64,000 nucleotides of DNA from a virus: IMG/VR virus record IMGVR_UViG_3300035492_000206; one strand, given 5' to 3'. The notes beneath the pieces were generated by a model that saw only the letters and a program-made list of their open reading frames with translations, did no database searches and was not told the DNA's origin. Positions within the stretch are counted from its first letter, which is position 1. Every line of letters begins with the position of its first letter. The position numbers and the translations under genes were made by a program. This document shows, piece after piece, positions 1 to 64,000 of the stretch.

Positions 1-1
1 C

Positions 2-355
2 GGTCATTCAGACAAGGGTAGTAGCGGATATGAGATCACTCAGAAAAGCGAGCAGCTGGCGAACCAGATTGTATTTCTGGCGCGATCGGTGGGATGTCAC
101 GCCACGGTCAAGCGGGTACGCAAAACCTGCACCAATACCGGAGCTCGGGGCATCTACTGGCGCGTCACCATCGGCAGGCAAGTGCATAATATCCCGGTCA
201 GGGTTTCCCGCAAGAAGATTGATAGACCTAAGCGACCGAGAAACCTGCACTTCGGCATCAAGCGCGTTGAGGCACTGGGAGAAGGCGATTACTACGGCTT
301 TGTGCTGGATGGAGATAGGCGCTTTCTTGGGTATGACTTTACCGTGCTCAGGAAT
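2..355 (+). other. C-terminal part of an intein with LAGLIDADG-type homing endonuclease, inserted in the terminase P-loop
   Basis: YEITQKSEQLANQIVFLARSVG is endonuclease-like. Block F/G reads GEGDYYGFVLDGDRRFLGYDFTVLRN and ends at Asn 353-355, followed by +1 Thr of TGKTT. Confidence 0.88.
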
Positions 356-1693
356 ACCGGCAAAACCACCTCAATCGCCAACGTGGTTCTCTGGCACATG
401 CTCTGCTTCCCGCAATCGATCACCCTGCTGACCGCCAACGACATGGATCAGCTCAAGGTGACGCTGTGGAAAGAGATCGGCGTGGCGGTGCAGCGCATCA
501 AGCGCAACCCCGAGCATGGCTGGATCGCGGACCATATCGACATACTGGCGAACGCCACCATGCGCATCAAGGGGTTTGAGGATACCTGGTTCGTTGAGTC
601 CAAGACCGCCAACGACAAGACCGCCAACAAGATGGCCGGTCGCCACGGTGAATGGCTGATGATCATCGGCGACGAGGCATCAACTCTGGGCGATAACGTG
701 CTGACCACCCTGCGCGGTGCGTTGACTGAGCAGCACAACCGTATGCTGTTGACCAGCCAGCCAACCCGAAATGCCGGGTTCTTCTGGCGCACGCATCATG
801 AGCTGGCGAAAGGCAATGGCGGGGAGTGGCACAACCTGACGTTCAGCTCGCTGGAATCGCCACTGGTATCGGATGAAGCCCTGCGTGAGCTCTGGGACAG
901 CTACGACGACGACGAACGCCGTGTGCGTCTGCTGGGGCTGTTCCCGCAAGACAGCTCCAAGCACATGATGAGCCTGCCGGATGCCATGAGCATGTATAAG
1001 CGTGGCCGCATTATCGAGCAGGGAGAGGCCTACGGCTGGCTGTGCCTGGGGGACGTTGCCAGCGGTGAGGGCGTGCGCGACAAGTCGGCTATCGTGCTGG
1101 CGCGCGTGATTGGCTACGGTGACCGCGGGCCCAATGCGCGGCGCGTCGAGGTGGTCCAGATCCCGATCCATACCAACGGCATACGATCGAACCGTATCGC
1201 GTCGGCTGCGGTTGAGGTGGCCAGCGACAAGGAGGGCGTGACCTACGTGATTGACTCCGGTGGCCTGGGTATCAACGTGTGCCAGGACCTTGAGGACATG
1301 AACAAGGTGGTGCACCGGGTGAACTGGGGCAACCCCTGCTTCCAGAACAAGAACAAGGATCGTTACCTGAACCTACGCGCTCAGGCCATGCACCAGGCTG
1401 CGAGAGCGGCGCGAGAGGGTAGGCTGTCCATTCTGACGCAGGAGCACCGAAACGCCGTACAGGCCCAATCCAGCCGCATACCGAAGACGTTCACCGATAA
1501 GGGGCGTGTGCGTGTGCCGCCGAAACACTCGACTGAGTGGGAGGGTATGGCGTCGCCTGACCTCTGGGACAGCATATGCTTCGCATTCCTGGAGAACGTG
1601 GCCTATATCCCGGTGTCGGGCGCAGCCGTGGCCGAGCGCAGCGTAGCCGAGGCGGTGGAAAGTGAGGTGGATGATCTGTTTGCTGAGGTTTAG
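2..1693 (+). CDS. Terminase large subunit, P1 PacB-like, intein-containing, 5'-truncated by the window edge
   Basis: The frame is open from base 2. Walker A remainder TGKTT, Walker B MIIGDEAS, LLTSQPTRNAGFFW coupling motif, nuclease region GDVASGEGVRDKS and C-terminal SPDLWDS. Confidence 0.92.
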   Translation, partial: GHSDKGSSGYEITQKSEQLANQIVFLARSVGCHATVKRVRKTCTNTGARGIYWRVTIGRQVHNIPVRVSRKKIDRPKRPRNLHFGIKRVEALGEGDYYGFVLDGDRRFLGYDFTVLRNTGKTTSIANVVLWHMLCFPQSITLLTANDMDQLKVTLWKEIGVAVQRIKRNPEHGWIADHIDILANATMRIKGFEDTWFVESKTANDKTANKMAGRHGEWLMIIGDEASTLGDNVLTTLRGALTEQHNRMLLTSQPTRNAGFFWRTHHELAKGNGGEWHNLTFSSLESPLVSDEALRELWDSYDDDERRVRLLGLFPQDSSKHMMSLPDAMSMYKRGRIIEQGEAYGWLCLGDVASGEGVRDKSAIVLARVIGYGDRGPNARRVEVVQIPIHTNGIRSNRIASAAVEVASDKEGVTYVIDSGGLGINVCQDLEDMNKVVHRVNWGNPCFQNKNKDRYLNLRAQAMHQAARAAREGRLSILTQEHRNAVQAQSSRIPKTFTDKGRVRVPPKHSTEWEGMASPDLWDSICFAFLENVAYIPVSGAAVAERSVAEAVESEVDDLFAEV

Positions 1694-1694
1694 C

Positions 1695-1730
1695 TTTACA
1701 TATACCACCAGTGGTATATATTGATATCAA
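1695..1730 (+). promoter_or_regulatory. Putative sigma70 promoter and palindromic operators upstream of hicB
   Basis: TTTACA (1695-1700), 16 nt spacer, TATATT (1717-1722). Perfect inverted repeat ATATACCAC-ca-GTGGTATAT (1700-1719) and palindrome TTGATATCAA (1721-1730). Confidence 0.6.
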
Positions 1731-1754
1731 GTTAAGGGATATGTGAGGCAATAC

Positions 1755-2171
1755 ATGCGATACCCAGTAGTCATTCACCATGAGTCCGGCACCGCTTATG
1801 GCGTGATCGTGCCTGATATCCCGGGCTGCTTTTCGGCGGGCGATACCTTCGATGAGGCGCTGGATAACACTCGAGAGGCCATATCGGGTCATATGTCGGC
1901 ATTGGCTGATCGGGGTGAAGTGGCTCCGGCTGCCACCAGTGTTGATGCGCACCTGAATAATCCCGATTACGCCGGGGGTGTGTGGGCGATTGTTGATCTG
2001 GACGTGTCGGCCTTCATGGGCAAGTGCGAGAAGGTTACGGTGACGCTGCCGTCATTACTGGTCAAGAAGATTGAAGATGAGGTGCGCGCGGGGCGCGCCA
2101 AGAACCGATCGTCATTCCTCGCTGATTCGGTCGTCAAGGCGATGATGCAGGATGGACGTTTCAACACTTAA
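1755..2171 (+). CDS. hicB: HicB-family antitoxin (orphan, no adjacent hicA)
   Basis: YPVVIHHESGTAYGVIVPDIPGCFSAGDTFDEALDNTREAISGH, plus C-terminal ribbon-helix-helix-like KVTVTLPSLLVKKIE. ATG at 1755 is preferred over the ORF-track start. Confidence 0.9.
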   Translation: MRYPVVIHHESGTAYGVIVPDIPGCFSAGDTFDEALDNTREAISGHMSALADRGEVAPAATSVDAHLNNPDYAGGVWAIVDLDVSAFMGKCEKVTVTLPSLLVKKIEDEVRAGRAKNRSSFLADSVVKAMMQDGRFNT

Positions 2172-2216
2172 CCGCCAGTCAGGCGGTAACCTGGAACACA
2201 AATCAAGGAGCGACAC

Positions 2217-2948
2217 ATGAAAAAACTACTAACCGTAATGGCTTCCCTGCTGGCGCTGGCGCTGGCTTCACCGGCCATAGCCATTCCTGATGCTGCAAAG
2301 CTGGTCGTGGATAGCAAAGTGGCGGGTGTTTATCGCCCCAGTATCGGTGAAGGCGGCTTGACGTACCTGATGCGCCATAATGACCAGCTTTATGCGGTAC
2401 AGGGCGATCACTCCATCCACTTCATCATTGATGAGGTGCAGGCCAAGCCTGGGGGCTATCAGCAAATGGTGCATATGCTGGATGGTGATGACGAGCTGGT
2501 TACGTTCAAGCTGGCGATGAATCAGGGAACGCTGACGTTTCCGGACGGGGATGCTGTCTACCTGACAAAGGTTCGTGAGCTGACTCGGCGTGATGTTGCA
2601 AAGGTTGAGCCTCATCTTCCGGTAGAAGAGCCTGAGCAGGCTGTTGCGGAAACTGAGTCAGGCCCAAGCTTTGACTGTGCCAAGGCCGGCAACCAGATTG
2701 AATTCCTGATCTGTGGAAGCAGTGCGTTGTCCTCAATGGATCTTGCCATGGCGACCGGCTACAAAACACTGTTGAGCTATGCAGGCGACGAAGAAGGCAA
2801 GGCGTACATCCGCAATCAGCAGCGTGAATGGATTGGCAAGCGCAACACCTGCAGGAATGCGGACTGCCTGATGCAAAGCTATAACGAGCGACTGCTTTTC
2901 ATTGGCGATATGATCGAATACCTGAACAACCCTGATAACTTTAAGTGA
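2217..2948 (+). CDS. Secreted protein with C-terminal LprI/DUF1311 (lysozyme-inhibitor family) domain
   Basis: Signal peptide MKKLLTVMASLLALALASPAIA. PSFDCAKA...IEFLIC....LSSMD...QQREWIGKRNTC...CLMQSYNERL pattern. AAGGAG SD. Confidence 0.75.
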   Translation: MKKLLTVMASLLALALASPAIAIPDAAKLVVDSKVAGVYRPSIGEGGLTYLMRHNDQLYAVQGDHSIHFIIDEVQAKPGGYQQMVHMLDGDDELVTFKLAMNQGTLTFPDGDAVYLTKVRELTRRDVAKVEPHLPVEEPEQAVAETESGPSFDCAKAGNQIEFLICGSSALSSMDLAMATGYKTLLSYAGDEEGKAYIRNQQREWIGKRNTCRNADCLMQSYNERLLFIGDMIEYLNNPDNFK

Positions 2949-2962
2949 TCGGCACCTGAACC

Positions 2963-3003
2963 GGAAACCTGCCAGCAGGCGACCGGCGTAACACCCCTAC
3001 CAT
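2963..3003 (+). promoter_or_regulatory. Putative phage late promoter (GGAAA-N30-TACCAT)
   Basis: GGAAA at 2963 and -10-like TACCAT at 2998. Same geometry as six other late-operon heads. Confidence 0.65.
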
Positions 3004-3035
3004 AGCCCTCAATGCAACTGCACTGAGGGCTTTTT
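3004..3035 (+). terminator. Rho-independent terminator closing the hicB-lprI moron
   Basis: AGCCCTCA...TGAGGGCT stem followed by a T run. Confidence 0.75.
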
Positions 3036-3036
3036 C

Positions 3037-3885
3037 ATGCAGCAACCACCGATCATTACCTACAACCTGAAAGAGCGTGGCCGCAAGTATCGCGGCGTTG
3101 AGCGCAACTTCGATATCCCGTCTCTGGTCGCATCGATCAACGGCCCTGCTACCCAGGAGCGTGTCAAAACCCGCGGCATGCTGGGGTACTTCGGCCACTG
3201 GCCGCGCCTGCGCTTTGGTATGGAGCCTGCAGAGGGTGGCATTGCCGATGGAAAGGCGCAGTCAATCGAGCCTGCTGTGGTGACTGTGTACCTGAAAGCG
3301 CACCCCGATGGCACTGTGGAGCACCAAACCGAGTTCTTGGACACCGAAACCGGACAGCTGGCAGCGCGCATGTATGCCAACCGTGTAGGCGGATTCAGCT
3401 CGGCGATTGATATGGATGCGCCTGAGCTGTATGGCTTCGACTGGGTGAATGACCCCAACTACTCCACCAATCGCGGCTATGAGCTGGCGCTGGATTCTGC
3501 AGCTGATGGCGGTATGTCCATCACCGACGTGATCCTGGCTGAGCAGCAAGAGAAGATCGAGGCGCAGCGTCTGCTGATCGATACCATGGAGCGCAGCATG
3601 GGGCTGGCGCTGGATGCAGCATCCCGACTTGAGCAGGACAACAACGAATTGCTGGATCTGCTGGCGCGACAGAATGCGGCTGCAGCCAAAGTCACTGATA
3701 ACCGACTGGCGTTCGATGATGTGGTGACCGGTGGCGCTAATCCTGAGGCTGTGCGCATGAAGCGTGAGTCCAAGCAGTTCATGGACTCGGCACTGCCGAC
3801 CTTCCTGATCCCGGAAGAGGTCGATAACGACGAGGCTGAAGCGGAATACCTGAGCCTGTCCCGCCGGGTGGTGCCGCATGTTTGA
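3037..3885 (+). CDS. Prohead/head-processing protease, P1 Pro-like
   Basis: MLGYFGHWPR...EPAVVTVYLKAHPDGTVEHQTEFLDTETG...RVGGFSSAI...DWVNDPNY parallels P1 Pro motifs as I recall them. Coiled-coil C-terminus. Confidence 0.75.
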   Translation: MQQPPIITYNLKERGRKYRGVERNFDIPSLVASINGPATQERVKTRGMLGYFGHWPRLRFGMEPAEGGIADGKAQSIEPAVVTVYLKAHPDGTVEHQTEFLDTETGQLAARMYANRVGGFSSAIDMDAPELYGFDWVNDPNYSTNRGYELALDSAADGGMSITDVILAEQQEKIEAQRLLIDTMERSMGLALDAASRLEQDNNELLDLLARQNAAAAKVTDNRLAFDDVVTGGANPEAVRMKRESKQFMDSALPTFLIPEEVDNDEAEAEYLSLSRRVVPHV

Positions 3886-4597
3886 GCCGGTCAAGGCTGG
3901 CCTGGGGGGATTCATGCACCGGTTTTATGCCGGTGTAGTGCCCACCACCACCAGTATGCATGAGTTCGTTGCGCGCGGCTTTCCCTACTGCGTTGCCTGG
4001 GCGCCTACGCGCATGGTCGACAAGGCTGAGGAGATGCTGGCCGCCTGGAACAAAAATGATACCGATCAGGGCGCGACCCGTCCGCCAAAGCTGCCGGTCG
4101 TGCTGGTGGCTGTGGCCAAGGACTACACCCCGATCAGCCGTGACTTCGGCACTCAGATTGCTGATCCAATCGATGTGTTCATTCCGGACGACCCCAAGCA
4201 CCGCTATTTCGAGATGCGCCTGATTCAGGGGGAGATACGGGCGCAGATCGCAATCTTTGCGCATGACGAACCCACGGCCAAAAGTCTTGCCGCCCAGTTC
4301 CTGCTGTTTCTGGACAGTCCAAGCAATCGCGGCTTCAAGGCGGTGTTCCCGTTTGCAGGCGTCGACAATGAGTTTCCGGTACAGATCGAAGCGCCGGACA
4401 ACCCCGCCATGAATATCGACACCGGCAGCAAGAATATGACCGTGTTGGCCGTCGACCTGACCCTGAAATGCTCTGTGCCGTTGTTCCAGGCACCTGCTGA
4501 GGGTGAGCCTAACGACGGCAAAGGTGTGCCGGGCACAGATGACCCTGCAGGCTACCCGCTGGTCGAGGTGGTGGATACCACGGCCAAGGAGGTCTGA
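3878..4597 (+). CDS. Tail terminator-like structural protein (P1 gp24-like)
   Basis: KLPVVLVAV...RAQIAIFAHDEPTAKSLAAQFLLFL...LAVDLTLKCSVPLF resembles gp24. Located in a late operon. Confidence 0.55.
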   Translation: MFEPVKAGLGGFMHRFYAGVVPTTTSMHEFVARGFPYCVAWAPTRMVDKAEEMLAAWNKNDTDQGATRPPKLPVVLVAVAKDYTPISRDFGTQIADPIDVFIPDDPKHRYFEMRLIQGEIRAQIAIFAHDEPTAKSLAAQFLLFLDSPSNRGFKAVFPFAGVDNEFPVQIEAPDNPAMNIDTGSKNMTVLAVDLTLKCSVPLFQAPAEGEPNDGKGVPGTDDPAGYPLVEVVDTTAKEV

Positions 4598-5103
4598 TGC
4601 TCAAGATTCAGGCGAATATTCAGGGCTACATGGGTAAGCCGACCACGGTGCTGGCCGCACTGGATGAAGAGACCGGTATTCTGGTCGTTGCCAAGTCGGT
4701 GCCGATGATTGCGCGCTTTGAGGACAGCTTTCTCATTGCTGCTGATCAGCACGGTGACCGTGATTCGCTGTTTACCGATAGCGATCTGGCCGGGGCGATC
4801 AGCGGTTATTTCAAACTCAAGGGTTCGGTGGCAGAGGATGGCATTACCAGCTGCCTGCGCTTTCGCGAGCTTGCGGCAACGGCTGATCCGGCGGCGGTGA
4901 TTGAGCATGATGGCGTCGATGTAAGCGGTCCCAAGTACCGTATCGCGCCGGATGCCAGTAACGCCCATATCGCCACGCTGGCCATTTGCGCTTATGCCGC
5001 CCGTCATACCGCGATCGATGACACCCTGAGCATGGCTGACGACATTATGGATGTGATGCGGATCATGGACGGCCATGTACTGACGATAGGATTGCATGAC
5101 TGA
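4597..5103 (+). CDS. Conserved phage hypothetical (late operon)
   Basis: 168 aa ORF translationally coupled to both neighbours. Confidence 0.7.
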   Translation: MLKIQANIQGYMGKPTTVLAALDEETGILVVAKSVPMIARFEDSFLIAADQHGDRDSLFTDSDLAGAISGYFKLKGSVAEDGITSCLRFRELAATADPAAVIEHDGVDVSGPKYRIAPDASNAHIATLAICAYAARHTAIDDTLSMADDIMDVMRIMDGHVLTIGLHD

Positions 5104-5438
5104 TGCTTGATCAAAACAACCAAGCGGCCCGTGTGTTCTGGCGACTGGTGCGCGACTTTGCTGAATCGAAAAAGCCCTGGGATGAGGCGATTAACTATGA
5201 CGTGCGCCCGGATGAGCGCTGGGACGCCACGCTGGTGTCTCAACGTGTGTATGGCCGCCGATCCGAGTACATGACCGTTATGGCGGCTGCCGGTATTAGC
5301 TCCGTAGATGAGCCTCTGGAACAGGGCCGTATCGTGCTGCCTACTGAGTCGCAGCTGCGTCAACTCAAGTTCAAGGCAGGTTTCGAGTCGCGCCATGACT
5401 ACCGTGAAAAGGGTGCGCCCACCTGGAGAACTGACTGA
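5103..5438 (+). CDS. LysM/tail-X-like baseplate protein (P1 PmgA-like)
   Basis: ERWDATLVSQRVYGRRSEYMTVMAAAG...LEQGRIVLPT is a LysM-like pattern. Confidence 0.6.
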   Translation: MLDQNNQAARVFWRLVRDFAESKKPWDEAINYDVRPDERWDATLVSQRVYGRRSEYMTVMAAAGISSVDEPLEQGRIVLPTESQLRQLKFKAGFESRHDYREKGAPTWRTD

Positions 5439-6511
5439 TGGCCGGTGATGAAACGCTGATCGGTAAGCTGTCGGGCACGGTTGCCGAAGCCAAAGCGCTT
5501 GCCAGGCAGGATGCTGCGGCACGGAAGCGCGCGCCGCGCATCCTCAATCCGGATGATCTGCGCGGGAATGTCGACGACTTCGATGCTGCTGATCTTCTGA
5601 CCACGACGCTCAATACGCCTGATGGAAAGCCCCGGCCACTGACTGCGGATGATCTTGCTGCTTTCCGGCAAAACGTGCGGATGCTGGGTAAGCGGTTCAA
5701 GGGTGGCATCAACCCCCGCCAGGTCATCGATATGTCGACGGCCATTGACCGCAAACGGGCACGGGAGGAGATATTGGTGGCCGTGCCGGGTAGCTCGGTA
5801 GCTACAAAGGTAGGTGGGCAGGTGAACGGCTTAGAAGTGCGCTTTCTGACCAGTGCCAGCCGCAAATACGGCGCAACACGGCACTTTGTCACGGTCAACT
5901 TCACCGATTACCCCGTTGCGATTGCATCGGGCGCGGATGAAGCGAAGGGGGCGGCGGAGAGGATGCGTAAGCAGGCCGTGCGCTTTGATTGCGACTGTGG
6001 CCGCCACCGCTACTGGTATCGCTATGTGGCCACCATTGGTAACTACCATGCCGGGCGGCCTGAAAACGGCTACCCCAAGGTGCGCAACCCCAATCTGACC
6101 GGCGTAGCCTGCAAGCACGTTTTGCGCGTGATGGCAGAGATTGAAGGCAATTCGTCCGTGCAGTCATTTCTCACTCGGGCGATTGAAAAAGGCCGCAAAT
6201 CTGCCGATGGCTCGGCCAATATCCGCACCCGGCAGAAAGACGCCGATAAGCAGGCAGCTAAGCAGGCAGCACGACCCAAGGCGTCCGGGAATACAGGGGA
6301 TGCTGATTATGACCGATCTCGTGCCGCGCTGCGCAAGCAGAGTCGGGCCACCACCACAAAGCCCAAGCGTGTGGCGTCCGGTAGCAAGCGCATGGCAGCA
6401 CTGGCCGATGTGAGCAACGCTGAGGCCGAGAAGATGTTTATGGAGCTGGCAGCCAAGATTGGCGTAGGCAAAGCCGACCAGCTCATACAAAAAATGAGGG
6501 ACAAAAAATAA
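5438..6511 (+). CDS. Morphogenetic protein with SWIM-like zinc finger (P1 Pmg-like)
   Basis: FDCDCGRHRYWYRY...PKVRNPNLTGVACKHVLRVM (CxC...CxH). Basic C-terminal tail. Confidence 0.6.
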   Translation: MAGDETLIGKLSGTVAEAKALARQDAAARKRAPRILNPDDLRGNVDDFDAADLLTTTLNTPDGKPRPLTADDLAAFRQNVRMLGKRFKGGINPRQVIDMSTAIDRKRAREEILVAVPGSSVATKVGGQVNGLEVRFLTSASRKYGATRHFVTVNFTDYPVAIASGADEAKGAAERMRKQAVRFDCDCGRHRYWYRYVATIGNYHAGRPENGYPKVRNPNLTGVACKHVLRVMAEIEGNSSVQSFLTRAIEKGRKSADGSANIRTRQKDADKQAAKQAARPKASGNTGDADYDRSRAALRKQSRATTTKPKRVASGSKRMAALADVSNAEAEKMFMELAAKIGVGKADQLIQKMRDKK

Positions 6512-7023
6512 TGCTGAACCGCATCCCTATGGGCATCAATGCGATGGCCCGCAATGTGATCATCAACCACCCCAATGCCTTCAATTGCGAGGTGTACCGC
6601 AAGGAAGTGACGCGCACTGATCCCGAGGCCGGTGGCGCACCCACGCTGGGCGGCATGATGGTGTTGAGCTCTGATGATGAGTCCGAGGTGAAGTGGGCGT
6701 TTGTCGGCATGGGCTATTCACTGCCCGCCGATATGTTCCAGGGCGCCTCGATGATGGATCGGCGTGACGCTGCCCTGGGGGAAGAACAGCACCGCTTCCT
6801 GATCGAACCTGAGGAGATGATCGGCAACCCCGGCGGCTTCGAGATCAAGAAAAAGGACGTGATCTATCTACTCCTGGGCGAAGGAGAAGCGGCAGCCAAG
6901 GTGGCGTATGAGATTGTCGACGTGGAAGCCACGGTCAACGTGCCGCCGTATGTGTCGCGCTATATCACCAACCGGCGCGCCGATCTGGACCTGATGCCGG
7001 GGGAGGAGGCGGTAGAGCCATGA
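6511..7023 (+). CDS. Putative head-closure/neck protein
   Basis: 170 aa, beta-rich, in the P1-like late operon. Assignment mainly by context. Confidence 0.45.
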   Translation: MLNRIPMGINAMARNVIINHPNAFNCEVYRKEVTRTDPEAGGAPTLGGMMVLSSDDESEVKWAFVGMGYSLPADMFQGASMMDRRDAALGEEQHRFLIEPEEMIGNPGGFEIKKKDVIYLLLGEGEAAAKVAYEIVDVEATVNVPPYVSRYITNRRADLDLMPGEEAVEP

Positions 7024-7316
7024 TCAATCGAACCCATATTGAACACACTGTTGCAGCAATTGCCATCCAGTCGCTTATCGCCCTGACTGGGCTTGCAGAT
7101 TGGTGGGCCTCCGGCGCAATCGCCTGTGCCGTCTTCCTGGGGCGGGAAATAGCCCAGCATGAATACAAGCATGCCATCAACAACGGCTGGTCGTGGGGCC
7201 AGCCGCTACCGATCAAAGGGTATGAGGGTGTCATAAGCGGATGGACCCTGGATTCCATGCTTGATGTGGTCATCCCTGCTGCTGCCTGCTCCCTGATAGC
7301 CGTCTGCCTGTCGTAG
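7020..7316 (+). CDS. Small membrane protein
   Basis: Three hydrophobic segments. ATGA overlap with the upstream gene. Confidence 0.6.
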   Translation: MINRTHIEHTVAAIAIQSLIALTGLADWWASGAIACAVFLGREIAQHEYKHAINNGWSWGQPLPIKGYEGVISGWTLDSMLDVVIPAAACSLIAVCLS

Positions 7317-7328
7317 GCGGCTTTAACC

Positions 7329-7369
7329 GGAAAATCACCCGAAAGACACGCTCGCAATCGCCGCACACT
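7329..7369 (+). promoter_or_regulatory. Putative phage late promoter (GGAAA-N30-CACACT) for the capsid operon
   Basis: GGAAA at 7329, CACACT at 7364. Confidence 0.65.
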
Positions 7370-7431
7370 GTCTCCACCCGGCCGATTTGGTCGGCTCTAT
7401 TTCCCCAATTGAGATTACGGAGATACAACTC

Positions 7432-9114
7432 ATGGCGAAGAAACAAGACCACACTCGCCGGGCAACCAGCGAAGCGGCCAACTTCGTTGCCGGGCTGAAG
7501 AACGAGTCCATCAAGGGCGGTGCGTTTGATAGCGCTGCAGCTACCGAATTCGTGGACAACGCTCTGGACCGTGCCGGTTCCGTCAAGGTGCCGGAAACCC
7601 TGCAGGCTGTGTTCGATGAAGCCGACGAAAAACAGAAGCGCATGATCACCCGTGCCATTCTGGACGGCGCGGCCAACTACGAGAAGATGCACGGCACCGA
7701 AGCGCCGGGCGACCTGCTGGAGCAGGCAATGCACCTGGCTTACGGCACCACTCGTGTGGCCGCCAAGAAGCTGGCGCTGGATAGCGCAACCTCTGACAAC
7801 CATGATGCCCTGTCTCTGCAGCCAAATCGCGCTGTCGTGGCGATCCTGTCCACTCTGAGCGAGGCAATCCCGTTCGCGCATTACCTGCCTGCAGACCTGC
7901 AGTCGAACGAAGCGCGTCTGGCGATCATGACGCACCAGGCTGGCTCCACGTTCGGTGCCTACCAGCAGGGCGGCCTGATGGATGGCGTGAGCTCAGGCGA
8001 CCGCTATATCTCCACCAGCCGTGAGCATATGTGCGAGATCGTGCTGGATACTGGCGTGCCAACCGGTGCAATCACCGGCAAGCTGACCGCCATTCAGGAC
8101 ACCGACAGCACCTGCGATCCTGCAGCTGCAGCCGTGCCCCTGCTGCGTGGACGCTCCATTGTGTACGTCAACGGTCGCGTTGCCGCTACCGAGATCAGCA
8201 CCTCTGGCTCCGGTAACTCCAGTGTATCCGGTCAGATCGAAGTGGCCGGCACCGTTCATCAGATCGGCGGCACCATCAACACCGATACCGGTGTTATCGC
8301 ACTGACGGCCACCCCGGCACTGCCGGAAGGCAATGAAGTGCTGGTGGAAGGCTTCATCGACTACGAGCGTGACGACACTCTGACGCCGCGTGTGATCACC
8401 GACGTTGAAGTGTTCTCGCTGTACGCGAAGCCGTGGCGCGTGATCACTACTCAGTCTATCGATGCTCGCACTCAGATGAGTAACGAACTGGGTCTGGATC
8501 CGTACTCTGAGGGCGTGATTGCCATTCAGGGTCAGTTTGCCAACGAGCGTCACTACGACGTGCTGCGCAAGGCTAAGCGTCTGTCTGCAGGCAATCAGGA
8601 AACTTTCGACTTTGCGTGGGCAACCCGCGGCGATTACAAGACCCGCGCCGATGTGATGCGCGACCTGTCGTCTGTCCTGGGCAAGCTGTCTCAGAAGATG
8701 GCCAACGACACCATGAACCACGGCATTACCCACCTGTACGTGGGCGACCTGATGGGCGCCATCATGCAGGGTCTGCCGTTGGATATCTGGCAGCCGTCTG
8801 GCGTCTCCGAGCGTCCGGGTATCTACCGTCTGGGTCGCCTGTTCGGCAAGTATGACGTGTACTACGCGCCGAAAGTGGTCATGGAAGCCGTTGATGGCAG
8901 CGCTGCAGAGATCATCTGTGTAGGTCAGGCAACCGACGTAACCCGCAACCCGTTCGTGCTGGGTGATGCCGTTGCGCCGACCGTGATCCCGCTGTCTACC
9001 GGCGCTGATCTCAAGTCCGGCGCGGGCTTCTACGCGCGCAATTTCACCGCCGTTAACCCGCATAACCCGTCTTCCAAGGCGTGTGCGCGGATCAACGTCA
9101 CCAACCTGATCTAA
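7432..9114 (+). CDS. Major capsid protein, P1 gp23-like
   Basis: AGSTFGAY, VPLLRGRSIVYVNG, NELGLD and NPFVLGDAVAP motifs parallel P1 gp23. Strong codon bias. ATG at 7432 after GGAG. Confidence 0.88.
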   Translation: MAKKQDHTRRATSEAANFVAGLKNESIKGGAFDSAAATEFVDNALDRAGSVKVPETLQAVFDEADEKQKRMITRAILDGAANYEKMHGTEAPGDLLEQAMHLAYGTTRVAAKKLALDSATSDNHDALSLQPNRAVVAILSTLSEAIPFAHYLPADLQSNEARLAIMTHQAGSTFGAYQQGGLMDGVSSGDRYISTSREHMCEIVLDTGVPTGAITGKLTAIQDTDSTCDPAAAAVPLLRGRSIVYVNGRVAATEISTSGSGNSSVSGQIEVAGTVHQIGGTINTDTGVIALTATPALPEGNEVLVEGFIDYERDDTLTPRVITDVEVFSLYAKPWRVITTQSIDARTQMSNELGLDPYSEGVIAIQGQFANERHYDVLRKAKRLSAGNQETFDFAWATRGDYKTRADVMRDLSSVLGKLSQKMANDTMNHGITHLYVGDLMGAIMQGLPLDIWQPSGVSERPGIYRLGRLFGKYDVYYAPKVVMEAVDGSAAEIICVGQATDVTRNPFVLGDAVAPTVIPLSTGADLKSGAGFYARNFTAVNPHNPSSKACARINVTNLI

Positions 9115-9127
9115 CCGAGGTGCGCCA

Positions 9128-9571
9128 ATGCGAATGTTGACCATTGGCGCTCCCACCCTGATCGGTGAGAGCGCCGACGCGCTGGCGGCAAAGCTGCAGG
9201 ATGCAGAGTTCCCGCTGGTGCTTGATATCACCAGTCACGCGCCGTTCAACCTGAGCTTGCCGGAAGCCCGTGTATTCCTGCGACCGAGCGAAACCCGTGC
9301 GTTCACCGTTGCTGATGCGGCCTCACTGGCGCGCATGGTTCGCAGTGCAGCCCAAGTAGCCGAGCTGAACTCAAGCGCCAAGCTGGTCACGCTGAAGGCT
9401 GAGTCTCTGGATGAAGCTGAGAATAAGGCTGGTGAGGCTGTTACTGATAGCAAGGCTGATCAGGATCAGGTTGAGCCGGATACCGATGCTCAAGAGCCCG
9501 AAGTAACGACAGAGCCTAAACCGGCAGCGCCCAAGCGCAGCACTACACGCCGCAAACCGGCAACCAAGTAA
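9128..9571 (+). CDS. Hypothetical virion-associated protein
   Basis: 147 aa between capsid and sheath, with an acidic then basic low-complexity C-terminus. GAGG SD. Confidence 0.7.
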   Translation: MRMLTIGAPTLIGESADALAAKLQDAEFPLVLDITSHAPFNLSLPEARVFLRPSETRAFTVADAASLARMVRSAAQVAELNSSAKLVTLKAESLDEAENKAGEAVTDSKADQDQVEPDTDAQEPEVTTEPKPAAPKRSTTRRKPATK

Positions 9572-9585
9572 GAGAGGTTTAACCG

Positions 9586-11235
9586 ATGGCCGTATCTTTT
9601 GTACGCCAGCTGGGTGCCGAATCCGGCGTTCAGCTCAACCCGTTGCGCGACAACTCCGAGCTTCCGAGTGGCAGCAATGCTGATCAGATGTTTGGTATCG
9701 CCATGCGGGCAACCCGAGGCCGTATCGACCGTGCTTTCACGGTCAATGCAGGCAATGTCCGTACCCGTTTGGGTAAGGGCGAATCCATGCGCGTGAATAC
9801 GCAGAATGAAGCCTGGGTACAGGTGGTAGAGGCGCTGAATAAGGGCGCGTACACCGCTGTTGTCAGTCGGTTGCATACTGCTGACGCCAAGCTGAACTGG
9901 ATCGTTGTGACCGAAGTGCTGGACGAAGTGAGCCAGGAGCCTACCGGCGCGCTGTCCTTCGCTGTATCCGAGACTGAGCCGGCCCTGCCGTACCTGCTGG
10001 CGATCAAGCATCTTGATTGCTTCAATGACGGCATCAAGGTCGCGATTCATGCCGATGAAAACCGCGTTGGCGGTGTGAATTCTGCAACAGACGTGATCAC
10101 GCTTCGCCTGCTGGACAAAGATGATGACGTGCTGTCCGAGTACACCGGCTCGCTGGTTCCCGGCGCTCAGGATGACACCGGCAACTCCATCTTCCTGCCG
10201 GACGTGATCGAGCTGCGCACCGATGCGCTCGAGGTCATGGTGGGCGAAACCACCAGCATTGCACCGACATCTGATGCCTATGGTTTCAGCGGCACGCAGC
10301 TAAAGTGGGCAACCTCCGATGTGCAGCTTTACTTCACCGAAGGTAGCACTGTTTACACGGTGGAAGACTGCCAGCGCGCCGCCAAGCAGCTGCAGGATAC
10401 ACAGTACAACTATGCGTATATCGCCTCCGGCGGTACCAAGTCTGCAACCCTGCTGGCCTCTCTGCTGGATCTGATGCACAACACCAACCGCCAGTTGCGC
10501 ATCGATGTGCCGGGTGATCTGACGCCGGAAGAGGCGGTGGCATGGATTGAGCAGATGAACATTTCTGCCAATGCCTCCGCGCACCTTGCGCATGCCTTCT
10601 GGGCTCCGCTCAAGTCGAATGACCCCTCAGGCATCAATGCTAAGGGTTATTTCGGTACCGCTGCGCTCAATATTGCCAAGGCGTGTGCGCGTAACGCTCA
10701 GACCAATGCCAAAGGCTTCGCGCCGAAGAACTACCCGGTTGCAGGTCGTGAATGGCAGGTTGACCGCACCGGCATCATCCAGACCTACACCCCTGACAAT
10801 CAGGAGCTGGATATGCTGGCACGCGCCAAGATCAACCCGGTGATCCATGAGACCTACACCGGCGGCGGTCGCTACGTGTGGCGCGATTCCCTGACCTGCG
10901 CACCGGTGACCAACTCGCTGAAGAAGCTGATCGCCGTGGTCGATATGTCGACCAGCATCGATGATGCCGTGACCCGCTTTGCCAAGGATGCGCTGCAGAA
11001 GCCGATGAAAGTAGCCGTCAAGCGTACCGCTGATTTCCTGCAGGTGCTGTTTGAGGGTGCCGAGGCCTCTGACTGGATCGTGCCTTCGGATGATCCTGCC
11101 ATGGGTGGCGCATCGTTCCGCTTCGTGGTGGCGCCCAATGAGGCCAGCCCTTACGACCGCATGGACGTGAGCTACTGGGTTCGTTATGACGGCACCAACC
11201 GTCAGACCTTTGTTACACAGACTCTGAACCGTTAA
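9586..11235 (+). CDS. Contractile tail sheath protein (P1 gp22-like)
   Basis: 549 aa. C-terminal sheath signature (LARAKINPV...YVWRDSLT...FLQVLFEGA...MDVSYWVRYDG). Confidence 0.8.
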   Translation: MAVSFVRQLGAESGVQLNPLRDNSELPSGSNADQMFGIAMRATRGRIDRAFTVNAGNVRTRLGKGESMRVNTQNEAWVQVVEALNKGAYTAVVSRLHTADAKLNWIVVTEVLDEVSQEPTGALSFAVSETEPALPYLLAIKHLDCFNDGIKVAIHADENRVGGVNSATDVITLRLLDKDDDVLSEYTGSLVPGAQDDTGNSIFLPDVIELRTDALEVMVGETTSIAPTSDAYGFSGTQLKWATSDVQLYFTEGSTVYTVEDCQRAAKQLQDTQYNYAYIASGGTKSATLLASLLDLMHNTNRQLRIDVPGDLTPEEAVAWIEQMNISANASAHLAHAFWAPLKSNDPSGINAKGYFGTAALNIAKACARNAQTNAKGFAPKNYPVAGREWQVDRTGIIQTYTPDNQELDMLARAKINPVIHETYTGGGRYVWRDSLTCAPVTNSLKKLIAVVDMSTSIDDAVTRFAKDALQKPMKVAVKRTADFLQVLFEGAEASDWIVPSDDPAMGGASFRFVVAPNEASPYDRMDVSYWVRYDGTNRQTFVTQTLNR

Positions 11236-11246
11236 GGAGATTCAGA

Positions 11247-11930
11247 ATGAGCAATGCTCTGCGAGGTCATTTGTATGACCTGATGGACGAAGAGCAGCAG
11301 GCCCAGGCACGGAAGGCGGCGCTTGATAGCGCCGTCGAACCGGCGATGGATTCCGCTGCGAAATACGAAACCATGACGGCACGCATGGAAGCGGCTGCTG
11401 CGATCAATCAATGGATTGAAGACGGTGATTTGGACGATGGCGAACAGCTGTCCGATCGCCTGCTTGCACTGATGGTCGGCATTGCCGATGACGATCAAGA
11501 GGGCGAGTTGGAAGACGACGAACAGGAGGTCATGGTGTCCGCATTGGAAGCCGCGTGGGATTACCTGTCCATGATGGGCGTGGATGATGAAGACCTTGAC
11601 CTGCTGTTGAACGAGTGGGACGCCGATGCGGCTGTTCGTGTGCATGATCTGGTCTCTGCCAGCATGGAAGCGGACGCCACCGATGACGAAATGGATAACT
11701 TTGTCTTCGGTGAAGAGGCGCAGGAAGCCGTTTTTGACGCCGTTTACCGCAAGAAAGTGGCGGTGCGCGGTGGCAAGAAAGTGCGCATCAACAAGCGCGT
11801 GGGTGGCAATGTGCGCCTGAGCGGCAAGCAGAAGGTGGCAATCCGCAAGGCTCAGCGTAAAGCGCGTTCTGCAGGTGCCAAGGTGCGCCGCATGAAGTCG
11901 ATGAAAGTCCGGCGCAAGCTAGGTCTGTAA
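11247..11930 (+). CDS. Prohead core/scaffold-like protein (acidic body, very basic C-terminus)
   Basis: D/E-rich core, ending KARSAGAKVRRMKSMKVRRKLGL, reminiscent of the T4 gp68 tail. Carries ALDSA/MDSA/FDAV motifs. Confidence 0.55.
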   Translation: MSNALRGHLYDLMDEEQQAQARKAALDSAVEPAMDSAAKYETMTARMEAAAAINQWIEDGDLDDGEQLSDRLLALMVGIADDDQEGELEDDEQEVMVSALEAAWDYLSMMGVDDEDLDLLLNEWDADAAVRVHDLVSASMEADATDDEMDNFVFGEEAQEAVFDAVYRKKVAVRGGKKVRINKRVGGNVRLSGKQKVAIRKAQRKARSAGAKVRRMKSMKVRRKLGL

Positions 11931-11943
11931 TTGACACACTTCA

Positions 11944-11971
11944 AGCGGTCCTGACGGGCCGCTCCTTTTTT
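11944..11971 (+). terminator. Rho-independent terminator after the capsid-sheath operon
   Basis: AGCGGTCC-tgac-GGGCCGCT then CC and T6. Confidence 0.7.
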
Positions 11972-11984
11972 GAGGTTTCACACG

Positions 11985-12752
11985 ATGGCTGGAAACGAAT
12001 CTGGCACGCTGATGGCTCGCATGGGGTCAAAGTGGGACGGTTTGAGCCGTCACCTGCTGGCCAGCCTGCATGAAGTCGACATTGACGGCAATCCAGTAGG
12101 CGACATCGAGCTGCAGGCTCCGTTTGTCGAAGATGTTCAGCTTGACCTCGAGATGAACTGGCAAAGCCCCTTTGAGGGCGCCGGTGCAGAGGGCGCTGCC
12201 CCGGCTCTGAGTAGCATGCTGCAGTCTGGCGCCATACCGGCAATCACCGAAAAGGTCGGAGAACAGCTGGATACGTCAATATTTGACGGGCTATCAGGTG
12301 CAGCCAAGGCGGCTATAGGTCGTTCTGGCATGACCAAGCTGAACAGTACGCAGATCTTCAACGGTATGCCGCCCTTGCGCATCCAGGGCGAACTGCTGTT
12401 CCGTGCCTGGTCCGATCCTGTCAGTGAAGTGGAAGCGCCGATCGATCAGTTGATTCAGTGGGCGCTGCCTGAGTATCTGGCCCCCGAGGGCACACTGGTG
12501 ACGGCCGTGCTCGATTACGCCACCTCCGATAAGGGCATGATTGAATCCGCCTTCCCATCCAAGGTGCCGGCACTGGTGGCCCTGACCTACAAGGGCCGCA
12601 CCTACTCCCCGATGGTGATTGAGCGTGTGGGCGTGCCGCTTGGCAGTCCCGTTGATCGATTTGGCCGGTTCACCCAAATGAAAGTCCCTGTAACGCTGGC
12701 CACCCTGACAGGTAAAGACCGTGCCGACTGGATGGCTATGAGGAATCGTTAA
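11985..12752 (+). CDS. Tail-tube initiator/baseplate protein (P1 PmgG- or T4 gp48-like)
   Basis: NWQSPFE...NSTQIFNGMPPL...LLFRAWSDPVSEVEAPI...PMVIERV pattern and tail context. Confidence 0.55.
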   Translation: MAGNESGTLMARMGSKWDGLSRHLLASLHEVDIDGNPVGDIELQAPFVEDVQLDLEMNWQSPFEGAGAEGAAPALSSMLQSGAIPAITEKVGEQLDTSIFDGLSGAAKAAIGRSGMTKLNSTQIFNGMPPLRIQGELLFRAWSDPVSEVEAPIDQLIQWALPEYLAPEGTLVTAVLDYATSDKGMIESAFPSKVPALVALTYKGRTYSPMVIERVGVPLGSPVDRFGRFTQMKVPVTLATLTGKDRADWMAMRNR

Positions 12753-13519
12753 TGATCAATATACCGCCGCTACGCACCAAGCGCCTGACGGTGCAGATGA
12801 AAGAGATATCAATGAAGGATGCCATTGCGCTGGCAACTATTCCTGACCGCCTGCAGCAGGCCTCAGCATCCTTTTTTCTGAACGCCGTTATCGAGCAGTC
12901 GGACGGTATTGAAAGCCCTGATGACTGGACCGTGCAAGAGCGGACCATGGCGATTTGTCACTATATGTCGGCCACCTTTGATGATGGGCCTGACTTTGCT
13001 CTGGCAGGCGGCGACGCGCGTTACTCCGACTACCTGATTGGTGGCGAAGACTATCCCGGTGACCACTTTGACCTGGGTGAAGTCGAGGGTGATAAGTGGT
13101 CTATCCGACCCCTGACCGGACGCCTGGCAAGTGCAATCGAGCGACTGGAAGGCGAAGTTGGCGGCATTGCCGGGTACGCACATTGGCAGGTGGGCCTGAT
13201 GGCGGCGCAGATGGTTCCGAATGGTCGCATGGAGCTGCCAGAGCAGGATGGTGAGCTGGATACGCTGCTGCTGGAGCGCATGCGCGTATTCGCTCAGTAC
13301 CCCGAAAGCGTGTTTATACAGCTGCTGGAGCGCTTCCATGCAGGCGCAGATCAGCTCAAACACCTGCTCAATATATCGTTTGACCGTACCGGCATCGTGG
13401 TGCTGCCCAGCGATAAGGAGGGCAATGCGGCAAAACCGCCGGCCAGGTTTCCAGTTAGCACCTGCATCACCTCGTTTGCGCGCCGAATGGGTCGAGAGTA
13501 TGGAGATGATCGCGCATAA
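12752..13519 (+). CDS. Baseplate hub assembly chaperone-like protein
   Basis: 255 aa, coupled to the upstream gene. Context-based. Confidence 0.45.
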   Translation: MINIPPLRTKRLTVQMKEISMKDAIALATIPDRLQQASASFFLNAVIEQSDGIESPDDWTVQERTMAICHYMSATFDDGPDFALAGGDARYSDYLIGGEDYPGDHFDLGEVEGDKWSIRPLTGRLASAIERLEGEVGGIAGYAHWQVGLMAAQMVPNGRMELPEQDGELDTLLLERMRVFAQYPESVFIQLLERFHAGADQLKHLLNISFDRTGIVVLPSDKEGNAAKPPARFPVSTCITSFARRMGREYGDDRA

Positions 13520-13730
13520 CCTGTCCCTGTATGCCTCAACACCCCTGCCTGACGCCCTCGGAATGCCGCATAGCGATGCGTATACATTCTTCGAAGGCAA
13601 AGCCTTTGCTGACTGGCGAAAGGGCAAGGAGGGGGAGTTGAAGCTGCAGGCGGGCATTGCAGATCGTCTGAACAACGTCATTCGCGCGTGCGGCGCCATT
13701 GTGAAAACCATAGCAGGATCGAGACGATGA
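13500..13730 (+). CDS. Small tail assembly protein
   Basis: MEMIAHNLSLYASTPLPDAL... overlaps the 3' end of the chaperone gene and the endolysin start. Confidence 0.5.
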   Translation: MEMIAHNLSLYASTPLPDALGMPHSDAYTFFEGKAFADWRKGKEGELKLQAGIADRLNNVIRACGAIVKTIAGSRR

Positions 13731-14527
13731 CCATCATGAGAATAGGTGACAAAGGGGCTGATGTGCGCACCCTGCAGAGCCAGCTGGGTGCCAATGGTTT
13801 TGCGCTGGTGCCTGATGGGCACTACGGCCCGGCGACAGAGAAGGCTGTTCGTGAGTTTCAGCGTTACATGGGTCTGGTCGTGGACGGTATCGCCGGTAGC
13901 AAGACGCTTAACGCGCTATCTGGCGTGCGTGTTGATTACCTGCTGCAGGACAAGGATCTATACCGTGCCGCCGAAGAACTGGGTGTTGAGATGGCCGTGA
14001 TACGGGCGGTAAATGCAGTCGAGAGCCGGGGTGACGGGTTCTTTGCTGCCGGCCAGCCAGCCATTCTGTATGAGCGCCACATTATGCGCCGTCGATTGCT
14101 GGCCGCTGGTATCAGCGTTGAGGGTCTGCCCCCGAGCCTGGTCAATACCGCAACTGGTGGCTATATCGGCGGCCTGAGGGAATATGACCGACTGGCATCT
14201 GCCATCGAGATCGACCGCGATTGCGCGCATGAATCGTGTTCATGGGGTGCATTCCAAATCATGGGTTACCACTGGAAGGCGCTGGGATACAGCTCAATTG
14301 ATGAATTCGTGTCGCTGATGAAGCGTTCAGAGGGTGATCACCTGGATGCTTTTGTGCGCTTCATAAAGGTCAACTGGACGCTGCAGGCTGCACTCCAGGA
14401 GAAGGATTGGGCTGCGTTTGCGCGCGGCTACAATGGCCCTGCCTACTGGAGGCACGGCTATCACCACCGAATGGCGGCTGAGTACGAGCGCATATCTGAA
14501 GAGGATCGTACCGGCATGGCGGCATAA
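13727..14527 (+). CDS. Endolysin: peptidoglycan-binding domain plus N-acetylmuramidase (DUF3380-type)
   Basis: GDKGADVRTLQSQL...DGHYGPATEKAVREFQ...DGIAGSKT is PG-binding. VESRG, ILYERH, SWGAFQIMGYHW and FARGYNGPAY are muramidase motifs. Confidence 0.92.
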   Translation: MTIMRIGDKGADVRTLQSQLGANGFALVPDGHYGPATEKAVREFQRYMGLVVDGIAGSKTLNALSGVRVDYLLQDKDLYRAAEELGVEMAVIRAVNAVESRGDGFFAAGQPAILYERHIMRRRLLAAGISVEGLPPSLVNTATGGYIGGLREYDRLASAIEIDRDCAHESCSWGAFQIMGYHWKALGYSSIDEFVSLMKRSEGDHLDAFVRFIKVNWTLQAALQEKDWAAFARGYNGPAYWRHGYHHRMAAEYERISEEDRTGMAA

Positions 14528-14531
14528 GGCT

Positions 14532-14572
14532 GGAAAAACAGCACAGTGGTGGAGCATGACGCTGGGTAGAGT
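14532..14572 (+). promoter_or_regulatory. Putative phage late promoter (GGAAA-N30-TAGAGT) for the tail tube operon
   Basis: GGAAA at 14532, TAGAGT at 14567. Confidence 0.6.
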
Positions 14573-14629
14573 GATACTGCCCGGCGCGCTCGCGTTGGGG
14601 TTTGCGATCATCCAAACGTGGAGCCGATT

Positions 14630-15130
14630 ATGACCGTATCCGTTAACCAGTACCTGCGAGGGTACTACGACAAGACCAAGGCCCTCGGTCAGAAGGTGGT
14701 CAACTCCGACTACACCTTCGAGATCGAAGGGTTCGAGGGCATGTACCTGCTGGCCAAGCAGTGTCCGTGGCCCGTTACCACAGTGGCCGGTGAAATTGAG
14801 GTGCCGACCCCGCTGGGCGTACCGATCTATGAGCCGCAGCAGATCAAGCCCAATAAGCAGGGGCAGGTATCCTTCCTGGAAACCGTTGATGCGCCTATCG
14901 ACAACATGCTGGTGGAGCTGATCACCCAGGGTGGCACCTTCAATGCCAAGATCTACGAAGGCACCCCGGACAAGTATCTGCGCTACAAGCGTATTGTCGA
15001 TGCCTTTATCCAGATCGATGACGCCGACCGTGACTGGGAGAACCGCACCCAGATCCTGACCTTCAGCGGCACCATGTTCTACCACTACTACGGCGAGCTG
15101 ATCGAAGGCAACTCCAAGGATTATCGCTGA
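14630..15130 (+). CDS. Tail tube protein (P1 BplB-like)
   Basis: Similar length and pattern to P1 BplB (VNSDYTFEIEG...LLAKQCPWP...GQVSFLETV...GTMFYHY). Strong codon bias. Confidence 0.7.
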   Translation: MTVSVNQYLRGYYDKTKALGQKVVNSDYTFEIEGFEGMYLLAKQCPWPVTTVAGEIEVPTPLGVPIYEPQQIKPNKQGQVSFLETVDAPIDNMLVELITQGGTFNAKIYEGTPDKYLRYKRIVDAFIQIDDADRDWENRTQILTFSGTMFYHYYGELIEGNSKDYR

Positions 15131-15507
15131 TGGCGCTGCTGTCTGAGCTGGTTGATCGTTTCCTGCTGCAAGAGCGCGGCGCGGCCAACATTCTGCCACC
15201 TGAGTCTGTTACGGCGCAGGCGCTGGCAGCGGTGGAGTTCTATGCAGGCTTTGCCGAGCTGGAAACCCCGCCGGAGCTCGGGCAGCCGATCACCGCCAAT
15301 ATCGATATATCCGTGTCTGAGTGGGCTGAAATACGCCCGCTCTTTCTTCTGTATGTGGAGCGCGAAAGTGCGCTGCAGATGGAGGCGACGCGGTCAATGG
15401 GGGCGGAGGTGTTCGGCCGTAACAGCTCAGAAGTGGGCAACGATATTACCCAGATGGAAGCCGATATGCCGCGCCGGGTGTTCTGCATTCCGATCATCAC
15501 GGTGTAA
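15130..15507 (+). CDS. Putative head-tail adaptor
   Basis: 125 aa helical protein coupled to the tube gene. Context-based. Confidence 0.4.
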   Translation: MALLSELVDRFLLQERGAANILPPESVTAQALAAVEFYAGFAELETPPELGQPITANIDISVSEWAEIRPLFLLYVERESALQMEATRSMGAEVFGRNSSEVGNDITQMEADMPRRVFCIPIITV

Positions 15508-15513
15508 CGCCCG

Positions 15514-16407
15514 ATGCAGCTGTTCTATGACACTGACAAGCCGATTCGTGGCGATTTTATCCGTCGCGCGGTACTGCGTTCCGACCTGGTGCCAGTTCCG
15601 CTGACACTTGAGGCGGATATCCGTATTGATGCTGAAAGCGGGCCTTACTTTACCGTTGGCCGGTCGATTCATACCTATGCCAATGACGAGATGGAGATCG
15701 TCAAGTCAGAGGTCATACCGTCCGGACGGGTTCAGGGTGAATCCGAGGCGGCATTCGTGCGCATCATTGCCATCCTGAAGCCAGTGAAGGAGGTGTCGTT
15801 CATCAAGCCTTACGCCATCATCAAGCGTGGTGCGACGCTGGCTGAGATTTACCGGGCTGCAGGCGCAACCTTGCGCGGCATCGAAGGGGATTTTGCCGTC
15901 AGTCGATACACTTGCCTGGTGGGTGAGGTACCCAGCTACCACATTTCACGCGCACTGCAGGAAGCGGGTGGTGTTGTGCGGTGGCGCAATGGTCGACTGG
16001 CATTCATATCCCTTCCTGGCCTGTTCCAGCAATCACCGGTCGATACAGTGCCTGCCGGTAACGCCGAGACAGTGGATTCAGGATTCCGAGAGCGGCATGA
16101 AATACCGTCATTCTACAGCCTGGATGCGGACGGCCAGTTCGTGTACGGCAATCGCAACAAAGTGCGGGCTGTGCGATTCCAGCAAGGCGCAAACGCGCCC
16201 ACATTGCGCAACATGACGGCCTGTCTGGTTGTGGATCGCGTCAGTCGCTTCAAATATGCACCCGTGATCGCTGCAGGTGATCTGGTCGAAGTGCAGGGCG
16301 TTGGCAATCGCGCGGTTATCACGGCTGCCAGTGTGTTCGAGGCGGGCACTGATGGTGAATCGCCGCAGCAGTACACAAAGCTTTGGCTGGGGAGGTTGCA
16401 GCAGTGA
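15514..16407 (+). CDS. Baseplate hub protein (gpD/gp27-like, P1 gp6-like)
   Basis: 297 aa immediately before the spike gene. Context and size. Confidence 0.55.
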   Translation: MQLFYDTDKPIRGDFIRRAVLRSDLVPVPLTLEADIRIDAESGPYFTVGRSIHTYANDEMEIVKSEVIPSGRVQGESEAAFVRIIAILKPVKEVSFIKPYAIIKRGATLAEIYRAAGATLRGIEGDFAVSRYTCLVGEVPSYHISRALQEAGGVVRWRNGRLAFISLPGLFQQSPVDTVPAGNAETVDSGFRERHEIPSFYSLDADGQFVYGNRNKVRAVRFQQGANAPTLRNMTACLVVDRVSRFKYAPVIAAGDLVEVQGVGNRAVITAASVFEAGTDGESPQQYTKLWLGRLQQ

Positions 16408-16871
16408 GTAGTGGCAGCGGTTTGCTGTATGGCAAGTGGCCGGCAGTGGTCACAGCCTACGATCAGGATAGCCGGACCTGCGAGATCGAAATACCGGGTC
16501 AAACGGACGGATCACAGCTGCGCATGATTGCCGAAATCGAATACCCGATTGGCGATAAGTCGCGGCATGCCACCATGACTGAGATCGAGATACTGCCCGG
16601 CGATCTGGTCTGGATTGAGTTCATACAGGGCGATCCACGATACCCGTTGATCACCGGCTGGCGTAACCCGACACAGGGCAACTCAAAGGACTGGCGCCGC
16701 TGGCACCATGCCAACATGGAGCTGCTGATCGATGGTCAGATGCGGACCATTTCCCAAGGCACCATTTACGAGCAGGCTGCCGACAGCATCACGCTGAAAG
16801 TTGGCGGCTCAACCCTTGTTATCACCGGCAGCGATATCACGCTCAAGGCCGGTACGATAAACCTCAACTAA
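16404..16871 (+). CDS. Baseplate spike protein (gpV/gp5-like OB fold)
   Basis: WPAVVTAYDQ...EIEILPGDLVWIEFIQGDPRYPLITG OB-fold signature and short beta-repeat tail. GTG start at 16404. Confidence 0.8.
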   Translation: MSSGSGLLYGKWPAVVTAYDQDSRTCEIEIPGQTDGSQLRMIAEIEYPIGDKSRHATMTEIEILPGDLVWIEFIQGDPRYPLITGWRNPTQGNSKDWRRWHHANMELLIDGQMRTISQGTIYEQAADSITLKVGGSTLVITGSDITLKAGTINLN

Positions 16872-16884
16872 AAGGTGAATTTTC

Positions 16885-17361
16885 ATGGCCAATTTGCTGT
16901 TTTCGTTCGATGATCTGAGCGCCAAAGACAAGGCCGCGCGTGAAGCGGTCAAGCATTTCAAGAAGGCTGGAGCTACTGTTGCCCAGGTCGATGTCAATTC
17001 CACCATCCGCAAAAGTAGCGGTGTGGGCTACCGTGAGCTGCATCTGGTATTTAATGATAGCCAGACCATCGCACTACGCATCAAAGAGACAGGCGATATC
17101 TTCCAGGTCATGCTGAACAAGAAGGTGGTGCCGATTCGCAATCAGGACGATCACGCCAAAGCCATCAAGGAAATGGTGGCGCTAATGGATCGTGGTCGTG
17201 CTGCCTTCCAGAAGAAGCTGGCACGGCAAAAAGTCAAGCTGCCGTCCGGTGTCAAAACAGCAGCGCCGAAAATGGAAGTGGCATTGCAGCAGCGTCGCGA
17301 CGAGCTGGCATCCCAGGTGGCTGCAGCCAAAGCCCAGTTGGCAGAGCTGAACGCCGCCTGA
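16885..17361 (+). CDS. hdf: Hdf-like internal head protein (stand-alone DarA N-terminal domain)
   Basis: IRKSSGVGYRELHLVFNDSQTIALRIKETGDIFQVMLNKKVVPI...MDRGRAAFQKKLAR parallels the DarA_N region of the gene at 18204. Confidence 0.65.
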   Translation: MANLLFSFDDLSAKDKAAREAVKHFKKAGATVAQVDVNSTIRKSSGVGYRELHLVFNDSQTIALRIKETGDIFQVMLNKKVVPIRNQDDHAKAIKEMVALMDRGRAAFQKKLARQKVKLPSGVKTAAPKMEVALQQRRDELASQVAAAKAQLAELNAA

Positions 17362-17362
17362 T

Positions 17363-17860
17363 ATGGCAACCGCCGTCTGGTCACCACCTCCTGGCATCCT
17401 GTTTTCTGAGCAGGAGACCGCGAAAGGCCTCAGTTATCGCATAACCTGCAGTATCGAGGCCGACCCCGCGGCGGTTGAACCTGCGCCTACGATCACCGGG
17501 TATTCAGTCGCGCTGAATCCTACACCCGAAGTCGATGTGCTGAACATCGATGTCGAGGCTGCAGGTGTGACCGTATCGAGCGAGAGCCTGGCCGGGTTAT
17601 TCGGCATCGACTTCATTGACTACTGGGTGAATGGACAGGTTGTGCGCGTGTTTGCGTGGGATGACCTGCCGGAAACTGCCGAGGAGATCGTCGAGTTCAG
17701 GCCCAGCCATGACAAGCAGCGCAGCTACACCCTGAAGGTGACGGCCTTACTATCGGACGGCGGTAGTGAGACGGCTGCATACGACTGCATTGTGTTGCAG
17801 AATTGGACAGCCGGTCGGGACCGGTTGAAGGAGGAAGTGGATGCCCGCCGTCACCCGTAA
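17363..17860 (+). CDS. Hypothetical baseplate-associated protein
   Basis: 165 aa beta-rich ORF overlapping the PAAR gene. Confidence 0.6.
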   Translation: MATAVWSPPPGILFSEQETAKGLSYRITCSIEADPAAVEPAPTITGYSVALNPTPEVDVLNIDVEAAGVTVSSESLAGLFGIDFIDYWVNGQVVRVFAWDDLPETAEEIVEFRPSHDKQRSYTLKVTALLSDGGSETAAYDCIVLQNWTAGRDRLKEEVDARRHP

Positions 17861-18128
17861 AGGCGATGATTGCACCGGCCATGGTGCGTTCGGGCCAAGA
17901 CCCAGCAGCGCCGGAAGCCCCAACGTGCTGATCAATGGCATACCGGCCCATCGCGTTGGTGATGCCTGGCCCAGTCACTGTGACCCCGATACCTGCCATG
18001 ACAGCGTTTTGTCGGGTGGTTCCAGCACCGTCATGGTGAACGGTAAGCCGCTTGGCAGGGTAGGCGATCCTGTCGCGTGCGGATCTGCCGTAGCTGCCGG
18101 TTCGCCCAACGTGTTTGCCGGGGGATAG
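17841..18128 (+). CDS. PAAR spike-tip protein
   Basis: PAVTRKGDDCTGH, PAHRVGD and PLGRVGD repeats with Cys/His metal ligands. Confidence 0.93.
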   Translation: MPAVTRKGDDCTGHGAFGPRPSSAGSPNVLINGIPAHRVGDAWPSHCDPDTCHDSVLSGGSSTVMVNGKPLGRVGDPVACGSAVAAGSPNVFAGG

Positions 18129-18130
18129 CA

Positions 18131-18170
18131 GGAAAAGGGCCGGTTTTCCGGTCGCGTAGCCCCGTAACAT
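18131..18170 (+). promoter_or_regulatory. Putative phage late promoter for the darA operon
   Basis: GGAAA at 18131, TAACAT at 18165 (offset 34 rather than 35). Confidence 0.55.
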
Positions 18171-18203
18171 TGGCCTTAACAATCCAACCGTGTTGAGGCC
18201 AAT

Positions 18204-21200
18204 ATGAAACACTCCGTCGCCTGGACCGAGCAGAACGAGCCTATCGGCCTGTCGCTCGATCAGCTCCTCTATCGTATGCGCCGCCATGACAGCCAGGATG
18301 GCCTGCTGTTTGACAGCGTTACCCTGAACGAAATCCTGCAGGAAGAAGGCGTCGAGCAGTTCGCCTTTGACGCCCTGGTATCCCCGTTTTCAAAGCTCAA
18401 GCGCAAGATGGATATCCTGTCGCGCACCATGGACCGCGCCATTGATGGCTATGGCGTGATCGCCATGCAGGTATCCGATCCGTTCAAGCGCAACGGCGTG
18501 GCTCAGGTTGCCGCCGTGTTCGAGCTGGCCGATGGTCAGACCGTGAGCGTTTACTTCCATAATCCGGACAACACCCCCGGCAAGTTGGCCCCTACTGATG
18601 AAATGATCAGCTGGAAGTGGCTGCTGAACAAGAAAGATATCACCATCGTGGTAGCCCCCGAGCGAGGCAATGACCTGCAGATTCGCGAAGTAGCACGCCG
18701 CATCATGAAGTTGGCGCAGAAGAACAGCGCTGCTTTTGCCAAGGCCAATGCCAAGCGCGCCGAACGTCTGGAGATGATCGAAGGCCTGCGCACTGAGATC
18801 AGCGATCTGGAATACGAACTGTCGGACCTGCAAGACCAGATTGAGGTTGCCAAGGTTGAGGCTGAAAGTCGCGCCATGGCCCCGTACAAGGCGGTCAAAG
18901 CGGCTGGCATGGCTGCACTGAATAGCTTCCGCAAGTTCCTGAGTCGCAGCCAGTACCGCGCCATGGTGGAAGCCATTGAGGGTGAAGAAGGTGCCGGTAT
19001 GGCTGACCGTGCCAAAGCGCTTGCGGCCATTATCGAAGGTATGGCGGCCACCTATGATCAGGACGGCAAGGGCGATAATGCCACCGTCTACCTGCATTAC
19101 TTCCAGAACAGTGCCGACTGGTTCATTACTGAAAAGGACGCTCAGGGCGGCACTCAGCAGGCCTTCGGCTATGCCGATATGGGGCAAGGCGGCGAGCTGG
19201 GTTATATCAGCATCGATGAGCTGACCAAAAACGGCGTCGAGCTGGACCTGTACTTTGATCCCAAGCCGCTCAAGGCGGTTAAGCCGTCCAGTGCCGGTAC
19301 CGATGAAGCCGAGGCCGACCTTGCGAAGGCGCATGCCGAGCTGGATGGACGCATCGATGCCCTGTCTGATGATGAAGCGCAGCGCATGGCGCAAGCTCTG
19401 GAGCTGAAGGTTGGTGCCGGTAAGGATTCGCGCGACGTGATCAAGCAGCAGCATCCTGACGATCAGCGTCGCGGGCTTGAGTTGATCGCCTCCCAGTCTG
19501 AGGCAAGCGAATCGACCGATCCCACAACCCCAGAAGGTTACGCCGCCATCATGGACGACGAGGCAGCACTGACCGCCGTTCAGGACCAGCTCGACAGCCA
19601 CTTCCAGGCGCGCATGATCGAGGTCCGCAACGCCCTGCGCGAACTGGGCTGGGAAGGCGAGCGCTTCAAAACCCTGTCGAAGAATGGCGTAGAGGCGGTA
19701 TTCGACCTGATTCAAGTGGGTGCCGGTGCCAATGTGGCCGGTATGACCATCAACGGCATCCGTGACGACCTGAGCAAAACCCCGGCAGAGTTGGCGGCTG
19801 AAGTGGATGCGCTGGCCGAGCCGGTGATCGAAATCGCCAAGTCCTACCGGAACTATGTCGACGATGCCGATGGTGATCTGTTCGAGGCGGCCAAGGCCTT
19901 TTTCAAGGCTGAGCTACAGGGCAAGGTCGTCAAGACAGTGATCGGCGATGTGCATATGACTGGTGGCGGCTTCAGGGAGATGAAGCGCGGCATGAAGTCG
20001 GATGAACTCAAGGCAAGATTGCTTCCCAGCGTGCCGGATATTCTTTCATCCGGCCGATACGACGGTCGCAGCGAGCTTCATAAGCCGCGCAACGATGGTT
20101 ATGTGGCGTTTCACTTCTTTGAGAAAGAAGTGGAGCTGGATGCCTTGATCGTAACCGCCGGGGTAAACGTCGGCGAGCGCAATGACAAGGCTCTCACCTA
20201 CACGGCATACGGTCTCGGATACGAAGGCGGAATTGGCTGGAAAAACAAAGCCGCATCCGGCGGTGTGCTCGATGCGGCTTCGTTCCGCGGGAAGGTGTTC
20301 CGAGGTCCAGGGGTGCCTAGTGAGCCAACAACCAAGCCCGGATCGACTTCCTTCCCCTTGCTCACTATGGATTCCAGTGTAGGTGCTAATGATGAAATTC
20401 TCAACCTCGTGATCCTTAAAGTGGTAGACAAGACCACAGGCGAAGAGCTGACTGAGTATGAGGATGCGCAGGAAGTCGAGCCCATAGAGTCCGACGGTAT
20501 CGAAGAAGTGCTCGATGAGCCTACAGCCGAACAGGTGCTTATCAACGACTTCTATCAAGCGATTCAGGATGAAACTGCTCACATAGAGTCTGCGATTGCA
20601 GGAATTGACTGGGATGCAATCACGGACGTGGAGACCGGCAACGAGCAGGCCGGGGCGCTACGTGATGCCGTAAAAGGGTATCAGCCTGTTGCCAAGGCGC
20701 TGGAGCAACTGGGCGCAAACGGCATCAATGACGGTAATGCGAGTCTGGCCAAGGTATTCGATTCCGATGCCTATCAGGCCAGGGATGAAGCAATGCTCAA
20801 GCTTCGCGAAACAGTCGACAGCATTCACGATCTGGGCAAAGACCGGCTGCGCAAGGCTGGCGAGGCTGAACTCGCATCATTGCCGGAAGACGCATCTCTG
20901 GAGGACGTAGCCAAAGCAATATTCCGCAAGCATGGCATTGACCTGGGTGAAGCTACGAGCGGTCGTGCGGCAGCCATAGTCGAAGGAATAGAAGAAAAGA
21001 ATGCTGAAATGCTCAGGGGCGTTCTGCTGGCAGGGAATAACCCTGCAAGCAACGAGATTTTCGAATATGCGACAGGCATCAAGCTTGCCAAAACCCAGAA
21101 GCAGCGCGGGGTTCAAATTGACGACTGGGCAGGGATCAGCGAGCAACAGCGTGCAGATATCGAAGCAGCGAAGGTCGCTGACAGGGAGGCTGAAGAGCTT

Positions 21201-22286
21201 GCCCGTGAGGTGTCGTCCGCGTGGGATGAGCTTGGGCGAAGCAGCGTGCGCAGCGAGCAGGGCATTCAGGACGGGCAACGTTATCTGATGGGGTTTGTGG
21301 ATGCAGGCGTGCGCGAAATCGGCACAGCGAAGAAGGGCGCAGCAACTGTATACGGCCTGCGCAACAACGATGGTTTGATCTCTGTAAGCGGCAAGAGCTT
21401 CAACCGCTTCCTGAAGGCGGCTACGGCTTACGGCGGCTTGATGCCTGCGCTTGAGCTGGTTGGTGCAGTAGCGACCAAAAGCCAGGAAGAAGAGGTGGCT
21501 CAGGGTGTGGGTGCTGAGGCGGTAAGCGATCCTGAGCAGGCACTGCAACAGGCGCGCGAACAAACCGATAGAGATCCAACCGATGAGCAGAAGGTAAGCG
21601 GCGACTACCAGAAGGGAGAGCTGAACGCCTTTGGCTTGACCCTGGCAATTGAAAATCCAAAGGGGCATGTCCGATCCGGCAAGAATGAAGGCGGGGACGA
21701 ATGGCAGGTAAGCATGGCGCACGACTATGGCTACATCAAGGGAACCAAAGGCCTGGACGGTGACGAAGTGGATGCTTTTATCGGCCCCAATCTCGAAAGC
21801 GAGAAGGTTTTTGTGATCGAGCAGGTGGATTCGGCGGGGGTGCTTGATGAGCACAAGGTAATGCTTGGGTTTGATGACGAAGAGAGCGCAAAACAGGGAT
21901 ACCTGTCCAGCTACAAAGCAGGCTGGGATGGTCTCGGTGCTATTCGCGAAATGAGCCTTACTGAGCTGAAAGAATGGCTGCCGACTGCCGGCGGGAAATC
22001 CATGCCTTCGCTTGAGCCTGAGCCAGCAGCTGAGCCAGAACCGGTAGAGCCTGAAGCGATGACTGAGCCTGATCAGCAAGCGGTGGAGCCCGAAAAGCAA
22101 GCTGATACCGACTACCTGCAGTCCATCATCGATCAGACCATTGCCGATCCGCTGGCGTCCGATATCGCCGATAAGCTGGGCGAAATCTTCGGTCGCAACG
22201 CCGGTGATGCCGAAATGGAAACCCTGATCGAACAGGCCGCTATGGCCTATCAAAATGCCGTCATGCAGGCCACTGCCAACCTCTAA
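18204..22286 (+). CDS. darA: DarA-family polyvalent internal head protein (DarA_N, DUF2958-like, LPD3-like, inorganic-pyrophosphatase-like, DarA_C)
   Basis: DarA_N: VFELADGQTVSVYFHNPD...MISWKWLLNKKDITIVVAPE. DUF2958-like: DWFITE..QAFGYADMG.GGELGYISIDEL..VELDLYF (~19040-19280). LPD3-like ~19880-20240. iPPase-like: IENPKG..RSG..HDYGYIKGT.G.DGDEVD..DEHKVMLGF (~21585-21980). DarA_C: DTDYLQSII... Confidence 0.85.
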   Translation: MKHSVAWTEQNEPIGLSLDQLLYRMRRHDSQDGLLFDSVTLNEILQEEGVEQFAFDALVSPFSKLKRKMDILSRTMDRAIDGYGVIAMQVSDPFKRNGVAQVAAVFELADGQTVSVYFHNPDNTPGKLAPTDEMISWKWLLNKKDITIVVAPERGNDLQIREVARRIMKLAQKNSAAFAKANAKRAERLEMIEGLRTEISDLEYELSDLQDQIEVAKVEAESRAMAPYKAVKAAGMAALNSFRKFLSRSQYRAMVEAIEGEEGAGMADRAKALAAIIEGMAATYDQDGKGDNATVYLHYFQNSADWFITEKDAQGGTQQAFGYADMGQGGELGYISIDELTKNGVELDLYFDPKPLKAVKPSSAGTDEAEADLAKAHAELDGRIDALSDDEAQRMAQALELKVGAGKDSRDVIKQQHPDDQRRGLELIASQSEASESTDPTTPEGYAAIMDDEAALTAVQDQLDSHFQARMIEVRNALRELGWEGERFKTLSKNGVEAVFDLIQVGAGANVAGMTINGIRDDLSKTPAELAAEVDALAEPVIEIAKSYRNYVDDADGDLFEAAKAFFKAELQGKVVKTVIGDVHMTGGGFREMKRGMKSDELKARLLPSVPDILSSGRYDGRSELHKPRNDGYVAFHFFEKEVELDALIVTAGVNVGERNDKALTYTAYGLGYEGGIGWKNKAASGGVLDAASFRGKVFRGPGVPSEPTTKPGSTSFPLLTMDSSVGANDEILNLVILKVVDKTTGEELTEYEDAQEVEPIESDGIEEVLDEPTAEQVLINDFYQAIQDETAHIESAIAGIDWDAITDVETGNEQAGALRDAVKGYQPVAKALEQLGANGINDGNASLAKVFDSDAYQARDEAMLKLRETVDSIHDLGKDRLRKAGEAELASLPEDASLEDVAKAIFRKHGIDLGEATSGRAAAIVEGIEEKNAEMLRGVLLAGNNPASNEIFEYATGIKLAKTQKQRGVQIDDWAGISEQQRADIEAAKVADREAEELAREVSSAWDELGRSSVRSEQGIQDGQRYLMGFVDAGVREIGTAKKGAATVYGLRNNDGLISVSGKSFNRFLKAATAYGGLMPALELVGAVATKSQEEEVAQGVGAEAVSDPEQALQQAREQTDRDPTDEQKVSGDYQKGELNAFGLTLAIENPKGHVRSGKNEGGDEWQVSMAHDYGYIKGTKGLDGDEVDAFIGPNLESEKVFVIEQVDSAGVLDEHKVMLGFDDEESAKQGYLSSYKAGWDGLGAIREMSLTELKEWLPTAGGKSMPSLEPEPAAEPEPVEPEAMTEPDQQAVEPEKQADTDYLQSIIDQTIADPLASDIADKLGEIFGRNAGDAEMETLIEQAAMAYQNAVMQATANL
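20241..20280 (-). terminator. Minus-strand intrinsic terminator inside darA
   Basis: Perfect 10-bp inverted repeat AAGCCGCATC (20248-20257) / GATGCGGCTT (20271-20280), followed on the minus strand by TGTTTTT. Confidence 0.7.
20241..20369 (-). ncRNA. Predicted ~130 nt antisense RNA inside darA
   Basis: Minus-strand promoter at 20376-20404, 8-bp 5' hairpin (20318-20325 with 20360-20367), and an intrinsic terminator at 20241-20280. The ends are predicted. Confidence 0.55.
20376..20404 (-). promoter_or_regulatory. Minus-strand sigma70 promoter inside darA
   Basis: TTGAGA (20404-20399), 17 nt spacer, TACACT (20381-20376). Confidence 0.65.
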
Positions 22287-22292
22287 GGACGA

Positions 22293-23999
22293 ATGATGAA
22301 TCTTTTTTTCGATGCTACCGAAAGTAGCAAAGCTAAATCGACGCTTGCCAGGCTCCGCCTGGTCGGCGCTTTGGCCAAGGTACGCAAAGATATCCTGGCG
22401 CTGGGTGCGGGGGCTGGCAATATTGTCCAGCGCCTGCAACTGGCCAAAGAAGCCTTGAGCCTGCGTGAGCAGCTGGGCGAGCTTGATGCACCCAACGATG
22501 TTGAATCAGATAATGAACCCGACCGGGAAGCCATTCTGGGCGTATTCAGGCAGCTTGGGCGTGACTACCCAGATCGTAGTATGTCTGTTGCAGGGAATTT
22601 GGCGGGCAGCGTGGTGGCGCTGATCCGTGAGGCAGTAGGGCGCGAGGTCATGCCAGAGGAGCTGAGGCAACTGGTCAGCATGGAGGATCGACGCGCCGCC
22701 TATCGAGAAGGCCAGCGGTCTGTCGACCCTGTCGCAAGCGCCGTTGTTGCCATGCACGATGTGATTGAGGCACAGGCTGATGTCCCTGCTGCTGTCGTGC
22801 GCGACGATATCGGAGCGGTTGACTTTATCTGGGGCGAAGAGGGCAAGGAGCCGACTGCATCCGGTAAGCGCAAAGGTGCCAAGGGTGTGGCGCATATCCT
22901 TGAGGCACGAATGCGCAAGGATGGCCTGAGCCTGGAGGAGGCTGCCGCTGTGGCAGAGGAAGTGGCAAAAGTGGTCGCTACAGGCGAGATTACACTAACC
23001 CATCACCATCAAGATGTGAGCCAAGCTACCATTACAGACGGCAAGTACTCTGCAATCATGGTGAAGCGGGAAGGTAGTAATGCATGGCTGCTGACAGGGT
23101 GGGAAGAAAATAAGGATTCCGATGCCACTGGCAAGGGGGATGACAAAACCAGCGCTACGCACTCCGGGCCTACACCTGCCCGTCCCGGAGAGGGAGCGGA
23201 ACCCTCTGATATCAATATAGCACAATCTCAGGATGAAGGTCAGCCGACCGATGAAGGCAGTGCGTCTACAATAGCTGCCCACGGCCTCGCACTGGAGGTG
23301 CCGGCCATTGATCAGCAGCTGATAGATGATTACAACCGCACGACTCATGTATTTGGTGGCCGCGACTTCAATGCAGAACTCCGCAGCGAAGCGGAAAGCC
23401 TTTTGAATGAACTGGTCGAGCGAAACCACACGCTGGATACCCCGGAGCAGCAGGCACTGGCCAAAGAGCTGATCGAATCCTACCTGCAGGCCCAAGCGGA
23501 GTTCGCGCAGTGGAATGCGCGCTTCAGCACCAGTAACCCATCTTGGATTGTGACTGGCCGCAGTGGTCGCGACATGGGCAAGTACAATCGCGCCAATGAG
23601 CGGCACATGGATGAATACACCCGGCGCGTTGACCAGTTGCAGGCCCAGCGTGACCGCATAGGCGAAACGCTCTACAAGATGCGCCCCCAAGAGGTTCAGG
23701 TAGAACAAGCACTGGGCTCGGACTTGCGCGGCATTACCCAACAGGCCGGGCATATTCTGGGTTATTTGGAGGAGGGTAAAGCCGCGCTGGTTGCGGAAAC
23801 CCGCAAATGGGCCGCACCTAAAGCGCACAAGTTGATCGAGCGCAGCCTGACTGTCGACCGTAACCGCACCCTTGAGCATATCCGCGAGCTGGAAAACTCC
23901 AAGTCCGTACAGGATGCCGGTGGTTTGGCCAAGGTGTTCGGCCCTCGCTCAAAGGCAGGCAAGCTGGTGGAGACGCTTCTGAGTGAGCCTGACTCTTGA
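22293..23999 (+). CDS. Second polyvalent head-targeted protein with a BECR/barnase-colicin-like (PBECR) nuclease domain
   Basis: N-terminal LARLRLVGAL...RLQLAKEALSLREQLG leader. DIGAVDFIWG..KGVAHILEAR..SAIMVKREGSNAWLLTGW domain (~22780-23110). SWIVTGRSG..KYNRANERH segment typical of polyvalent proteins. Confidence 0.65.
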   Translation: MMNLFFDATESSKAKSTLARLRLVGALAKVRKDILALGAGAGNIVQRLQLAKEALSLREQLGELDAPNDVESDNEPDREAILGVFRQLGRDYPDRSMSVAGNLAGSVVALIREAVGREVMPEELRQLVSMEDRRAAYREGQRSVDPVASAVVAMHDVIEAQADVPAAVVRDDIGAVDFIWGEEGKEPTASGKRKGAKGVAHILEARMRKDGLSLEEAAAVAEEVAKVVATGEITLTHHHQDVSQATITDGKYSAIMVKREGSNAWLLTGWEENKDSDATGKGDDKTSATHSGPTPARPGEGAEPSDINIAQSQDEGQPTDEGSASTIAAHGLALEVPAIDQQLIDDYNRTTHVFGGRDFNAELRSEAESLLNELVERNHTLDTPEQQALAKELIESYLQAQAEFAQWNARFSTSNPSWIVTGRSGRDMGKYNRANERHMDEYTRRVDQLQAQRDRIGETLYKMRPQEVQVEQALGSDLRGITQQAGHILGYLEEGKAALVAETRKWAAPKAHKLIERSLTVDRNRTLEHIRELENSKSVQDAGGLAKVFGPRSKAGKLVETLLSEPDS

Positions 24000-24013
24000 T
24001 GATGCTAAAGGTA

Positions 24014-24045
24014 TCGAGTGACAGGCATGGTGTCCTGTCACTCGA
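24014..24045. terminator. 12-bp perfect hairpin between convergent genes
   Basis: TCGAGTGACAGG (24014-24025) / CCTGTCACTCGA (24034-24045). No T-tract on either side. Confidence 0.55.
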
Positions 24046-24061
24046 CCGGCTATAGGCGGGA

Positions 24062-27052
24062 TCAGAGTCTTACGCTTTTGGCGCGCCCAAAGCACTCATC
24101 AATCACGAATGTGACACCATCCTGGTCTCGCAGCGATATCTCCATGCTTGCGTGCTCATCCAGACCCATTTCTGCTGCAATCCTTGGCAGCTGATCAAGC
24201 GAAGGCGACAGCATATCCCAGCAGCCGACTTTGTCGTTGGGGCGAATCTCAACATCTTCCGTTACGTGCCATTCTGCCCAATCTCGCGCCAATCCCGATT
24301 CATTCAAGGCAGGTGAATGGATCTCGAAATACAGGTTCTGATGCCGGTCATACCGGGCGCGAAATCGCACTGTTGGTTGAGGATCGTGCCGAAGATTGAA
24401 ATCGATATAGTGACGACGCGTCAGCCATGCAAGTGCTGTCTTCGATGGGGCGCACCCTGTAATAACCTGCGCTTCAGCTTCAGCCAGCATGCGTTTGGCT
24501 TGATTCTGATCATCCTGCGCCAAAGCGCACATTGCACCATTGTGACCGAACACAAGCGTAGGCGTTATAACAAGTCCTGCCGCCTGCCAGCCGCTGGCAC
24601 CGGCTAGTAGTGCGGCCATTGATTGATCGTTGTGAGTGTATATATTCGCATTGCCCGGATACCTGAAGCAGTCAGCACACCCCTTCAATGATCGAAGATT
24701 ACGATCAAGGATGGCGATATTGGGTGCCTGGACATGCAGGCGTCGATGTCGATTGACGCGCCCCGCGATCTGCACAATGGATGCCGTTGAGGACGGCTCA
24801 ATCACAGACCAGTCAAAATCATGATCGCGACCGACTTCTTCCACTGGCGTAGCCACAACTACAAAGACCAGATCTTCTTCCGGAGCCTGTCGGATCATAT
24901 GATCAAGCTCTGCATCCTGAAAGATGTGTTCGTTCCCTCGCTTGCGGTTAAAAAGCCTGTCCAGTGCGCTTTCCTTCACCCATCGGCGCAACCGGAAATC
25001 CTCAGAATGGTAAGCCGACACCCGGTAGCCTGGCTCGCTCTGCAGCCGGGTAGCTATCTCTACGCAAGGTTCGATGTTGGCAACCCGGACAACGCCGAAA
25101 GAGACGCGCTTACCTGATGGGTGCAACCATGCATGATTGTGGTGCAGTTGTTGTATTGCGGCGCTGATCGAGTGTTGAAATCTATCAATTGGCGTTTCGC
25201 CTTCAGCAACGGTCTGTATGTACGCCAAGCGATAACAGGGTTCCTGGTGTAGGTGGTCGGCAAGCCCATCAAGCCACTGCGCAATGATTGGCTCAATCTC
25301 ATCCGAAGCCCCTGTATGGCTTGAGGGTGACTGGTAGTTGTCTACCAGTGTGATATGGCAGCCTACATGCGAGTGGTGATTGATGGCGCCATGCATGTGC
25401 GCACCGGCCTCAAATGCACGCACCACTGCAGCAGCACATCCCTGCGTGAGTGTCGCGCTGGAGACGATGACGTTACACCCAAGCAGGGCCGCCATTTCAA
25501 TCAGTCGCATCACCGCACCTAGGGATTGAGGGCTGTAATTATCAATTTCATCAAGAATCAAATCACTGCCTGCCACGCGCAGAGCCGCCGTTACATGATG
25601 GCCCTGGCGACCGGGGTTACCCGCATCAATCAGGTAGTCGAGTGTGGATACCAAAAGCGGGGTCCCGAGCAGGGCGCACGTTTTTTCTTCTGAACGGCAG
25701 CCGCCGTAGGTTTCAGCCCATTCACGCACCCACTTTGGGCAAGCAGGATCCACGTTGCCACCAATCTCCCAGATCGCGCGCCCATCAGCCGTGTCGGTTT
25801 CATCCTCATCCTCGTCCACAGCGCCAAGCTTTGCACGCGTGGTGTCGTGTGCCGCCTTCAGAAAGGCATCCCCCATTACGGTTGCTACTTGCTGCCTGGG
25901 CAGGCCAAGGTCTGCGCAAATCGCTTCACCCGTTTGCAGCGTAAGCGAGCGCAAGTTCAGGCCAATAGATATGCGTAACGGCGCTTCTGGTGCTGTCATT
26001 GCATCGGCTATCATCAGGTTGGCGCGCGTCTTCCCCGTGCCGGTGGACGCTGCGTTCAGTACAAGGCGGGGAGTGTTTCGCTGTTCGGGATGCTCATATT
26101 GCGAACGGATATGGTTGACCGCGTCCCGCTGCCAGGCAAAGCGAGATTCAGTACTGTCGCCATGTAGGCGTGCGCGCGCAGCGGTCGAAAGACCTGCAAG
26201 CCCTTCAATTTTGGCCAGCTTTTCTACCCAGCTGGCGGCTTCCTGACCAACGTGCTCAAGATGCCAGTCCAGCGGCTGATCAAGTTTACGCCCGACCCCG
26301 TTATTATTCGGTTTGGTGTTGGCATACAGGCGGTCACTCATGCTATCCACGATTAAGTCACCAGCCATTGAGCGGCTGGACACCTGATGATCTGCGGCAA
26401 TCAGAGCCATTCGGACTATCATGCCCAAACCCTTCCAGTAAGGCGCTTGCTGGTGTTCTTGCGCGGGCAGGTCCGCATCAATACGCTGAAGCACATCCCA
26501 GAGCGCGCTTTCAAGGCTTTCAGGGAAGCCCTGCGTATCGGACGGCATTTGCTTAAACGCATCGACTGGCTGATCGATGAATGGCCTGACATGCGTCTCC
26601 GCCATGGGAATGACCGATCTGTCTTTGTGGCTTGATCGCGCCGTTGGCCCCAACAAGCCGTGGTGTGTCATTACAGCAAAATCGACAACATCGTCAGCCT
26701 TGCATACGGGCGCGACAACAGTCTGCTTAATCATCCGATGGCCCTGCTGCAGGGGCTGCATAAATGCAGGTAGCCGCTCTATGCCATCATCCGCCATTAC
26801 GTGCCAAGCATCCTTCAATGTGGGCGGCGGGGCGGCATTGCCTGCATCGGCACTTTTCTGCCAGGCGCGCATCATGCCTCGCCATGTTTCCAGTACCCGC
26901 ACCGAGATCCACTCATGCCGGATTCGGTCACCACTCAATGCAGACTGCTGTCCACGCAGCTTTTCTTGGAAATGCACAGTGGCTTTCCCAATGTCATGGC
27001 TCAAGCCTGCCGCGCGAGCCAGGAGTGAGGCGAGGTTGGCCCAGCTATTCAT
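24062..27052 (-). CDS. cas3: Type I-F Cas3 HD-nuclease/helicase lacking the N-terminal Cas2 domain
   Basis: LSHDIGKA at residues 17-24, THHG, AADHQVS, ASTGTGKTRAN, LILDEIDNY, SSATL, VVATPVEEVGRDHDFDW and QIAGRVNRHR. Confidence 0.93.
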   Translation of the reverse strand: MNSWANLASLLARAAGLSHDIGKATVHFQEKLRGQQSALSGDRIRHEWISVRVLETWRGMMRAWQKSADAGNAAPPPTLKDAWHVMADDGIERLPAFMQPLQQGHRMIKQTVVAPVCKADDVVDFAVMTHHGLLGPTARSSHKDRSVIPMAETHVRPFIDQPVDAFKQMPSDTQGFPESLESALWDVLQRIDADLPAQEHQQAPYWKGLGMIVRMALIAADHQVSSRSMAGDLIVDSMSDRLYANTKPNNNGVGRKLDQPLDWHLEHVGQEAASWVEKLAKIEGLAGLSTAARARLHGDSTESRFAWQRDAVNHIRSQYEHPEQRNTPRLVLNAASTGTGKTRANLMIADAMTAPEAPLRISIGLNLRSLTLQTGEAICADLGLPRQQVATVMGDAFLKAAHDTTRAKLGAVDEDEDETDTADGRAIWEIGGNVDPACPKWVREWAETYGGCRSEEKTCALLGTPLLVSTLDYLIDAGNPGRQGHHVTAALRVAGSDLILDEIDNYSPQSLGAVMRLIEMAALLGCNVIVSSATLTQGCAAAVVRAFEAGAHMHGAINHHSHVGCHITLVDNYQSPSSHTGASDEIEPIIAQWLDGLADHLHQEPCYRLAYIQTVAEGETPIDRFQHSISAAIQQLHHNHAWLHPSGKRVSFGVVRVANIEPCVEIATRLQSEPGYRVSAYHSEDFRLRRWVKESALDRLFNRKRGNEHIFQDAELDHMIRQAPEEDLVFVVVATPVEEVGRDHDFDWSVIEPSSTASIVQIAGRVNRHRRLHVQAPNIAILDRNLRSLKGCADCFRYPGNANIYTHNDQSMAALLAGASGWQAAGLVITPTLVFGHNGAMCALAQDDQNQAKRMLAEAEAQVITGCAPSKTALAWLTRRHYIDFNLRHDPQPTVRFRARYDRHQNLYFEIHSPALNESGLARDWAEWHVTEDVEIRPNDKVGCWDMLSPSLDQLPRIAAEMGLDEHASMEISLRDQDGVTFVIDECFGRAKSVRL

Positions 27053-27942
27053 GACGTTATGGCCTCCATGCTCACAGCCACCGGATCAATGCAGTCAGAT
27101 GTGACCGCTTTGGGTTGCAGGTGGCGCTGCCGAAAATGGAATAGCGACGCATCATCCAACAGGATGCGGTTCTGGCTATCCAGGCCAAGCTCGCGGCGGG
27201 CAGCCAGTGACTGGTCAGGCGTCATCTTGGGGTTCAGTGAGACGACATACCAGCGGCCCGTCGCACGGCCAATGCCTGAATCTTTGATTGCGTCAATCTG
27301 CAGCTGAATGCTTGGCGTGATCGAGAGGGGGCGAAGTTCGAGCATGCGGAAAAGAACAAATTGCTTTAGAGGGGCGGTTAGTACGTCTTGAGCATCAAAT
27401 TCATCAAAGTCATACCCGGTTACTAGCAGTTGATCAGCAATGCGATGCAATGCGACCGGGTAGATGCATCGCCACCGCGCCTGATCATTCTTTTTCCTGC
27501 CTACATAGCGCACCGAGAAGGCTTTTTTGTGCACCATTGCGTGAAGCAGGGGGGTGTAATCGACCTCATCAGGGAGGCGCTGCGCCCGAATCTTGCCGTA
27601 CTGAACGCTGAGGCTTCCCACAACGCCTGGCGCATCATCAATATCAAGCCCAGCCTGCAGCCGTGTGATGGGGCTAAACAGGATCTCATTCAGGATGGAG
27701 TTGGCGCTGTTCGGGTCTCGTGTATCCAGGGCGACATAACTATGGGGCCGGTAGCAGCGTTTGTCCTGATAAATCAAGTTGCTGTAGGCCGAGCACATCT
27801 GATTGAGAAGGCGATACTTCGTTGCAGCCGAGCCCTCACTGATGCCGTCCAGATCACTTCGGCGGAACTGACCGGTGTGGATTGTCCGGCGCAAAACGTA
27901 GCGTTCGATCATGTCCTGTTGGTAGATAGTTGCAGATGACAA
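27049..27942 (-). CDS. WYL-domain transcriptional regulator (BrxR/CapW-like)
   Basis: LLHAMVHKKAFSVRYVG...RCIYPVALH...LLVTGYD...QFVLFRM is the WYL core. SLNPKMTPDQ..ARRELGL is a CapW-like C-terminus. TTG start with GAGGAG SD. ATGA-coupled to cas3. Confidence 0.75.
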   Translation of the reverse strand: MSSATIYQQDMIERYVLRRTIHTGQFRRSDLDGISEGSAATKYRLLNQMCSAYSNLIYQDKRCYRPHSYVALDTRDPNSANSILNEILFSPITRLQAGLDIDDAPGVVGSLSVQYGKIRAQRLPDEVDYTPLLHAMVHKKAFSVRYVGRKKNDQARWRCIYPVALHRIADQLLVTGYDFDEFDAQDVLTAPLKQFVLFRMLELRPLSITPSIQLQIDAIKDSGIGRATGRWYVVSLNPKMTPDQSLAARRELGLDSQNRILLDDASLFHFRQRHLQPKAVTSDCIDPVAVSMEAITS

Positions 27943-28017
27943 GTTCCAATCTCCTCAAAAAGATAATTCACTTAAAACCATAGAGTTAAATATATATCAA
28001 AATGAAAAATAAAAGAA

Positions 28018-28046
28018 TTGCCACAGGATGAAAATAACTCTAGTCT
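28018..28046 (+). promoter_or_regulatory. Putative sigma70 promoter of the csy operon in the AT-rich divergent spacer
   Basis: TTGCCA (28018-28023), 17 nt spacer, TAGTCT (28041-28046). Confidence 0.55.
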
Positions 28047-28111
28047 AGTGCTCATCGAACAAGCAACGGGAGGATGGCGCGGAGTCATGGACACCAGCGC
28101 CGGGCAAAAGA

Positions 28112-29239
28112 ATGAAAAACTCAGAGCAGCAAAGCGCGCTATCCAACTGGATACTGGACAACCTGGTGCATTTCTCGAACAAGCTCACAAACTCAAACGC
28201 ACCGGGGGGCGGTATTCGGCTGTCAGGCATACAGGCCCTTGACCTGCCTTACGTGAGTGCACGAACGCACCTGCACGACATCAACCGTAAAGCGACCGGG
28301 GCACTTATTGAGCTGGATTACGTAAAGCCCACAAATATCCGGATGAAGGATGTTCGGGTATGCCTGGGCGAGGAAGTCATCAACCCGCCAGAGCTTGATC
28401 TTGCTAAGGATCAGATGAGCGAAGTTGCCGGTGTGTACTTGGATGCAGCATCAGGCCGGCATCCCTGCAAAGTTGCCGACCCGAAGGCACAGACTTTGTC
28501 GCGGCTGAAGCAGATTCTATTGCCACTACCTGAGGATGAGGCTTATTTGGCGGTAAGCCCGCTCAGTGCAGCAGGCATGGCAAAGCTGCTCAATGACACC
28601 TACGCCGCGCGCTTCGACCAGAGCGAGCAGGGCGACAATGGAAAAGGCTTGATCCCCAGGGTGCGTTCATTTCCCTATGGCGGAGACAAGCCGCAGAACG
28701 TGGGCTCTCGCGTCAATGAAGGCTTGAGCCGTCCATTCGTGTTTGATCGCGTGCCCCGTGAAAATGATGACCTGAAATACGCGCATCGCCTGTTTTATCG
28801 TGGCCTAACCTTGCGACTGCCTAAAGCGCTAATCATGGACTACAAGTCATTCCTCGACAGCGTGCGCAGAGAAGGGCGCGACTTGAAGGTATGGCCTGCC
28901 TCGCTCAAGCGTGCAGAGCGTGCCTATCTGCAGCCTCTATGGGGGAGCTGGGAGAATCAGGCCAGAAAGGCTAGGCGCGTACTGGAAGAACACGCAGCTT
29001 CACTGCCGGATTCAAATCCCGCATGGCATGGCGAGACCGAAGAAGCCCGGTTTCAGGCTGGGTGGTTGATGCCTTCAGCGCGAGGGCATGAGTGGAAGAA
29101 ACAAGCAGCTCGCCGATTTGCCAGCCTGCTTTCAGCCAGTCGTGTCGCTGCCGGGCGTGACGGCGAGTCTGGACGGATCGCGTTGAGCCCTACCGATCAG
29201 CACCGCGTTGCCAGTGCAGTCCTGGAGGGCTTCAGATGA
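28112..29239 (+). CDS. csy1: Cas8f (Csy1), divergent
   Basis: KQILLPLPEDEAYLAVSPLSAAG and YGGDKPQNVG motifs. First gene of the csy operon. Confidence 0.82.
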   Translation: MKNSEQQSALSNWILDNLVHFSNKLTNSNAPGGGIRLSGIQALDLPYVSARTHLHDINRKATGALIELDYVKPTNIRMKDVRVCLGEEVINPPELDLAKDQMSEVAGVYLDAASGRHPCKVADPKAQTLSRLKQILLPLPEDEAYLAVSPLSAAGMAKLLNDTYAARFDQSEQGDNGKGLIPRVRSFPYGGDKPQNVGSRVNEGLSRPFVFDRVPRENDDLKYAHRLFYRGLTLRLPKALIMDYKSFLDSVRREGRDLKVWPASLKRAERAYLQPLWGSWENQARKARRVLEEHAASLPDSNPAWHGETEEARFQAGWLMPSARGHEWKKQAARRFASLLSASRVAAGRDGESGRIALSPTDQHRVASAVLEGFR

Positions 29240-30120
29240 ACAAGCGTTATCTATTGCTTCCACGACTGGATGTGCAGCGCGCAAACGCAATGGTGACTGC
29301 GGGTGTGATCTCACTATGTCCTGTCATGCCAGCAGTGCTCATGGGCGAGGCTTTCGGACATGCAACAGGTGCGTTCCCAGAAGGGGTGATGCTTGTCCAC
29401 CATGACGCTTACCTGCTGGCTGATCAAAGCCTTGACCAAGCCCGACCGGGTGGCACTGAGTACTATCCGCATCAATTCCGGGGCGCGACAGCGTTCAACG
29501 GTAAAGATATAGCGGGTGGTGACAAGAAAACACCATCCAACTCGATCCAGCCAACGGCCAGCATGAATGGCACCTGGTCAGTGATCATGTCATTCGACGC
29601 AGATCAGATTGATGCCGACAGTCTGCTGTCAGCCGCAACGCAATTTCTTGGACGTATGGCACGGCTTGCCGGTGGCGTGATTACACACTTTGAAAAGCCT
29701 CAGGTGCAAGATGATCTGGCGGGTATTCTTGCTGCATGCCGAAGTGGTTTTGTGGCTATCGACCGGTCGCCTTGGCTGGTATCGGACACACAGACGCGCA
29801 TCGAGCGTTTGCTGGCGCACACCGATGGAAGCGTTCAGCCCGAGCATCAGGGAAGGCGTCGCTGGCTGGTCCCGGCTGCTCTGGGGTATGCCCTGCTAAC
29901 AGATCCTGTCGATACGGCTGGCGCGCGTAATGGCTTGCCCCATGCGTTCGCAGAAGTGCTCCTGGGGTTGGTGGAGCTGGTCAGCATCCGGCAAACATCC
30001 GCTTTCCCCACGCAAAACGAAACACAGGATATAACACTGATTGAATCATGCTTTTGGCGGCAAAACTGGCCAACACAAGACGTTTTTTTATTGAATCAAG
30101 AGGAGCCCAGCAATGGCTAA
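29236..30120 (+). CDS. csy2: Cas5f (Csy2)
   Basis: LLLPRLDVQRANA, RLAGGVI, WLVPAALGYALL, RNGLPHAFAE.LLGLVE. Confidence 0.88.
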   Translation: MNKRYLLLPRLDVQRANAMVTAGVISLCPVMPAVLMGEAFGHATGAFPEGVMLVHHDAYLLADQSLDQARPGGTEYYPHQFRGATAFNGKDIAGGDKKTPSNSIQPTASMNGTWSVIMSFDADQIDADSLLSAATQFLGRMARLAGGVITHFEKPQVQDDLAGILAACRSGFVAIDRSPWLVSDTQTRIERLLAHTDGSVQPEHQGRRRWLVPAALGYALLTDPVDTAGARNGLPHAFAEVLLGLVELVSIRQTSAFPTQNETQDITLIESCFWRQNWPTQDVFLLNQEEPSNG

Positions 30121-31186
30121 AGTAATGGCAAAACTACCCGGTGTAACCAGCTTCACCCGTCGCAGTGTGATCAGCGATGGCGCATTTTACAGTCTTGTTG
30201 ACGGGGTTGAAGTACCCCTGCCGGTTGTGCGTCACGGAATTCGTGGCACTCAGAACATCAATAACACAAAGGAGCGCGAACCCTCGCAGATCCAGGTAAC
30301 TGAAACAGCGCGCACAGAAGTGAATGCCGACGCCTTCCTGGTGCGGTTCAATCTGCGCTTTCTGCCGCTACAAGAAGGCTTGCACGCGTGTGCGGTCAAT
30401 AAGCAGACCGACAAGGCGTTAACAGAGGCGCTGCGGGCGCAATACGAGGCATTCGTGAGCGCTGCCCGCAACAGTGATGGCTTGGCTGAGGTGTCTCTTC
30501 GCACCGCGCGGAATATCCTCAATGGTCGCTGGCTCTGGCGCAACCGTAGCCTGGGCGAAGCAATCGAGATCAGCGCCAGTACGCAGGACAAGCGCATAAA
30601 CATAGACGGGTTTGATGCGCTTGAGCTGCCGCTGAATGCCTTTGGCGATTACACCCGTGAAGAGCAGCAGCTGGGTGACTACATTCAGCACATGCTTCAG
30701 GGCGAAGCCACTGGCGGCATGACGATTGAAGCGCGCGTAAGCCTTGGGTTCACGGGATCGGTCGAAGTATTCCCCTCGCAGAACTATGTGTCCAAAAAGC
30801 CCAAAGGCTTTGCCCGGCCACTGTATAAGCTGGGAGTGGCCGACAAGTCGCGCACGTTTACTACCGCTGATGACATGCTGGATTACAGTGATATTCGGCG
30901 CATAGGGCAGGCTGCACTGCGTGACCAGAAGATTGGCAATGCGCTGCGCACCATTGATACCTGGTATCCAGACGCGCAGGCGCATGGCTATCGCCCGATT
31001 CCGGTTGAGCCAGAAGGTGCAAACTTGGACTCAATGTCCATGCTGCGCAAGCACAAAGGCGCAAACAGCCCGTCTGCATTTGCACTGGCAACGCGCATGG
31101 CCGAGCTTGACCCAAACAGCGCAGACGGCATGTTCCTGATCGCTGCCTTGATGCGTGGCGGCGTATATGGCGAAGCAGGCGAATAA
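30113..31186 (+). CDS. csy3: Cas7f (Csy3)
   Basis: VRHGIRGTQN, NILNGRWLWRN, EVFPSQ and QKIGNALRTIDTWY. Confidence 0.95.
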   Translation: MAKVMAKLPGVTSFTRRSVISDGAFYSLVDGVEVPLPVVRHGIRGTQNINNTKEREPSQIQVTETARTEVNADAFLVRFNLRFLPLQEGLHACAVNKQTDKALTEALRAQYEAFVSAARNSDGLAEVSLRTARNILNGRWLWRNRSLGEAIEISASTQDKRINIDGFDALELPLNAFGDYTREEQQLGDYIQHMLQGEATGGMTIEARVSLGFTGSVEVFPSQNYVSKKPKGFARPLYKLGVADKSRTFTTADDMLDYSDIRRIGQAALRDQKIGNALRTIDTWYPDAQAHGYRPIPVEPEGANLDSMSMLRKHKGANSPSAFALATRMAELDPNSADGMFLIAALMRGGVYGEAGE

Positions 31187-31216
31187 TGAGGCCCTTGAAA
31201 AGAACGGAGGAAGCCG

Positions 31217-31810
31217 GTGCCCAGCTGGCGTCGGCGACACATGATGAAGCACTACATGGATATTCGATTGATACCTTCCGCAGGCATGACGCCCCCAACA
31301 CTGGCGGCAGAGGTGGTCAAGAAAGTACATGCATGCCTTCAGGTACACCCTGGTGCCATCGCGCTCGCACTGCCTGAGTGCGCAGCCGGACCGGATCGCA
31401 AGATCGGCACGCTGGTCAGGTTATTTGCCACGGACGCAAGTCACTTGAATGCGACTGCAGACGAAATTGAGGCACATAAGGCAATCAGTGGCATGGCGGT
31501 TCCAACGCGTATCCGCGAAGTACCCGCCGAGACTACACGGTGGGTAGCATACACGCGTTTCAGGCTGCCAAATCGACGCCGACAGGCCAAAGACACCGAT
31601 GCCTTTGCAGTCAGGCGGCAGCAGCTACGCGCCGAGCGCATGGCGGTCATCGACACACTGCCCACGCTGTATATGTCATCTGCCACCAATGGGCATCGCT
31701 ATGGCATGGGTATTCAGGTGGTGGAGTGCGACCATGCGTCACCACAGGGCACTCTTAATGGTTACGGACTATCCAGTCAATCAAGCCCGTTCTGGCTACC
31801 GATGGTATGA
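31217..31810 (+). CDS. cas6f: Cas6f (Csy4) crRNA endonuclease
   Basis: HYMDIRL...VKKVH (catalytic His), Arg-rich helix, LYMSSATNGHRY and C-terminal GTLNGYGLS. Start is GTG 31217 or ATG 31241. Confidence 0.9.
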   Translation: MPSWRRRHMMKHYMDIRLIPSAGMTPPTLAAEVVKKVHACLQVHPGAIALALPECAAGPDRKIGTLVRLFATDASHLNATADEIEAHKAISGMAVPTRIREVPAETTRWVAYTRFRLPNRRRQAKDTDAFAVRRQQLRAERMAVIDTLPTLYMSSATNGHRYGMGIQVVECDHASPQGTLNGYGLSSQSSPFWLPMV

Positions 31811-31944
31811 CGTACCCAAAAAAAACGACCAAGGTGCAACTCAATGATATCAGTGCGTTTTTTCAGGGTGTGTTTTTTATGGGTAAATTGGCGGGAGGAC
31901 CGATTGCGCTTGTGTAATCACGGCCTTATAGTGAAATCGCTGTA
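31811..31944 (+). promoter_or_regulatory. CRISPR leader with its own sigma70 promoter
   Basis: A and T tracts as in I-F leaders. TTGCGC (31904-31909), 17 nt spacer, TATAGT (31927-31932), ending 12 nt before repeat 1. Confidence 0.7.
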
Positions 31945-32452
31945 CTTCACCGCCGTGTAGGCGGCTTAGAAATCGAAACCATGCGTCTGCGATCTCCTGC
32001 CGGTCTTCACCGCCGTGTAGGCGGCTTAGAAACCTGTCTGGCACCTTCTCGCTTGATTCAGCCCCTTCACCGCCGTGTAGGCGGCTTAGAAATGAGATGG
32101 GACACCCTCAAGGCGGGGCCTTACCTTCACCGCCGTGTAGGCGGCTTAGAAAATACGCGCCTGCGTCTCTGCGGCTTGCTCCAGCTTCACCGCCGTGTAG
32201 GCGGCTTAGAAAGTTCCAGCGTGGTTTCATCAAGCCGGACGTTCCTTCACCGCCGTGTAGGCGGCTTAGAAAAGCATCGATTTAGCACCGCTTCTTGCGG
32301 CATCCTTAACCGCCGTGTAGGCGGTTTAGAAATCGCAGAGCGCACGCAGGCTGTTGAGGCTTGCTTTCACCGCCGCGTAGGCGGTTTAGAAAAACGAGAA
32401 GGCCGAAGTGGGTATCAACCTGCACTTCACCGCCGCATAGGCGGATTACTTG
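31945..32452 (+). CRISPR. Type I-F CRISPR array: 9 repeats (28 bp, CTTCACCGCCGTGTAGGCGGCTTAGAAA) and 8 spacers of 32 bp
   Basis: Exact 60-bp period, repeats starting at 31945, 32005 ... 32425. Repeats 1-6 are identical and 7-9 progressively degenerate. CCGCC-GTGTA-GGCGG hairpin typical of Cas6f substrates. Confidence 0.98.
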
Positions 32453-32709
32453 CAGGTAGTTGAATGCAGGTCATGACTGGCCTGCATAGCCTGCCAGCTC
32501 TCGGGGGTTGTACCGGTCATGGCGGCAATGCTGCCCGCCAATCCGACATCGCACGGCACGTTACCGCCAATGAATGCTTGCAGGAGTGCAGCATCAACAG
32601 CCATCTGCCGGGATGCTTCGGTCAAGCTCAAGCCCAGCGGGTCGAGTACGTCAGCCTTGAGCGCAATGCCAGGATGAACCGGCTTGCGGGTACGAATGCG
32701 ATTATTCAT
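32446..32709 (-). CDS. higA: HigA-family HTH antitoxin (orphan)
   Basis: PVHPGIALKADVLDPLGLSLTEASRQM...GTTPESWQAMQASHDL is the HigA signature. Confidence 0.85.
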   Translation of the reverse strand: MNNRIRTRKPVHPGIALKADVLDPLGLSLTEASRQMAVDAALLQAFIGGNVPCDVGLAGSIAAMTGTTPESWQAMQASHDLHSTTCK

Positions 32710-32912
32710 ATTTCGAGATCCTTGAATAGCGCGTTGGCACTGTCAAACCGCTTCCCTATGCCGGATTCCAGCTCATCCATCGCGCAAACGGTGATTGCGG
32801 CTGGAGTCTGCGGAGTATCGGCTGAGAATGACCGGGACGGCTGGCGTTCACCACGGTGAATTTCGTCCATCCGCTGCACGCTTTCCATCAGGTCATCAAA
32901 AAAACGGCTCAT
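32706..32912 (-). CDS. Chimeric antitoxin-like peptide (HTH-antitoxin-type N-terminus, RelB/DinJ-type C-terminus)
   Basis: MSRFFDDLMESVQRMDEIHRGERQPSR joined to PAAITVCAMDELESGIGKRFDSANALFKDLEI. ATG at 32912, ATGA-coupled to higA. Confidence 0.55.
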   Translation of the reverse strand: MSRFFDDLMESVQRMDEIHRGERQPSRSFSADTPQTPAAITVCAMDELESGIGKRFDSANALFKDLEI

Positions 32913-32946
32913 GGCAGTTAGCTCTTTTGCGATCGTATGAAGCCAT

Positions 32947-32975
32947 AGTGTATGCACCAGGCGAGAAACAGGCAA
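32947..32975 (-). promoter_or_regulatory. Sigma70 promoter of the antitoxin pair
   Basis: TTGCCT (32975-32970), 17 nt spacer, TACACT (32952-32947). Confidence 0.65.
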
Positions 32976-33011
32976 TGGGACGATTTGCACCCCTGATCTG
33001 GTTTGTTAACC

Positions 33012-33052
33012 GGAAACTCCCCACCTTCAAAGCCATGGCGCTGGCGCACAAT
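33012..33052 (+). promoter_or_regulatory. Putative phage late promoter (GGAAA-N30-CACAAT) for the portal operon
   Basis: GGAAA at 33012, CACAAT at 33047. Confidence 0.65.
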
Positions 33053-33059
33053 CAGCGTC

Positions 33060-34601
33060 ATGGCTACCAAATCCAAAACGCAGCGACGCGGCATATTCTC
33101 CTCTCTGTTCGGCGGCAATACCAAAGCTTACACAGACGAGACAGCGTCAGCGAGCGACATTAAACAGTCGGATACCACCCTATACGGCGCGGGCATGACC
33201 ACGGTCGCCAGTTTGATGGCGTCCGGAAATCGCAAGGCTCGCACCCGTCAAGCCATCTATGACCAATGGTCGATGATGGAGGCGAACCCGATTGTATCCA
33301 CGTCCGTTCAACTGCTGGTGACAGCTGCGCTGGGCGGGCATGAGACCAACGGTAGCCTGGTGTTCATCGAGGAGCGGCCCGGATTCAACGACGATCAGAA
33401 AATGTCGGATTTGGTGCGTGAAGTGCGGGACGACCTTTCCGATCTGTTCAATGCAGTGGCGTTTCAGGTGGCGTATCTTGGGGCTAACTTTGGCGATGCC
33501 TACGCGCGCGTTTACAGCGAAGACAAAAAGGGTGTTGTCGACCTGTACGTGGGTGAAATGATCCGTCCGCCGCTGGTGCAGCCATTCGAGCGCGGCTCCC
33601 GCACGGTGGGCTTTGCGGTCTACACCGGTGAGAAGAACTTTCAGCGCCTCGATAAAACCCAGATGGTGCGCATGAAGATGCCGCGCACGCAATGGATTCC
33701 CCAGCACGGCGTGGTCGAAAAGTCGCTGAAACTTGCGCTTGAAGAGGACAATATCGACAACCTGCCGCTTATGCCCGCCATGGCCGGCGGTTCGCTGCTT
33801 TATGCTGCCGAAGAGCCCTATAACAACCTGGTGTCGAGCCTGCTGGGGCTGGTGGGCCAGCGCTGGATGGACTCCATCGATGAGCAGATGCTTACTGTCA
33901 ACCTGAATGACATGAGCAAGGCGCACCAGAAAAAGTTCATCGAATCGATCACGGCAATGCTCAAGCGCTCGAAAGAAGTGGCTGAGGATGCGGTTAAGGG
34001 TGGACGCCCAATCCTGGAGCGCATTCGGCACGTCATCCCTGTGTTCGGTGACAAGCAGCTCACGACTATTCAGGCGCCCAACGGTGGCCAACCGGGCCGC
34101 GCGGCCAATATCGGCATCGAAGACATCATGCTGCATGCGCGATTGCTGGCCGGTGCGCTGGGTGTCGATCTATCCATGGTCGGCTTTGCTGATCAGATGA
34201 GCGGCGGCTTGGGGGAGGGCGGCTTCTTCCGTACCAGTGCCCAAGTGGCTGAGCGCGCGCGCGTCATCCGCGTAGCCCTGTCCGAATTCTTCAATCACGT
34301 CATCGACATTCACACGCTGAAGAAATACGGCGTTGTGATCCCTGCATCCGAGCGGCCTTGGCAGATCAATTTCTTCGGCTCCATATCGGCGCTTGAGGCC
34401 GAGAAGCAGCGCACCCGCTCCGAAGGCATGAGTGTGGGCTTGATGCTGATTCAGGCCATTCAGCAGCTCAAGGATATGGGTGTCAGTGAGGAGATGGCAG
34501 CCAACTACCTGACTGACCTGATGCAGCTGGATGAAGAGCAGGCCAAGCTGTATGCAAAAACCGTTGCGGCACCGAAGGATGACGATGATGGGTATGTTTG
34601 A
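33060..34601 (+). CDS. Portal protein, P1 Prt-like
   Basis: GIEDIMLHARLLAGALGVDLSMVGFADQMSGGLGEGGFFRT matches the P1 Prt motif as I recall it. ATG at 33060. Confidence 0.85.
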   Translation: MATKSKTQRRGIFSSLFGGNTKAYTDETASASDIKQSDTTLYGAGMTTVASLMASGNRKARTRQAIYDQWSMMEANPIVSTSVQLLVTAALGGHETNGSLVFIEERPGFNDDQKMSDLVREVRDDLSDLFNAVAFQVAYLGANFGDAYARVYSEDKKGVVDLYVGEMIRPPLVQPFERGSRTVGFAVYTGEKNFQRLDKTQMVRMKMPRTQWIPQHGVVEKSLKLALEEDNIDNLPLMPAMAGGSLLYAAEEPYNNLVSSLLGLVGQRWMDSIDEQMLTVNLNDMSKAHQKKFIESITAMLKRSKEVAEDAVKGGRPILERIRHVIPVFGDKQLTTIQAPNGGQPGRAANIGIEDIMLHARLLAGALGVDLSMVGFADQMSGGLGEGGFFRTSAQVAERARVIRVALSEFFNHVIDIHTLKKYGVVIPASERPWQINFFGSISALEAEKQRTRSEGMSVGLMLIQAIQQLKDMGVSEEMAANYLTDLMQLDEEQAKLYAKTVAAPKDDDDGYV

Positions 34602-35463
34602 TTCGATCTCATCGAGCATCGGAGGCCGTGACGTTGTTGGCGGTGCTGTGCGCTCTACCCAGCAGGGCATACAGGCCATTGGCGGCAGTGCTGGTGCGTA
34701 TGGCGTGATCCCCGGCGCAATCGGCAACCGTGCAGCCAGCGAGCTGGGCACGGCAATTGGCCGTGCTGCAGACCGCATACCTCCGGGCGTTCGCGACGCC
34801 ATCAATATCGGCAACCAGGCGGCACAGATCTTTCAGGATCAGGGCTTCGAGGGCGTGCTGGCCAATGCAATCTATGGTCAGTTTGATGGCATTACCGGCG
34901 GTGGACGTGGCGGTTCTGGCCGTTACATGGGTACGCCTACGCCCTTGTATGGCGGTATTACACCGAAGGAAGCCAAGGCGATTCATCAAGAGACTATTGG
35001 CACAAGGCGCAGCAAGAAAAACCTGTTTCTGGTGCGCGTTTCCAGTCCGCTGATGGGCGATGTTTCGAGCGAGTTCAACCTGTTCTGCACTGATATCGAG
35101 CATGGTCCTGTCACCATTACCGGCGACAAGCACAAGGTTGGTACCGCCGTTGTTGATGGCGTATCCGGTACCGAAGTGGACGAGATCCGAATGACCACGC
35201 TGGATGATCAGCGCGGCACTATCCGCAACTGGTTTGAGCAGCATTCAGCGGCGGCGGCATCGGTGGACGGCACCGTAGGCGTGCCTGCTGAGTATGCAAT
35301 CACTATCGAAATCCTGCATTCATTCGTGACCGATTTGGGCGGCTTCAAAACTAAAGGCCTGTTCCGGCCGGTTAGCTACGAGATATCCCTGTCACGGCGC
35401 GACGATGCGCTTGAAGAGGTGCAGATGACCTTCACCCAGCTTGATACCTTCATGAGGCCCTGA
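34588..35463 (+). CDS. Tail-tube initiator protein (P1 Tub-like)
   Basis: Gly-rich N-terminus, then FCTDIEHGPVTI...EIRMTTLDDQRGTIRNWF...DGTVGVPAEY. Confidence 0.6.
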   Translation: MGMFDSISSSIGGRDVVGGAVRSTQQGIQAIGGSAGAYGVIPGAIGNRAASELGTAIGRAADRIPPGVRDAINIGNQAAQIFQDQGFEGVLANAIYGQFDGITGGGRGGSGRYMGTPTPLYGGITPKEAKAIHQETIGTRRSKKNLFLVRVSSPLMGDVSSEFNLFCTDIEHGPVTITGDKHKVGTAVVDGVSGTEVDEIRMTTLDDQRGTIRNWFEQHSAAAASVDGTVGVPAEYAITIEILHSFVTDLGGFKTKGLFRPVSYEISLSRRDDALEEVQMTFTQLDTFMRP

Positions 35464-35465
35464 GC

Positions 35466-38400
35466 ATGGCATTGCAATACGACGAACAGGGCTTCCTGAC
35501 AGGTCAGCGCGTCCAGCAGGATGATCTTCAGGGATATCTTGGCGATATTCTGGACGAGCTGAAGGCTATTTCGCGCGCGATTGGAGCGGTCGGTGCGCCG
35601 GCAACAATGCCTGAAAGCGAAAACACGATTGGCTATACCGGAAGTCGTTCTGCTGCAAATGACCCCATGTCGAGCCGGATTGTTGTAGAACCAGTTGTGA
35701 TTGATTCCGGCCGCTTCGTCGGGGCCAAGACGCCTGATGGTAGCGACAGTGCCGCACCGGGCGTGACTTCTACAGAGCGTCCGAGCGATTCGCGACCTCC
35801 CATAGAGGCGATCACTGCAGATTCGGGTCCAGTCACCGGCGGTGTGGCGCTACCCGCAACGCCACAGACTCAATTGACAGGTGCGCCAGTTTCGCCGGTG
35901 GCAGTGGCCGCTCCTGTCATGGCGCCCACTAATCAGACCGTAGCCAGTCCTGATGCCAAGAAAGCGGGCGCGCAACGAGATGCTTCCGGCCGCTTCGTCG
36001 GGGCCAAGACGCCTGATGATGAAGGCGGTGGTGAAGATGGCGCATTGAGTGGTGCAATCAGCGACTTGGGCGATCGCCTGACCGGCGCGGTGGGCGAGCT
36101 GGCTGTCAGCGAGGAATCTGACCCTGCAGTAAAGGCCTTCAACGAGGTAGCTCAACCCTTGCAGCGTGGCTTCGGCAAGATCTTTGGTGGCGGCGATGCC
36201 GGTCAGGATCGGTGGTATCGGCGCTTCTGGCGTCAGATGCGCCAAGGACGCAAGCGCGACAACAAACAGCACACCGAGATCGTGGATCAGCTCGAAGATA
36301 TCGAGGATGCCCAGGGCGGCAAAAAGGGCGGCCTACTTGGGGCGCTGGGAGGCTTGTTCGCGCCGATTCTGACATTCCTTTCCGGGATCTTGAAAGCGCT
36401 GATCCCGTTGGGCTTGTTGTCGAAAATAGCAGGGTTGCTTGGCGCCAAAGGCCTTGCGGCCAAATTGGCCGGTGCTGCAGCGGGAGGCGGCAAAGCTGCC
36501 AAAGCAGCAACTGCCGGAGTAGGTGCCAAGGCGGCAGGTGCAGCAAAGGCTGGTACAAAAGCGGGTGCAGGTGCTGCCAAGGGTGGCATTCGCGGCATGC
36601 TCAAGACCGGCGGTGGCAAGGCGTTGCGCGGCGCATCCAAGCTGGGCAAGAAGGTGCCCATACTGGGGACATTGCTCAGCCTTGGGCTAATGGCGAACGA
36701 TGTTCACGCCTCTGAAACCAGCGATATGACGCGCAAGGAGAAGGACAAGGCGACCGGTTCGGCGGTTGGTCGTGGCGTCGGCAGCATCGGCGGCATGGCG
36801 GCGGGCGCGACTGCAGGTGCAGCGCTTGGGTCTGTGGTTCCCGTAATCGGTACCGCGATTGGCGGTCTTGTGGGTGCAGCGGTTGGTGGCTGGCTGGGTG
36901 ATTCGGCCGGCGACATTATCGGCGAAAAGGTCGGTGAATGGGTTGGCGATCTGCGCGATTCCAAGATCGGCAGCTCAATCGTATCCGCATGGAACCAGAC
37001 GACAGATTTTGCCTCGCATCTCTGGGGGCAAGCCAGTAGCGCAGTAACGGATAAGTGGAATACCGTCACCAGTACCGTATCAGGCGCGTGGAACTCCGTC
37101 ACTACGACCGTTTCAGATACATGGAATAGCACTACCACAAAGATCAGCGAGACCTGGTCAACGGTAACGGGCACGCTATCGACCGCTTGGGATGGTATAT
37201 CAACCACATTCTCCGAAAAGTGGAACAGCATTGCCGACGGCATATCCGAGAAATGGGACAGCGCCGTTGCAGGCATGGGTGAAGCCTGGGATAAGGTGAC
37301 CGGCCTGGCTGAGCAGTGGTGGGGGTCAATCAAGGACGTTGCCAGCCAAGCAAACGACTACGTCAAAGAAAAGACCGGCATCGATATCGCCGAAACTGTC
37401 TCTACGGCTGGCCAGGTGGTCAGCGAGACCTACTCAGCTGCCAAAGACAAGGCGGGAGAGGTTGTAGAGAGCGCCAAGGATAAGATCGTTGGTGCGGGTG
37501 ATTGGCTCTGGGGTGGAATCAAGAAGGCAGCATCCAGTGTTTATGAAGCCACTGGAGCCAAAGGCGCGGTCAGTGCTGTTCGCAAAAGCTCTAACTATGC
37601 CGAAGGCAAGCAAGCGCTGCGTCAGGAGATGGCGAATTCAGGCATTACCGATCCGATGGAGCAGGCGCAATTCATGGCGCAGATGCACCACGAGTCCGCC
37701 GGTTTTACTCAGGTTGAGGAGAACCTGAATTACAAGCCTGAGCAATTCCTCAAGCTGTTCGGCAAGCGCGCCGGTATTAGCACCGTTGATGAGGCCAAGG
37801 CCATTATTGCCCAAGGCAAGGGGGCCATGGGTGAAGCCATGTATGGCGGCGACTGGGGTCGCAAGAACCTGGGTAATACCGAAGAGGGCGACGGCTATAA
37901 CTTCCGTGGCCGTGGCTACACCCAGCTCACGGGCCGTGCCAACTATGCTGCAGCTGGTGATGCTCTGGGGCTTGATTTGGTGAACAACCCGGATATGGCT
38001 GCTGATCCCGAAGTGGCTGCCAAAATTGCAACCTGGTACTGGAAGAGCCGCCCCGGCCTGAGCGATGCCGCCAAGTCCGGTGACGTTGAAGCGGTCACGC
38101 GCAAGATCAACGGCGGCACCAATGGTCTCGATGACCGCATTGCACTGACTCGGGAATACCTGCCGGAAGCCCATAGCGGGGAGCTGAATGCAACGCCTTC
38201 CGTGGCTGTAGCGGCTGCGCCTCAGGCTGCTGAAAAGCCGCGTGATTTCCAAGCTGAGCAGGATCAGCGTGAGATTGATCAAGCTCTTGCCCGGCAAGAT
38301 AAGATCGTTAACGGGGGCGGTCCCAACGTCAAATACTTCAACACTCAGGCCGAAATGATCGCCTATGAGCGCGAACAGACGCTTGCGCGTATCCAGCGAG

Positions 38401-38699
38401 AGCGTGAGGCATCAGGCATAACCGATGAGAATCTGCGCAGGCCAGCCAATGTGATGAGCGCGACTGCTGACAGCAAGCCTGTTGCAGCGGTATCCGCCAG
38501 TGCTGCACCCAGGCCAATTAAGGCTGCTTCAGTGCCTCCGGTAGCAGTCGCCGATGCGCCTAGCGTTTCAGCGCCAATGGGCGATAGCGCCAAGCCGAAG
38601 AGCGAAGAGCGTAGCCGAGATAGTGGCGACGTAAGCCGAAACATCTCTGATGGCCGCATTGCTCACATTGTCACCGGTGCCTACAGCGGCATGGGGTAG
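35466..38699 (+). CDS. Tape-measure protein with glycoside hydrolase family 19 lysozyme domain
   Basis: 11-residue Trp repeats (WNTVTSTVSGAWNSVTTTVSDTW) and Gly-zipper helices. GH19 motifs AQMHHESAGF, FRGRGYTQLTGRANY and VTRKINGGTNGL. Confidence 0.9.
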   Translation: MALQYDEQGFLTGQRVQQDDLQGYLGDILDELKAISRAIGAVGAPATMPESENTIGYTGSRSAANDPMSSRIVVEPVVIDSGRFVGAKTPDGSDSAAPGVTSTERPSDSRPPIEAITADSGPVTGGVALPATPQTQLTGAPVSPVAVAAPVMAPTNQTVASPDAKKAGAQRDASGRFVGAKTPDDEGGGEDGALSGAISDLGDRLTGAVGELAVSEESDPAVKAFNEVAQPLQRGFGKIFGGGDAGQDRWYRRFWRQMRQGRKRDNKQHTEIVDQLEDIEDAQGGKKGGLLGALGGLFAPILTFLSGILKALIPLGLLSKIAGLLGAKGLAAKLAGAAAGGGKAAKAATAGVGAKAAGAAKAGTKAGAGAAKGGIRGMLKTGGGKALRGASKLGKKVPILGTLLSLGLMANDVHASETSDMTRKEKDKATGSAVGRGVGSIGGMAAGATAGAALGSVVPVIGTAIGGLVGAAVGGWLGDSAGDIIGEKVGEWVGDLRDSKIGSSIVSAWNQTTDFASHLWGQASSAVTDKWNTVTSTVSGAWNSVTTTVSDTWNSTTTKISETWSTVTGTLSTAWDGISTTFSEKWNSIADGISEKWDSAVAGMGEAWDKVTGLAEQWWGSIKDVASQANDYVKEKTGIDIAETVSTAGQVVSETYSAAKDKAGEVVESAKDKIVGAGDWLWGGIKKAASSVYEATGAKGAVSAVRKSSNYAEGKQALRQEMANSGITDPMEQAQFMAQMHHESAGFTQVEENLNYKPEQFLKLFGKRAGISTVDEAKAIIAQGKGAMGEAMYGGDWGRKNLGNTEEGDGYNFRGRGYTQLTGRANYAAAGDALGLDLVNNPDMAADPEVAAKIATWYWKSRPGLSDAAKSGDVEAVTRKINGGTNGLDDRIALTREYLPEAHSGELNATPSVAVAAAPQAAEKPRDFQAEQDQREIDQALARQDKIVNGGGPNVKYFNTQAEMIAYEREQTLARIQREREASGITDENLRRPANVMSATADSKPVAAVSASAAPRPIKAASVPPVAVADAPSVSAPMGDSAKPKSEERSRDSGDVSRNISDGRIAHIVTGAYSGMG
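35705..36018 (+). repeat. 35-bp exact direct repeat in the tape-measure gene (35705-35739 and 35984-36018)
   Basis: TTCCGGCCGCTTCGTCGGGGCCAAGACGCCTGATG occurs twice, encoding SGRFVGAKTPD. Confidence 0.9.
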
Positions 38700-38700
38700 C

Positions 38701-38741
38701 GGAAAAGCCGCCCCTGCCAAACACCTTTGAATGGATAGCAT
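38701..38741 (+). promoter_or_regulatory. Putative phage late promoter (GGAAA-N30-TAGCAT) for the baseplate/fibre operon
   Basis: GGAAA at 38701, TAGCAT at 38736. Confidence 0.65.
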
Positions 38742-38747
38742 AGCCTC

Positions 38748-39041
38748 ATGATCAAAATCACCGGCACCGAACTCGAAGCGATGGTAGAGCACTGGCTGAA
38801 TACGCCGGTGCATGGCTACCTGGGAAGTGGCTACGGCCAAGACATTAAGGCCCTGCTGCAAAAGCCTCACTCTGACCGCGAAGCGAACGCCCTGTTGCGC
38901 AAGCTGAAGGCAGATCTGGTGCTACTTACTTCACTACCACCGGACCAAATCAACCTGTATGGCACCCCGGATGGAATCGACCGCTACCAGATTGTGCTGG
39001 AAGTGTCCGGCCGCACCTTTAACCTGAGCGAGAACGCCTGA
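38748..39041 (+). CDS. Baseplate sheath-initiator (gp25/W-like, P1 gp26-like)
   Basis: MVEHWLNTPVHGYLGSGYG pattern. Precedes the J-like gene. Confidence 0.6.
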   Translation: MIKITGTELEAMVEHWLNTPVHGYLGSGYGQDIKALLQKPHSDREANALLRKLKADLVLLTSLPPDQINLYGTPDGIDRYQIVLEVSGRTFNLSENA

Positions 39042-40540
39042 TGTTTACCCGCGAAGAGTTTGTCCAAAAGGCTATCGAAGCCAGTATTGCCAAGTACCCG
39101 TCTGTTGCGGCGCTGGTGAAGGCGGGCGATCCGCGCGTAATGCAGCAGATTGAAGCGATGGCGACCATGCTTGAGATGTATTCCGCCCAGCTGGAGGTGG
39201 CCCAAGCAGAGCCGTTCGAAAAGTCGCGTGACAGCACGGTAATGGCCGATGCTGCCATGCGCGGCCTAATCCCGAAAGCCGTGCCGGCCAGTGTTGAAGT
39301 TCAGGTCAACAACGCAAGCACTCTTGCTGTGGAGGTGGCACAGGGGCGTAGCCTGATGGACTCGCAAGGGCGCCTGTATCGAGCCGATACCTCAGTCACC
39401 GTTGAGGCAGGCGGTTCCGGCACCTTTGTGGCGGTGCAGTTGTATGCCAAGGAGCAGGTGCATACCGTTGCCGGTTCCCGGCCGTTCTATGAAATACCGG
39501 TTGCGCTGGCGGATGATGACTCGCATCTGTGCGGGCTGTCTGTGCGCGACAGCAGCGGTGCTTACGAGTACCGGGAGCGCTACGTCAACACGGCAGCGGG
39601 TGAAAAGGTCTACCACCTGGAAGTGGACGAGCGTCGTCGCGTGTACGTGCGCTTTGGCCAAGATGGCGTGGTGGGTACTCAGCCGATCGATGGGGCCGAT
39701 ATCACCCTGACCGGTTTCTATTCAATGGGCGCAGTTGATTTTGCGGCCGGTGAGCAGCTGGTGTTTGAAGCGATACAGGCGCCGGTTGAGTCTCAGGTCG
39801 AAATGAAGATCACGGCCCTGCTTGCGGCAGGTCAGAACCCGCCCACCATGCAAACCTTGCGGGAGCTGGCCCGGTACCCATCCGTCTACAACCACAACGC
39901 TGTATTCCTGGGGGAATTTGACTTCCTGGTACGCCGCCACTTCCCGGCCTTGCGCTTCCTGTCTGTTTGGAATGAGCAGGTTGAGGAGTCCGTGCGCGGC
40001 ATGCATCTGGACAACATCAACGCCCTGTTTGTGGCTTGCCTGTCCGAATCCGGTGCTGAAACCGTGCTGGAAGAAACAGCCACAACCGGCCCGGTCGCGC
40101 CGATTGAGTTCACCGAATTGACCGCCACCATGCAGCAGATCAAGGCCAAAATTGAGGCGGCTGACGACAGCTATCGGGTGCGATTCTATTCGGCGATCAA
40201 GCGCGAAATTCCGGTGCAAGTGACCGCAACCGTCGCATCTTCCTACGATGAAAGCGTGGTTGTCAGCCAGATCCGAGCGGCCATTCTGGAACGCTTTGGC
40301 GAGACAGCACCCCAGTCACGCCGGGGGCACTCGACGCCCTTGTATCAGCAGATTTACCAACTGATTCGTGACAAGGTGCCCGCCTTGAGCGTGGGCCGCG
40401 CCGATCTTCGCGTGGCGATTGATGAATCGGCACTTGCCGACCCGCGCCCCGAGCTGTGGCGCTACGTTTCAGAGGCATCTCTACAGGTTGGTGTCACAGC
40501 CGGTAATGTCGTAACACCTTACTGGGGGTCCGGTCTGTGA
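39041..40540 (+). CDS. Baseplate wedge protein (J-like, P1 BplA-like)
   Basis: VYVRFGQDGVVG, NHNAVFLGEFDFLV and other J-like motifs. 499 aa. Confidence 0.75.
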   Translation: MFTREEFVQKAIEASIAKYPSVAALVKAGDPRVMQQIEAMATMLEMYSAQLEVAQAEPFEKSRDSTVMADAAMRGLIPKAVPASVEVQVNNASTLAVEVAQGRSLMDSQGRLYRADTSVTVEAGGSGTFVAVQLYAKEQVHTVAGSRPFYEIPVALADDDSHLCGLSVRDSSGAYEYRERYVNTAAGEKVYHLEVDERRRVYVRFGQDGVVGTQPIDGADITLTGFYSMGAVDFAAGEQLVFEAIQAPVESQVEMKITALLAAGQNPPTMQTLRELARYPSVYNHNAVFLGEFDFLVRRHFPALRFLSVWNEQVEESVRGMHLDNINALFVACLSESGAETVLEETATTGPVAPIEFTELTATMQQIKAKIEAADDSYRVRFYSAIKREIPVQVTATVASSYDESVVVSQIRAAILERFGETAPQSRRGHSTPLYQQIYQLIRDKVPALSVGRADLRVAIDESALADPRPELWRYVSEASLQVGVTAGNVVTPYWGSGL

Positions 40541-42501
40541 GTCAGTTTGATTTTGAATCGTCCCGGGTGCCGGCAGCGGCACCACTGCGCAACAGTCACA
40601 CTGTTGGTGATATCGAGCATGAGCTGAAACAGGTCTTTCTGGAGCTGTTCGATGCACTGGGCCAAGACTCATTCGATGCCAATGTGCTGGGCGCTGCGCA
40701 TCTGGGCTCGTTCGATCTGGTGCGCCGCATGGTCAACCATGACGGGTTGGTTTTGCTGCCAGGTGAGCGAGAAGAAGCGGCAACGCGCTATCTGTACCGC
40801 GCCTGGAAGTCGGGCGATGTGCAAAAGCGCGGGCTGCACTTTGTGCGCACCTACTTGCAACTGCTGTTTCCTGGTCAGGCTGAAGTTCGTCAGCTATGGC
40901 ACCGGAAGGGTGATCCCTACGGCACGTCATTCATCAAGAACGAGCCGCGCGATCCTTACTGGTTTCACTTTCTGGGCGCCAAAGGGCTAAAGCTGGATGC
41001 CAGCTGGCGACTGGGGCAGCCGCTTTCGGATATTACGGACAGCCTTGAAGCGTACAGGCCGGATGAAACTGATCTGTTCCTGACGTCGCGCATCGAGATT
41101 TTGCTGGGTCTGGAATCAATCGCAGAAGGGCGCAATTCGCTTACGGCGGCAAACCGTCCGGTTACCACGGGCCTGCTTGATGTTATTCGAGCGGTCATAC
41201 CGGCGCGCTTGGTACCGGTGTTCAGGTTCTGGCTGCGCTTCGTTCTGGGTGTTCAGGTGCGTATGAGCACATTCCTGGCCATGGATAAGCAGTCGCGCAT
41301 GCGCTATCCGTGGTGCGGTCGAGTGATTACCGCGCAGGATGACGCCTCATGGACGCTGGGCCGCGATGGTGAGCTGGTTACGCTGCCTCAGCCATTGGGT
41401 AGCTTCAAACTGGGTGAGCGGCGTGGCGGATTCAGCGCGTGGCGCCTAAAGGCCTGCAGGATTACATCTGAAACTGATCTGGAGGCCGTTTCAGAACAGC
41501 CTGTCTTTGATATCGCCAAGTTGGGCACGCCTTGGCTTCGGCTTGACCGCACCTGGCAGCTGGGCAGGCATCAGTCTGTGGCGCTGTCCCAGGCCGAGCT
41601 ATCAAAGACAATCAATATTGATCAGGAGTACGACAGCGTTACCACATTTGTGGATCAGCACGTTATCTCTGGCCCCGTACATCCTCAAAAGCTTGGCGCA
41701 TATATCAAAACAGGCCGCTGGCGGCTCAATGGCGACCGGGGCATTGGCAGTCTGCGCACAGGAAGCCAGCTTGGGCGATTCAAGCTTGGCCGTACATCAC
41801 CGGCTGTCGATTATTACCTGAACTGCACCGTATCCGGAGCGGCCACAGCCGGTCCTGTAATGAGCCTCAGTGGCGACCTTAGGCTTGATGGCGAGTGGCA
41901 TCTGGCAGAGCGCAAGGCGCAGGGCGCATCAGTTGTCGATCTGATCAAGCGCGTGGAACTTCCACAATCTGTCGAACTGGATACCACGACATTCCACGAA
42001 GAAATCGAATTCCGGTACCCGCAAAAGCCTGAGCGACTGGCTCGTATCTGGCCATTGGCGGCGGGTTGGCGTTTGCAGGGGCAAAAGCTTGGCGTTCCGG
42101 CGGAACGTAAGGGCTTCCCGCTGCCGCTTCATCAGGATCGGATACTGGTCGAAACCGATATCAGCGCTGAGCTGCAGGGCGAGATCACCCACCGCGCCCC
42201 CGTTGCGCTGCCGCCTTCCAACACGCCGCGGCTGGCTAATCGACAGCGAGCTCTCGATGGTCGCTGGCCTGTTGCAGCCTACAGTCGCTTCGGTCGCTTC
42301 CGGCTTGACGGTACTGAGCGGCTTCGAACTCGGAAAACAACAACAGCCCGCCCGCTTGGATCGTTCACACTTGCACCTGATGAGTATTCAGGCCGAGGCA
42401 TTGCTGACAGAGGCGCTGTATTCCGTCGCCCCTTGAACGGCGATTGGTCACTGGGCAGTCCGGCTACGCCTGAATTCACGATAACGATCACACACGTTTG
42501 A
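40537..42501 (+). CDS. Baseplate/tail protein (I-like N-terminus with repeated LDGxWxLG motifs)
   Basis: KRGLHFVRTYLQLLFP, then LDASWRLG, LDRTWQLG, LDGEWHL, LDGRW and LNGDWSLG repeats. Confidence 0.65.
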   Translation: MSQFDFESSRVPAAAPLRNSHTVGDIEHELKQVFLELFDALGQDSFDANVLGAAHLGSFDLVRRMVNHDGLVLLPGEREEAATRYLYRAWKSGDVQKRGLHFVRTYLQLLFPGQAEVRQLWHRKGDPYGTSFIKNEPRDPYWFHFLGAKGLKLDASWRLGQPLSDITDSLEAYRPDETDLFLTSRIEILLGLESIAEGRNSLTAANRPVTTGLLDVIRAVIPARLVPVFRFWLRFVLGVQVRMSTFLAMDKQSRMRYPWCGRVITAQDDASWTLGRDGELVTLPQPLGSFKLGERRGGFSAWRLKACRITSETDLEAVSEQPVFDIAKLGTPWLRLDRTWQLGRHQSVALSQAELSKTINIDQEYDSVTTFVDQHVISGPVHPQKLGAYIKTGRWRLNGDRGIGSLRTGSQLGRFKLGRTSPAVDYYLNCTVSGAATAGPVMSLSGDLRLDGEWHLAERKAQGASVVDLIKRVELPQSVELDTTTFHEEIEFRYPQKPERLARIWPLAAGWRLQGQKLGVPAERKGFPLPLHQDRILVETDISAELQGEITHRAPVALPPSNTPRLANRQRALDGRWPVAAYSRFGRFRLDGTERLRTRKTTTARPLGSFTLAPDEYSGRGIADRGAVFRRPLNGDWSLGSPATPEFTITITHV

Positions 42502-42511
42502 GGGTGCAGCC

Positions 42512-42895
42512 ATGGCTGAGGCCGTAACACTACTGTCCCACCGGCGACGACTTGCCTCGCAAATGGCAGGTGGCGCGCCGGTGGCGAAAATCGCCTTTAT
42601 GGCGTTTGGAGATGGCGGGCATGACCCGGCCACCTTCAAAGCTGTGCAGCCGTCCGATGAACAGACCGCGCTGAATCATGAGGTGCTGCGCAAGCCACTG
42701 CTTGCCGTTGCCCAAGAGGATGACCTGTCTGTTACCGGTCGCGGCATGCTGGAGCGAGACGAACTGATTGGGGTGCATATCTCAGAAGCGGCGCTCGTTG
42801 ACGAGCAGGGCAACCTGATCGGCATTAAGAACTTTTCACCCAAGGTGAAAGAGAGCGACGAACGCTACGAAATTTCAATCAAGCTGAGGTACTGA
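42512..42895 (+). CDS. Tail fibre proximal/collar-type protein
   Basis: IAFMAFGDGG...QTALNHEV...ISEAALVDEQGNLI resembles P2 gpH N-terminal domains. Confidence 0.7.
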   Translation: MAEAVTLLSHRRRLASQMAGGAPVAKIAFMAFGDGGHDPATFKAVQPSDEQTALNHEVLRKPLLAVAQEDDLSVTGRGMLERDELIGVHISEAALVDEQGNLIGIKNFSPKVKESDERYEISIKLRY

Positions 42896-42896
42896 T

Positions 42897-43820
42897 ATGG
42901 CCCTGCCAAACCCTAAAATCACCCAAATTCCAAACAACGAGCCTGATGCGGTTCCGGCACTTTGGAACGTGCGCTATGACGAGATTGACGAGAACTTCTC
43001 AGACCTCGATCAGCGCGCAAACGCAACTGAAAACGAGCTGGATGCATCCCGTGCCGGCAAGGCGTCCCTCGCTGAGCGTTTGACCGAGTTTGACAGCCTG
43101 TTGGGTCAGGTTACGCCTGAGTTTCAGGATCATCTGGCATCCACGCTGGCGTTTGCTCTTGATCAGGCGGGTGTTGCCAACCGCAGCGTTCTGGCGCTGA
43201 AAGGGCAGTTGCAGCAGGAAGGCCAGATCACGCTGATCAACCGTGGTGTTGTCAGCGGCTGTAGCATTGAGCCATCTACCAATGCGGCACGAAACCTGAA
43301 CTTCTCCGGCGGCTCTGTCTTCATGCGAGGCCGTCAGTACAGCGCGCCGTCTCAGTTGAACGCAGCATCTGTCCCGCCGAACACAACCGGCGCAGCTGCA
43401 GTAGTGCGGGGCTATCTGTATCTGCACCAGGCCAGCGAAACCATGCGCCTGGCGGTGACCGAGATCGGCGATGAGATGCCGGAAGATGCGATCCACATCT
43501 ACAACATCACCATTCCGAGCAACTCGACCGATACGACTGATCCGAATCTGGCCAGCGTAACCATGACCAGCGTCCGTCGCATGGAGCCGAATTTCCCTCG
43601 CTCGCTGAACTCCCCCATTGTTGCGACCGTGGGTATTGAGACCCTGCGCGACACGGATTACCGCCTCGACTTTGACGTGGTGTCATTCAATGGCGGCGTG
43701 TGCGACCCGGACCAGATAAAGGCCACCAGTCGAGCCACCAACGGCTTCACCATCGAGCTGCTGAGCGAATGCGACAACGTGGTGTTGCGCTGGCGTGCAA
43801 GCAAGCTGAACAACAACTGA
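42897..43820 (+). CDS. Tail fibre/trunk protein
   Basis: Coiled-coil N-terminus and beta-rich C-terminus, located between the collar gene and the DGR target gene. Confidence 0.55.
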   Translation: MALPNPKITQIPNNEPDAVPALWNVRYDEIDENFSDLDQRANATENELDASRAGKASLAERLTEFDSLLGQVTPEFQDHLASTLAFALDQAGVANRSVLALKGQLQQEGQITLINRGVVSGCSIEPSTNAARNLNFSGGSVFMRGRQYSAPSQLNAASVPPNTTGAAAVVRGYLYLHQASETMRLAVTEIGDEMPEDAIHIYNITIPSNSTDTTDPNLASVTMTSVRRMEPNFPRSLNSPIVATVGIETLRDTDYRLDFDVVSFNGGVCDPDQIKATSRATNGFTIELLSECDNVVLRWRASKLNNN

Positions 43821-43834
43821 TTGAGGATATATCG

Positions 43835-44158
43835 ATGCAAATCACACTGAAAGAAGCCGGCCAGCGCGTTGCAAACTTCGCCATCGATGGCGCCCGCATC
43901 ACCGTTGACGGCCTGTTGATCGACTGCTCTGAGCGTCAGGCGGACGTGCCTGTTGTCGTCGAAGTGCGCAAGCATGCAGGAACCACCGTAGAGGGCGGCA
44001 AAGATGGTGCTTACCTGGCGCACATCGTCATCCCGGCGCGCACCTACACCGAAAACGAAGTGCCGGGCGTTGGTGATGAAGAAGAGCCGACCATTGAGCG
44101 CATTGCCGATCCGATCAACACCGATGAGATTGCCGTCACCCTGTGGCCGGCTGCATAA
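43835..44158 (+). CDS. Small tail-fibre-associated protein
   Basis: ATG at 43835 after GAGGA. 107 aa, directly before the DGR target. Confidence 0.6.
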   Translation: MQITLKEAGQRVANFAIDGARITVDGLLIDCSERQADVPVVVEVRKHAGTTVEGGKDGAYLAHIVIPARTYTENEVPGVGDEEEPTIERIADPINTDEIAVTLWPAA

Positions 44159-44183
44159 ACTAACGAAGGACAAGGAATAACCC

Positions 44184-45236
44184 ATGCCTACTATCTACAC
44201 AAAAGACCCTTTGCGTGCAGCTGTTGAAGGGGCCAGCGGTGGCAAGATCACCGTCCTCTACACTGAAAAAGGTCAGCCGTCACACATGTACGTGATGAGC
44301 GCGTTCAACCTGGAAGACGTTAACCCAGATCTGGGTACCGGCGTTGACCCCATGTTCAAGGTTGGTGGCCAGACCAAAACTGAACGATTCCTGGGTGCCT
44401 ACCCGGGCGTGCTGATGAACGGCGAACTGATTTCACTGCCGGGCATGCCGCCTCAGAACTATATCACCCATGATGCTGCGCTCGATGCAGCCCGCGCAAA
44501 CGGTGCCGGCTGGGGCTTGATGACTAACAACGACTGGTCCGGCGTGGCGCGCTGGTGTCGCAAAAACGGCTTTGTGCCGCGCGGCAACACCAACTACGGC
44601 CGCAGCTCTGATGCCACTTTTGAAACTGGTGTTCGCGATGACGGTCAGCTTCCGGGCGTGGCATCCGGAACTGCTCGCACTCTGTCCGGCTCTGGTCCTG
44701 CATCTTGGCGTCACGACGGCACGCATGCCGGTATCTCTGACCTGGTCGGAAACGTTTGGGAGTGGGCACCAGGCCTGCGCCTGATGGATGGTGAAATTCA
44801 GGTGATTGCCGATAACAATGCTGCCCTGAGCACCATTGATCTGTCTGCTGCGTCCTCTGAATGGCGCGCCATTGATGGCGAAACCGGTGCATTGGTGATG
44901 CCGGGCGCTGCGACTGCCGTGAAAATTGCCGCCTCTGGTACCGCGAACTACACACTGGTTGTGGGATCTGGTGCAGCATTCGAGGGTATGACCAATCCGG
45001 GTACCACGCCGGTGTCGGCTGCTGCAATCAAGACGCTCAAGCTGTATGGCATCTACCCGGAAGCGCTCGACCTTGACGGAGATGGCATTTGGCACAATGT
45101 GGAAGGCGAGCGCGTCCCGTTTCGCGGCGGCATTTGGAGCAGCGGCGACAGGGCTGGTGTGTCCGCTGTGGACCTCAGCAGCCCGCGTTCGCGCTCGAGC
45201 CACTTCATCGGCGCGCGTCCCGCTTTTTCGCTTTAA
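44184..45236 (+). CDS. DGR target: receptor-binding protein with FGE-sulfatase/C-type-lectin fold
   Basis: GISDLVGNVWEW and C-terminal RGGIW...VDL...IGARPAF variable region. Confidence 0.9.
   Translation: MPTIYTKDPLRAAVEGASGGKITVLYTEKGQPSHMYVMSAFNLEDVNPDLGTGVDPMFKVGGQTKTERFLGAYPGVLMNGELISLPGMPPQNYITHDAALDAARANGAGWGLMTNNDWSGVARWCRKNGFVPRGNTNYGRSSDATFETGVRDDGQLPGVASGTARTLSGSGPASWRHDGTHAGISDLVGNVWEWAPGLRLMDGEIQVIADNNAALSTIDLSAASSEWRAIDGETGALVMPGAATAVKIAASGTANYTLVVGSGAAFEGMTNPGTTPVSAAAIKTLKLYGIYPEALDLDGDGIWHNVEGERVPFRGGIWSSGDRAGVSAVDLSSPRSRSSHFIGARPAFSL
45110..45224 (+). repeat. DGR variable repeat (VR)
   Basis: 115 bp aligned without gaps to 45838-45952. 13 mismatches, every one at a TR adenine. 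Confidence 0.96.
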
Positions 45237-45258
45237 TCTTAGCGCTTTGCGCTTTGCT

Positions 45259-45280
45259 GGGGTGGGCGATAGCCCGCCCC
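45259..45280 (+). promoter_or_regulatory. DGR target-recognition hairpin with GRNA loop
   Basis: GGGGTGGGC-GATA-GCCCGCCCC, 34 nt downstream of the VR. Confidence 0.75.
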
Positions 45281-45312
45281 TATGCTTTTCAAACTTGCAG
45301 TAAGGGCATCCA

Positions 45313-45795
45313 TTGACCAGAAGCACCAAGGCTACCGCGCCACGTTTCAAACGGCCCAAGACACCTCGCTCAGACGACAATCCAGCCCACGACCATAACG
45401 ACAAGCTTTACCAGGATCAGCACTTTCTGCCGATCGGGCAAAGTATTGAGCGCATGATTGTTATGGCTGATGAGGCTTTAGAGCAGTTCCCTCGATTGCA
45501 CAAACCGATACTGGGCAAGCAGATCGAAGGCTCTATTTGGCGTTTACTGGAGCTGGTCACTCGGGCAGGCAGGCGGTATCACAAGAAAACCACGCTCGAA
45601 GATGCGGTAATCGAGCTGGATATGCTGCGCAGTAAATTACGTACAGCCTTCAACCGCAAGATCATTACACCCGGACGCTATCAGGCTTGGGCGCGACTCA
45701 ATAATGAGATCGGCATCGAGCTGGGCGGCTGGTATCGTTCCGAAAAAGGAGCAAGCAAATACAATAACTTAGACAATAAACCTGATGTTACTTAG
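45313..45795 (+). CDS. avd: DGR accessory variability determinant (Avd, four-helix bundle)
   Basis: FPRLHKPILGKQI...TTLEDAVIELDMLR...EIGIELGGW. Confidence 0.85.
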   Translation: MTRSTKATAPRFKRPKTPRSDDNPAHDHNDKLYQDQHFLPIGQSIERMIVMADEALEQFPRLHKPILGKQIEGSIWRLLELVTRAGRRYHKKTTLEDAVIELDMLRSKLRTAFNRKIITPGRYQAWARLNNEIGIELGGWYRSEKGASKYNNLDNKPDVT

Positions 45796-45837
45796 TAGAA
45801 GTTTTGGTACAGTGTTGGCGGGCTTCATGTCAAAGAG

Positions 45838-45952
45838 GCGCGTCCCGATTCGCGGCGGCAATTGGAACAACGGCGACAGGGCTGGTGTGTCCGCTGTGAA
45901 CCTCAACAACCCGCGTTCGAACTCGAACAACAACATCGGCGCGCGTCCCGCT
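45838..45952 (+). repeat. DGR template repeat (TR)
   Basis: Ten AAY codons (RGGNWNNG...VNLNNPRSNSNNNIGARP) and 24 adenines. Confidence 0.96.
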
Positions 45953-46117
45953 CTTGTATCAAAACAGTCAGATCGTGCTGGCTTACGGGCTTGCATGCAG
46001 CACTGAACAAAAGGACATGCGGTCCACGGCGAAAGCCGAAATACTCAATAGGCGGGTTAATTCTGGTAGCCGGTGGCGAACGTTTTGCCCGCCGCCAATT
46101 ATATAAGGCATCCAAGG

Positions 46118-47299
46118 ATGGCAAAGACCTATAACAACCTTTATCCCCTGATTTACGATTTTGATAACCTGTACGCAGCGTATTTAAGAGCGCGAATGGG
46201 TAAGCGTAATCGCCGTGAAGTAATGCGCTTTCACCATGATTATGAAGGCAACTTGATTGATATTCAAAATCACCTTATGTGGGGTACATGGAAGACGGGG
46301 GTTTATCGGCACTTCACCTTGTTTGAGCCGGTATACCGAATAGGCGCCGCATTTCCATTTCGTGATCGCGTACTGCATCATGCTCTGGTCGATGTTATTG
46401 GCCCATGCTTTGAAAGCCGTTTTATAAAAGATACCTATGCCTGCATTCAGGGCCGTGGCACTCATGCAGGTGCAGACCGTGCGCAATCCATGCTGCGTCA
46501 GGTGCAGCGCGTGCATGGTCAGGTGTATGTGTTCAAGGGTGATATATCCGGCTACTTCTACAATATCAATCACGCGATTTTAAAGCGCATCATACGAAAG
46601 CGTATAGCGTGCAAGAAAACGCTTGAACTGATCGATGAAATAATCGATTCCAGTACCGATCCAAACGACCCCAATCCAAAAGGAATCCCGCTTGGAAACT
46701 TAACCAGTCAGTTGTTTGCAAATATATACCTTGCCGAGCTTGATAACTACGTTAAGCATACGTTGCGAGAAAAGCATTATGTTCGCTATATGGATGATTT
46801 CTGTATTATCCACCACGACAAAAAACACCTTCATGATTTGAGGGAAAAGATTGAAGCGTTCGTGGGCGAAAAACTGGCGCTGAAAACCAACCGCAAAACC
46901 CAGATATTCCCGGTCGCCACCACTAATGGCCGGGCGCTGGATTTTCTCGGGTATCGCATGTGGACCACGCATCGCCGGTTACGCAAAGACTCGATCAGGC
47001 GCATCTGCCGAAGCTTAAAGCGATTACAGCGGGAGTATGCAGCAGGTGATATTGGCCTGGGCGACGTGCGTCCGGTGGTGCATAGCTGGCTTGCGCACGC
47101 GGCCCACGCTGACACCTGCGGCCTGCAGCGGAAAATACTATCCGCCTTCCCCTTTGTGCGCGGCGAAAATGCCAGCACCGATGATGAGGAGACTGACCAT
47201 GACCGTACCCCGCCGCCAAGTGATTGCTATCGCGATTGGCCTGATAGTGATCCCGACCTGCGCCGTGATGCTGTCGGCCTGCACTGGCCTGCAGCCTGA
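46118..47299 (+). CDS. DGR reverse transcriptase
   Basis: FRDRVLHHAL, KGDISGYF, GIPLGNLTSQLFANIYL, YVRYMDDF and LDFLGY. ATG at 46118 after AAGG. Confidence 0.95.
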   Translation: MAKTYNNLYPLIYDFDNLYAAYLRARMGKRNRREVMRFHHDYEGNLIDIQNHLMWGTWKTGVYRHFTLFEPVYRIGAAFPFRDRVLHHALVDVIGPCFESRFIKDTYACIQGRGTHAGADRAQSMLRQVQRVHGQVYVFKGDISGYFYNINHAILKRIIRKRIACKKTLELIDEIIDSSTDPNDPNPKGIPLGNLTSQLFANIYLAELDNYVKHTLREKHYVRYMDDFCIIHHDKKHLHDLREKIEAFVGEKLALKTNRKTQIFPVATTNGRALDFLGYRMWTTHRRLRKDSIRRICRSLKRLQREYAAGDIGLGDVRPVVHSWLAHAAHADTCGLQRKILSAFPFVRGENASTDDEETDHDRTPPPSDCYRDWPDSDPDLRRDAVGLHWPAA

Positions 47300-47375
47300 G
47301 CCGTTCAGAACCGGTGTAGAGGTTGCGCCGCCCTATGGCTGTATTGATTACCGCGCACGGGGTGGCCAGTGTTAA
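47199..47375 (+). CDS. Small lipoprotein overlapping the RT 3' end
   Basis: GAGGAG SD, hydrophobic signal, lipobox LSAC and PPYGC...C tail. Confidence 0.6.
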   Translation: MTVPRRQVIAIAIGLIVIPTCAVMLSACTGLQPEPFRTGVEVAPPYGCIDYRARGGQC

Positions 47376-47477
47376 TGGTCTCGGTTTTGTTGTGGATTGC
47401 TACATTCGGTGTGGCAGCTTATTTGGTGCTGAAAGCTTTGGGCGAACAAAGAATAATCAGGGAACGAGGAGTGCGCG

Positions 47478-47828
47478 ATGACTGACCTGAAAAGCACGCT
47501 GCAATCGGTACTTGATCTTGCACATAGCCAGCATGAATACGTGCTGGATATAGAGCAGTACGGCAAAAACGAGCACTGGACTGCAAACCTTGTCGGTGAT
47601 TGCGAAGACTTCGGGCTTTGGTGCCGCGAGCAGCTCAAGCTGCGCGGCATTGCTGCTGATCTGATCTACTGCAAAACGGAGACCGGAGGTGGCCACCTTG
47701 TCTTGCATATTGATGGCTGGATTCTCGACAACCGTCACGGCTGGGTGATGAGCAAAGACGACCTGCCGTACACCTGGATCAGCCTGGGGCGGCCAGATGG
47801 CACCTGGCTTGCCATCGAGTCAGACTGA
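47478..47828 (+). CDS. Transglutaminase-like cysteine peptidase core (BTLCP/LapG-like)
   Basis: GDCEDF, GHLVL and WILDNR form a Cys-His-Asp triad pattern. Confidence 0.8.
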   Translation: MTDLKSTLQSVLDLAHSQHEYVLDIEQYGKNEHWTANLVGDCEDFGLWCREQLKLRGIAADLIYCKTETGGGHLVLHIDGWILDNRHGWVMSKDDLPYTWISLGRPDGTWLAIESD

Positions 47829-47830
47829 CC

Positions 47831-47871
47831 GGAAAAAACCCGCTTCTTGACCCCGGCCACACCGCCACAAT
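47831..47871 (+). promoter_or_regulatory. Putative phage late promoter (GGAAA-N30-CACAAT) for the lysis cassette
   Basis: GGAAA at 47831, CACAAT at 47866. Confidence 0.65.
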
Positions 47872-47901
47872 GAGCCTGTAACCACTTAACCAGGCAACCC
47901 C

Positions 47902-48414
47902 ATGAGCAACCCTGCAGATTGTGACCATCAGGCACGAAACGAAAAGCCGTCGGCACTGGAACGGATCCTGTCCATCATCAAACGCCTTACCATCGAGGTC
48001 GACCTGACAGCGACGCGCTTTTCACTGGCGCTTGCTGAGACATTCTGGGCGGTCAGCTTGTTCTGCACCGATAACGCGCTGAGTGCAGACCACTACGCCG
48101 CCATGACTCAGGCAATGGGGCAAACATCGTGGGCGGTAGTGTTCACTCTGACCGCGCTGGCCCAATGGACAATCCTGATATCAGGACGATACCACGGGCG
48201 CGTTTCCGCCGCATTTGCAGGGTTTAACGCCTTTCTTTGGTGGTACATCATCATCGGACTATTCACCTCGGCAGGTTCGCTGCCGGCCGCAACCGGCAGT
48301 GAGCTTTCGCTTGGCTGCGCTGCAGGATGGGTGTTGATACGTACAGGGATCAAGCGTCGCGACATTCAATGGATGGCGCTACAGAAGAAGGGGCGCGACT
48401 GTGAGCGAAGCTGA
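47902..48414 (+). CDS. Multi-pass membrane protein (holin/antiholin candidate)
   Basis: About four hydrophobic segments. First gene of the lysis cassette. Confidence 0.55.
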   Translation: MSNPADCDHQARNEKPSALERILSIIKRLTIEVDLTATRFSLALAETFWAVSLFCTDNALSADHYAAMTQAMGQTSWAVVFTLTALAQWTILISGRYHGRVSAAFAGFNAFLWWYIIIGLFTSAGSLPAATGSELSLGCAAGWVLIRTGIKRRDIQWMALQKKGRDCERS

Positions 48415-48859
48415 GACTATCAAGGTCCTCATGACAACCGGCGGCGGGGCGGGCGGATTGATCGCGATACTACTGGTACTGCGCAGACTCTGGTCCGACT
48501 TTTCGGCCACGCGGGTCTCCACCATTCAGGATGGCGCCCAGGTCAGTGTCATCGAAACCCTGCGCCTTGAGGTTGAGCGTCTATCACAAGCCCAGCAGCG
48601 CCTGGAACAGCGCCACAAGGACGATATCGAATCCATCAAGCGAGAACATGCCTCTGAGCGTGAAGAGCTGATGAAGCGAATACACGGCCTTGAGACACGC
48701 ATTGCTGATCTGCAGGACCGGCACCACGGTGTCAAGAAGGAGGCGCTGGAAGCGTACATGCTGCTGGGTGAGGGTGTCGGCAATCCCCGCGTTATTGAAG
48801 AGCTCAAGCAGCGACTGATGGCGATCATTTTGAGTGTGGACGAAGAGGTGAAGGCGTAA
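48401..48859 (+). CDS. Membrane-anchored coiled-coil lysis-cassette protein
   Basis: N-terminal TM segment GGLIAILLVL, then VIETLRLEVERL coiled coil. Confidence 0.55.
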   Translation: MSEAETIKVLMTTGGGAGGLIAILLVLRRLWSDFSATRVSTIQDGAQVSVIETLRLEVERLSQAQQRLEQRHKDDIESIKREHASEREELMKRIHGLETRIADLQDRHHGVKKEALEAYMLLGEGVGNPRVIEELKQRLMAIILSVDEEVKA

Positions 48860-49341
48860 TGGATGCAATATCTGCGATTTTATCGATTGGCGATGCGGCC
48901 ATTAAGCGCATCTGGCCGGACCCTGCCCAGCAAGCCGAAGAGCAGCGCAAGCTGACAGAGCTGGCCCAGAAGGGGAGCCTGGCAGAGCTGCAGGCGCACG
49001 TACAGCTGATGCTGGCCCAGGTGGAAGTCAACAAGACGGAAGCCCAGCACAAAAGCCTGTTTGTGGCCGGCTGGCGTCCTATGGTGGGATGGGTGGCGGC
49101 AATCTCGCTGGCGATGGCGTACATGCCAAAAGCGTTGCTACTGACCGCTATGTGGGCATGGAACTGCTATATCGTATTGGGGGCGGGCGTGCCATTGGAG
49201 GGCGATCTGGTGCTGCCTGAGTTCCCGGACCTTGGCTTGACCGATTTGGTCGGGCTGCTGGGGGCGATGCTGGGCATTGGTGCGATGCGCTCGATCGACA
49301 AGCGGGCAGGGGTGAGCACGGAGGCGCTTGGGTCGCGGTGA
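48859..49341 (+). CDS. 3-TM holin (GTA-holin family)
   Basis: SLFVAGWRPMVGWV...LLGAMLGIGAMRSIDK. Confidence 0.85.
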   Translation: MDAISAILSIGDAAIKRIWPDPAQQAEEQRKLTELAQKGSLAELQAHVQLMLAQVEVNKTEAQHKSLFVAGWRPMVGWVAAISLAMAYMPKALLLTAMWAWNCYIVLGAGVPLEGDLVLPEFPDLGLTDLVGLLGAMLGIGAMRSIDKRAGVSTEALGSR

Positions 49342-49359
49342 GATTCGCATTCAGGCATG

Positions 49360-49380
49360 GGCGCTTCGGCGCCTTTTTTT
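49360..49380 (+). terminator. Terminator of the lysis operon
   Basis: GGCGC-TTCG-GCGCC followed by T7. Confidence 0.8.
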
Positions 49381-49385
49381 GTGTG

Positions 49386-49419
49386 AAAAAGCGCGCCATC
49401 TCGGGGAAGAATGGCGCGC
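49386..49419 (-). terminator. Minus-strand terminator beyond attP (sib-like position)
   Basis: 9-bp inverted repeat GCGCGCCAT (49391-49399) / ATGGCGCGC (49411-49419) with A5 on the left. Confidence 0.6.
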
Positions 49420-49431
49420 CAATCAAGGGTT

Positions 49432-49650
49432 ATTTTGACACACGTTTGACACACGTAATTTATTAAAAATATAACCCTTTGATTTTTAAGGCGTAAATCA
49501 CATTTTTCAGAACTGGTTCATGGTGTTCATGGGGCGACCTGAAAATAACGTTTTTGCTTGTTTTTCAATAAATTAGGCTATGTCTTTCCGTACAGTAGTC
49601 GGCCATGATAGGACATAATGTGCCAAATTTTGACACACGTTTGACACACG
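49432..49650. other. attP: two 24-bp arm-site blocks, IHF site and core
   Basis: ATTTTGACACACGTTTGACACACG at 49432-49455 and 49627-49650, each a tandem TTTGACACACG. IHF consensus AATCAAagggTTA at 49484-49472. AT-rich. Abuts the integrase stop codon. Confidence 0.85.
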
Positions 49651-49651
49651 G

Positions 49652-50893
49652 CTATTCAGCCTGCGCCGCACGCTCACGGGCCTCCTCGAGCGCTTTGGTA
49701 AAGTCGTAGTCCTGATGCTTGCCTGCTGCCAGGCGCACCGCCTTGGCGTAGTGCCGCTCGAGCATGGCAAGGCTCGAATGGCCTGCCTGCTGGGCTACCC
49801 ACGTAAGCGGCTTGCCTGCCGCAATCATCAATGAGCAAAACGTGTGTCGGGTCTGCTTCGGTGACCGGTTAGTGTGCCGGATGCCCGCTCTCTTCAGCCC
49901 GCTGGTCCACAAACTTCGAAGGTGGGTCCGGGCCATCCAGTCGTAACGGTTGCCTCGGGTTTTGTTCTTGGGCCTGAATATCAGGCCGCCTGCGAGCTGG
50001 CTGTATTGGCGCTGGTCCTGCAGGGCCTCCCAGGCCGGTGGCAGCAACTCCACAATGCGCTCTTCGCCGGTCTTTGTGGTTTTCAGGTACTCCTCGTTAT
50101 TGGCAAAGCCTACGGCTCTCGATACGGTTATCGTCCGGTTGTTCCAGTCTATGTCGCCCCATTCAACCACCGGGCCCTCCTGCAGGCGCAGTCCGGTGAA
50201 CAGCATAAACTGGTAGTAGTTGCGCACCTGGGGATCGGTGAATGCCTGCAGCAGCAGGTGTATCTCCTCTTCACCCAACGGATCGATGCGCTCTTTCCGC
50301 TGGCGAGTGGTGGCTTGGCCGAGATATTCGGCCAGCCGTATGTGTTGGTAGGGGTGTTTGTCGATAGTGCCTTCGGCCAGAGCCTCGCGCACAATTGGAT
50401 TGAGCAGGCTCATGATGAGCTGGCCATGCGTCAGGCCAAACTCAGCTTTTTCGAGCCATGCCTTGATATGACGACCGGTTAGCTCCGGCAGGGTGAGGTG
50501 GCCAAAATTCGGCTTGATATGCTTTTCAAACATCTTCAAGCGTTCGCCATAGGTGGACTCTTCCCAGCCTTGTGAGCCGGACAGTCTCAGCTTGCGGTCC
50601 ATGCGGTCCTTGACCAGTTCCGCGATGGTTCGCTCTATGATGCGTGCATCTTGAGTCTTGGGCGCGAAATGACGATCAGGGTCATACATGCCCATTTCGA
50701 TCTCAAGCCGAATCTGGCTAATCTTCTGGTTGGCGGCCCGTATGTTGGCCGGGGTAGGCGGGACGTTCAGGGAGTGGCGATAGCGCTTGCGCCTGAAGGT
50801 ATATTGAATTTGCAGGGCTTCTTTGCCCGATGGCGTTTTGCGTATGCTTACGCCGCGTTCCGGCGTCTCCGTGGTTTTTTGCCTTCTACCCAT
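49652..50893 (-). CDS. int: Tyrosine integrase with arm-binding domain
   Basis: FTGLRLQE, QTRHTFCS, VAQQAGHSSLAMLERHY catalytic motifs and an N-terminal arm-DNA-binding region. ATG at 50893. Confidence 0.95.
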   Translation of the reverse strand: MGRRQKTTETPERGVSIRKTPSGKEALQIQYTFRRKRYRHSLNVPPTPANIRAANQKISQIRLEIEMGMYDPDRHFAPKTQDARIIERTIAELVKDRMDRKLRLSGSQGWEESTYGERLKMFEKHIKPNFGHLTLPELTGRHIKAWLEKAEFGLTHGQLIMSLLNPIVREALAEGTIDKHPYQHIRLAEYLGQATTRQRKERIDPLGEEEIHLLLQAFTDPQVRNYYQFMLFTGLRLQEGPVVEWGDIDWNNRTITVSRAVGFANNEEYLKTTKTGEERIVELLPPAWEALQDQRQYSQLAGGLIFRPKNKTRGNRYDWMARTHLRSLWTSGLKRAGIRHTNRSPKQTRHTFCSLMIAAGKPLTWVAQQAGHSSLAMLERHYAKAVRLAAGKHQDYDFTKALEEARERAAQAE

Positions 50894-51054
50894 GCTGACA
50901 TTGCCTTCAAATTGACCCATACCCGGTTGCGATTATCGTAACGATAGTGCAACTCTTCAAGAAGTTCGCCTTCCTCGATGAGTCTGTTCCAGGTTCGGCG
51001 GCTTTCGCCGGTCTGCGCAAGGTACTGGGGAAGTCTTATCCAGTCCATCATCAT
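50848..51054 (-). CDS. xis: Excisionase
   Basis: 68 aa winged-helix-like, WIRLPQYLAQTGES...RVWVNL, overlapping the int start. Confidence 0.75.
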   Translation of the reverse strand: MMMDWIRLPQYLAQTGESRRTWNRLIEEGELLEELHYRYDNRNRVWVNLKAMSAWVEGKKPRRRRNAA

Positions 51055-51264
51055 TGGTCCTCATCTTCCATGGCCGCCCTGATCATCATCCAGGCTGCGG
51101 CCAGTATTGTTGCTGCCAGAAACAGGAACGGCTCAGTCACCGCTTCCTCCTATTCATCTGCCGTGACACCGCTCGCCAGTCCCAATACTGAGGCTGCGCT
51201 GGCCGTGCTTGTGCGGGTTTTGGTGTGCGCTTGTACCATTTCAGTTGGCGTGTGATTTTGTCGT

Positions 51265-51786
51265 TCATGCTGCACTCGATTCACTTTGCTGGAGTTCAAC
51301 CAGCTGGCCTTCAATGCCGCAGCTCCTCAGTACCTCCGTGTCAGCATCGCTATATGCAATCAGACAAGAAGGTGCGCCGCTGTTTGCCTTGGCCCTTGTT
51401 CCGTCTACGTGGTGGAAATGCAGGCGTCCCCTGATAAACAGAATACTGTGCGCTCGCTGCCAGACATGCCGGAAGAACATGTCCGTTTCGGTGCGTGCAA
51501 AGATCAGTGCAATGCCGTTGCCGTGATCTGCCATGCGCTCCAACCACTTTGCCGCCTCCCTGCCGTATGGTGGATTCAACCAAACTCGGCCGAACCATTC
51601 CCAATCCAGACCGTTATCCTCAACGCCTAAATGGACTGTAGCGGTATCCCACGGTCTGCGATCAGCAGGACTGCAAGGGTCAAGATCAAATGGCCCTAGC
51701 ACCTTGATGATCTCCGGCGGCGTTAACCATTCATCCTTCTGCATTGACGGCAGGTGCCTGCCTGTCATGCCCGTTCCAATACTCAC
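51265..51786 (-). CDS. Phage DNA N6-adenine methyltransferase (Dam-type)
   Basis: DEWLTPP, FDLDPC and VWLNPPYG. Confidence 0.9.
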   Translation of the reverse strand: MSIGTGMTGRHLPSMQKDEWLTPPEIIKVLGPFDLDPCSPADRRPWDTATVHLGVEDNGLDWEWFGRVWLNPPYGREAAKWLERMADHGNGIALIFARTETDMFFRHVWQRAHSILFIRGRLHFHHVDGTRAKANSGAPSCLIAYSDADTEVLRSCGIEGQLVELQQSESSAA

Positions 51787-51980
51787 TTTTCACTCACCTC
51801 AATCTTGTGTTCACAATCCCGCACAGCCATGCTGATCGGGATGCCTTTGTAATCCGGGATAACGGGCTCGGCATCCCACTGGCTCCAGGCCAGATGCCGC
51901 TGACAGGTTTCTCGCTCCGGGCACCACTCGACGCCCAGGTCAAAGCCGGTGCAGCGGGATACATCAAGGGGTAGGGTCAT
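51783..51980 (-). CDS. Small Cys-rich phage hypothetical
   Basis: DVSRC...WCPERETCQRH, coupled to both neighbours. Confidence 0.6.
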   Translation of the reverse strand: MTLPLDVSRCTGFDLGVEWCPERETCQRHLAWSQWDAEPVIPDYKGIPISMAVRDCEHKIEVSEK

Positions 51981-52204
51981 TAGGTTTCTCCTTGGCTCAT
52001 CGAATTCAGCTTGTCTGCCAGCGCCTTGAAGTGAATGGCGTCCTGACTATCCCCATACCTCAGCTCTTCAAGTAGGCACCAAAGCCTTCGTGTTGAGATT
52101 GTTTTTTGCTGCTCACAAATCCGGTATAGGTCGGCAAGCCTGTCGCCTCGTGCGCGGCTTGCAGCCTTTGCGATGGTTATGCTGTATCCGTAAGGGTCAC
52201 TCAC
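51980..52204 (-). CDS. Phage hypothetical
   Basis: Coupled early-left ORF. Confidence 0.55.
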   Translation of the reverse strand: MSDPYGYSITIAKAASRARGDRLADLYRICEQQKTISTRRLWCLLEELRYGDSQDAIHFKALADKLNSMSQGET

Positions 52205-52503
52205 TACTCACCCCTCGCCGCCTTCGTCATCTCATGCGCGGCCCTCAGTGCTTCGGCCATCTGTTTGACGCGTTCCGCCAGTGAAGGGAAGTCGCCATCA
52301 TGCTCGGCGGCAATGCGGACTTGACTTAGGTGTGTCATGGCCTGGCGTTCATCCAGACGGGCGCGTTTGACCTCATCCTCCAAGCGCCTTGACTTGGCAA
52401 CCTCATCGCCCTGAACGGTGCGGGATGCCAGCGTTTGCAGCATCCATTTCTGATCGGATAACAGATCATCCAGATTGAATACGCAGGTCATGTATTGGCT
52501 CAC
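52204..52503 (-). CDS. Phage hypothetical
   Basis: Coupled early-left ORF. Confidence 0.55.
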   Translation of the reverse strand: MSQYMTCVFNLDDLLSDQKWMLQTLASRTVQGDEVAKSRRLEDEVKRARLDERQAMTHLSQVRIAAEHDGDFPSLAERVKQMAEALRAAHEMTKAARGE

Positions 52504-52605
52504 GATTGCACCTCCTTGGCTCGCTGGCGGTTAAACCACATGTCTCGGTAAACGGCACGGGTAACAGGGTTTGGGTGCTCAAGCATCAGCCGAAATAGCT
52601 TTGCG

Positions 52606-53085
52606 TCAGACATCACTAGCCTCCTTGGCTTGCTGGCGGAGTTGGTCGATCTTGTCATCCATGAAGTCAACCGCAAACTCGACACCTGGTTGCATGTTGA
52701 GCTTTGCCACGTATGTCATCATCTCTGTCTTTAACCGATCAATCACCTCGGCATCGTGCTGAGCCAGTGAAATATCATTCGGTACCTCTTCTTGCTGGAT
52801 ACACCACAGCTCATCCGACAAGTCGCGGTCATGGACATTCAGATCCATAAAGCGCTGCAGCGCCGCTTTCAGTTGATCGCGCTCTTGCTCCCGATCAATC
52901 ACTTGCTGAGTCTGCGACCCATGCTGGCGACGAAGCAGTTGGTTATCCTCATACAACCGCTCCACCTCAGCCCGAAGCCGCTCAATTTCCTCAGCGGCCA
53001 ATGATACGGTTACCGGCTCGTCCGTTTCTCCGGCTGCTGCCATGCGCTGCGCCAGGGTATGCAGCTCTGTAATCAGGTCAGTCAT
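52606..53085 (-). CDS. Phage hypothetical coiled-coil protein (Ead/Ea22-like region)
   Basis: AAEEIERLRAEVERL. ATG at 53085. Confidence 0.55.
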   Translation of the reverse strand: MTDLITELHTLAQRMAAAGETDEPVTVSLAAEEIERLRAEVERLYEDNQLLRRQHGSQTQQVIDREQERDQLKAALQRFMDLNVHDRDLSDELWCIQQEEVPNDISLAQHDAEVIDRLKTEMMTYVAKLNMQPGVEFAVDFMDDKIDQLRQQAKEASDV

Positions 53086-53401
53086 TCCCAGTACCTCCCA
53101 TGCACTCCCGCGCAAAGTCTTCGCCCATCTCTTCAGCCAGCGACTTGGTTTCAACACCGTAGTTGTCGCGGACGTGATGCCTGGCAACCTGATACAGCTC
53201 TGCGATAGTCAGGTGGGGCGTATCCACAAACCCTGCTTCGTATGCGCCGACCGGGGTTGCTGCGAAATCCATTACAGCCTTTGCAGCCAATGCTTTGGCG
53301 AACTCATACACATACGGGTTCAGGTCTTCGGTGCCGTCCGGTTGGGTTTTCAACTTGAAGCCGTTGGCCAGGGCCAGTTCTTTGATCTGTTCACGATGCA
53401 T
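53078..53401 (-). CDS. Phage hypothetical
   Basis: MHREQIKELALANGFKLKTQPDG...LNPYVYEFA. ATG at 53401. Confidence 0.6.
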   Translation of the reverse strand: MHREQIKELALANGFKLKTQPDGTEDLNPYVYEFAKALAAKAVMDFAATPVGAYEAGFVDTPHLTIAELYQVARHHVRDNYGVETKSLAEEMGEDFARECMGGTGND

Positions 53402-53699
53402 CGTTCTGCTCCTTGGTTTGCATTGCTGGACGAAGGTGTGACAGCTCAATGAGCAAACCCATATCCACTGAGTAGCGGCTGACATCCAGACCCATTGCCG
53501 CACGGCTATCGATAACCGCTGTGGCGGCGGCGTTCAGCTTTTTGAGTTGAGCCTGCAGCCGATCGTTTTCTTCCTGCATCTGCTCAACACAATACTTGGC
53601 AAACAGCTTGGCGCTGACGGTGGTGACGAGGTTGCCGCTTGAGCCCTCCGGGAACTCGATGAACTCATCGAAGGCTTGATCAATGTTCACTGTCTTCAC
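53391..53699 (-). CDS. Phage hypothetical
   Basis: GTG start after GGAG, coupled to neighbours. Confidence 0.55.
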   Translation of the reverse strand: MKTVNIDQAFDEFIEFPEGSSGNLVTTVSAKLFAKYCVEQMQEENDRLQAQLKKLNAAATAVIDSRAAMGLDVSRYSVDMGLLIELSHLRPAMQTKEQNDAS

Positions 53700-53853
53700 T
53701 CCTTTGGTATTCGGTGCATCTGACGATCACCAGGCGTTCGCCTTCCTCTTGCTTGACCACAAGATGCGGCATGTCTTTAAACGGCAGGGCACTGCAGTCT
53801 TCGTTGGTGCGTGTGCAGCTGGCGCACATGCCGCCTTTGGGGATCCACTTCAC
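53680..53853 (-). CDS. Small Cys-containing phage hypothetical
   Basis: WIPKGGMCASC...CSALPF...VRCTEY. GTGA overlap with the upstream gene. Confidence 0.5.
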   Translation of the reverse strand: MKWIPKGGMCASCTRTNEDCSALPFKDMPHLVVKQEEGERLVIVRCTEYQRSEDSEH

Positions 53854-54101
53854 TGCAGCCTCCGGGTTGCCAGCCTGCACAGAGCCTCGATATCGGTCTG
53901 AAGTTCGTAGCGGTTGGGGTGCAGGGCGAAGCGTTCGTTGCCCATGCTGGCGCTGACGCCGGTCTGGTCGATCTGCAGGGTGATGCCCTGGGGCAGGCGA
54001 CCGCTGATGAATGCCAGGCATTCGGCGATGACAGAGTGGTCTTTCTGTTCGACGGTTTCCGCCTGCAGGTATGCGGCGGCTTTACGCTGTATTCCTAACA
54101 T
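53850..54101 (-). CDS. Phage hypothetical
   Basis: 83 aa coupled ORF. Confidence 0.5.
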   Translation of the reverse strand: MLGIQRKAAAYLQAETVEQKDHSVIAECLAFISGRLPQGITLQIDQTGVSASMGNERFALHPNRYELQTDIEALCRLATRRLQ

Positions 54102-55125
54102 GCTGTTTCTCCTTTGCAGGGCTGCTGGCCTGCCATTGCACTGAGGTGCGGCCGTATGGCGACCCTGCCGCGCTCTTGCCGGCTTTGTAGACTCGGTCCT
54201 GCTTGCTCAGGATGGTGAGCGTGGTGGCGACGGTTTCGAAGCGGATGCCGGTTTCGGTTGAGATTTGGCGCGTGGTCTTGGGTTGAAACCGGATGGCATC
54301 GAGGATCATCTGGCGGCAGGTCTTGTCGGGATCGGACAGCTTGTGCTGGGTGGTGGCGACTTCGAGTAGTGACAGCGCCCAGATGCTGGGCCGCAGTTCT
54401 GCCGGTGCGCTGAAGTAGCCGTTCTGGTTGAGCATCGATAGCTGGCGCCGGCTGATGCAGGCCAGGTTGTCGATGTCGAAGTTGCGCCGATCGGTGTCCT
54501 TGAAGATGACGACGTGGCCCTTTGGCAGCGGCTTGTTGTTGGCGACCTCCCACAGGTGGCGTTGCTTGGCGACCCAGTAGGACTCTCGGCCTGTCCATGG
54601 ATTTGGCCCCGGCACTTTGATCTCGATGTAGCCGGTGTTGGCTTCGCGCTCGGCGTACATCGGCATGGTGTTGTCGGGCCGCTGGCCTTTTGAAAAGCTG
54701 CCGCTGTTGGGTTTGCAGACGCCTTTGGTGCCGGCATTCCATGGGGTGCGTGTGCCGAACTGGCCGGTGCGGCCACAGATGATGCCGTTGCGCTTGAGCC
54801 AGGCAATGATCTGGTTGACCGTGAGGCTGGTGCCCCATTGCTGGTTGAACGCATCGGTGACCTGGTGCCGATCGAGCGTTTTGTAATGCTCGATCAGCCA
54901 GGCTGCCTGTTCATCGGTCATCAGCCTGTTTTTGCCCAGCCGGATGGCACCACGTTTGCGGCCGCAGGTGATGCGGTAGTTCTTGAGGGCCGACCGGATG
55001 GTGCCAACGGCTTTATCAGTCCCGAACTGCGCATTGAAGGCGTCCGTCAGTGAGTAGAGATCCAGACGCGGATACTCCTCTCGCAGAAACTGGAGCATCG
55101 CGTCGGTGTATCGGAACCGCTGCAT
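54082..55125 (-). CDS. HNH endonuclease-domain protein
   Basis: GSFSKGQRP...KQRHLWE...PKGHVVIFKD.DRRNFDIDNL plus repeated N-terminal helical units. ATG at 55125. Confidence 0.8.
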   Translation of the reverse strand: MQRFRYTDAMLQFLREEYPRLDLYSLTDAFNAQFGTDKAVGTIRSALKNYRITCGRKRGAIRLGKNRLMTDEQAAWLIEHYKTLDRHQVTDAFNQQWGTSLTVNQIIAWLKRNGIICGRTGQFGTRTPWNAGTKGVCKPNSGSFSKGQRPDNTMPMYAEREANTGYIEIKVPGPNPWTGRESYWVAKQRHLWEVANNKPLPKGHVVIFKDTDRRNFDIDNLACISRRQLSMLNQNGYFSAPAELRPSIWALSLLEVATTQHKLSDPDKTCRQMILDAIRFQPKTTRQISTETGIRFETVATTLTILSKQDRVYKAGKSAAGSPYGRTSVQWQASSPAKEKQHVRNTA

Positions 55126-55126
55126 A

Positions 55127-55372
55127 TCAGGATCCTTTCGGGCCGGTGAGCGCTGCAGGCATATCGCCGGGGCGCCAGCCGGTGTGCTCAACTTTGAACT
55201 TGGCGGCATCCAGCTGGGTGCGCGCATTGTTGACGATGTCTTTGGAGATGCCGGACAGGGCAGTAGCGCGCTTGATCTCGGCTTCGAGTGCGTCGCCTTG
55301 CAGGTCGCTGCTACCCAGGCGGTCCAGCTGGGCGAACAGGTGGGCGTTGAGGTCGTTAAGAGTGTTGCTCAT
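55127..55372 (-). CDS. Conserved phage protein usually adjacent to this HNH family
   Basis: MSNTLNDLNAHLFAQLDRL...EIKRA. Confidence 0.75.
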   Translation of the reverse strand: MSNTLNDLNAHLFAQLDRLGSSDLQGDALEAEIKRATALSGISKDIVNNARTQLDAAKFKVEHTGWRPGDMPAALTGPKGS

Positions 55373-56007
55373 TGCGGATCTCCTTTGAATGGGGCCGTGC
55401 CGTTGTCTTCTGCATCGAGCGCTGCCAGTATCTCGATTTCTGCAAATTCGCGTTCGTGCAGCTCAATCACGAATGCGAGGCAGCACATGGCATGTGCCAG
55501 GTGTGGCAGGCCGGTTTCGGGGTCGCTGTGTTCGCCGATCCGTTGGGCGTTGATGTGGCGCAGGGCGGCTGCGATGTAGCGGTTTTCAGCATCGGGTACG
55601 TGCTGCCAGTTGCCGGGGGCGTACTTGTGGGCGCCGAAGGTGAGCACTCTGGCCAGCATTTCCTCTGCCCTGGGCGGGATCAAGTCAAAGCGGGGTTTGT
55701 CGCCGTCGTGCTTGATGCCGACCTTTTCGTTGGCGTCACCGGAATGGTCCAGCTCAATCAGCCCTTCACGGCTCGAAAGCGGCGCATAAAACTGCCATCC
55801 TGCCCCCTCAGTCCATACCTGATCAGGGGGTTCCGTTCCGCTCATGCGCAAGTATCGATTTGATTTCGGGCAGTAAAATTGTGCTCCTGCCGGCAGTGCT
55901 TCAACTTCAACACTGGCGCAACAGACATGCTGCTGCTCGTCACCCACGTCTTCGAGGTAGTGGTCACCAGTTGCCTGCTGATCAATACGGCTTATCTTGG
56001 TCGCCAT
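55369..56007 (-). CDS. dATP/dGTP diphosphohydrolase-domain protein (DUF5664-like)
   Basis: GIKHDGDKPRFDLIP...VLTFGAHKY..NW...YIAAALRH...TGLPHLAHAMCC. Confidence 0.8.
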   Translation of the reverse strand: MATKISRIDQQATGDHYLEDVGDEQQHVCCASVEVEALPAGAQFYCPKSNRYLRMSGTEPPDQVWTEGAGWQFYAPLSSREGLIELDHSGDANEKVGIKHDGDKPRFDLIPPRAEEMLARVLTFGAHKYAPGNWQHVPDAENRYIAAALRHINAQRIGEHSDPETGLPHLAHAMCCLAFVIELHEREFAEIEILAALDAEDNGTAPFKGDPQ

Positions 56008-56222
56008 GCTGCCACCTTACTTTTATCAATTCGATTGCCCTTCATATCGCGCCAATTAAAATCGGCCTGGAATGTATCCGGGACAAACGGCACGTACTTG
56101 ACAAGCGGCACGACACCGTCGATTACTTGGCCATCAACCATTTTGATTTGTATCCGCTGGCCCTTCCTCGGATGGCCAACCAGGGCCATGGATCTAATCT
56201 CTCTCCAGTTCTCATCAGTCAC
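55992..56222 (-). CDS. Phage hypothetical
   Basis: 76 aa coupled ORF. Confidence 0.5.
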   Translation of the reverse strand: MTDENWREIRSMALVGHPRKGQRIQIKMVDGQVIDGVVPLVKYVPFVPDTFQADFNWRDMKGNRIDKSKVAAWRPR

Positions 56223-56590
56223 AGACTCAACTCCGATAGTTCGCGGTGATACTGGGCAAAGGGCACGGTATCGAGCACGCCTTTGATTTCGTTGACTGCC
56301 GTCAGCAGCGTGGTGTCTGGCACCGCCGCAAGGCGCGACAGCAGGAAGATGTATTCAGGATCTGCCGTGGTGGCCTTGAACTTAACGTCAGACCGGAGCA
56401 CGCGGCGAATGGTCGCGCGCTTATGGTCATCAATGGCGATGCGCTTGCGGATCCGCTGCGATTCAGTCGTGGTGTAAGCGACCATATCCGGGTCAGAAAG
56501 CATCTCCAATCCTGCAATGGTCAGGGCATCACACACCGTTGCAACCAGTTGGTGATTCACGTCACCCGGGCGAATGCGTCCGAAGTTCAT
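56219..56590 (-). CDS. Phage hypothetical
   Basis: 123 aa coupled ORF. Confidence 0.55.
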   Translation of the reverse strand: MNFGRIRPGDVNHQLVATVCDALTIAGLEMLSDPDMVAYTTTESQRIRKRIAIDDHKRATIRRVLRSDVKFKATTADPEYIFLLSRLAAVPDTTLLTAVNEIKGVLDTVPFAQYHRELSELSL

Positions 56591-56593
56591 TGG

Positions 56594-57013
56594 TCACACC
56601 CCCGTGCTACCGAAGCCGCCTTGGCCGCGTTCGGTGCTGTCCAGGTCGTCAGCCCATGCCGCCGGAGTGATCAGGCAGCGCTCGATGATCAACTGGGCGA
56701 TACGATCACCCGGCTTGAACTCAACCATTTCACTACCGTGATTGATCAGGCACACGCGCATTTCGCCGCGGTAATCGCTATCCACGACACCGGCATGCAC
56801 TTGGATGCCATGCTTGGCAGCAAGACCGGAGCGGGGTGCGATGCGGCCGTAGTGGCCGGAAGGGATCGCAACCGAAAGTCCGGTCGGGATCATGGCTTGG
56901 GCGCCAGGGCGAATATCCATGCGCTCGACGGCGTACAGATCAAGTCCGGCGGCATGAGCGCTGCCGCGTGTTGGCAAGGTGGCGTTTTCGTGCAGCTGCT
57001 TGAAGTAGATCAT
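56594..57013 (-). CDS. dut: Trimeric dUTPase
   Basis: AAGLDL, GRIAPRSGLA, GVVDSDYRGE, GDRIAQL and RGQGGFGSTG. ATG at 57013. Confidence 0.96.
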   Translation of the reverse strand: MIYFKQLHENATLPTRGSAHAAGLDLYAVERMDIRPGAQAMIPTGLSVAIPSGHYGRIAPRSGLAAKHGIQVHAGVVDSDYRGEMRVCLINHGSEMVEFKPGDRIAQLIIERCLITPAAWADDLDSTERGQGGFGSTGV

Positions 57014-57029
57014 CTTGGCTCCTTGCCGG

Positions 57030-57497
57030 TCATGCGGCGATTTCGGATTGCTTGGGTTCTTCGTCACGCTCTTTGCGGGCATTGATATCAAAGCGGGCGC
57101 TTTTGGGTACGGTGAAGACAACGCCTTCATCGGTCAGCTGAACGCTGGTGCAATTGGCGGAGGTCGGAACGCTGGGCATGCCTTCCAGGTAGCGCACCTG
57201 AATTTTCAGGGCGCCGGCTTTACCGGACTGAGCCAGCTTCCAACCGCCTTCGTGAACGCGCTTGAGCATCATCTGGCGCGACTCGGCATCGATCAGGATG
57301 TCGACCCGATCGCCCATGATGAAGCGCGCTTTGCTGGCCATCTCGGGGCTGATATCAAGGCGCAATGTGTACCGCACCTCGTCGCCGGGGTTTTTGGGGT
57401 TCTGCCGATCGGTTGCGAGCACGATGCCGCCACCTGGGCGATTGCGGGTAGCTTGTCCAGAGCGGGTGATCAGGGTGTTCAGTGATTCAAAAGCCAT
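57030..57497 (-). CDS. Phage hypothetical
   Basis: 155 aa ORF with GGAA SD. Confidence 0.6.
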   Translation of the reverse strand: MAFESLNTLITRSGQATRNRPGGGIVLATDRQNPKNPGDEVRYTLRLDISPEMASKARFIMGDRVDILIDAESRQMMLKRVHEGGWKLAQSGKAGALKIQVRYLEGMPSVPTSANCTSVQLTDEGVVFTVPKSARFDINARKERDEEPKQSEIAA

Positions 57498-57542
57498 GTG
57501 TTCGGGTTCCTTGATGGGGTTAGAAGGGGGGGGGTGAATGAA

Positions 57543-58487
57543 TCAGGCAGCTACGCCGTCTTTTTCTTGCTCGAGCTGATAAGCATCAGGGTCGGCGTGA
57601 CCACCGAAAGCATCAATTAGCTCCTTAGTCAGACGGGCCAGCTCCAGACCATACCGTACAACCTCTGTTTCCAGCGCTGCTCGCTCATCTTCTGGTGTTT
57701 CGGCGTCCAGCTGCTCCCGATACTCATCGCTCAGGCGCAGTCGGTGAATGCTCAGATCCTCATGGAGCACGAAGCGAAGCATCTGTTGCCACTCGATAGA
57801 CAGGCGCTTGACCAGCATGCCGTTTTCAATGTGAGCGCCAATCTCGTCACAGAGCAGATCTTGGCCCTTGGCGGTGATCTTGCTGCCTTCAGTCATCGGG
57901 TCGCGCAGTTCGCATTCATCCTCAAACGCCCAGCCTTGCGGCATAGCTTCGCCCTGGAGCCAGGAGGTCATCACCTTGTCGGGCGATATCGCTGTTTTAG
58001 GTAGGCGAACATTGAGCGTACCCATAGCCTTTCGCAGGTGATTCAGCAGATCTTCCGAGCGGCTGTGGCTGGACGCATCAATATGAATAAGGCCTTGCTC
58101 CGGGCAGATCAGGGCGTAGGTGATACGGCTTTTCAGAAAGGCTTGAGGCAAAAGGTCAAATATGACTTCATCCTTCAGCTGCAGCTTCTCCTTGCGGTAG
58201 ACCTTCCGGTTTTGTTCGGCCTCGATCCGCTCGACCTTGGCCTGCAGCTGGTCACGCACCACCGCCGGCGGCAGCATGCGCTCTTCCTGCTTCAAAGCGA
58301 TCAGCATGATGCCGTAGCAATCCGCCACCATACCCTCAATGAAGCTGGCAGGTGCTGTCCACCCGCTTCGAGACAGCTCCTGTGAGCCTGGGGATTTGAA
58401 GGGATCGCTTTCAAGCGCGCTGTTTAGCGCAGCCGCATCCGGTAGGTTGGCGGCCTGATAGGTAATGACGTTTTTCATCTGGAACAT
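57543..58487 (-). CDS. rdgC: Recombination-associated protein RdgC
   Basis: RSGWTAP, EERMLPPAVV, EVIFDLLPQAF and FVLHEDLSIHRL. Confidence 0.92.
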   Translation of the reverse strand: MFQMKNVITYQAANLPDAAALNSALESDPFKSPGSQELSRSGWTAPASFIEGMVADCYGIMLIALKQEERMLPPAVVRDQLQAKVERIEAEQNRKVYRKEKLQLKDEVIFDLLPQAFLKSRITYALICPEQGLIHIDASSHSRSEDLLNHLRKAMGTLNVRLPKTAISPDKVMTSWLQGEAMPQGWAFEDECELRDPMTEGSKITAKGQDLLCDEIGAHIENGMLVKRLSIEWQQMLRFVLHEDLSIHRLRLSDEYREQLDAETPEDERAALETEVVRYGLELARLTKELIDAFGGHADPDAYQLEQEKDGVAA

Positions 58488-58500
58488 AGCATTCTCCAAT

Positions 58501-58527
58501 AAAAAGCCCGGTCAATTTGCCGGGCTT
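58501..58527 (-). terminator. Terminator after ssb
   Basis: AAGCCCGG / CCGGGCTT stem with A5 on the left. Confidence 0.7.
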
Positions 58528-58538
58528 ATGGTTTGTGG

Positions 58539-59036
58539 TTATGCGCACATATTGCGCTGGTAGGGCGCGAACGGGATATCGTCGTCGAAGTCAGGGAAAC
58601 CGCCGCCAGGTGGCTGCTGGTTCTGCTGTTGTTGCTGCGGCTGTCGCTGCTGACCTTGCGGCTGGCTGTTGCCGTAGCCGCCTTGTTGGCCTGCATCGTT
58701 GCGACTGTCCAGCATCTGCAAATCGCTGGCGACGATCTCAGTGGTGTATCGGTCTTGACCGTCTTTGTCCTGCCATTTGCGGGTACGCAAAGAACCCTCT
58801 ACGTACACCTTGGACCCTTTCTTCAGGTACTGACCGGCGATCTCGGCCAGGCGGTTGAAGAAGATCACGCGATGCCATTCGGTACGCTCCTGCTGCTGGC
58901 CGGTATTCTTGTCCTTCCAGCTTTCAGACGTTGCCACCGTGATCTGTGTGACGGCGTTGCCGTTGGGCGTGGCGCGCTGATCAGGGTCATTGCCCAGGTT
59001 GCCCACCAGAATGACCTTGTTGATGCCGCGGGCCAT
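58539..59036 (-). CDS. ssb: Single-stranded DNA-binding protein
   Basis: [15 protein letters not shown]...TEWHRV...DFDDDIPF. Confidence 0.97.
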
Positions 59037-59320
59037 CAGTTCGCGCCTCCGTTGATGCGATCCACCAGCATGGCGCTGGGCTTAAACTTCGCGATGCGGC
59101 GCGCTTCTACTACCATCGGCTCACCGGTCTTGGGGTTGCGCCCTTGGCGGGCTTCACGGTCGCGAACCGAAAAGGTGCCGAAGCCTTTCAGGCTCATCGA
59201 TTCACCGCTGACCAGCGTCTCTTCAATGGCGCAGAGCAGGGCATCGAGTGCCCGGCCTGCTGCTGCTTTGGTGATATCGGATTCGGCGGCGATCTTGGCG
59301 ATCAGCTGTGCTTTATTCAT
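59036..59320 (-). CDS. HU-family DNA-binding protein
   Basis: MNKAQLI...[19 protein letters not shown]...KFKP. Confidence 0.95.
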
Positions 59321-59323
59321 GGC

Positions 59324-60367
59324 TCAATCCTTGCGATAAACAGTAGCGTTAAAGACGATGGCGATCAGTCCGGCGGGCTGCCAGATGCCGATCGGTGTCA
59401 GGGGCGCCTCTTCGGAGGTTTCGATGGCGGCCTGCTCGACTTGTGCAGCGGTGGCCTTCACTACCTTGGCGGCAGTCGGGTCGGACAGGGCGCCGAAGGC
59501 AAAGGTTTCTTCAACGGCATCCTGCACGGGCGGTGCCAGTTCAGGTTCCGGCTCCAGGGGTTGGGGAACGGGATCCGGCTCAGGTGCAACCGTTTCAGTT
59601 GCAGCTTTACGCTGAGCCTCTTCTTCGGCCCGGCGCTGTTCGGCTGCAAGGCGCTGGCGCGTGCGCTCTTCGGCGACTCGTTCGCGCTCCCGTTCAGAGT
59701 CCAGCAAGGCGCTCAGGCGCTGGTCGTACTCATCATCGGGCGCAAACAGGAACGTCTCGACGTGTGCGCGGGACAAGGGGGCGGCCAAGCCGGCCTTGTA
59801 TGACTGGTTCTCGAGGTGTAGCAAGCGCATTTCAGTCTGTTGCTGCAGCTGCTTGTCGGCCTGTACCCGGTTATTCAGCTCATTGGACAGCGCTGCACTG
59901 AGTTTGCCGGTTTTGGTCAATCCGGTCAGTTTCACCAGATCATCCACAATTGACTGCCGAAACTCATCAGCAACACCCAGCGCTTCCCAGGCGGCAGCAC
60001 GCTCATCAACCAGCACGCGCAGCACTTGTGCGCGGGTTTCGTCTTCAAATACTTTGACCTGATCGAGTACGCGCTGGCGACCGTCTTTACACATCTGCTC
60101 AAGCGATTTGGCCTTATCGTCAAAATCCTTGATCGGTGCACTGACTTCGGCAACGGCCTCTTTGCGGCGCTTGCTGATTTCACCGGCCAACTTGTTCAGC
60201 TCAGTAGCCAGTTTCTTGCTGCCGGCCAGCGTCTCAGCCGTCACAACAATGTCGTACTGCTGCAGTTCCTGCTCAAGCCAGGCGCGGGTTTCTTCGTAGT
60301 TGAAGGCGATGGCGGCCGGGGTGGTGCTGATCGAAATCAGCGCAGTGTCGTGTATCGGGGCATTCAT
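59324..60367 (-). CDS. DUF1351-like coiled-coil protein of RecET modules
   Basis: IAFNYEE...Y.IVVTAE...KKLATELNK...PIKDFD. Confidence 0.7.
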   Translation of the reverse strand: MNAPIHDTALISISTTPAAIAFNYEETRAWLEQELQQYDIVVTAETLAGSKKLATELNKLAGEISKRRKEAVAEVSAPIKDFDDKAKSLEQMCKDGRQRVLDQVKVFEDETRAQVLRVLVDERAAAWEALGVADEFRQSIVDDLVKLTGLTKTGKLSAALSNELNNRVQADKQLQQQTEMRLLHLENQSYKAGLAAPLSRAHVETFLFAPDDEYDQRLSALLDSERERERVAEERTRQRLAAEQRRAEEEAQRKAATETVAPEPDPVPQPLEPEPELAPPVQDAVEETFAFGALSDPTAAKVVKATAAQVEQAAIETSEEAPLTPIGIWQPAGLIAIVFNATVYRKD

Positions 60368-61383
60368 GCGGGGTTATCTCCTTTGATGATGCGCTGTTTC
60401 ATATGGAAGGCCTGGCGAACAGTGTCCAGATTGACCTCAGGGTGCTCTTCGGCGAACTCCTTGATGTCCTGTCCCCAGTGACCCAGCTCTTCGGCGCTGG
60501 CGCACTCCTTGATACCATCAATCATGGTCTGCAGCGCACTGGTAAAGTCGCGGGCGGGCTGCTCATCAAAGTTCGGCATGGCCTGGGGCGCATCACGCGG
60601 AGCCGGTTCGGCATCGATGGGTTCGCGGGTCTTCTTCATGCGATTCTTGAGCGAGCTGGCTTGAGTGGCGCCTGCTGCCGGGTTGATCTCACGCTCTGCG
60701 GGCGGATCGACCGGCTCGAATTCATCCTGGGTATAAACACCCAGGATCACATCCGGGCAGTAACGTCGCGCGAACTTCTTCAGTGCGGCATAGCTGATCT
60801 GCTGCTGAGGATCGGTTGCCCACTGGGTTGAAAAGCGAGGGTAACACTGAGTCATCAGCAGCTTGAGCTCGCGGGCTTCTTCTTCGCCGCGAAGTCGTGC
60901 CCTGACAATGACGCCAAGGCCTGCTTCGTCAGTAGCGTTCCATCCGGCGACATAATACTTGCCGCCTTTGTCGGACTTGCGCTCCTGCACCTTGCCCAGA
61001 ATCTTGTCCCAGTCACCAAAGAACTCGTAATCTGGACGGCCATCGAACGGGCCATTTGAGGTGATGACCGCGTTGACTAGCTGCGCCTCATATCCCAGCT
61101 GTCCGCCCTGGGTAAGGTGGGTCTTCTGAGCCACGGCAAATGGGTTCATGCCCCACTGGGCCGCTTGCATTACCACCGCCATACAGTCGGCTTTGTTCTT
61201 GCGCAGATGCTGGGGCACCGTTGCAACACCGCCGGCCATCATGTTGGCGAAGCTGTCGAGCGCCTGCATGATCTGCGGGTTCATCAGCATATTGGCCGTG
61301 TGTGTGGCGTAAGGGGCCTGCATATCAGGCTGGTGTTCGGCAACAGCGTGCTGCTGGTAGGCCTGCATGGGGTTCTCGTTCAT
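60364..61383 (-). CDS. recT: RecT-family annealase
   Basis: ADCMAVVMQAAQWGMNPFAVAQKTH...LGYEAQLVNAV...W.TDP.QQ...VILGVYT.DE. Confidence 0.9.
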   Translation of the reverse strand: MNENPMQAYQQHAVAEHQPDMQAPYATHTANMLMNPQIMQALDSFANMMAGGVATVPQHLRKNKADCMAVVMQAAQWGMNPFAVAQKTHLTQGGQLGYEAQLVNAVITSNGPFDGRPDYEFFGDWDKILGKVQERKSDKGGKYYVAGWNATDEAGLGVIVRARLRGEEEARELKLLMTQCYPRFSTQWATDPQQQISYAALKKFARRYCPDVILGVYTQDEFEPVDPPAEREINPAAGATQASSLKNRMKKTREPIDAEPAPRDAPQAMPNFDEQPARDFTSALQTMIDGIKECASAEELGHWGQDIKEFAEEHPEVNLDTVRQAFHMKQRIIKGDNPA

Positions 61384-62285
61384 GACATTCTCCGTTCATC
61401 GTTGCGGACCGCCCAGCCCGGACGTTCCAGGCGGCGGATATGCACCCAGTCATCGTTGACTCGGCACTGGTGATAGGTTTCGAGGGCTTCGCGGTACAGC
61501 TCTTGGCCGCGGCGCACCCAGTCGGGATCGAGATCAACCACGTCAACGGCGTAGCGACCGGCACTGACGCTGGAGCTGACTGCGAGGAAGACAAAGTCCG
61601 GCTCGACGCCGAAGTGCTGCCGGTAGCCTTCGCAATACATGGCGTGCTGGACGTGGTACCTGAATTCTTCAATGTGCTTCTCGAAGCGATCCATGCCGTC
61701 TACTTTCTTCACGTCCACAATAATGTGGTGATCGGTCAGGATGCGGTCGGGGCGCACCCGGCAGAGCTCGCCGGTCTGCTCATCGGTCCAGTAGATCGAG
61801 GCCTCGTTCACGCCCTGCTGCTCGAAAATCCAGCGCGCGGTCGGGTGGGCCTGAACGCTGTCCGCCATGATCATCAGCTTTTGGTGATCATCTGCCGACA
61901 TAATGATTTTGTGACCGTGTTCGGCCTCAAACTCGGCCTTGGCCGCTTTGCCATCATTCGTGCGCAGATTGAACGCGGGTGCAACGGCAAACTGGCTTTC
62001 AAACTCGTGCGGCTCAAGCAACAGCGTGTGCAGGGCGGTACCGAAGTCCAGCGCCTTCAGCTTCTCCCCATGCACCGGCGCTTCACGCGACCAGGGCAGT
62101 GAAGAGGGGCAGTGCGCCACCAGATCCAGACCGCTCTTGCTGATGCCGGGGCCAGAGTGGTATTCGCTGTTGCTGAGGTGAGTGTAAAAACCCGGCGCAC
62201 CATCAAACGGTTTGCGCTGGGCAGAAAAAACCGGCTCAGTGGCCGGCGCGTTGATCAGATCGAATGGGTTGACGGGGGCATTCAT
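61380..62285 (-). CDS. recE: RecE/ExoVIII C-terminal-type PD-(D/E)XK exonuclease
   Basis: YH..PGISKSGLD, FGTALHTLLLEP, EASIYW, CRVRPD, DVK and YHVQ.AMY. Confidence 0.88.
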   Translation of the reverse strand: MNAPVNPFDLINAPATEPVFSAQRKPFDGAPGFYTHLSNSEYHSGPGISKSGLDLVAHCPSSLPWSREAPVHGEKLKALDFGTALHTLLLEPHEFESQFAVAPAFNLRTNDGKAAKAEFEAEHGHKIIMSADDHQKLMIMADSVQAHPTARWIFEQQGVNEASIYWTDEQTGELCRVRPDRILTDHHIIVDVKKVDGMDRFEKHIEEFRYHVQHAMYCEGYRQHFGVEPDFVFLAVSSSVSAGRYAVDVVDLDPDWVRRGQELYREALETYHQCRVNDDWVHIRRLERPGWAVRNDERRMS

Positions 62286-62446
62286 TCAGCGGGCCTCCTG
62301 CTTGCGGCGCACCCAGATCAGCTTTTTGCCGTGGCTGGCCAGTGTGGTGATCACCTGGCGCTGAGTCATGCGCGGGTGAATGAAGATCGCCGAAGATGGC
62401 GTTGAAGCTGCGTTCAAAGTGTTCATTGTTCAGCATCCGTGTGGCC

Positions 62447-62839
62447 TCAGGCTGCGTCGTCGCAGGCGTCTTCGGCATTGATCTTGGCGTCATACTCAAT
62501 CGACGCTTCGGCGATGTCGCGAATAGCCTCTGCCATCAACCGTTCATCCAGTTCCGCAAAGTCGCGACCCAGCGCTTCAAGCTCGGCAGGATCGGTTGTC
62601 AGATCGAAGCGCTCGGCCATTTCGATCATCTCGGGGTGATCCATCACCTCGGTGCGAGCGTGCAGCAGGGTCAGGTACTGGCCGTATGCCCAAAGGCCTT
62701 TATGCTGATGGAAAGCATCTACCTTTGACTCAACCAGCGCTGCATGCGCTTCTTCCTGATCGATACCGGCAAGGTAATCGGCATAGTGGCGGTTGCGTGC
62801 CGCCTCGAAGTGGGCTTCAGGGTTCATAACGTTCACCAT
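62447..62839 (-). CDS. Phage hypothetical (early-left)
   Basis: 130 aa acidic ORF. Confidence 0.55.
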   Translation of the reverse strand: MVNVMNPEAHFEAARNRHYADYLAGIDQEEAHAALVESKVDAFHQHKGLWAYGQYLTLLHARTEVMDHPEMIEMAERFDLTTDPAELEALGRDFAELDERLMAEAIRDIAEASIEYDAKINAEDACDDAA

Positions 62840-62985
62840 TCATTCAGTAGCGGTTGGATCGCGGTGCGCACACAGCGACCGTTTGCCTTGGCGTGGATTG
62901 CGGTACCAGCGATAACGCACAGCCAGCCGGTAATGAAGATGCCGCACAGGGCGACACAAAAAGCGATGATCAGAAAAGCATCCAT
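62833..62985 (-). CDS. Small membrane peptide
   Basis: MDAFLIIAFCVALCGIFITGWLCVIAG after a GGAG SD. Confidence 0.45.
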   Translation of the reverse strand: MDAFLIIAFCVALCGIFITGWLCVIAGTAIHAKANGRCVRTAIQPLLNEW

Positions 62986-63106
62986 GTTGATCTCCTGTTT
63001 CGATTCCGGTAGCACCCTGTTGCCAAGGCGCTACGAGAATTTTTCAGGTCTTGCTTATGTTGCGTTCGCTTACTCGCCAGCGAAGGAGGCGGTGATTTAT
63101 CAACCG

Positions 63107-63670
63107 TCAGACCTTGACAGGATCTCTGCCATGGTTGGGGTGAAACCCATACCTGTTTTCGGCAGACTTTCTTGCACAGATGGCATCAAATTTATCGGCA
63201 TGAAGGCCAAGGCAGATTTGTTTTGTATTTACCCTGATTTGCGCACGCCACTTCTGGCTTCTCTTTGTCCAAACAACACCCGTGACACCGGATGTGTTGT
63301 TCTTGAAGCGCGCGCGGTTGCGTAGATTGGTGGTTCTATCTACTGAGCGAAGGTTTACGAGCCGGTTATCTGTACTACAGCCGTTGATGTGATCTATATC
63401 ATCGGGCCACTGGCCGTGAACTAGCATCCATATAACACGGTGAGCCAGCAGCCTTTTGCCCATAACGCAAACCTTGACGTACTTCTGATCAAGAATCTTG
63501 TTGTGAAAAACATAACCAGCGCTCATGCCTGACCACCTTTTAATCCAGTCCCGGTGACGATAGTCGCTGGTAAACCATTCTCTTTCCCTTGGTTTCCAAG
63601 TGAGAATGCCTGTTTCGGGGTTGTATTCCAGCAGCTCCTGCAGCAATTCGCGCGTGATCTCAATAGCCAC
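63107..63670 (-). CDS. HNH endonuclease with AP2 domain
   Basis: AHRVIW...IDHING..TDNRLVNLR...NTSGVTGV.W...KWRAQI...LG. Confidence 0.9.
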   Translation of the reverse strand: MAIEITRELLQELLEYNPETGILTWKPREREWFTSDYRHRDWIKRWSGMSAGYVFHNKILDQKYVKVCVMGKRLLAHRVIWMLVHGQWPDDIDHINGCSTDNRLVNLRSVDRTTNLRNRARFKNNTSGVTGVVWTKRSQKWRAQIRVNTKQICLGLHADKFDAICARKSAENRYGFHPNHGRDPVKV

Positions 63671-63887
63671 TTAATGCCTCCCTATATTCACTTCTGGCAG
63701 CACAGCCACGGCAGCGCTCTCAGAAATAAACGTGGTGAAACACGCCCGACACACCTACCGGCTTTCGTTCAGAGGCTCGGTTCGGTCACAGCTCGCCACT
63801 TCGGGATTCGGCTTGCGCCTCGTGGGTCAAAGCTGGGCAGGTTCCGCCTGCTCGGCTGATGGTTAAACCACGTAACCAACGCGATTA

Positions 63888-63947
63888 ACTGTAACCATGG
63901 TTAAAGTTAAGGTCAAGCGGAAACGGTTAAAAAATTTAACCTTGGTT
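63888..63947 (-). promoter_or_regulatory. PL-type early promoter with repressor operators
   Basis: TTGACC (63916-63911), 17 nt spacer, TACAGT (63893-63888). Perfect palindrome TAACCATGGTTA (63892-63903) and near-copy TAACCTTGGTTT (63936-63947). Confidence 0.75.
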
Positions 63948-63976
63948 TATCGGGATTTGACGAGGCGCGAGACAGC

Positions 63977-63996
63977 AAAAACCCGCCGAAGCGGGT
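63977..63996 (-). terminator. Terminator of the next leftward gene (probably the repressor, outside the window)
   Basis: ACCCGC-CGAA-GCGGGT with A5 on the left. Confidence 0.75.
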
Positions 63997-64000
63997 CGTT

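What the first reader, a model, noticed from the sequence alone, without database searches (positions are those of the whole stretch)
27049..28111. WYL regulator coupled to cas3 and divergent from the Cascade operon
Seen: WYL and cas3 form one leftward operon and csy1-3/cas6f a rightward one, separated by 169 bp of AT-rich DNA containing TTGCCA-N17-TAGTCT. The WYL gene occupies the slot cas1 normally holds. Known: BrxR and CapW WYL proteins are ligand-responsive repressors of BREX and CBASS. Inference: a sensor of invading nucleic acid that switches the phage CRISPR on only during superinfection.
Basis: partly seen in the sequence, partly recalled or inferred. Interest (0 to 1): 0.68.

Follow-up and report, generated by a model that had tools for sequence, protein, structure and literature searches.

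The report
Inherited regulator of phage CRISPR system
A bacterial virus carries a stripped-down CRISPR immune system aimed at its own relatives, together with an on/off-switch protein of a known defence-regulator type that came with the system from bacteria; the switch has a clear predicted binding site but has lost part of the pocket its relatives use to sense damaged DNA.

Summary
The anatomy is right. A 297-aa wHTH-WYL-WCX gene overlaps a Cas2-less cas3 by 4 nt and faces csy1-3/cas6f across 169 bp. Its profile and model match CapW/BrxR best, and it models as a homodimer.

Two inferences fail or weaken. First, WYL did not replace cas1 and is not phage-specific. The head-to-head layout is a widespread bacterial type I-F lineage: 31 of 74 such loci carry this WYL family, 18 with cas1 (placed after cas6f) and Cas2 intact. 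The phage lost cas1/cas2 later. Second, ssDNA sensing is uncertain: only one of four CapW ssDNA residues is kept, and a 10-member clade including this protein has lost the allosteric Trp. Known homologues also respond to DNA damage and prophage induction, so 'only during superinfection' is unsupported.

The cassette sits where related P1-like phages carry darB, and its oldest spacer targets their darB with a CC PAM. The scan noted WYL-cas3 pairs on other DNA, but I found no note of this type I-F layout. Verdict: a new variant of a known kind.

The parts
27049..27942 (-). wHTH-WYL-WCX transcription factor, CapW/BrxR-like, 297 aa (wHTH about 1-70, WYL about 130-205, WCX about 228-297); WYL Trp replaced by Leu172
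24062..27052 (-). cas3 of type I-F without the N-terminal Cas2 domain; HD, Walker A/B and helicase motif VI intact; 4-nt overlap with the WYL stop
   Evidence: (Cas3f profile matched from position 102 of 979)
27943..28111 (.). 169-bp bidirectional control region
27991..28011 (.). 21-bp imperfect palindrome (9-3-9, 7 of 9 arm pairs), predicted operator; best-conserved block of the gap in relatives
28018..28046 (+). candidate sigma70 promoter of the csy operon (TTGCCA-N17-TAGTCT), 6 nt right of the palindrome
   Evidence: sub-threshold alone, position conserved in L002
28112..29239 (+). csy1/cas8f (375 aa; about 37-aa internal deletion against relatives)
29236..30120 (+). csy2/cas5f
30113..31186 (+). 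csy3/cas7f
31217..31810 (+). cas6f; relatives carry cas1 directly after this gene, here absent
31904..31932 (+). candidate promoter of the array in the leader (TTGCGC-N17-TATAGT); both hexamers conserved in the otherwise different leader of sister phage L001
   Evidence: 8/12, not listed by the scanner
31945..32452 (+). CRISPR array: nine 28-nt type I-F repeats (last degenerate), eight 32-nt spacers
32393..32424 (+). spacer 8 (oldest): matches darB-like genes of related phages, up to 31/32, with 5'-CC PAM

Best explanation
The gene encodes a homodimeric CapW/BrxR-like transcription factor that is a dedicated, inherited part of a head-to-head type I-F CRISPR lineage. The dimer's two wHTH domains bind the 21-bp palindrome at 27991-28011. 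There it blocks the leftward promoter (its own gene plus the coupled cas3) and probably damps the csy promoter whose -35 lies 6 nt away. This keeps the Cas3 nuclease low in the lysogen while the array is transcribed from its own leader promoter. The most likely release signal is ssDNA of any origin: an invader being degraded by Cascade-Cas3 or restriction enzymes (positive feedback), DNA damage or prophage induction. That step is only about even odds in this clade. A P1-related temperate phage took up the cassette in place of darB, lost cas1 and Cas2 afterwards, and uses it against related phages. Shown: gene anatomy, family, conserved palindrome, phylogenetic order of loss, one spacer target. 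Modelled: dimer. Inferred: binding, repression, promoter positions, ligand.
For: Profile of 52 homologues hits CapW 9C5G at 2e-19, other CapW/BrxR at 1e-14 to 4e-10, PafBC lower. Model pLDDT 90; Foldseek top 11 all CapW/BrxR. VIA Z 8.7-9.7 over 224-247 residues, rmsd 12-15 A, which I attribute to domain placement in the monomer model. Homodimer score 0.67 vs best control 0.00; the mark was reached by 20 of 30 true homodimers and 1 of 23 monomers; contact agreement at least 68%, pLDDT at least 77; may be a pass by likeness to solved CapW. Palindrome: leave-one-out motif score 60.0 vs 42.4-53.2 in 30 shuffles, with the closest relative removed; a matrix built without the window ranks 27991 first to third of about 64,000 positions. 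CapW operators are 19-24-bp imperfect palindromes (PMC9122588), in E. coli in a bidirectional promoter (PMC11662680). 31 of 74 divergent loci vs 0 of 28 co-directional loci carry this WYL; WYL and Cas3 trees agree around the window. Y146, R158 and K/R193 are kept in 37 of 37, R199 and F/Y195 in 36 of 37. darB synteny and PAM-bearing targets.
Against: CapW S144, R164, W165, R168 map to G148, Q171, L172, T175; only R184/R199 is kept. The Trp is present in 24 of 27 outer family members and 0 of 10 in the window's clade. No clear sigma70 promoter for the leftward operon. The palindrome does not overlap the csy -10 as CapW sites do; its centre is near -52, an activator-like position (PMC12392091). 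The palindrome is weak in the more distant clade members L011 and L012 (2 and 4 of 9 pairs). No expression data could be obtained.
Confidence: 0.62

Rival explanations
1. Ligand-blind (or differently tuned) autorepressor: this clade has lost ssDNA-coupled allostery and the protein only sets a fixed Cas3 dose, or lets the cassette be expressed on entry into a new cell before repressor builds up. It shares binding and repression with the best explanation and differs only in the signal.
For: Clade-wide loss of the Trp that transmits the ssDNA signal in CapW and of the following Arg. R199 contacts E251 of the partner chain in the dimer model, so its conservation may be structural.
Against: Y146, R158, K193, F195 and R199 stay near-invariant in both clades. 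DriD senses ssDNA with a degenerate NYL motif (PMC10853764), and DdaA responds to DNA damage despite an Arg-to-Ala change (PMC12392091).
Confidence: 0.3
2. Dual switch: the dimer represses its own operon but activates the csy promoter, like the activators DriD or DdaA.
For: The palindrome centre (28001) is about 52 bp upstream of the predicted csy start; DdaA sites lie about 50 bp upstream of start sites and DdaA activates Acinetobacter type I-F cas genes. The csy promoter is weak (8/12).
Against: Sequence profile and Foldseek rank the repressors CapW/BrxR well above PafBC/DriD; VIA separates them less clearly (PafBC Z 8.6 over 154 residues). The transcription start is only predicted.
Confidence: 0.15
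3. One reading: a phage-evolved sensor in cas1's place that turns CRISPR on only during superinfection.
For: The carrier is a temperate phage (integrase), and spacers target related phages.
Against: WYL coexists with cas1 and Cas2 in 18 loci, many from bacterial genomes (Acidithiobacillus, Nitrospirae, Rhodocyclaceae). Characterised homologues respond to DNA damage and prophage induction.
Confidence: 0.07
4. Protein-level accessory of Cas3 (as WYL1 is for Cas13d), made in step with Cas3 through translational coupling and perhaps standing in for the lost Cas2.
For: Tight overlap with cas3 is conserved in close relatives.
Against: Intact wHTH plus a conserved palindrome; present equally in loci that keep Cas2.
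Confidence: 0.05

Closest known systems
CapW (CBASS; PDB 9C5G, 7TB5, 7TB6; PMC9122588, PMC11662680)
   Same: Full-length wHTH-linker-WYL-WCX of about 300 aa; predicted homodimer; about 21-bp imperfect palindrome in a bidirectional promoter of a defence operon; R184 equivalent kept.
   Different: 14-19% identity; RWHVR reads QLLVT; S144, R164, W165, R168 not kept; controls a CRISPR-Cas3 locus; site lies upstream of the effector -35 rather than over the -10.
BrxR (BREX; PDB 7QFZ, 7T8K; PMC9122601, PMC13622015)
   Same: Same fold; first gene of a defence operon; BrxR homologues are already reported near CRISPR-Cas (21 of 210 associated systems).
   Different: 13-15% identity; separate family with a YVG...RWR..P and LNP.LT.DQ signature; no NCBIfam or PADLOC model hits it.
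DdaA of Moraxellaceae (PMC12392091) and Sll7009 of Synechocystis type I-D (as cited in PMC9122601)
   Same: WYL transcription factors shown to control CRISPR-Cas expression; DdaA acts on a type I-F system.
   Different: DdaA is a global activator acting in trans, near DriD; Sll7009 is type I-D. Here a dedicated gene in cis, coupled to cas3.
Head-to-head type I-F as in Acinetobacter baylyi (probably the I-Fa of PMC4224351; that name match is my inference)
   Same: cas2/3 divergent from csy1-csy2-csy3-cas6f-cas1 (L028).
   Different: Moraxellaceae loci lack this WYL gene; the window's locus lacks cas1 and Cas2 and lies in a phage.
Phage-encoded type I-F of Vibrio phage ICP1 (own knowledge; PMC10161043 seen by title and abstract only)
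   Same: A phage using type I-F Cascade-Cas3 against rival mobile elements.
   Different: ICP1 is lytic, keeps cas1 and cas2-3, and I know of no WYL regulator there.

Membership tests
CapW/BrxR repressors | wHTH-WYL-WCX architecture over the whole chain | tested here: met
CapW/BrxR repressors | homodimer | tested here: inconclusive
   model passes, 0.67 vs best control 0.00 (20 of 30 homodimers, 1 of 23 monomers reach the mark), possibly by likeness to solved CapW
CapW/BrxR repressors | about 20-bp palindrome in the adjacent promoter | tested here: met
   27991-28011; (sequence only; binding not tested)
CapW/BrxR repressors | RWHVR motif and ssDNA contacts S144, R164, R168, R184 | tested here: not met
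   QLLVT; G148, Q171, T175, R199. Hence 'works like', not filed as CapW/BrxR proper
CapW/BrxR repressors | repression relieved by ssDNA | not testable with these tools
   needs binding and reporter assays
Type I-F1 CRISPR-Cas | separate cas8f, cas5f, cas7f, cas6f | tested here: met
Type I-F1 CRISPR-Cas | Cas3 with intact HD and helicase motifs | tested here: met
Type I-F1 CRISPR-Cas | Cas2 fused to Cas3 | tested here: not met
   about 100 N-terminal residues missing
Type I-F1 CRISPR-Cas | cas1 in the locus | tested here: not met
   no cas1 hit in 15001-42000; 134 nt between cas6f and the array
Type I-F1 CRISPR-Cas | 28-nt hairpin repeats, 32-nt spacers, 5'-CC PAM | tested here: met
Regulatory mini-array (CreR type) in the cas3-csy1 gap | degenerate repeat pair in the gap | tested here: not met
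   no repeat-like match reached the top-eight list (16 or more of 28) inside 27943-28111

The most novel reading that the evidence does not exclude
An undescribed WYL clade dedicated to head-to-head type I-F systems has dropped the Trp-based ssDNA allostery of CapW/BrxR and senses another cue, or throttles Cas3 separately from Cascade. A P1-like phage uses this regulated, adaptation-less system in place of its darB anti-restriction gene to attack darB-carrying kin.
Probability: 0.2. Interest if true: 0.7.

Novelty: new variant of a known kind. Interest (0 to 1): 0.45.

Why it matters
WYL control of defence systems, CRISPR included, is known, so the core idea is not new. What is added is a compact, testable unit: a dedicated regulator family of one type I-F lineage that I could not find described in the papers searched, a predicted operator, and a natural split into Trp-bearing (27) and Trp-less (10) members. 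That split tests directly the published proposal that all WYL repressors sense ssDNA through the RWHVR motif (PMC11662680). It also shows a phage keeping the regulator while discarding cas1 and cas2, and trading darB for a system that targets darB.

Tried and rejected
The promoter scanner found nothing above threshold in the gap, the leader or after cas3. Exact 20-23-nt scans of viral contigs gave no target for spacers 1, 2 and 4; the spacer 5 hit is 24/32 without PAM and was rejected as chance. Spacers 3, 6, 7 were compared only with loci already held. No self-targeting spacer: best 24/32, no PAM. The first motif control used fewer starts than the real run and was redone fairly. Even widths (20, 22) scored lower than 21. 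'WYL replaces cas1' rejected. Caveat: a few of the 31 WYL loci were fetched through WYL itself, and loci are related, so 31/74 vs 0/28 is not an independent-sample test. A WYL-Cas3 complex was not modelled (single job used on the homodimer).
Full report
OBSERVATION. The coordinates are right. The WYL ORF runs 27049-27942 on the minus strand (297 aa, TTG start) and its stop overlaps the cas3 start by 4 nt. csy1, csy2, csy3 and cas6f run rightward from 28112 to 31810, followed by nine 28-nt repeats with eight 32-nt spacers at 31945-32452. The 169-bp gap is GC 0.40 overall and 0.23 in its left part. It is below the scanner's threshold, but relative L002 has TTTACA-N17-TAACCT at the same distance from a conserved palindrome, so it is a fair candidate for the csy promoter. 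Cas3 lacks the Cas2 domain but keeps its catalytic motifs. No cas1 was found in 15001-42000.

THE PROTEIN. The Pfam WYL hit is weak. An exhaustive search gave 62 homologues. Their profile matches CapW from end to end (9C5G, 2e-19), then other CapW and BrxR chains, with PafBC lower. The model is confident (pLDDT 90) and its best structural matches are CapW and BrxR. Two copies fold as a dimer with score 0.67 against 0.00 for the best control; 20 of 30 true homodimers and 1 of 23 monomers reached that mark, and the pass may reflect likeness to solved CapW. So it works like a CapW/BrxR transcription factor. It fails one family feature. CapW binds ssDNA through S144, R164, R168 and R184 and passes the signal through the Trp of RWHVR (PMC11662680). 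These map to G148, Q171, T175, R199 and L172. In 37 CRISPR-linked homologues Y146, R158 and K/R193 are invariant and F/Y195 and R199 nearly so; the Trp is present in 24 of 27 outer members and in none of the 10 members of the window's clade (support 100/100). Degenerate motifs do not rule out sensing: DriD has NYL and DdaA lacks one Arg. I put ssDNA release at about even odds.

THE OPERATOR. The best candidate is a 9-3-9 imperfect palindrome at 27991-28011. It is the best-conserved block of the gap in L002 and L014 and recurs with 7-8 of 9 arm pairs in L002, L014, L007 and L107, with symmetrical changes in L007. A palindromic motif search without the closest relative scored 60.0 against 42.4-53.2 for 30 shuffles, and matrices built without the window rank this site first to third in the 64 kb. 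CapW sites are 19-24 bp (PMC9122588). The site ends 6 nt before the csy -35 and 48 nt before the WYL start. A leftward -35-like hexamer falls in one arm in the window, L002 and L014, but its -10 is poor in the window, so that promoter is only inferred. The centre lies near -52 of the predicted csy start, the kind of position DdaA uses to activate; this keeps a repress-left, activate-right rival alive. The array has its own promoter-like element at 31904-31932, whose two hexamers are conserved in the different leader of a sister phage, so crRNA supply is probably outside WYL control (inference).

NOT A CAS1 REPLACEMENT. Every WYL homologue I looked up in context sits in front of cas3, and faces csy1 wherever the contig reaches that far. 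A survey seeded with Cas3 in viral, genome and metagenome collections, annotated with local profiles, gave 116 non-redundant Cas3 loci. Of these, 74 are head-to-head and 31 of those carry this WYL family; none of 28 co-directional loci does. Eighteen of the 31 have both cas1 and Cas2, with cas1 placed after cas6f, and many come from bacterial genomes. The window's Cas3 and WYL both group with L002 (a related phage, Cas2-less), then L003/L014 (cas1 and Cas2 present), then L007/L008 (both present). The regulator is therefore older than the loss of cas1 and cas2, and older than the move into this phage.

THE CARRIER AND ITS TARGETS. The window is a temperate myovirus: terminase, sheath, baseplate, integrase, RecET, DarA-like proteins, and a portal related to Xanthomonas phage Rb1 (61%) and P1 (28%). 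In provirus L197 the order is DarA-like gene, darB, portal. In the window it is DarA-like gene, a PBECR1 gene whose first 66 residues resemble the DarB N-terminus, the CRISPR cassette, portal; darB is absent from the window. Spacer 8, the oldest and shared with sister phage L001, matches darB-like genes in 12 other viral contigs, up to 31/32, all with a 5'-CC PAM. The search pattern allowed wobble positions, and the PAM coincides with an Ala codon, so the 12 are not independent. L001 has ten spacers, five with a different repeat and leader. One matches the portal of L197 (29/32, CC PAM), while its own and the window's portal carry CG and a seed mismatch. The arrays thus turn over without their own cas1 and are aimed at kin. 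Immunity against related phages is a fair function for the system.

MECHANISM. Most likely (0.62) the dimer sits on the palindrome and holds its own operon, hence Cas3, and probably Cascade at a basal level. If the pocket still works, ssDNA from an invader under attack, from DNA damage or from prophage induction lifts repression. BrxR is released by restricted infection (PMC13622015), which for a Cas3 system would give positive feedback (inference). CapW responds strongly to DNA damage and prophage induction and slowly to lytic infection. Neither precedent gives 'only during superinfection'.

NOVELTY. WYL regulators near CRISPR-Cas are reported: 21 of 210 BrxR-linked systems, WYL or HTH genes near type I-F loci (PMC12887000), DdaA on Acinetobacter I-F, and 13,508 defence-associated WYL proteins, mostly in uncharacterised clusters. 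My paper searches did not show this cas3-coupled family, its operator, the Trp-less clade or the darB swap; the library lacks most subscription papers. I rate it a new variant of a known kind, interest 0.45.

Noticed in passing
window 22293-33000 vs L197:1561-10233: The CRISPR cassette and a PBECR1 gene occupy the position of darB in related phages; the first 66 aa of the 22293 protein resemble the DarB N-terminus (48%), possibly a retained capsid-packaging signal. The oldest spacer targets darB of kin.
   Followed up: yes
L001:1000-1900 (sister phage array): Ten spacers; the five leader-proximal units have a different repeat and a different leader and cas6f 3' end, suggesting capture of an array piece from another type I-F locus by recombination.
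   Followed up: partly
window 33192-33223: Portal sequence matches spacer 5 of sister phage L001 at 31/32 but has CG instead of the CC PAM and a seed mismatch, as does L001's own portal; relative L197 has the CC PAM. Looks like self-escape.
   Followed up: yes
window 44184-47299: Diversity-generating retroelement: tail-protein target (44184-45236), Avd (45313-45795), 118-nt repeat pair (45110-45227 / 45838-45955, 88%), reverse transcriptase (46073-47299).
   Followed up: no
window 16885-23999: DarA-like cluster: DarA_N protein, a 1360-aa polyvalent protein (DarA_N, LPD3, InPase) and a PBECR1 nuclease-domain protein; the 1360-aa gene is mosaic between sister phages.
   Followed up: partly
window 28074-28115: A 13-codon ORF ends overlapping the csy1 start (ATGA); L002 has a 4-codon ORF with the same overlap. 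Probably incidental.
   Followed up: no
window 28112-29239: Csy1 lacks about 37 residues (a predicted coiled insert) present in four relatives.
   Followed up: partly
L089:3231-18187 (Photobacterium lutimaris): A WYL-bearing, Cas2-less head-to-head I-F locus lies directly beside a second, canonical cas1-cas2/3-csy locus.
   Followed up: no
L028, L029, L031, L040, L045, L048-L052 (Moraxellaceae): Head-to-head I-F loci without this WYL gene, in the family where DdaA is reported to control cas genes in trans.
   Followed up: no

What the first reader, a model, noticed from the sequence alone, without database searches (positions are those of the whole stretch)
24062..32452. Phage-encoded, interference-only type I-F CRISPR-Cas inserted in the virion morphogenesis region
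Seen: intact cas3, csy1-3, cas6f and an 8-spacer array between the dar-like genes and the portal, with no cas1, no cas2 and no Tn7 genes. Known: ICP1's I-F system includes cas1 and cas2-3, and transposon I-F3 systems lack cas3. Phage systems without adaptation genes are reported, so the class is not new. The specific combination of Cas2-less Cas3, WYL regulator and temperate P1-like carrier appears unusual. Inference: a weapon for phage-phage competition or lysogen defence.
Basis: partly seen in the sequence, partly recalled or inferred. Interest (0 to 1): 0.88.

Follow-up and report, generated by a model that had tools for sequence, protein, structure and literature searches.

The report
Phage CRISPR aimed at sibling phages
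[quoted passage not shown] It sits where sibling phages carry the anti-restriction gene darB, and its spacers match that gene and its flanks in those siblings, so it looks like a weapon in phage-against-phage competition.

Summary
Window 24062-32452 holds cas3f (no Cas2 domain), a co-transcribed CapW/BrxR-type WYL regulator, a divergent csy1-csy2-csy3-cas6f operon, a 134-nt leader, and an array of nine 28-nt repeats with eight 32-nt spacers. Tblastn and profile searches found no Cas1 or Cas2 domain anywhere in the 64 kb.

The carrier is a temperate P1-like myovirus with an integrase, P1-type portal and Pmg homologues, and a DarA homologue. A near-identical sibling from IMG/VR (G004, 67 kb, 83-97% nt identity) has no CRISPR-Cas. 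At the same slot it has a 2161-aa DarB-like gene. The swapped segment is window 22489-33007.

Window spacers W8 and W6 match darB and its 5' end in that sibling. Spacers G4 and G5 of a second CRISPR-bearing lineage (G001) match darB and the portal. All four protospacers carry the I-F 5'-CC PAM (p about 2e-5). At the two sites where the carrier has a homologous sequence, its own PAM and seed are changed.

G001 differs from the window by a swap of the cas6f-leader-proximal-array cassette, which suggests that spacers are renewed by recombination. The class (phage CRISPR without adaptation genes, targeting other phages) is known. This architecture and its targeting of the alternative cassette at its own locus are a new variant.

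The parts
22293..23999 (+). 568-aa PBECR1-domain (barnase/EndoU/colicin-like nuclease) polyvalent protein. Its first 66 aa are shared with the sibling's DarB-like protein. The left edge of the swapped segment lies at about 22489.
   Evidence: Pfam PF18809, E 8e-14. The first 66 aa are 85% identical to the N-terminus of the 2161-aa DarB-like protein of G004. Nucleotide homology to G004 ends at 22489.
22314..22345 (-). The carrier's own site homologous to the W6 protospacer. It has diverged: PAM CA instead of CC, and 8 mismatches including seed position 4.
24062..27052 (-). cas3f, HD nuclease plus SF2 helicase, without the Cas2 domain that defines I-F Cas2-3.
   Evidence: TIGR02562, E 8e-162, profile positions 104-914. 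The alignment to P. aeruginosa Cas2/3 (5B7I) starts at its residue 119. The HD motifs, helicase motif I (GTGKT), motif II (DEID) and motif VI are kept.
27049..27942 (-). wHTH-WYL-WCX transcription regulator of the CapW/BrxR family. Its stop overlaps the cas3 start (ATGA).
   Evidence: Pfam WYL hit is weak (E 0.001), but 34 of 41 distant homologues hit WYL. AF2 pLDDT is 89. Foldseek matches CapW 9c5g at E 5e-11 and BrxR 7qfz/7t8k. The overlap was read.
27943..28111 (.). AT-rich divergent intergenic region between the regulator-cas3 operon and the csy operon. It contains the inverted repeat TAGAGTTA/TAACTCTA (27981-27988 and 28035-28042), a candidate operator.
   Evidence: The sigma-70 consensus scan found no promoter here.
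28112..29239 (+). Divergent cas8f (csy1), 375 aa, with a predicted C-terminal helical bundle.
   Evidence: Pfam Csy1, E 0.002, below the cut-off. Three of 5 clade members hit Csy1. The AF2 model is poor (pLDDT 52) except for helices 219-373. The six best Foldseek hits are all Csy1 chains, at E 0.015-0.3.
29236..30120 (+). cas5f (csy2).
   Evidence: PF09614, 35.7 bits, above the cut-off of 25.
30113..31186 (+). cas7f (csy3). The recombination breakpoint relative to lineage G001 lies at about 30900.
   Evidence: TIGR02566, 226 bits. Identity profile.
31217..31810 (+). cas6f (csy4). The probable start is the ATG at 31241/31244 (MKHYMD...), and His29 is present.
   Evidence: TIGR02563, 55 bits, above the cut-off. 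Sequence read.
31811..31944 (+). CRISPR leader.
31945..32452 (+). CRISPR array: nine 28-nt repeats (CTTCACCGCCGTGTAGGCGGCTTAGAAA) and eight 32-nt spacers, W1-W8.
32153..32184 (+). Spacer W4, shared with G001 (G8) except at positions 12 and 24. It is homologous to the gene upstream of terL in sibling G004; the match, 24/32, is to the G001 version (G8).
32273..32304 (+). Spacer W6. Its protospacer is in the 5' end of darB of sibling G004: 28/32, PAM CC, mismatches at 6, 15, 21, 30.
32393..32424 (+). Spacer W8, the oldest, identical to G10 of G001. Its protospacer is helicase motif V (NEKAEVGINL) of darB-like genes of P1-like phages.
   Evidence: G004 matches 31/32 and G003 31/32, each with PAM CC. 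G002 and G005 match 30/32 with PAM CC. Rb1 matches 28/32 with PAM CC. P1 darB matches 28/32.
32446..32709 (-). HigA-family HTH antitoxin-like gene, part of the swapped segment.
   Evidence: TIGR02607, E 1e-13, above the cut-off. It is 87% identical to its G001 copy, against 69% for the overlapping plus-strand frame.
32706..32990 (-). 94-aa ORF of no known family, coupled to the HigA-like gene by a 4-nt overlap. It may be its toxin partner.
33003..34601 (+). Portal gene and right edge of the swapped segment. Homology to G004 resumes at 33007. At 33192-33223 it holds the site matching G001 spacer G5 31/32, with PAM CG and a mismatch at seed position 3.
   Evidence: phrog_1497, E 4e-168..

Best explanation
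**What it is.** This is a working, interference-only type I-F CRISPR-Cas module carried as an accessory cassette by a temperate P1-like phage. It is used against closely related phages.

**Proposed mechanism.**
- Cas6f cuts the array transcript into crRNAs.
- Cas8f, Cas5f, Cas7f and Cas6f assemble the Csy surveillance complex.
- The complex binds DNA that carries a 5'-CC PAM and a matching protospacer.
- The stand-alone Cas3f (HD nuclease plus helicase, no Cas2 domain) is recruited and degrades that DNA.

**Targets.**
- The cassette (window 22489-33007) occupies the slot between the large ejected polyvalent protein and the portal. Sibling phages carry the anti-restriction gene darB in that slot.
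- The traceable spacers hit darB and its immediate flanks in those siblings.
- The carrier therefore spares itself. It lacks darB, and its copies of the flanking targets have a changed PAM and seed.
- A lysogen, or a co-infecting carrier, would destroy incoming darB-type siblings.

**Regulation.** The CapW/BrxR-type WYL repressor, co-transcribed with cas3, probably keeps the module low until a DNA-damage or ssDNA cue.

**Spacer renewal.** With no Cas1 or Cas2, new spacers are most likely gained by recombination with other I-F arrays. Use of a host Cas1-Cas2/3 in trans is also possible.

**Shown versus inferred.** Shown: the gene content, intact motifs, absence of Cas1/Cas2 from the window, the locus swap, the protospacers with their PAMs, and the cassette exchange between lineages. 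Inferred: expression, interference activity, the regulator's cue, and the route of spacer gain.
For: **Anatomy and intact catalytic motifs.**

**No Cas1 or Cas2.**

**Conservation.**
- The same PBECR1 | cas3-WYL | csy layout occurs in a second lineage whose Cas3 is only 64% identical (L004).
- A third lineage, at 44% Cas3 identity, also has WYL followed by a Cas2-less cas3 (L011).
- This argues for conservation rather than decay.

**Sibling G004.**
- It is collinear with the window at 83-97% nt identity, except that window 22489-33007 corresponds to G004 8057-1363.
- That G004 segment holds a 2161-aa DarB-like gene sharing its first 66 aa with the window's PBECR1 protein.
- None of the five darB-type relatives has Csy3.
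- The window has no DarB homologue.

**Protospacers in G004, all with PAM CC**:
- W8: 31/32, with the only mismatch at position 12.
- W6: 28/32.
- G4: 29/33.
- G5: 29/32.
- CC frequency is 0.07, so four of four gives p about 2e-5.
- Shuffled spacer sets give 0.1 hits against 11 observed.
- W8 also matches four further IMG/VR phages and phage Rb1, with a CC PAM in four of these five.

**Self-avoidance.**
- The carrier's G5 site reads GCG GGC where the sibling reads GCC GGG. These are synonymous changes that hit exactly PAM position -1 and seed position +3.
- The carrier's W6 site has PAM CA and a seed mismatch.

**Array turnover without Cas1.**
- The window and G001 are about 100% identical from 22030 to 30900. 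Identity then falls to 57-78% through cas6f, the leader and the proximal array.
- Cas6f is 69% identical between the two.
- G001's five leader-proximal repeats are a variant identical to many chromosomal I-F arrays.

**Regulator fold.**

**Literature.**
- CapW and BrxR are repressors of defence operons. CapW is released by ssDNA (PMC11662680).
- BrxR-family genes lie next to CRISPR-Cas in 21 of 210 cases (PMC9122601).
Against: - There are no expression or activity data.
- Five of the eight window spacers (W1, W2, W3, W5, W7) have no match in GenBank phages, PLSDB plasmids or the fetched siblings. W1-W3 were also scanned against IMG/VR without result. Other targets, such as a host element, remain possible.
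- Cas8f is very divergent and its model is poor.
- The Cas3f score is just under the NCBIfam cut-off (540 against 566 bits), as expected for a missing domain.
- The consensus scan found no sigma-70 promoter in the divergent intergenic region.
- In ICP1, the only studied phage I-F system, Cas1 is needed to link Cas2/3 to the Csy complex (bioRxiv 10.1101/2024.03.09.584257). A Cas1-less I-F system cannot simply be assumed to interfere. However, ICP1 lacks the Cas8f helical bundle, which seems present here.
- About 9 kb of the phage, and the host, are unseen.
- The sibling genomes come from other metagenomes, so co-occurrence in one host is not shown.
Confidence: 0.75

Rival explanations
1. The module is a decaying remnant. 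A complete I-F system captured by the phage has lost cas1 and the Cas2 domain, is on its way to being lost entirely, and no longer interferes.
For: - The adaptation genes are gone.
- The arrays are short, with 8-10 spacers. Relatives that have cas1 carry at least 17 to 54 spacers in three of four cases, and 4 in the fourth.
- The trailer repeats are mutated.
- Most spacers have no known target.
Against: - All six ORFs are open, and the catalytic motifs of Cas3 and Cas6f are intact.
- The same Cas2-less architecture persists in lineages at 64% and 44% Cas3 identity.
- Loss of Cas2 recurs on the tree next to intact fusions.
- Protospacers in siblings keep the CC PAM, and the carrier's own copies are changed at the PAM and seed. 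That pattern is expected only if targeting matters.
Confidence: 0.08
2. The module is a counter-defence weapon of the ICP1 kind. Its main targets would be host-encoded anti-phage elements (satellites, defence islands) rather than other phages, and the matches to siblings would be secondary.
For: - ICP1 is the one studied precedent for a phage I-F system (PMC11656645).
- Five of 8 window spacers and five of 10 G001 spacers are unassigned.
- The cassette lies among anti-restriction-type cargo.
Against: - Every spacer that could be traced (W4, W6, W8, G2, G4, G5) points to genes of P1-like phages.
- No spacer matched any of the 100 bacterial genome loci fetched.
- The carrier is temperate, whereas ICP1 is lytic.
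Confidence: 0.1
3. The system is not really adaptation-deficient. cas1 (and cas2) would lie in the unseen part of the phage, or the array is routinely extended by the host's own I-F Cas1-Cas2/3, so it behaves as a complete adaptive system.
For: - G001's proximal repeats are identical to those of many chromosomal I-F arrays.
- The two lineages have different leader-end spacers.
- The protospacers cluster within 7 kb of the sibling genome, as primed acquisition would give.
- W4 and G8 differ only at positions 12 and 24, which fits a second acquisition from a variant target.
Against: - Nothing resembling Cas1 or Cas2 occurs in 64 kb. The corresponding unseen segment of sibling G004 has none either.
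- The difference between the lineages is a block exchange that also replaces cas6f and the leader. That is recombination, not stepwise acquisition.
- The window's exact repeat was found in none of the 100 genome loci returned by the repeat scan. In the metagenome collection it occurred only in a twin of G001.
Confidence: 0.2

Closest known systems
Vibrio phage ICP1 type I-F CRISPR-Cas (Seed et al. 2013; PMC11656645, PMC10161043)
   Same: A phage-borne I-F system with csy1-4, a Cas3 nuclease-helicase and its own array. It is used offensively and sits in an accessory locus that other strains fill with a different gene.
   Different: - ICP1 is lytic, has cas1 and a Cas2-3 fusion, acquires spacers, and targets a host satellite (PLE).
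- Its short Cas8f needs Cas1 to recruit Cas2/3 (10.1101/2024.03.09.584257).
- Here there is no Cas1 and no Cas2 domain, a WYL regulator is present, the carrier is temperate, and the targets are sibling phages.
- Csy3 is only 28-30% identical.
Acinetobacter baumannii I-Fa CRISPR-Cas on a putative virus at the ssrA hotspot, targeting prophage DgiS1 (bioRxiv 10.1101/2023.09.20.558655)
   Same: An I-F system on a temperate element whose spacers target a rival prophage competing for the same site. The rival escapes through PAM mutations.
   Different: - There the contested site is a host integration site. Here it is a locus inside the sibling phage genomes themselves.
- Whether that system has adaptation genes or a WYL gene was not checked here; only the paper's outline was read.
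Virus-borne CRISPR mini-arrays and adaptation-less CRISPR-Cas of phages and jumbo phages (reviewed in PMC11656645; PMC7145637)
   Same: Phage loci usually lack adaptation genes, and their spacers mostly match related viruses, giving inter-virus exclusion. Their repeats can match host arrays.
   Different: - Mini-arrays depend on the host's Cas proteins. This phage brings the whole interference machinery in a genome of about 70 kb.
- Surveys found CRISPR-Cas almost absent from phages and prophages of ordinary size (PMC7145637).
Canonical chromosomal I-F1 (P. aeruginosa, Pectobacterium)
   Same: Csy complex genes, 28-nt hairpin repeat, 32-nt spacers, 5'-CC PAM, and Cas3f HD and helicase motifs.
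   Different: - The canonical gene order is cas1, cas2-3, csy1-4.
- This clade has cas3 divergent from csy1-4, with cas1 (where present) after cas6f.
- Here cas1 and the Cas2 domain are absent.
Tn7-associated I-F3 (CAST)
   Same: An I-F derivative without adaptation genes, carried on a mobile element.
   Different: CASTs lack Cas3 and carry tnsABC and tniQ. Here Cas3 is present and intact, and the neighbouring genes are phage structural genes.
CapW / BrxR wHTH-WYL-WCX repressors (PMC9122588, PMC9122601, PMC11662680)
   Same: The same three-domain fold, and placement at the head of a defence operon.
   Different: Sequence identity to the solved proteins is 13-20%. It is found here on a phage, co-transcribed with cas3. 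Its ligand and operator are untested.

Membership tests
Type I-F CRISPR-Cas | Cas7f (Csy3) backbone protein | tested here: met
   TIGR02566, 226 bits against a cut-off of 157.6. PF09615, E 2e-56.
Type I-F CRISPR-Cas | Cas6f (Csy4) endoribonuclease with catalytic His29 | tested here: met
   TIGR02563, 55.3 bits against a cut-off of 36.3. His is at position 29 counted from the MKHYMD start.
Type I-F CRISPR-Cas | Cas5f (Csy2) | tested here: met
   PF09614, 35.7 bits against a cut-off of 25. It falls below the NCBIfam equivalog cut-off.
Type I-F CRISPR-Cas | Cas8f (Csy1) large subunit | tested here: inconclusive
   PF09611, 17.8 bits against a cut-off of 22.7. A profile search of PDB sequences found nothing. 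The AF2 model has pLDDT 52. The top six Foldseek hits are Csy1 chains, but only at E 0.015-0.3. Gene position and size fit.
Type I-F CRISPR-Cas | Cas2-Cas3 fusion protein (the subtype's signature gene) | tested here: not met
   The Cas3f core is present (TIGR02562, E 8e-162), but the match starts at profile position 104. The Cas2 domain is found nowhere in the window.
Type I-F CRISPR-Cas | Cas1 integrase | tested here: not met
   No hit in the 64 kb with tblastn or with a Cas1f HMM. About 9 kb of the phage is unseen.
Type I-F CRISPR-Cas | 28-nt repeat with a 3' hairpin ending in ...AGAAA, and 32-nt spacers | tested here: met
Type I-F CRISPR-Cas | 5'-CC PAM on the protospacer strand | tested here: met
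   All four distinct protospacers in G004 have CC. W8 also has CC in G002, G003, G005 and Rb1.
I-F3 / CRISPR-associated transposon | Absence of Cas3, and presence of tnsA/B/C and tniQ | tested here: not met
   Cas3 is present and intact. The flanking genes are phage virion genes. No HMM search for Tns proteins was run.
I-F2 | No Cas8f; only Cas5fv, Cas7fv and Cas6f | tested here: not met
   There are four csy-position genes, including a 375-aa gene in the csy1 position.
CapW/BrxR wHTH-WYL-WCX regulators | Three-domain fold: winged HTH, WYL, WCX | tested here: met
   AF2 pLDDT 89.4. Foldseek matches 9c5g at E 5e-11, and 7tb6, 7qfz and 7t8k over about 275-290 columns. WYL Pfam hits occur in 34 of 41 homologues.
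CapW/BrxR wHTH-WYL-WCX regulators | Represses the adjacent defence operon, with release by ssDNA or a related ligand | not testable with these tools
   Only a candidate inverted repeat in the intergenic region.
P1-like (Punavirus-related) temperate myoviruses | P1-type portal, Pmg head-morphogenesis genes, and Dar (DarA/DarB) ejected-protein system | tested here: met
   - Portal 28% identical to P1 Prt and 61% to phage Rb1.
- PmgG-like and PmgB-like PHROG hits.
- DarA-N homologue at 16885-17358.
- DarB is present in siblings but not in the window.
P1-like (Punavirus-related) temperate myoviruses | Plasmid prophage (RepA/ParAB, Cre-lox) | not tested
   A tyrosine integrase with an arm-binding domain lies at 49652-50920. 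Partition and replication genes were not searched.

The most novel reading that the evidence does not exclude
The cassette may behave as a selfish allele-killer, or even a natural CRISPR gene drive, among sibling phages.

- It sits at the same locus as darB and is flanked on both sides by sequence shared with darB-type siblings: the first 66 codons of the cassette's first gene, and the portal.
- Its spacers cut darB and both flanks.
- In a mixed infection, or on superinfection of a lysogen, the sibling genome would be cut at that locus.
- The cut could be repaired only from the CRISPR-bearing genome, possibly helped by the phage's own RecT and PD-(D/E)XK recombination genes at 60364-62285. Repair would convert darB alleles into CRISPR alleles.

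The evidence does not exclude this. However, processive degradation by Cas3 may simply destroy the rival instead.
Probability: 0.15. Interest if true: 0.9.

Novelty: new variant of a known kind. Interest (0 to 1): 0.72.

Why it matters
- **Rarity.** Surveys found CRISPR-Cas almost absent from phages and prophages of ordinary size. Only ICP1 has been studied experimentally.
- **A clean natural example.** This is a roughly 70-kb temperate phage carrying a full interference machine with no adaptation genes. Carrier and victim are both in hand as near-identical genomes that differ by one cassette.
- **Directly testable questions.**
  - Can an I-F Cas3 work without its Cas2 domain and without Cas1?
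  - How do adaptation-less arrays renew their spacers? The evidence here points to exchange of the cas6f-leader-array cassette.
  - Do phages use CRISPR to police an accessory locus, here CRISPR against DarB?
- **A possible tool.** A compact I-F effector set with a stand-alone Cas3 and a built-in repressor may also be useful in engineering.

Tried and rejected
**Searches that found nothing or little**
- Megablast of the locus against GenBank phages found nothing. Against PLSDB plasmids it found one short portal match, in an Ideonella megaplasmid.
- The window's own assembly is not held, so neither the rest of the genome nor the host could be searched.
- IMG/VR pattern scans for W1, W2, W3 and W4, with N at every sixth position, found no target.
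- The predicted ideal G5 target (CC + GGGATGACC...) had no exact IMG/VR match. The looser BLAST and exhaustive scan then found it in G004 with three distal mismatches.
- The single metagenome scan, with the window's exact repeat, returned only a twin of G001.
- The genome-collection scan with a degenerate repeat returned 100 loci from many Beta- and Gammaproteobacteria. This gave no host assignment and no shared spacer.
- A portal search in 401 sampled Burkholderiales genomes found one distant homologue at 65% identity.
- Context look-ups for two Cas2-less Cas3f proteins from NCBI genomes (P0007, P0012) found no record.
- A word-based homology search for the WYL protein found only 3 proteins. 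The full HMMER profile search was needed to reach 68.
- The Cas8f fold prediction was of low confidence, and the PDB sequence profile search was empty.
- The peptide-level spacer search was mostly noise apart from W8 and G5.

**Hypotheses rejected**
- CAST or I-F3: Cas3 is present.
- I-F2: there are four csy genes.
- That G001's variant cassette came from a canonical chromosomal system: its Cas6f is only 25-27% identical to chromosomal Cas6f, but 52% identical to that of a clade member.
- That the 297-aa ORF is a displaced Cas2: it is a conserved separate gene that is also present next to intact Cas2-3 fusions.

Full report
**1. What is in the window**

- On the minus strand lie a 996-aa ORF (24062-27052) and a 297-aa ORF (27049-27942). 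The stop of the 297-aa ORF overlaps the start of the 996-aa ORF by four bases.
- Divergent from them, across a 169-nt AT-rich spacer, are four plus-strand ORFs with overlapping or closely spaced stops and starts: 28112-29239, 29236-30120, 30113-31186 and 31217-31810.
- A 134-nt leader follows. After it comes an array of nine 28-nt repeats at exact 60-nt spacing, which gives eight 32-nt spacers.
- The last repeat is degenerate at its 3' end and repeats 7-8 carry point changes. The leader is therefore on the cas6f side.

Family searches identify most of the genes:
- Cas7f, Cas6f and Cas5f all score above curated cut-offs.
- Cas3f matches at E 8e-162.
- The first csy gene is a very divergent Cas8f. 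Its Pfam hit is below the cut-off, only the C-terminal helices 219-373 of the AF2 model are confident, and the six best Foldseek hits are all Csy1 chains at weak E-values.

**2. Interference genes intact, adaptation genes absent**

- The Cas3f match to the I-F Cas2-3 model covers profile positions 104-914.
- The alignment to P. aeruginosa Cas2/3 (5B7I) starts at residue 119 of that protein. It keeps the HD motifs, helicase motif I (GTGKT), motif II (DEID) and motif VI.
- Homology to the closest Cas2-3 fusions begins at their residue 100, which aligns with Met1 here.
- Cas6f has His29.
- tblastn with two close Cas1f proteins and two Cas2 domains found nothing in the whole 64 kb. HMMs built from 15 Cas1f proteins and 106 Cas2 domains also found nothing, and the positive control worked.
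- The array follows cas6f directly and the portal gene comes 550 nt later. There is no room for cas1 at the position where relatives have it.

**3. The 297-aa gene is a CapW/BrxR-type WYL regulator**

- On its own it hits Pfam WYL only weakly.
- A profile search found 68 distant relatives of similar length, and 34 of 41 of them hit WYL.
- The AF2 model (pLDDT 89) matches CapW and BrxR over nearly its full length, at E 5e-11 to 1e-7.
- These proteins repress defence operons, and CapW is released by ssDNA (PMC9122588, PMC11662680).
- BrxR-family genes next to CRISPR-Cas are already recorded in 21 of 210 cases (PMC9122601). The association itself is therefore not new.
- The intergenic region holds an inverted repeat, TAGAGTTA/TAACTCTA, that could be the operator. 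The consensus scan found no sigma-70 promoter there.

**4. The carrier**

- The window encodes a terminase, sheath, baseplate, tape measure, PmgG- and PmgB-like head proteins, a DarA-N homologue and a large polyvalent 'internal head' protein.
- It also encodes a tyrosine integrase, RecT with a PD-(D/E)XK nuclease, RdgC and Dam.
- The portal is 61% identical to that of the temperate 91-kb Xanthomonas phage Rb1 and 28% identical to P1 Prt.
- 'Temperate P1-like' is therefore fair.
- Rb1 has no CRISPR-Cas.
- Among 50,697 GenBank phage records, Csy3 homologues occur only in ICP1-like Vibrio phages and one Acinetobacter phage, at 28-30% identity.

**5. Relatives of the system**

Cas3f homologues form a well-supported 15-member clade (SH-aLRT 99) containing the window's protein. 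Cas2-less forms are interleaved there with normal fusions:

| Member | Cas3 identity to window | Cas2 domain | Context |
|---|---|---|---|
| Window, with its sister P0002 | 64% (P0002) | absent | P0002's contig L004 has the same PBECR1 / cas3-WYL / csy layout |
| P0003 (L007) | 51% | present | WYL gene, Cas2-3 fusion, cas1 after cas6f, array of at least 18 repeats |
| P0005 (L011) | 44% | absent | WYL gene followed by Cas2-less cas3 |

- The Cas2 domain, and cas1 where this can be seen, have thus been lost more than once in this clade.
- More distant relatives sit in Mu-like prophages such as that of Rhodocyclus tenuis. They have cas2-3, csy1-3, cas6f, cas1 and long arrays, but no WYL gene.

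**6. The cassette replaces darB**

- IMG/VR record G004 (67,001 bp, with a terminal repeat) is collinear with the window at 83-97% nucleotide identity. The one exception is that window 22489-33007 corresponds to G004 8057-1363.
- In G004 that segment is a 2161-aa DarB-like methylase/helicase gene plus two small ORFs. It lies between the polyvalent protein (about 89% identical over its aligned parts to the window's) and the portal (95% identical).
- The first 66 residues of DarB and of the window's PBECR1 protein are 85% identical. This looks like a shared N-terminal module on alternative effector bodies.
- Relative L123 has the order polyvalent protein, M12B peptidase, DarB, portal. Rb1 has the first three in the same order.
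- The window has no DarB homologue. None of the five darB-type relatives has Csy3.
- If G004 is complete, the carrier is about 70 kb long and the window misses about 9 kb. The corresponding part of G004 has no Cas1 or Cas2.

**7. What the spacers hit**

The oldest spacer, W8, is identical in the second CRISPR-bearing lineage, G001. It reads in frame as NEKAEVGINL, which is helicase motif V of DarB.

| Target | W8 match | PAM | Mismatched positions |
|---|---|---|---|
| G004 darB | 31/32 | CC | 12 |
| G003 darB | 31/32 | CC | 21 |
| G002 darB | 30/32 | CC | 6, 15 |
| G005 darB | 30/32 | CC | 15, 21 |
| G006 darB | 29/32 | CG | 12, 15, 21 |
| Rb1 darB-like gene | 28/32 | CC | 6, 15, 21, 27 |
| P1 darB | 28/32 | not CC | not listed |

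From my own knowledge of type I-F and I-E complexes, every sixth guide position is flipped out and does not pair. The G004 match would then be effectively perfect.

Other spacers also hit G004:
- W6 matches the antisense strand of the first codons of G004 darB: 28/32, PAM CC, with mismatches at 6, 15, 21 and 30.
- G001 spacer G4 matches G004 darB: 29/33, PAM CC.
- G001 spacer G5 matches the G004 portal: 29/32, PAM CC, seed intact.
- W4/G8 and G2 match, at coding-homology level only, the gene just upstream of terL.

Significance:
- An exhaustive ungapped scan gave 11 hits. Shuffled spacers gave 0.1.
- CC has a frequency of 0.07 in G004, so four of four distinct protospacers with CC gives p about 2e-5.
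- All four protospacers lie within G004 positions 1147-8232. That is the alternative cassette and its two flanks.

**8. Self-avoidance**

- Where the carrier has a homologous copy of a target, it differs at the positions that matter.
- The G5 site in the window and in G001 is 31/32 identical to the spacer. It reads GCG GGC where the sibling reads GCC GGG. These two synonymous changes remove the PAM and break seed position 3.
- The carrier's W6 site has PAM CA and eight mismatches, including seed position 4.
- W8 and G4 have no counterpart in the carrier, because darB is absent.

**9. How the array changes without Cas1**

- The window and G001 (seen twice, in two assemblies) are essentially 100% identical from 22030 to about 30900. 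Identity then falls abruptly to 57-78% through the end of csy3, cas6f, the leader and the array, and recovers after it.
- Cas6f is 69% identical between them, against 99.7% for Cas3, the regulator, Csy1 and Csy2.
- G001's array has five leader-proximal repeats of a different variant, followed by window-type repeats. It shares only W4 (as G8) and W8 (as G10) with the window.
- This is a cassette exchange by recombination.
- G001's Cas6f belongs to the same phage-associated clade: 52% identical to L007's, but 25-27% to chromosomal Cas6f. The donor was therefore another member of this clade.
- Even so, the variant repeat is letter-for-letter the repeat of large chromosomal I-F arrays in many genomes. 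Host adaptation or crRNA sharing in trans is conceivable.
- W4 and G8 differ only at positions 12 and 24. Both are sixth positions (chance about 0.02), and both changes are synonymous in the reverse frame. This fits either selection to keep targeting or a second acquisition from a variant target, and I cannot tell which.

**10. Comparison with what is known, and verdict**

- Phage loci without adaptation genes whose spacers match other phages are a described class (PMC7145637, PMC11656645). An A. baumannii I-F element that targets a prophage competing for the same integration site is a close conceptual precedent (10.1101/2023.09.20.558655).
- CRISPR-Cas is nevertheless very rare in phages and prophages of ordinary size (PMC7145637).
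- In ICP1, the only studied phage I-F system, Cas1 is part of the interference step (10.1101/2024.03.09.584257).
- Several features look new:
  - an I-F module with a stand-alone Cas3f, no Cas1 and a WYL repressor;
  - carriage in the virion-gene region of a P1-like temperate phage;
  - replacement of darB, with spacers aimed at darB and its flanks in siblings;
  - renewal by cassette swapping.
- I rate it a new variant of a known kind, of good interest, mainly because carrier and target genomes are both available and the predictions are directly testable.
- Function (expression, interference, regulation) is inferred, not shown.

Noticed in passing
window 44184-47299: A complete diversity-generating retroelement.
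- The target gene is 44184-45236 (weak FGE-sulfatase/C-type-lectin-like hit), with the variable repeat at 45110-45227.
- bAvd lies at 45313-45795, the template repeat at 45838-45955, and the reverse transcriptase at 46073-47299.
- Thirteen of the 14 TR/VR differences are at template adenines.
- The region has a GC dip to 0.47 at 46-47 kb.
   Followed up: yes
window 32446-32990 (minus strand): A HigA-family antitoxin-like gene (TIGR02607, E 1e-13) is preceded by a coupled 94-aa ORF of no known family. The pair is wedged between the array trailer and the portal, and the HigA stop codon lies inside the last degenerate repeat. It is present in G001 but absent from the darB-type siblings. It may be a toxin-antitoxin pair or a regulator travelling with the CRISPR cassette.
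   Followed up: partly
window 22293-22490 and G004 8253-8056: The first 66 residues are shared (85%) between the PBECR1 nuclease-domain protein of the carrier and the DarB-like protein of the sibling. This looks like a common N-terminal module, perhaps a capsid-targeting signal as in P1 Dar proteins, fused to alternative effector bodies.
   Followed up: partly
L003/L001 (G001) array, spacer G5, and window 33192-33223: A CRISPR-bearing phage carries a spacer that matches its own portal gene 31/32. It is spared only by a PAM change (CC to CG) and a mismatch at seed position 3, both synonymous. The window lacks this spacer but has the same 'escape' allele.
   Followed up: yes
L009 = L012, L013-L015 (Rhodocyclus tenuis and IMG/VR contigs): Complete I-F systems (cas2-3 divergent from csy1-3, cas6f, cas1; arrays of up to at least 55 repeats) lie next to Mu-like tail and baseplate genes on contigs that IMG/VR calls viral. 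A whole branch of I-F seems to be associated with prophages.
   Followed up: partly
window 55369-56007 (minus strand): A protein with the N-terminal domain of dATP/dGTP diphosphohydrolases (PF18909, E 4e-33), next to an HNH endonuclease (54082-55227) and RdgC. Such enzymes occur in phages that modify their DNA bases. No partner genes were looked for.
   Followed up: no
window 18204-22286: A 1360-aa polyvalent protein made of shuffled blocks. Pieces match Rb1's 'internal head protein' in a different order, and it is about 89% identical over its aligned parts to the G004 homologue. It has PHROG hits to DarB-like, minor head and 'released upon infection' families.
   Followed up: partly
L007:3068-3187: In the cas1-bearing relative, two adjacent spacers are identical (a 60-nt unit repeated exactly). 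This is a duplication within an array that is otherwise unique.
   Followed up: no

What the first reader, a model, noticed from the sequence alone, without database searches (positions are those of the whole stretch)
32393..32424. Spacer 8 encodes NEKAEVGINL, a DarB helicase motif: the phage appears to target its darB-bearing relatives
Seen: AACGAGAAGGCCGAAGTGGGTATCAACCTGCA reads N-E-K-A-E-V-G-I-N-L in frame 1, and no darB is in this window. Known, from memory and unverified: P1 DarB helicase motif V reads NKKAEVGINLH. Inference: the oldest spacer attacks the darB of sibling P1-like phages, while this phage avoids autoimmunity because CRISPR-Cas sits where darB would be. The I-F PAM predicts CC directly 5' of the protospacer, for example an Ala GCC codon.
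Basis: partly seen in the sequence, partly recalled or inferred. Interest (0 to 1): 0.82.

Follow-up and report, generated by a model that had tools for sequence, protein, structure and literature searches.

The report
Phage CRISPR targets siblings' darB gene
A temperate phage has swapped its anti-restriction gene darB for a CRISPR-Cas unit whose guides match that very gene in near-identical sibling phages, so it looks like a weapon aimed at close relatives; the activity itself has not been tested.

Summary
Confirmed and extended. Spacer 8 (32393-32424) is the trailer-end spacer of a 9-repeat type I-F array and reads NEKAEVGINL.

The real targets are DarB-like methylase-SNF2 genes of the phage's own lineage. 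The 67-kb sibling G003 is 85-96% identical in DNA and collinear with the window. Its intact 2161-aa DarB gene carries the protospacer at 31/32, the mismatch at the unpaired position 12, behind a 5'-CC (GCC Ala) PAM. Of 67 distinct sites, 51 have CC.

The window phage carries a 10.5-kb cassette in the darB slot: a nuclease cargo behind the DarB leader, Cas3f without Cas2, Cas8f/5f/7f/6f, the array and a HigA-like pair. The closed 71.8-kb genome has no darB and no self-target.

Spacer 6 and further spacers in related arrays also hit the siblings' darB or the adjacent portal gene, all with CC. The phage's own homologous copies lack the PAM and carry seed mismatches. Two metagenome runs hold both forms, and there most darB contigs read CT.

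P1 darB is a poor target (28/32, seed mismatch, GC flank). Expression and interference are untested. This is a new variant of virus-borne CRISPR in inter-virus conflict. The scan holds notes only on this same window.

The parts
32393..32424 (+). Spacer 8, the oldest spacer. It is the guide against the helicase motif V coding site (NEKAEVGINL) of sibling darB genes.
   Evidence: It matches G003 darB at 31/32 with a CC PAM. It is identical in the arrays of G001 and L099.
31945..32452 (+). Type I-F CRISPR array with 9 repeats of 28 nt and 8 spacers of 32 nt.
   Evidence: The repeat hairpins fold at about -10 kcal/mol.
31811..31944 (+). AT-rich leader between cas6f and the first repeat.
   Evidence: Read from the sequence. 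It differs from the leader of G001/L099.
32425..32452 (+). Terminal repeat. Its 5-bp stem and 5-nt loop for Cas6f are intact, and only the last 8 nt are degenerate, so the spacer 8 crRNA can be cut out.
32273..32304 (+). Spacer 6, a second guide against the sibling darB. It is antisense to the darB N-terminal leader.
   Evidence: It matches G003 8201-8232 with mismatches at 6, 15, 21 and 30 and a CC PAM.
22314..22345 (-). The phage's own homologue of the spacer 6 protospacer, made harmless by a lost PAM and mismatches.
   Evidence: It has 8 mismatches, including seed position 4, and a 5' flank of CA instead of CC.
28112..31810 (+). The cas8f (28112-29239), cas5f (29236-30120), cas7f (30113-31186) and cas6f (31217-31810) operon.
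   Evidence: Pfam, NCBIfam and PADLOC hits. For cas7f, pN/pS against G001 is 0.15.
24062..27052 (-). Cas3f HD nuclease-helicase that lacks the Cas2 domain of the usual Cas2-3 fusion.
   Evidence: It aligns to TIGR02562 profile positions 104-914 of 1110, starting at residue 2, and to PADLOC Cas3f at 5.8e-169.
27049..27942 (-). A 297-aa ORF in the position where cas1 usually sits. It is not Cas1 and has only a weak WYL-domain hit.
   Evidence: NCBIfam, PADLOC and PHROGs give no hit. Pfam WYL scores E 1.2e-3, below the family cut-off.
22293..23999 (+). A 568-aa protein in the darB slot, made of the DarB-type 66-aa N-terminal leader fused to a PBECR1 nuclease-like cargo.
   Evidence: Pfam PBECR1. 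The first 66 aa are 85% identical to the start of G003 DarB.
22490..33006 (.). The cassette that replaces the DarB body plus a small ORF of the siblings (G003 1364-8056).
   Evidence: blastn breakpoints: window 22014-22489 pairs with G003 8535-8057, and window 33007 with G003 1363. Ideonella synteny agrees.
32446..32990 (-). HigA-family antitoxin (32446-32709) with an overlapping 94-aa upstream partner (32706-32990). This toxin-antitoxin-like pair lies inside the cassette.
   Evidence: TIGR02607 at E 1.3e-13, above the cut-off. pN/pS is 0.25 on this strand against 1.09 for the + strand ORF.
18204..22286 (+). DarA_N / LPD3 / InPase polyvalent protein, the left neighbour of the slot.
   Evidence: It is syntenic in G003 and in Ideonella.
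33003..34601 (+). Portal gene, the right neighbour of the slot. It is a homologue of P1 Prt.
   Evidence: phrog_1497 at 3.5e-168. It is 28% identical to P1 Prt and 61% to Xanthomonas phage Rb1.
33192..33223 (+). The phage's own portal site that is homologous to the protospacer of G001 spacer 5. It has a CG flank and a mismatch at seed position 3, whereas siblings carry CC.

Best explanation
The window is most of a 71.8-kb temperate myovirus. Its morphogenesis genes are distantly P1-like (DarA-like protein, P1-type portal). It also has an integrase and cI/cro/P-type early genes. Where its siblings encode the capsid-packaged anti-restriction protein DarB (N6-methylase plus SNF2 helicase, about 2150 aa), this phage keeps only the 66-aa DarB leader. 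Behind the leader it carries a 10.5-kb cassette: a PBECR1 nuclease cargo, Cas3f without Cas2, a WYL-like ORF, Cas8f-Cas5f-Cas7f-Cas6f, an 8-spacer array and a HigA-like pair.

Proposed mechanism. The array is transcribed from the leader, and Cas6f cuts at the repeat hairpins. The spacer 8 crRNA is loaded into the Csy complex. The complex recognises 5'-CC next to the motif V coding site of darB in a sibling genome that superinfects the lysogen or co-infects the cell. It forms an R-loop and recruits Cas3f, which degrades the sibling DNA. Spacer 6 does the same at the leader of darB.

The phage itself is spared for two reasons. The darB body is gone, and the homologous stretches it still shares with its targets have lost the PAM and carry seed mismatches.

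Shown: the sequences, matches, PAMs, allele swap, intact cas genes, absence of self-targets, and co-occurrence of the two forms. Inferred: expression, interference, its timing, and how new spacers are acquired. With no Cas1 or Cas2, acquisition probably uses a host I-F adaptation module or array recombination.
For: Array and spacer.

Spacer 8 matches darB at motif V in P1-like records (28/32) and in an Ideonella prophage (29/32, CC).

DarB-like sites: 53 IMG/VR contigs, 32 species genomes and 2 metagenome contigs carry the site. The best are G003 (mismatch at position 12 only), G002 (position 21) and Luteimonas (position 15), all with CC. Of 67 distinct sites, 51 have CC. Of these, 41 also have an intact seed, and 38 of the 41 have at most 2 mismatches at paired positions.

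G003 (67,001 bp, terminal repeats) is collinear with the window at 85-96% DNA identity, and many proteins are 97-100% identical. It differs by an intact 2161-aa DarB (N6_Mtase, SNF2, Helicase_C) in place of the cassette.

Ideonella DarB is a true P1 DarB homologue, with E values of 8e-69 and 3e-64.

The genome closes to 71,772 bp with a 100%/99.8% identical metagenome contig. It has no DarB beyond the leader, and no self-match for any of the 8 spacers (none with fewer than 8 mismatches).

The cas genes are intact in two variants, and cas7f has pN/pS 0.15. The terminal repeat hairpin is intact.

Further guides against the same target region, all with CC: window spacer 6, G001 spacers 4 and 5, and a spacer in another array in run X5. 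All four distinct spacers that hit G003 fall within 7.1 kb of its 67 kb.

Runs X5/X6 and X17 hold both the array with spacer 8 and darB contigs. Most darB contigs there have the PAM changed to CT (synonymous), while X26 and X27 keep CC.
Against: There is no expression or interference data, and no RNA run holds the cassette.

The system lacks Cas1 and Cas2, and Cas3f lacks its Cas2 domain. Activity of such a trimmed I-F module is therefore assumed from intact ORFs, not shown.

No perfect 32/32 protospacer was found outside arrays.

Six of the 8 window spacers have no identified target.

The link between PAM variants and co-occurrence rests on contigs from 2 runs against 2 runs. CT also occurs in 7 of 67 sites generally, so it may reflect lineage rather than escape.

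The host is unknown.
Confidence: 0.77

Rival explanations
1. Fossil guide. The CRISPR-Cas unit was captured from a bacterial chromosome whose array already held spacers acquired as host immunity against this phage family. Spacer 8 is an inherited relic with no present role for the phage.
For: Spacer 8 sits at the trailer end, next to a decaying repeat. The cassette has no adaptation genes. In G001, cas6f, the leader and five repeats of another type were imported by recombination, so arrays are exchanged as blocks.
Against: Spacer 8 is identical at 32/32 in two variants, although the repeat in front of it differs between them at two positions. The other shared spacer differs only at positions 12 and 24, which are not base-paired in I-F complexes. 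A newer, window-specific spacer (spacer 6) also hits the sibling allele. The phage's own homologous copies show PAM and seed changes. The cas ORFs are intact, and cas7f is under purifying selection. The origin of a spacer does not decide its present function.
Confidence: 0.12
2. Homing guide, an extension of the best explanation rather than an alternative to it. The guides cut the rival allele so that recombination with the 85-96% identical flanks copies the cassette into the sibling genome, acting as an RNA-guided allelic drive.
For: The guides hit the alternative allele and both borders, 144 nt and 185 nt outside the swap junctions. The cassette is 99.4-100% identical between window and G001, while their backbones are 80-90% identical. 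Identity is also raised in the flanks, at 94.7% and 95.8%. The phage encodes RecE/RecT-like recombination proteins and a toxin-antitoxin-like pair within the cassette.
Against: Cas3 degrades DNA processively, so loss of the target genome is the default outcome. Ordinary recombination plus selection explains the same mosaic pattern. No conversion event was observed.
Confidence: 0.15
3. The guide is aimed at unrelated mobile elements that also carry DarB-like polyvalent genes, such as plasmids, conjugative elements or true P1 phage-plasmids, and not at siblings.
For: Hundreds of enterobacterial P1-like plasmids match at 28-29/32. The motif is conserved widely across Proteobacteria.
Against: The closest matches lie in contigs that share the DarA-like/DarB/portal synteny with the window. 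P1 has a GC flank and a seed mismatch. Other spacers hit sibling-specific sequence in the leader and the portal.
Confidence: 0.05
4. Chance resemblance of a 32-nt spacer to a conserved helicase motif.
For: The protein-level hit alone is weak, at 11 aa and E about 1.5 in the small search.
Against: There are 31/32 nucleotide matches with the predicted PAM in several independent contigs. All mismatches fall at codon third positions. Four further spacers map to the same locus.
Confidence: 0.01

Closest known systems
Virus-borne CRISPR arrays that target related viruses (archaeal SPV1/SPV2 mini-arrays; huge-phage CRISPR-Cas), as reviewed in PMC11656645 and PMC7162821
   Same: A virus carries spacers that match close relatives and lacks the protospacers itself. 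The presumed role is exclusion of competitors in the same cell.
   Different: This is a 72-kb temperate proteobacterial myovirus with its own complete I-F interference module, not a bare mini-array that borrows host Cas proteins. The unit sits in the locus of the very gene it targets, and the near-isogenic targeted sibling is in hand.
Vibrio phage ICP1 type I-F CRISPR-Cas (PMC9040626, PMC10161043)
   Same: It is a phage-encoded I-F system. It occupies a locus that other strains of the same phage fill with a different conflict gene (Odn in ICP1, DarB here).
   Different: ICP1 is lytic, keeps Cas1 and Cas2-3, and targets a host-borne satellite (PLE). This phage is temperate, lacks Cas1 and Cas2, and targets sibling phages.
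Phage P1 Dar anti-restriction system (DarA, DarB; PMC9024508, PMC5512222)
   Same: The target is a true DarB homologue, and its motif V is almost identical to that of P1. The DarA_N protein and a P1-type portal are its neighbours. An N-terminal leader is retained, comparable to the capsid-targeting signal of P1 DarB.
   Different: The lineage shares no DNA similarity with P1, has 57-58% GC, and carries an integrase and lambda-like early genes. Here darA and darB are adjacent. P1 darB itself lacks the PAM.
Homing endonuclease genes and marker exclusion in T-even phages (from general knowledge)
   Same: A nuclease system sits in one allele of a locus and cuts the alternative allele in co-infecting relatives. 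Flanking homology is available for repair.
   Different: Recognition here would be RNA-guided, and the nuclease is Cas3. No conversion has been shown.

Membership tests
Type I-F CRISPR-Cas | Cas8f (Csy1), Cas5f (Csy2), Cas7f (Csy3) and Cas6f (Csy4) in one operon | tested here: met
   PADLOC Cas8f at 1.2e-23 and Cas5f at 1.1e-22. TIGR02566 Csy3 at 6.4e-67, above its cut-off. TIGR02563 Csy4 at 7.8e-15, above its cut-off.
Type I-F CRISPR-Cas | Cas2-Cas3 fusion protein | tested here: not met
   Cas3f aligns from profile position 104 of TIGR02562, starting at its residue 2. The Cas2 part is absent, and the score of 540.5 is below the cut-off of 565.95.
Type I-F CRISPR-Cas | Cas1 adaptation integrase | tested here: not met
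   The ORF in the cas1 position has no Cas1 hit in Pfam, NCBIfam, PADLOC or PHROGs. The rest of the genome is syntenic with the cas-free sibling G003.
Type I-F CRISPR-Cas | 28-nt repeat with a 5-bp stem / 5-nt loop ending in ...TTAGAAA, and 32-nt spacers | tested here: met
Type I-F CRISPR-Cas | 5'-CC PAM on the protospacer strand | tested here: met
   All five distinct spacers with identified targets have CC at their best matches. For spacer 8, 51 of 67 sites have CC.
DarB (P1 defence against restriction B), for the target gene | A protein of about 2200 aa with an N6-adenine methylase and an SNF2/SF2 helicase, homologous to P1 DarB | tested here: met
   G003 DarB-like protein: N6_Mtase, SNF2-rel_dom and Helicase_C. 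Ideonella against P1 DarB gives E 8e-69 and 3e-64.
DarB (P1 defence against restriction B), for the target gene | Packaged in the capsid and protects incoming DNA from type I restriction | not testable with these tools
   The only support is analogy: a conserved N-terminal leader, and the P1 finding that the first 30 aa are a capsid-targeting signal (PMC9024508).
Virus-borne CRISPR used against related viruses | Spacers match close relatives while the carrier lacks the protospacers | tested here: met
   G003 is a near-identical sibling that carries the targets. The closed genome has no self-target.
Virus-borne CRISPR used against related viruses | Demonstrated exclusion of the targeted virus | not testable with these tools
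   This needs a competition or plating experiment.
P1-like phages (Punavirus) | Genome-wide relatedness to P1 and a plasmid prophage lifestyle | tested here: not met
   There is no megablast match to any phage record. The portal is only 28% identical to P1 Prt. The genome has an integrase plus cI/cro/P/NinB-type genes.

The most novel reading that the evidence does not exclude
The cassette is a selfish, RNA-guided homing element of the darB slot. Its guides cut the rival allele (darB) and both borders in co-infecting siblings. Repair from the carrier genome, helped by the phage's RecE/RecT and stabilised by the HigA-like pair, then converts darB phages into cassette carriers. That would be a natural CRISPR allelic drive among phages.
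Probability: 0.15. Interest if true: 0.88.

Novelty: new variant of a known kind. Interest (0 to 1): 0.72.

Why it matters
Phage-borne CRISPR aimed at other phages is mostly inferred from metagenomic spacer matches to distant or unknown viruses. Here both parties are in hand as near-isogenic genomes that differ by one cassette, and the guides map to the alternative allele and its borders.

This gives a clean, testable pair for several questions. How does a trimmed I-F module without Cas1 and Cas2 work and gain spacers? How does a virus avoid self-targeting when its targets are more than 85% identical to itself? In this genome the answer appears as synonymous PAM and seed changes. Does CRISPR cutting drive the spread of a cassette?

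It also shows a trade-off at one phage locus, anti-restriction (DarB) against anti-competitor (CRISPR-Cas plus nuclease cargo). And it shows that a guide on a conserved motif, with the unpaired sixth positions falling on codon third positions, can cover a wide range of relatives.

Tried and rejected
Megablast of 24 kb of the window against isolated phages found nothing, and against plasmids only one 74% stretch in Ideonella.

Spacers 1-7 gave no credible target. This was tested in the phage and plasmid collections, in five darB-bearing virus records, and for spacers 1, 2 and 4 in IMG/VR with N at the unpaired positions. Only spacer 6 was later placed, by a local scan of G003.

A Csy3 search in IMG/VR found only G001.

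The window's assembly is not held, and the 64.6-kb JGI contig is not held as a genome record. The genome was closed instead from loci of the look-up of encoding contigs.

The host search failed. The best species genome, a Halomonas, is only 71% identical in DNA, and nothing closer turned up in the order-level sample of about 400 genomes.

Spacers from 27 other IMG/VR stretches with similar I-F repeats do not hit this phage family.

The + strand ORF 32464-32859 was rejected as a gene, since its pN/pS is 1.09 against 0.25 for the minus-strand ORF.

Xanthomonas phage Rb1, the closest isolate by portal, has no darB next to its portal.

One paper search failed on a short term. No paper on darB-targeting phage CRISPR was found.

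Full report
**1. The observation**

Window 31945-32452 is a regular CRISPR array. It has nine 28-nt repeats (consensus CTTCACCGCCGTGTAGGCGGCTTAGAAA) at 60-nt spacing and eight 32-nt spacers. Spacer 8 lies at 32393-32424, as stated, and its first frame reads NEKAEVGINL. It is the trailer-end spacer. The cas8f-cas5f-cas7f-cas6f operon (28112-31810) and an AT-rich leader lie upstream on the same strand, and the last repeat is degenerate in its last 8 nt only. That repeat keeps the 5-bp stem and 5-nt loop that Cas6f binds. A 60-nt crRNA with spacer 8 can therefore be cut out, because the decayed part lies beyond the cleavage site known for I-F repeats. The spacer has no second copy in the window at up to 3 mismatches.

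**2. The system**

Family searches identify Cas3f, Cas8f, Cas5f, Cas7f and Cas6f. Cas3f aligns to the I-F Cas2-3 model only from profile position 104, so the Cas2 domain is missing. The 297-aa ORF in the usual cas1 position is not Cas1, and it gives only a sub-threshold WYL hit. This is an interference-only I-F unit.

**3. The carrier**

The window encodes the following:
- the C-terminal part of a terminase;
- tail sheath and baseplate proteins;
- a portal;
- a DarA_N polyvalent protein;
- a diversity-generating retroelement;
- an integrase;
- RecE/RecT-like proteins.

The portal matches only P1-like phages among isolates (28% identity to P1 Prt), plus a few others. The closest is Xanthomonas phage Rb1 at 61%.

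A 64.6-kb metagenome contig is 100% and 99.8% identical to the window and bridges its two ends. This gives a circular map of 71,772 bp. The 7.8-kb stretch missing from the window holds cI, cro, DnaT, P, NinB and the front of an intein-bearing terminase gene.

**4. What the spacer matches**

A short-query blastn hits darB of P1, P7 and many P1-like plasmids at 28/32. It also hits a 2151-aa hypothetical gene on an Ideonella dechloratans megaplasmid at 29/32.

- P1 DarB reads IICNKKAEVGINLHRGT. This lies just before the QRNGRG block, so it is helicase motif V (assigned from general knowledge of SF2 helicases).
- The Ideonella protein is a true DarB homologue, with E 8e-69 and 3e-64 against P1 DarB and N6-methylase plus SNF2 domains.
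- A codon-degenerate pattern found the site in 53 IMG/VR contigs and 32 species genomes, mostly Burkholderiales, Nitrosomonas, Rhodocyclales and various Gammaproteobacteria. A stricter pattern, with N only at the unpaired positions, found it in 2 metagenome contigs.
- The best matches have one mismatch: G003 at position 12, G002 at position 21 and a Luteimonas MAG at position 15. All follow GCC, that is, a 5'-CC PAM.
- Among 67 distinct sites, 51 have CC. Of these, 41 also have an intact seed, and 38 of the 41 have at most two mismatches at positions that pair.
- All differences are at codon third positions. Because the protospacer starts in frame after GCC, every second one falls on positions 6, 12, 18, 24 or 30. 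These positions are flipped out in I-F complexes (established structural knowledge). This widens the reach of the guide.
- P1 itself has a GC flank and a mismatch at seed position 4, so it is a poor target.

**5. Siblings and the allele swap**

G003 is an IMG/VR contig of 67,001 bp with terminal repeats. It is collinear with the window at 85-96% DNA identity, and many proteins are 97-100% identical. Its integrase matches the window's at 100% over 411 of 422 residues.

The one large difference is between the DarA-like gene and the portal.
- G003 has an intact 2161-aa DarB (N6_Mtase, SNF2, Helicase_C) and a 136-aa ORF.
- The window has 22490-33006 instead.
- Homology runs 66 codons into the gene. 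The first 66 residues of the window's PBECR1 protein are 85% identical to the start of G003 DarB.
- In P1 the first 30 residues of DarB are a capsid-targeting signal (PMC9024508). The leader probably still sends the new cargo into the head; this is an inference.
- The Ideonella prophage shows the same gene order with DarB in the slot.

tblastn of G003 DarB against the closed 71.8-kb genome finds only the leader. None of the 8 spacers has a self-match with fewer than 8 mismatches.

**6. More guides against the same place**

- Window spacer 6 matches the antisense strand of the darB leader in G003 (mismatches at 6, 15, 21, 30; CC PAM). The phage's own homologous leader has 8 mismatches and a CA flank.
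- A second array variant occurs in G001 and in L099 from another metagenome. It ends with the identical spacer 8 and also holds two relevant spacers. Spacer 4 hits G003 darB codons 1290-1300 with a CC PAM. Spacer 5 hits the portal gene of siblings 185 nt outside the swap junction, again with a CC PAM.
- G001's own copy of that portal site, and the window's, reads CG with a mismatch at seed position 3. Both changes are synonymous.
- All four distinct spacers with a hit in G003 fall in 7.1 kb of its 67 kb.
- The spacer shared by the two variants (window spacer 4, G001 spacer 8) differs only at positions 12 and 24.

**7. Ecology**

The cassette is found in tar-pit runs (the likely source) and in gas-well, hydrocarbon and wastewater runs. 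G003's darB is found in shale-gas, wastewater, sludge and soil runs.

Two data sets, X5/X6 and X17, hold both forms. Laying their contigs on G003 3500-4100 showed the following.
- X5 and X17 each contain an array contig with spacer 8 and separate darB contigs.
- In X5 all darB contigs, and in X17 most of the depth, carry G>A at 3811. This changes the PAM from CC to CT (GCC to GCT).
- X26 and X27, where the cassette was not found, keep CC.
- X5 also holds another array contig, with G001-type repeats, whose spacer matches G003 3568-3599 behind a CC.

This is suggestive of escape. It rests on few contigs, and CT occurs in 7 of 67 sites overall.

**8. Mobility of the cassette**

Between window and G001 the stretch 22.5-30.5 kb is 99.4-100% identical, while the backbones are 80-90% identical. 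The break on the right lies inside cas7f. Beyond it, G001 has another cas6f, another leader and five repeats of another type. Arrays and cassette parts are therefore exchanged by recombination among siblings.

A HigA-family antitoxin with an overlapping upstream ORF lies between the array and the portal.

**9. Reading**

The best explanation is an interference-only I-F unit that a temperate phage uses against darB-bearing siblings. The phage is safe from itself because the unit replaced the target gene and because the shared flanks have lost their PAMs.

Other readings considered:
- an inherited fossil guide;
- a homing function, which extends the main reading rather than replacing it;
- targeting of unrelated DarB-bearing elements;
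- chance, which is excluded.

**10. Novelty**

Virus-borne CRISPR against related viruses is known (PMC11656645, PMC7162821), and ICP1 shows a phage I-F system in a variable conflict locus (PMC9040626). I found no report of a phage CRISPR that replaces and targets darB.

The scan's earlier notes are all on this same window. They agree on the interference-only unit, the missing Cas2 and the DarB-type leader.

Noticed in passing
window 32153-32184 compared with L002 11886-11917: The one further spacer shared by the two array variants differs only at positions 12 and 24, which are unpaired in I-F complexes. This fits selection on the paired positions. The chance of both differences falling there is about 0.02.
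   Followed up: partly
L002 11436-12073 (G001) and L099 11196-11826: The G001/L099 array is a hybrid. Its five leader-side repeats are of another type (CTTCACTGCCGCGTAGGCAGCTCAGAAA) and come with a different leader and a different cas6f. The breakpoint lies inside cas7f, near window position 30.7 kb.
   Followed up: partly
window 32446-32990 (-): A HigA-family antitoxin (87 aa, TIGR02607 at E 1.3e-13) sits with an overlapping 94-aa upstream ORF. This is a toxin-antitoxin-like pair between the array and the portal. The 94-aa partner has no family hit.
   Followed up: partly
window 2-1693 and L115 6928-9477: The large terminase gene (849 aa) carries an intein with Hom_end_hint and LAGLIDADG domains. 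The window starts inside this gene.
   Followed up: no
window 44184-47299: A diversity-generating retroelement: a target-like gene with an FGE-sulfatase-type fold (44184-45236), bAvd (45313-45795) and a reverse transcriptase (46073-47299). It is syntenic with the Ideonella prophage, which has two Avd genes.
   Followed up: no
L127 (IMGVR_UViG_3300027710_000070), reverse strand around position 3396: A distant darB-bearing relative carries a one-spacer I-F mini-array, made of an AT-rich leader, a repeat, a 32-nt spacer, a degenerate repeat and a terminator-like hairpin. No cas genes lie in the fetched stretch.
   Followed up: no
window 27049-27942 (-): The ORF in the cas1 position is conserved at 99.7% in G001. 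It gives only a sub-threshold WYL hit (E 1.2e-3), so a regulator role is possible but not shown.
   Followed up: partly
run X5, contig record 20, and L103 3566-3599: Another array with G001-type repeats holds a spacer against G003 darB codons 1552-1562 (antisense strand, CC PAM). It lies about 180 nt from the spacer 8 site. This clustering resembles primed acquisition.
   Followed up: partly
window 19817-22013 compared with G001 and G003: The C-terminal cargo domains of the DarA-like polyvalent protein differ between siblings. The window has LPD3 plus InPase, and G003 has a ddrB-ParB domain. The region around the slot is a hot spot for module exchange.
   Followed up: no
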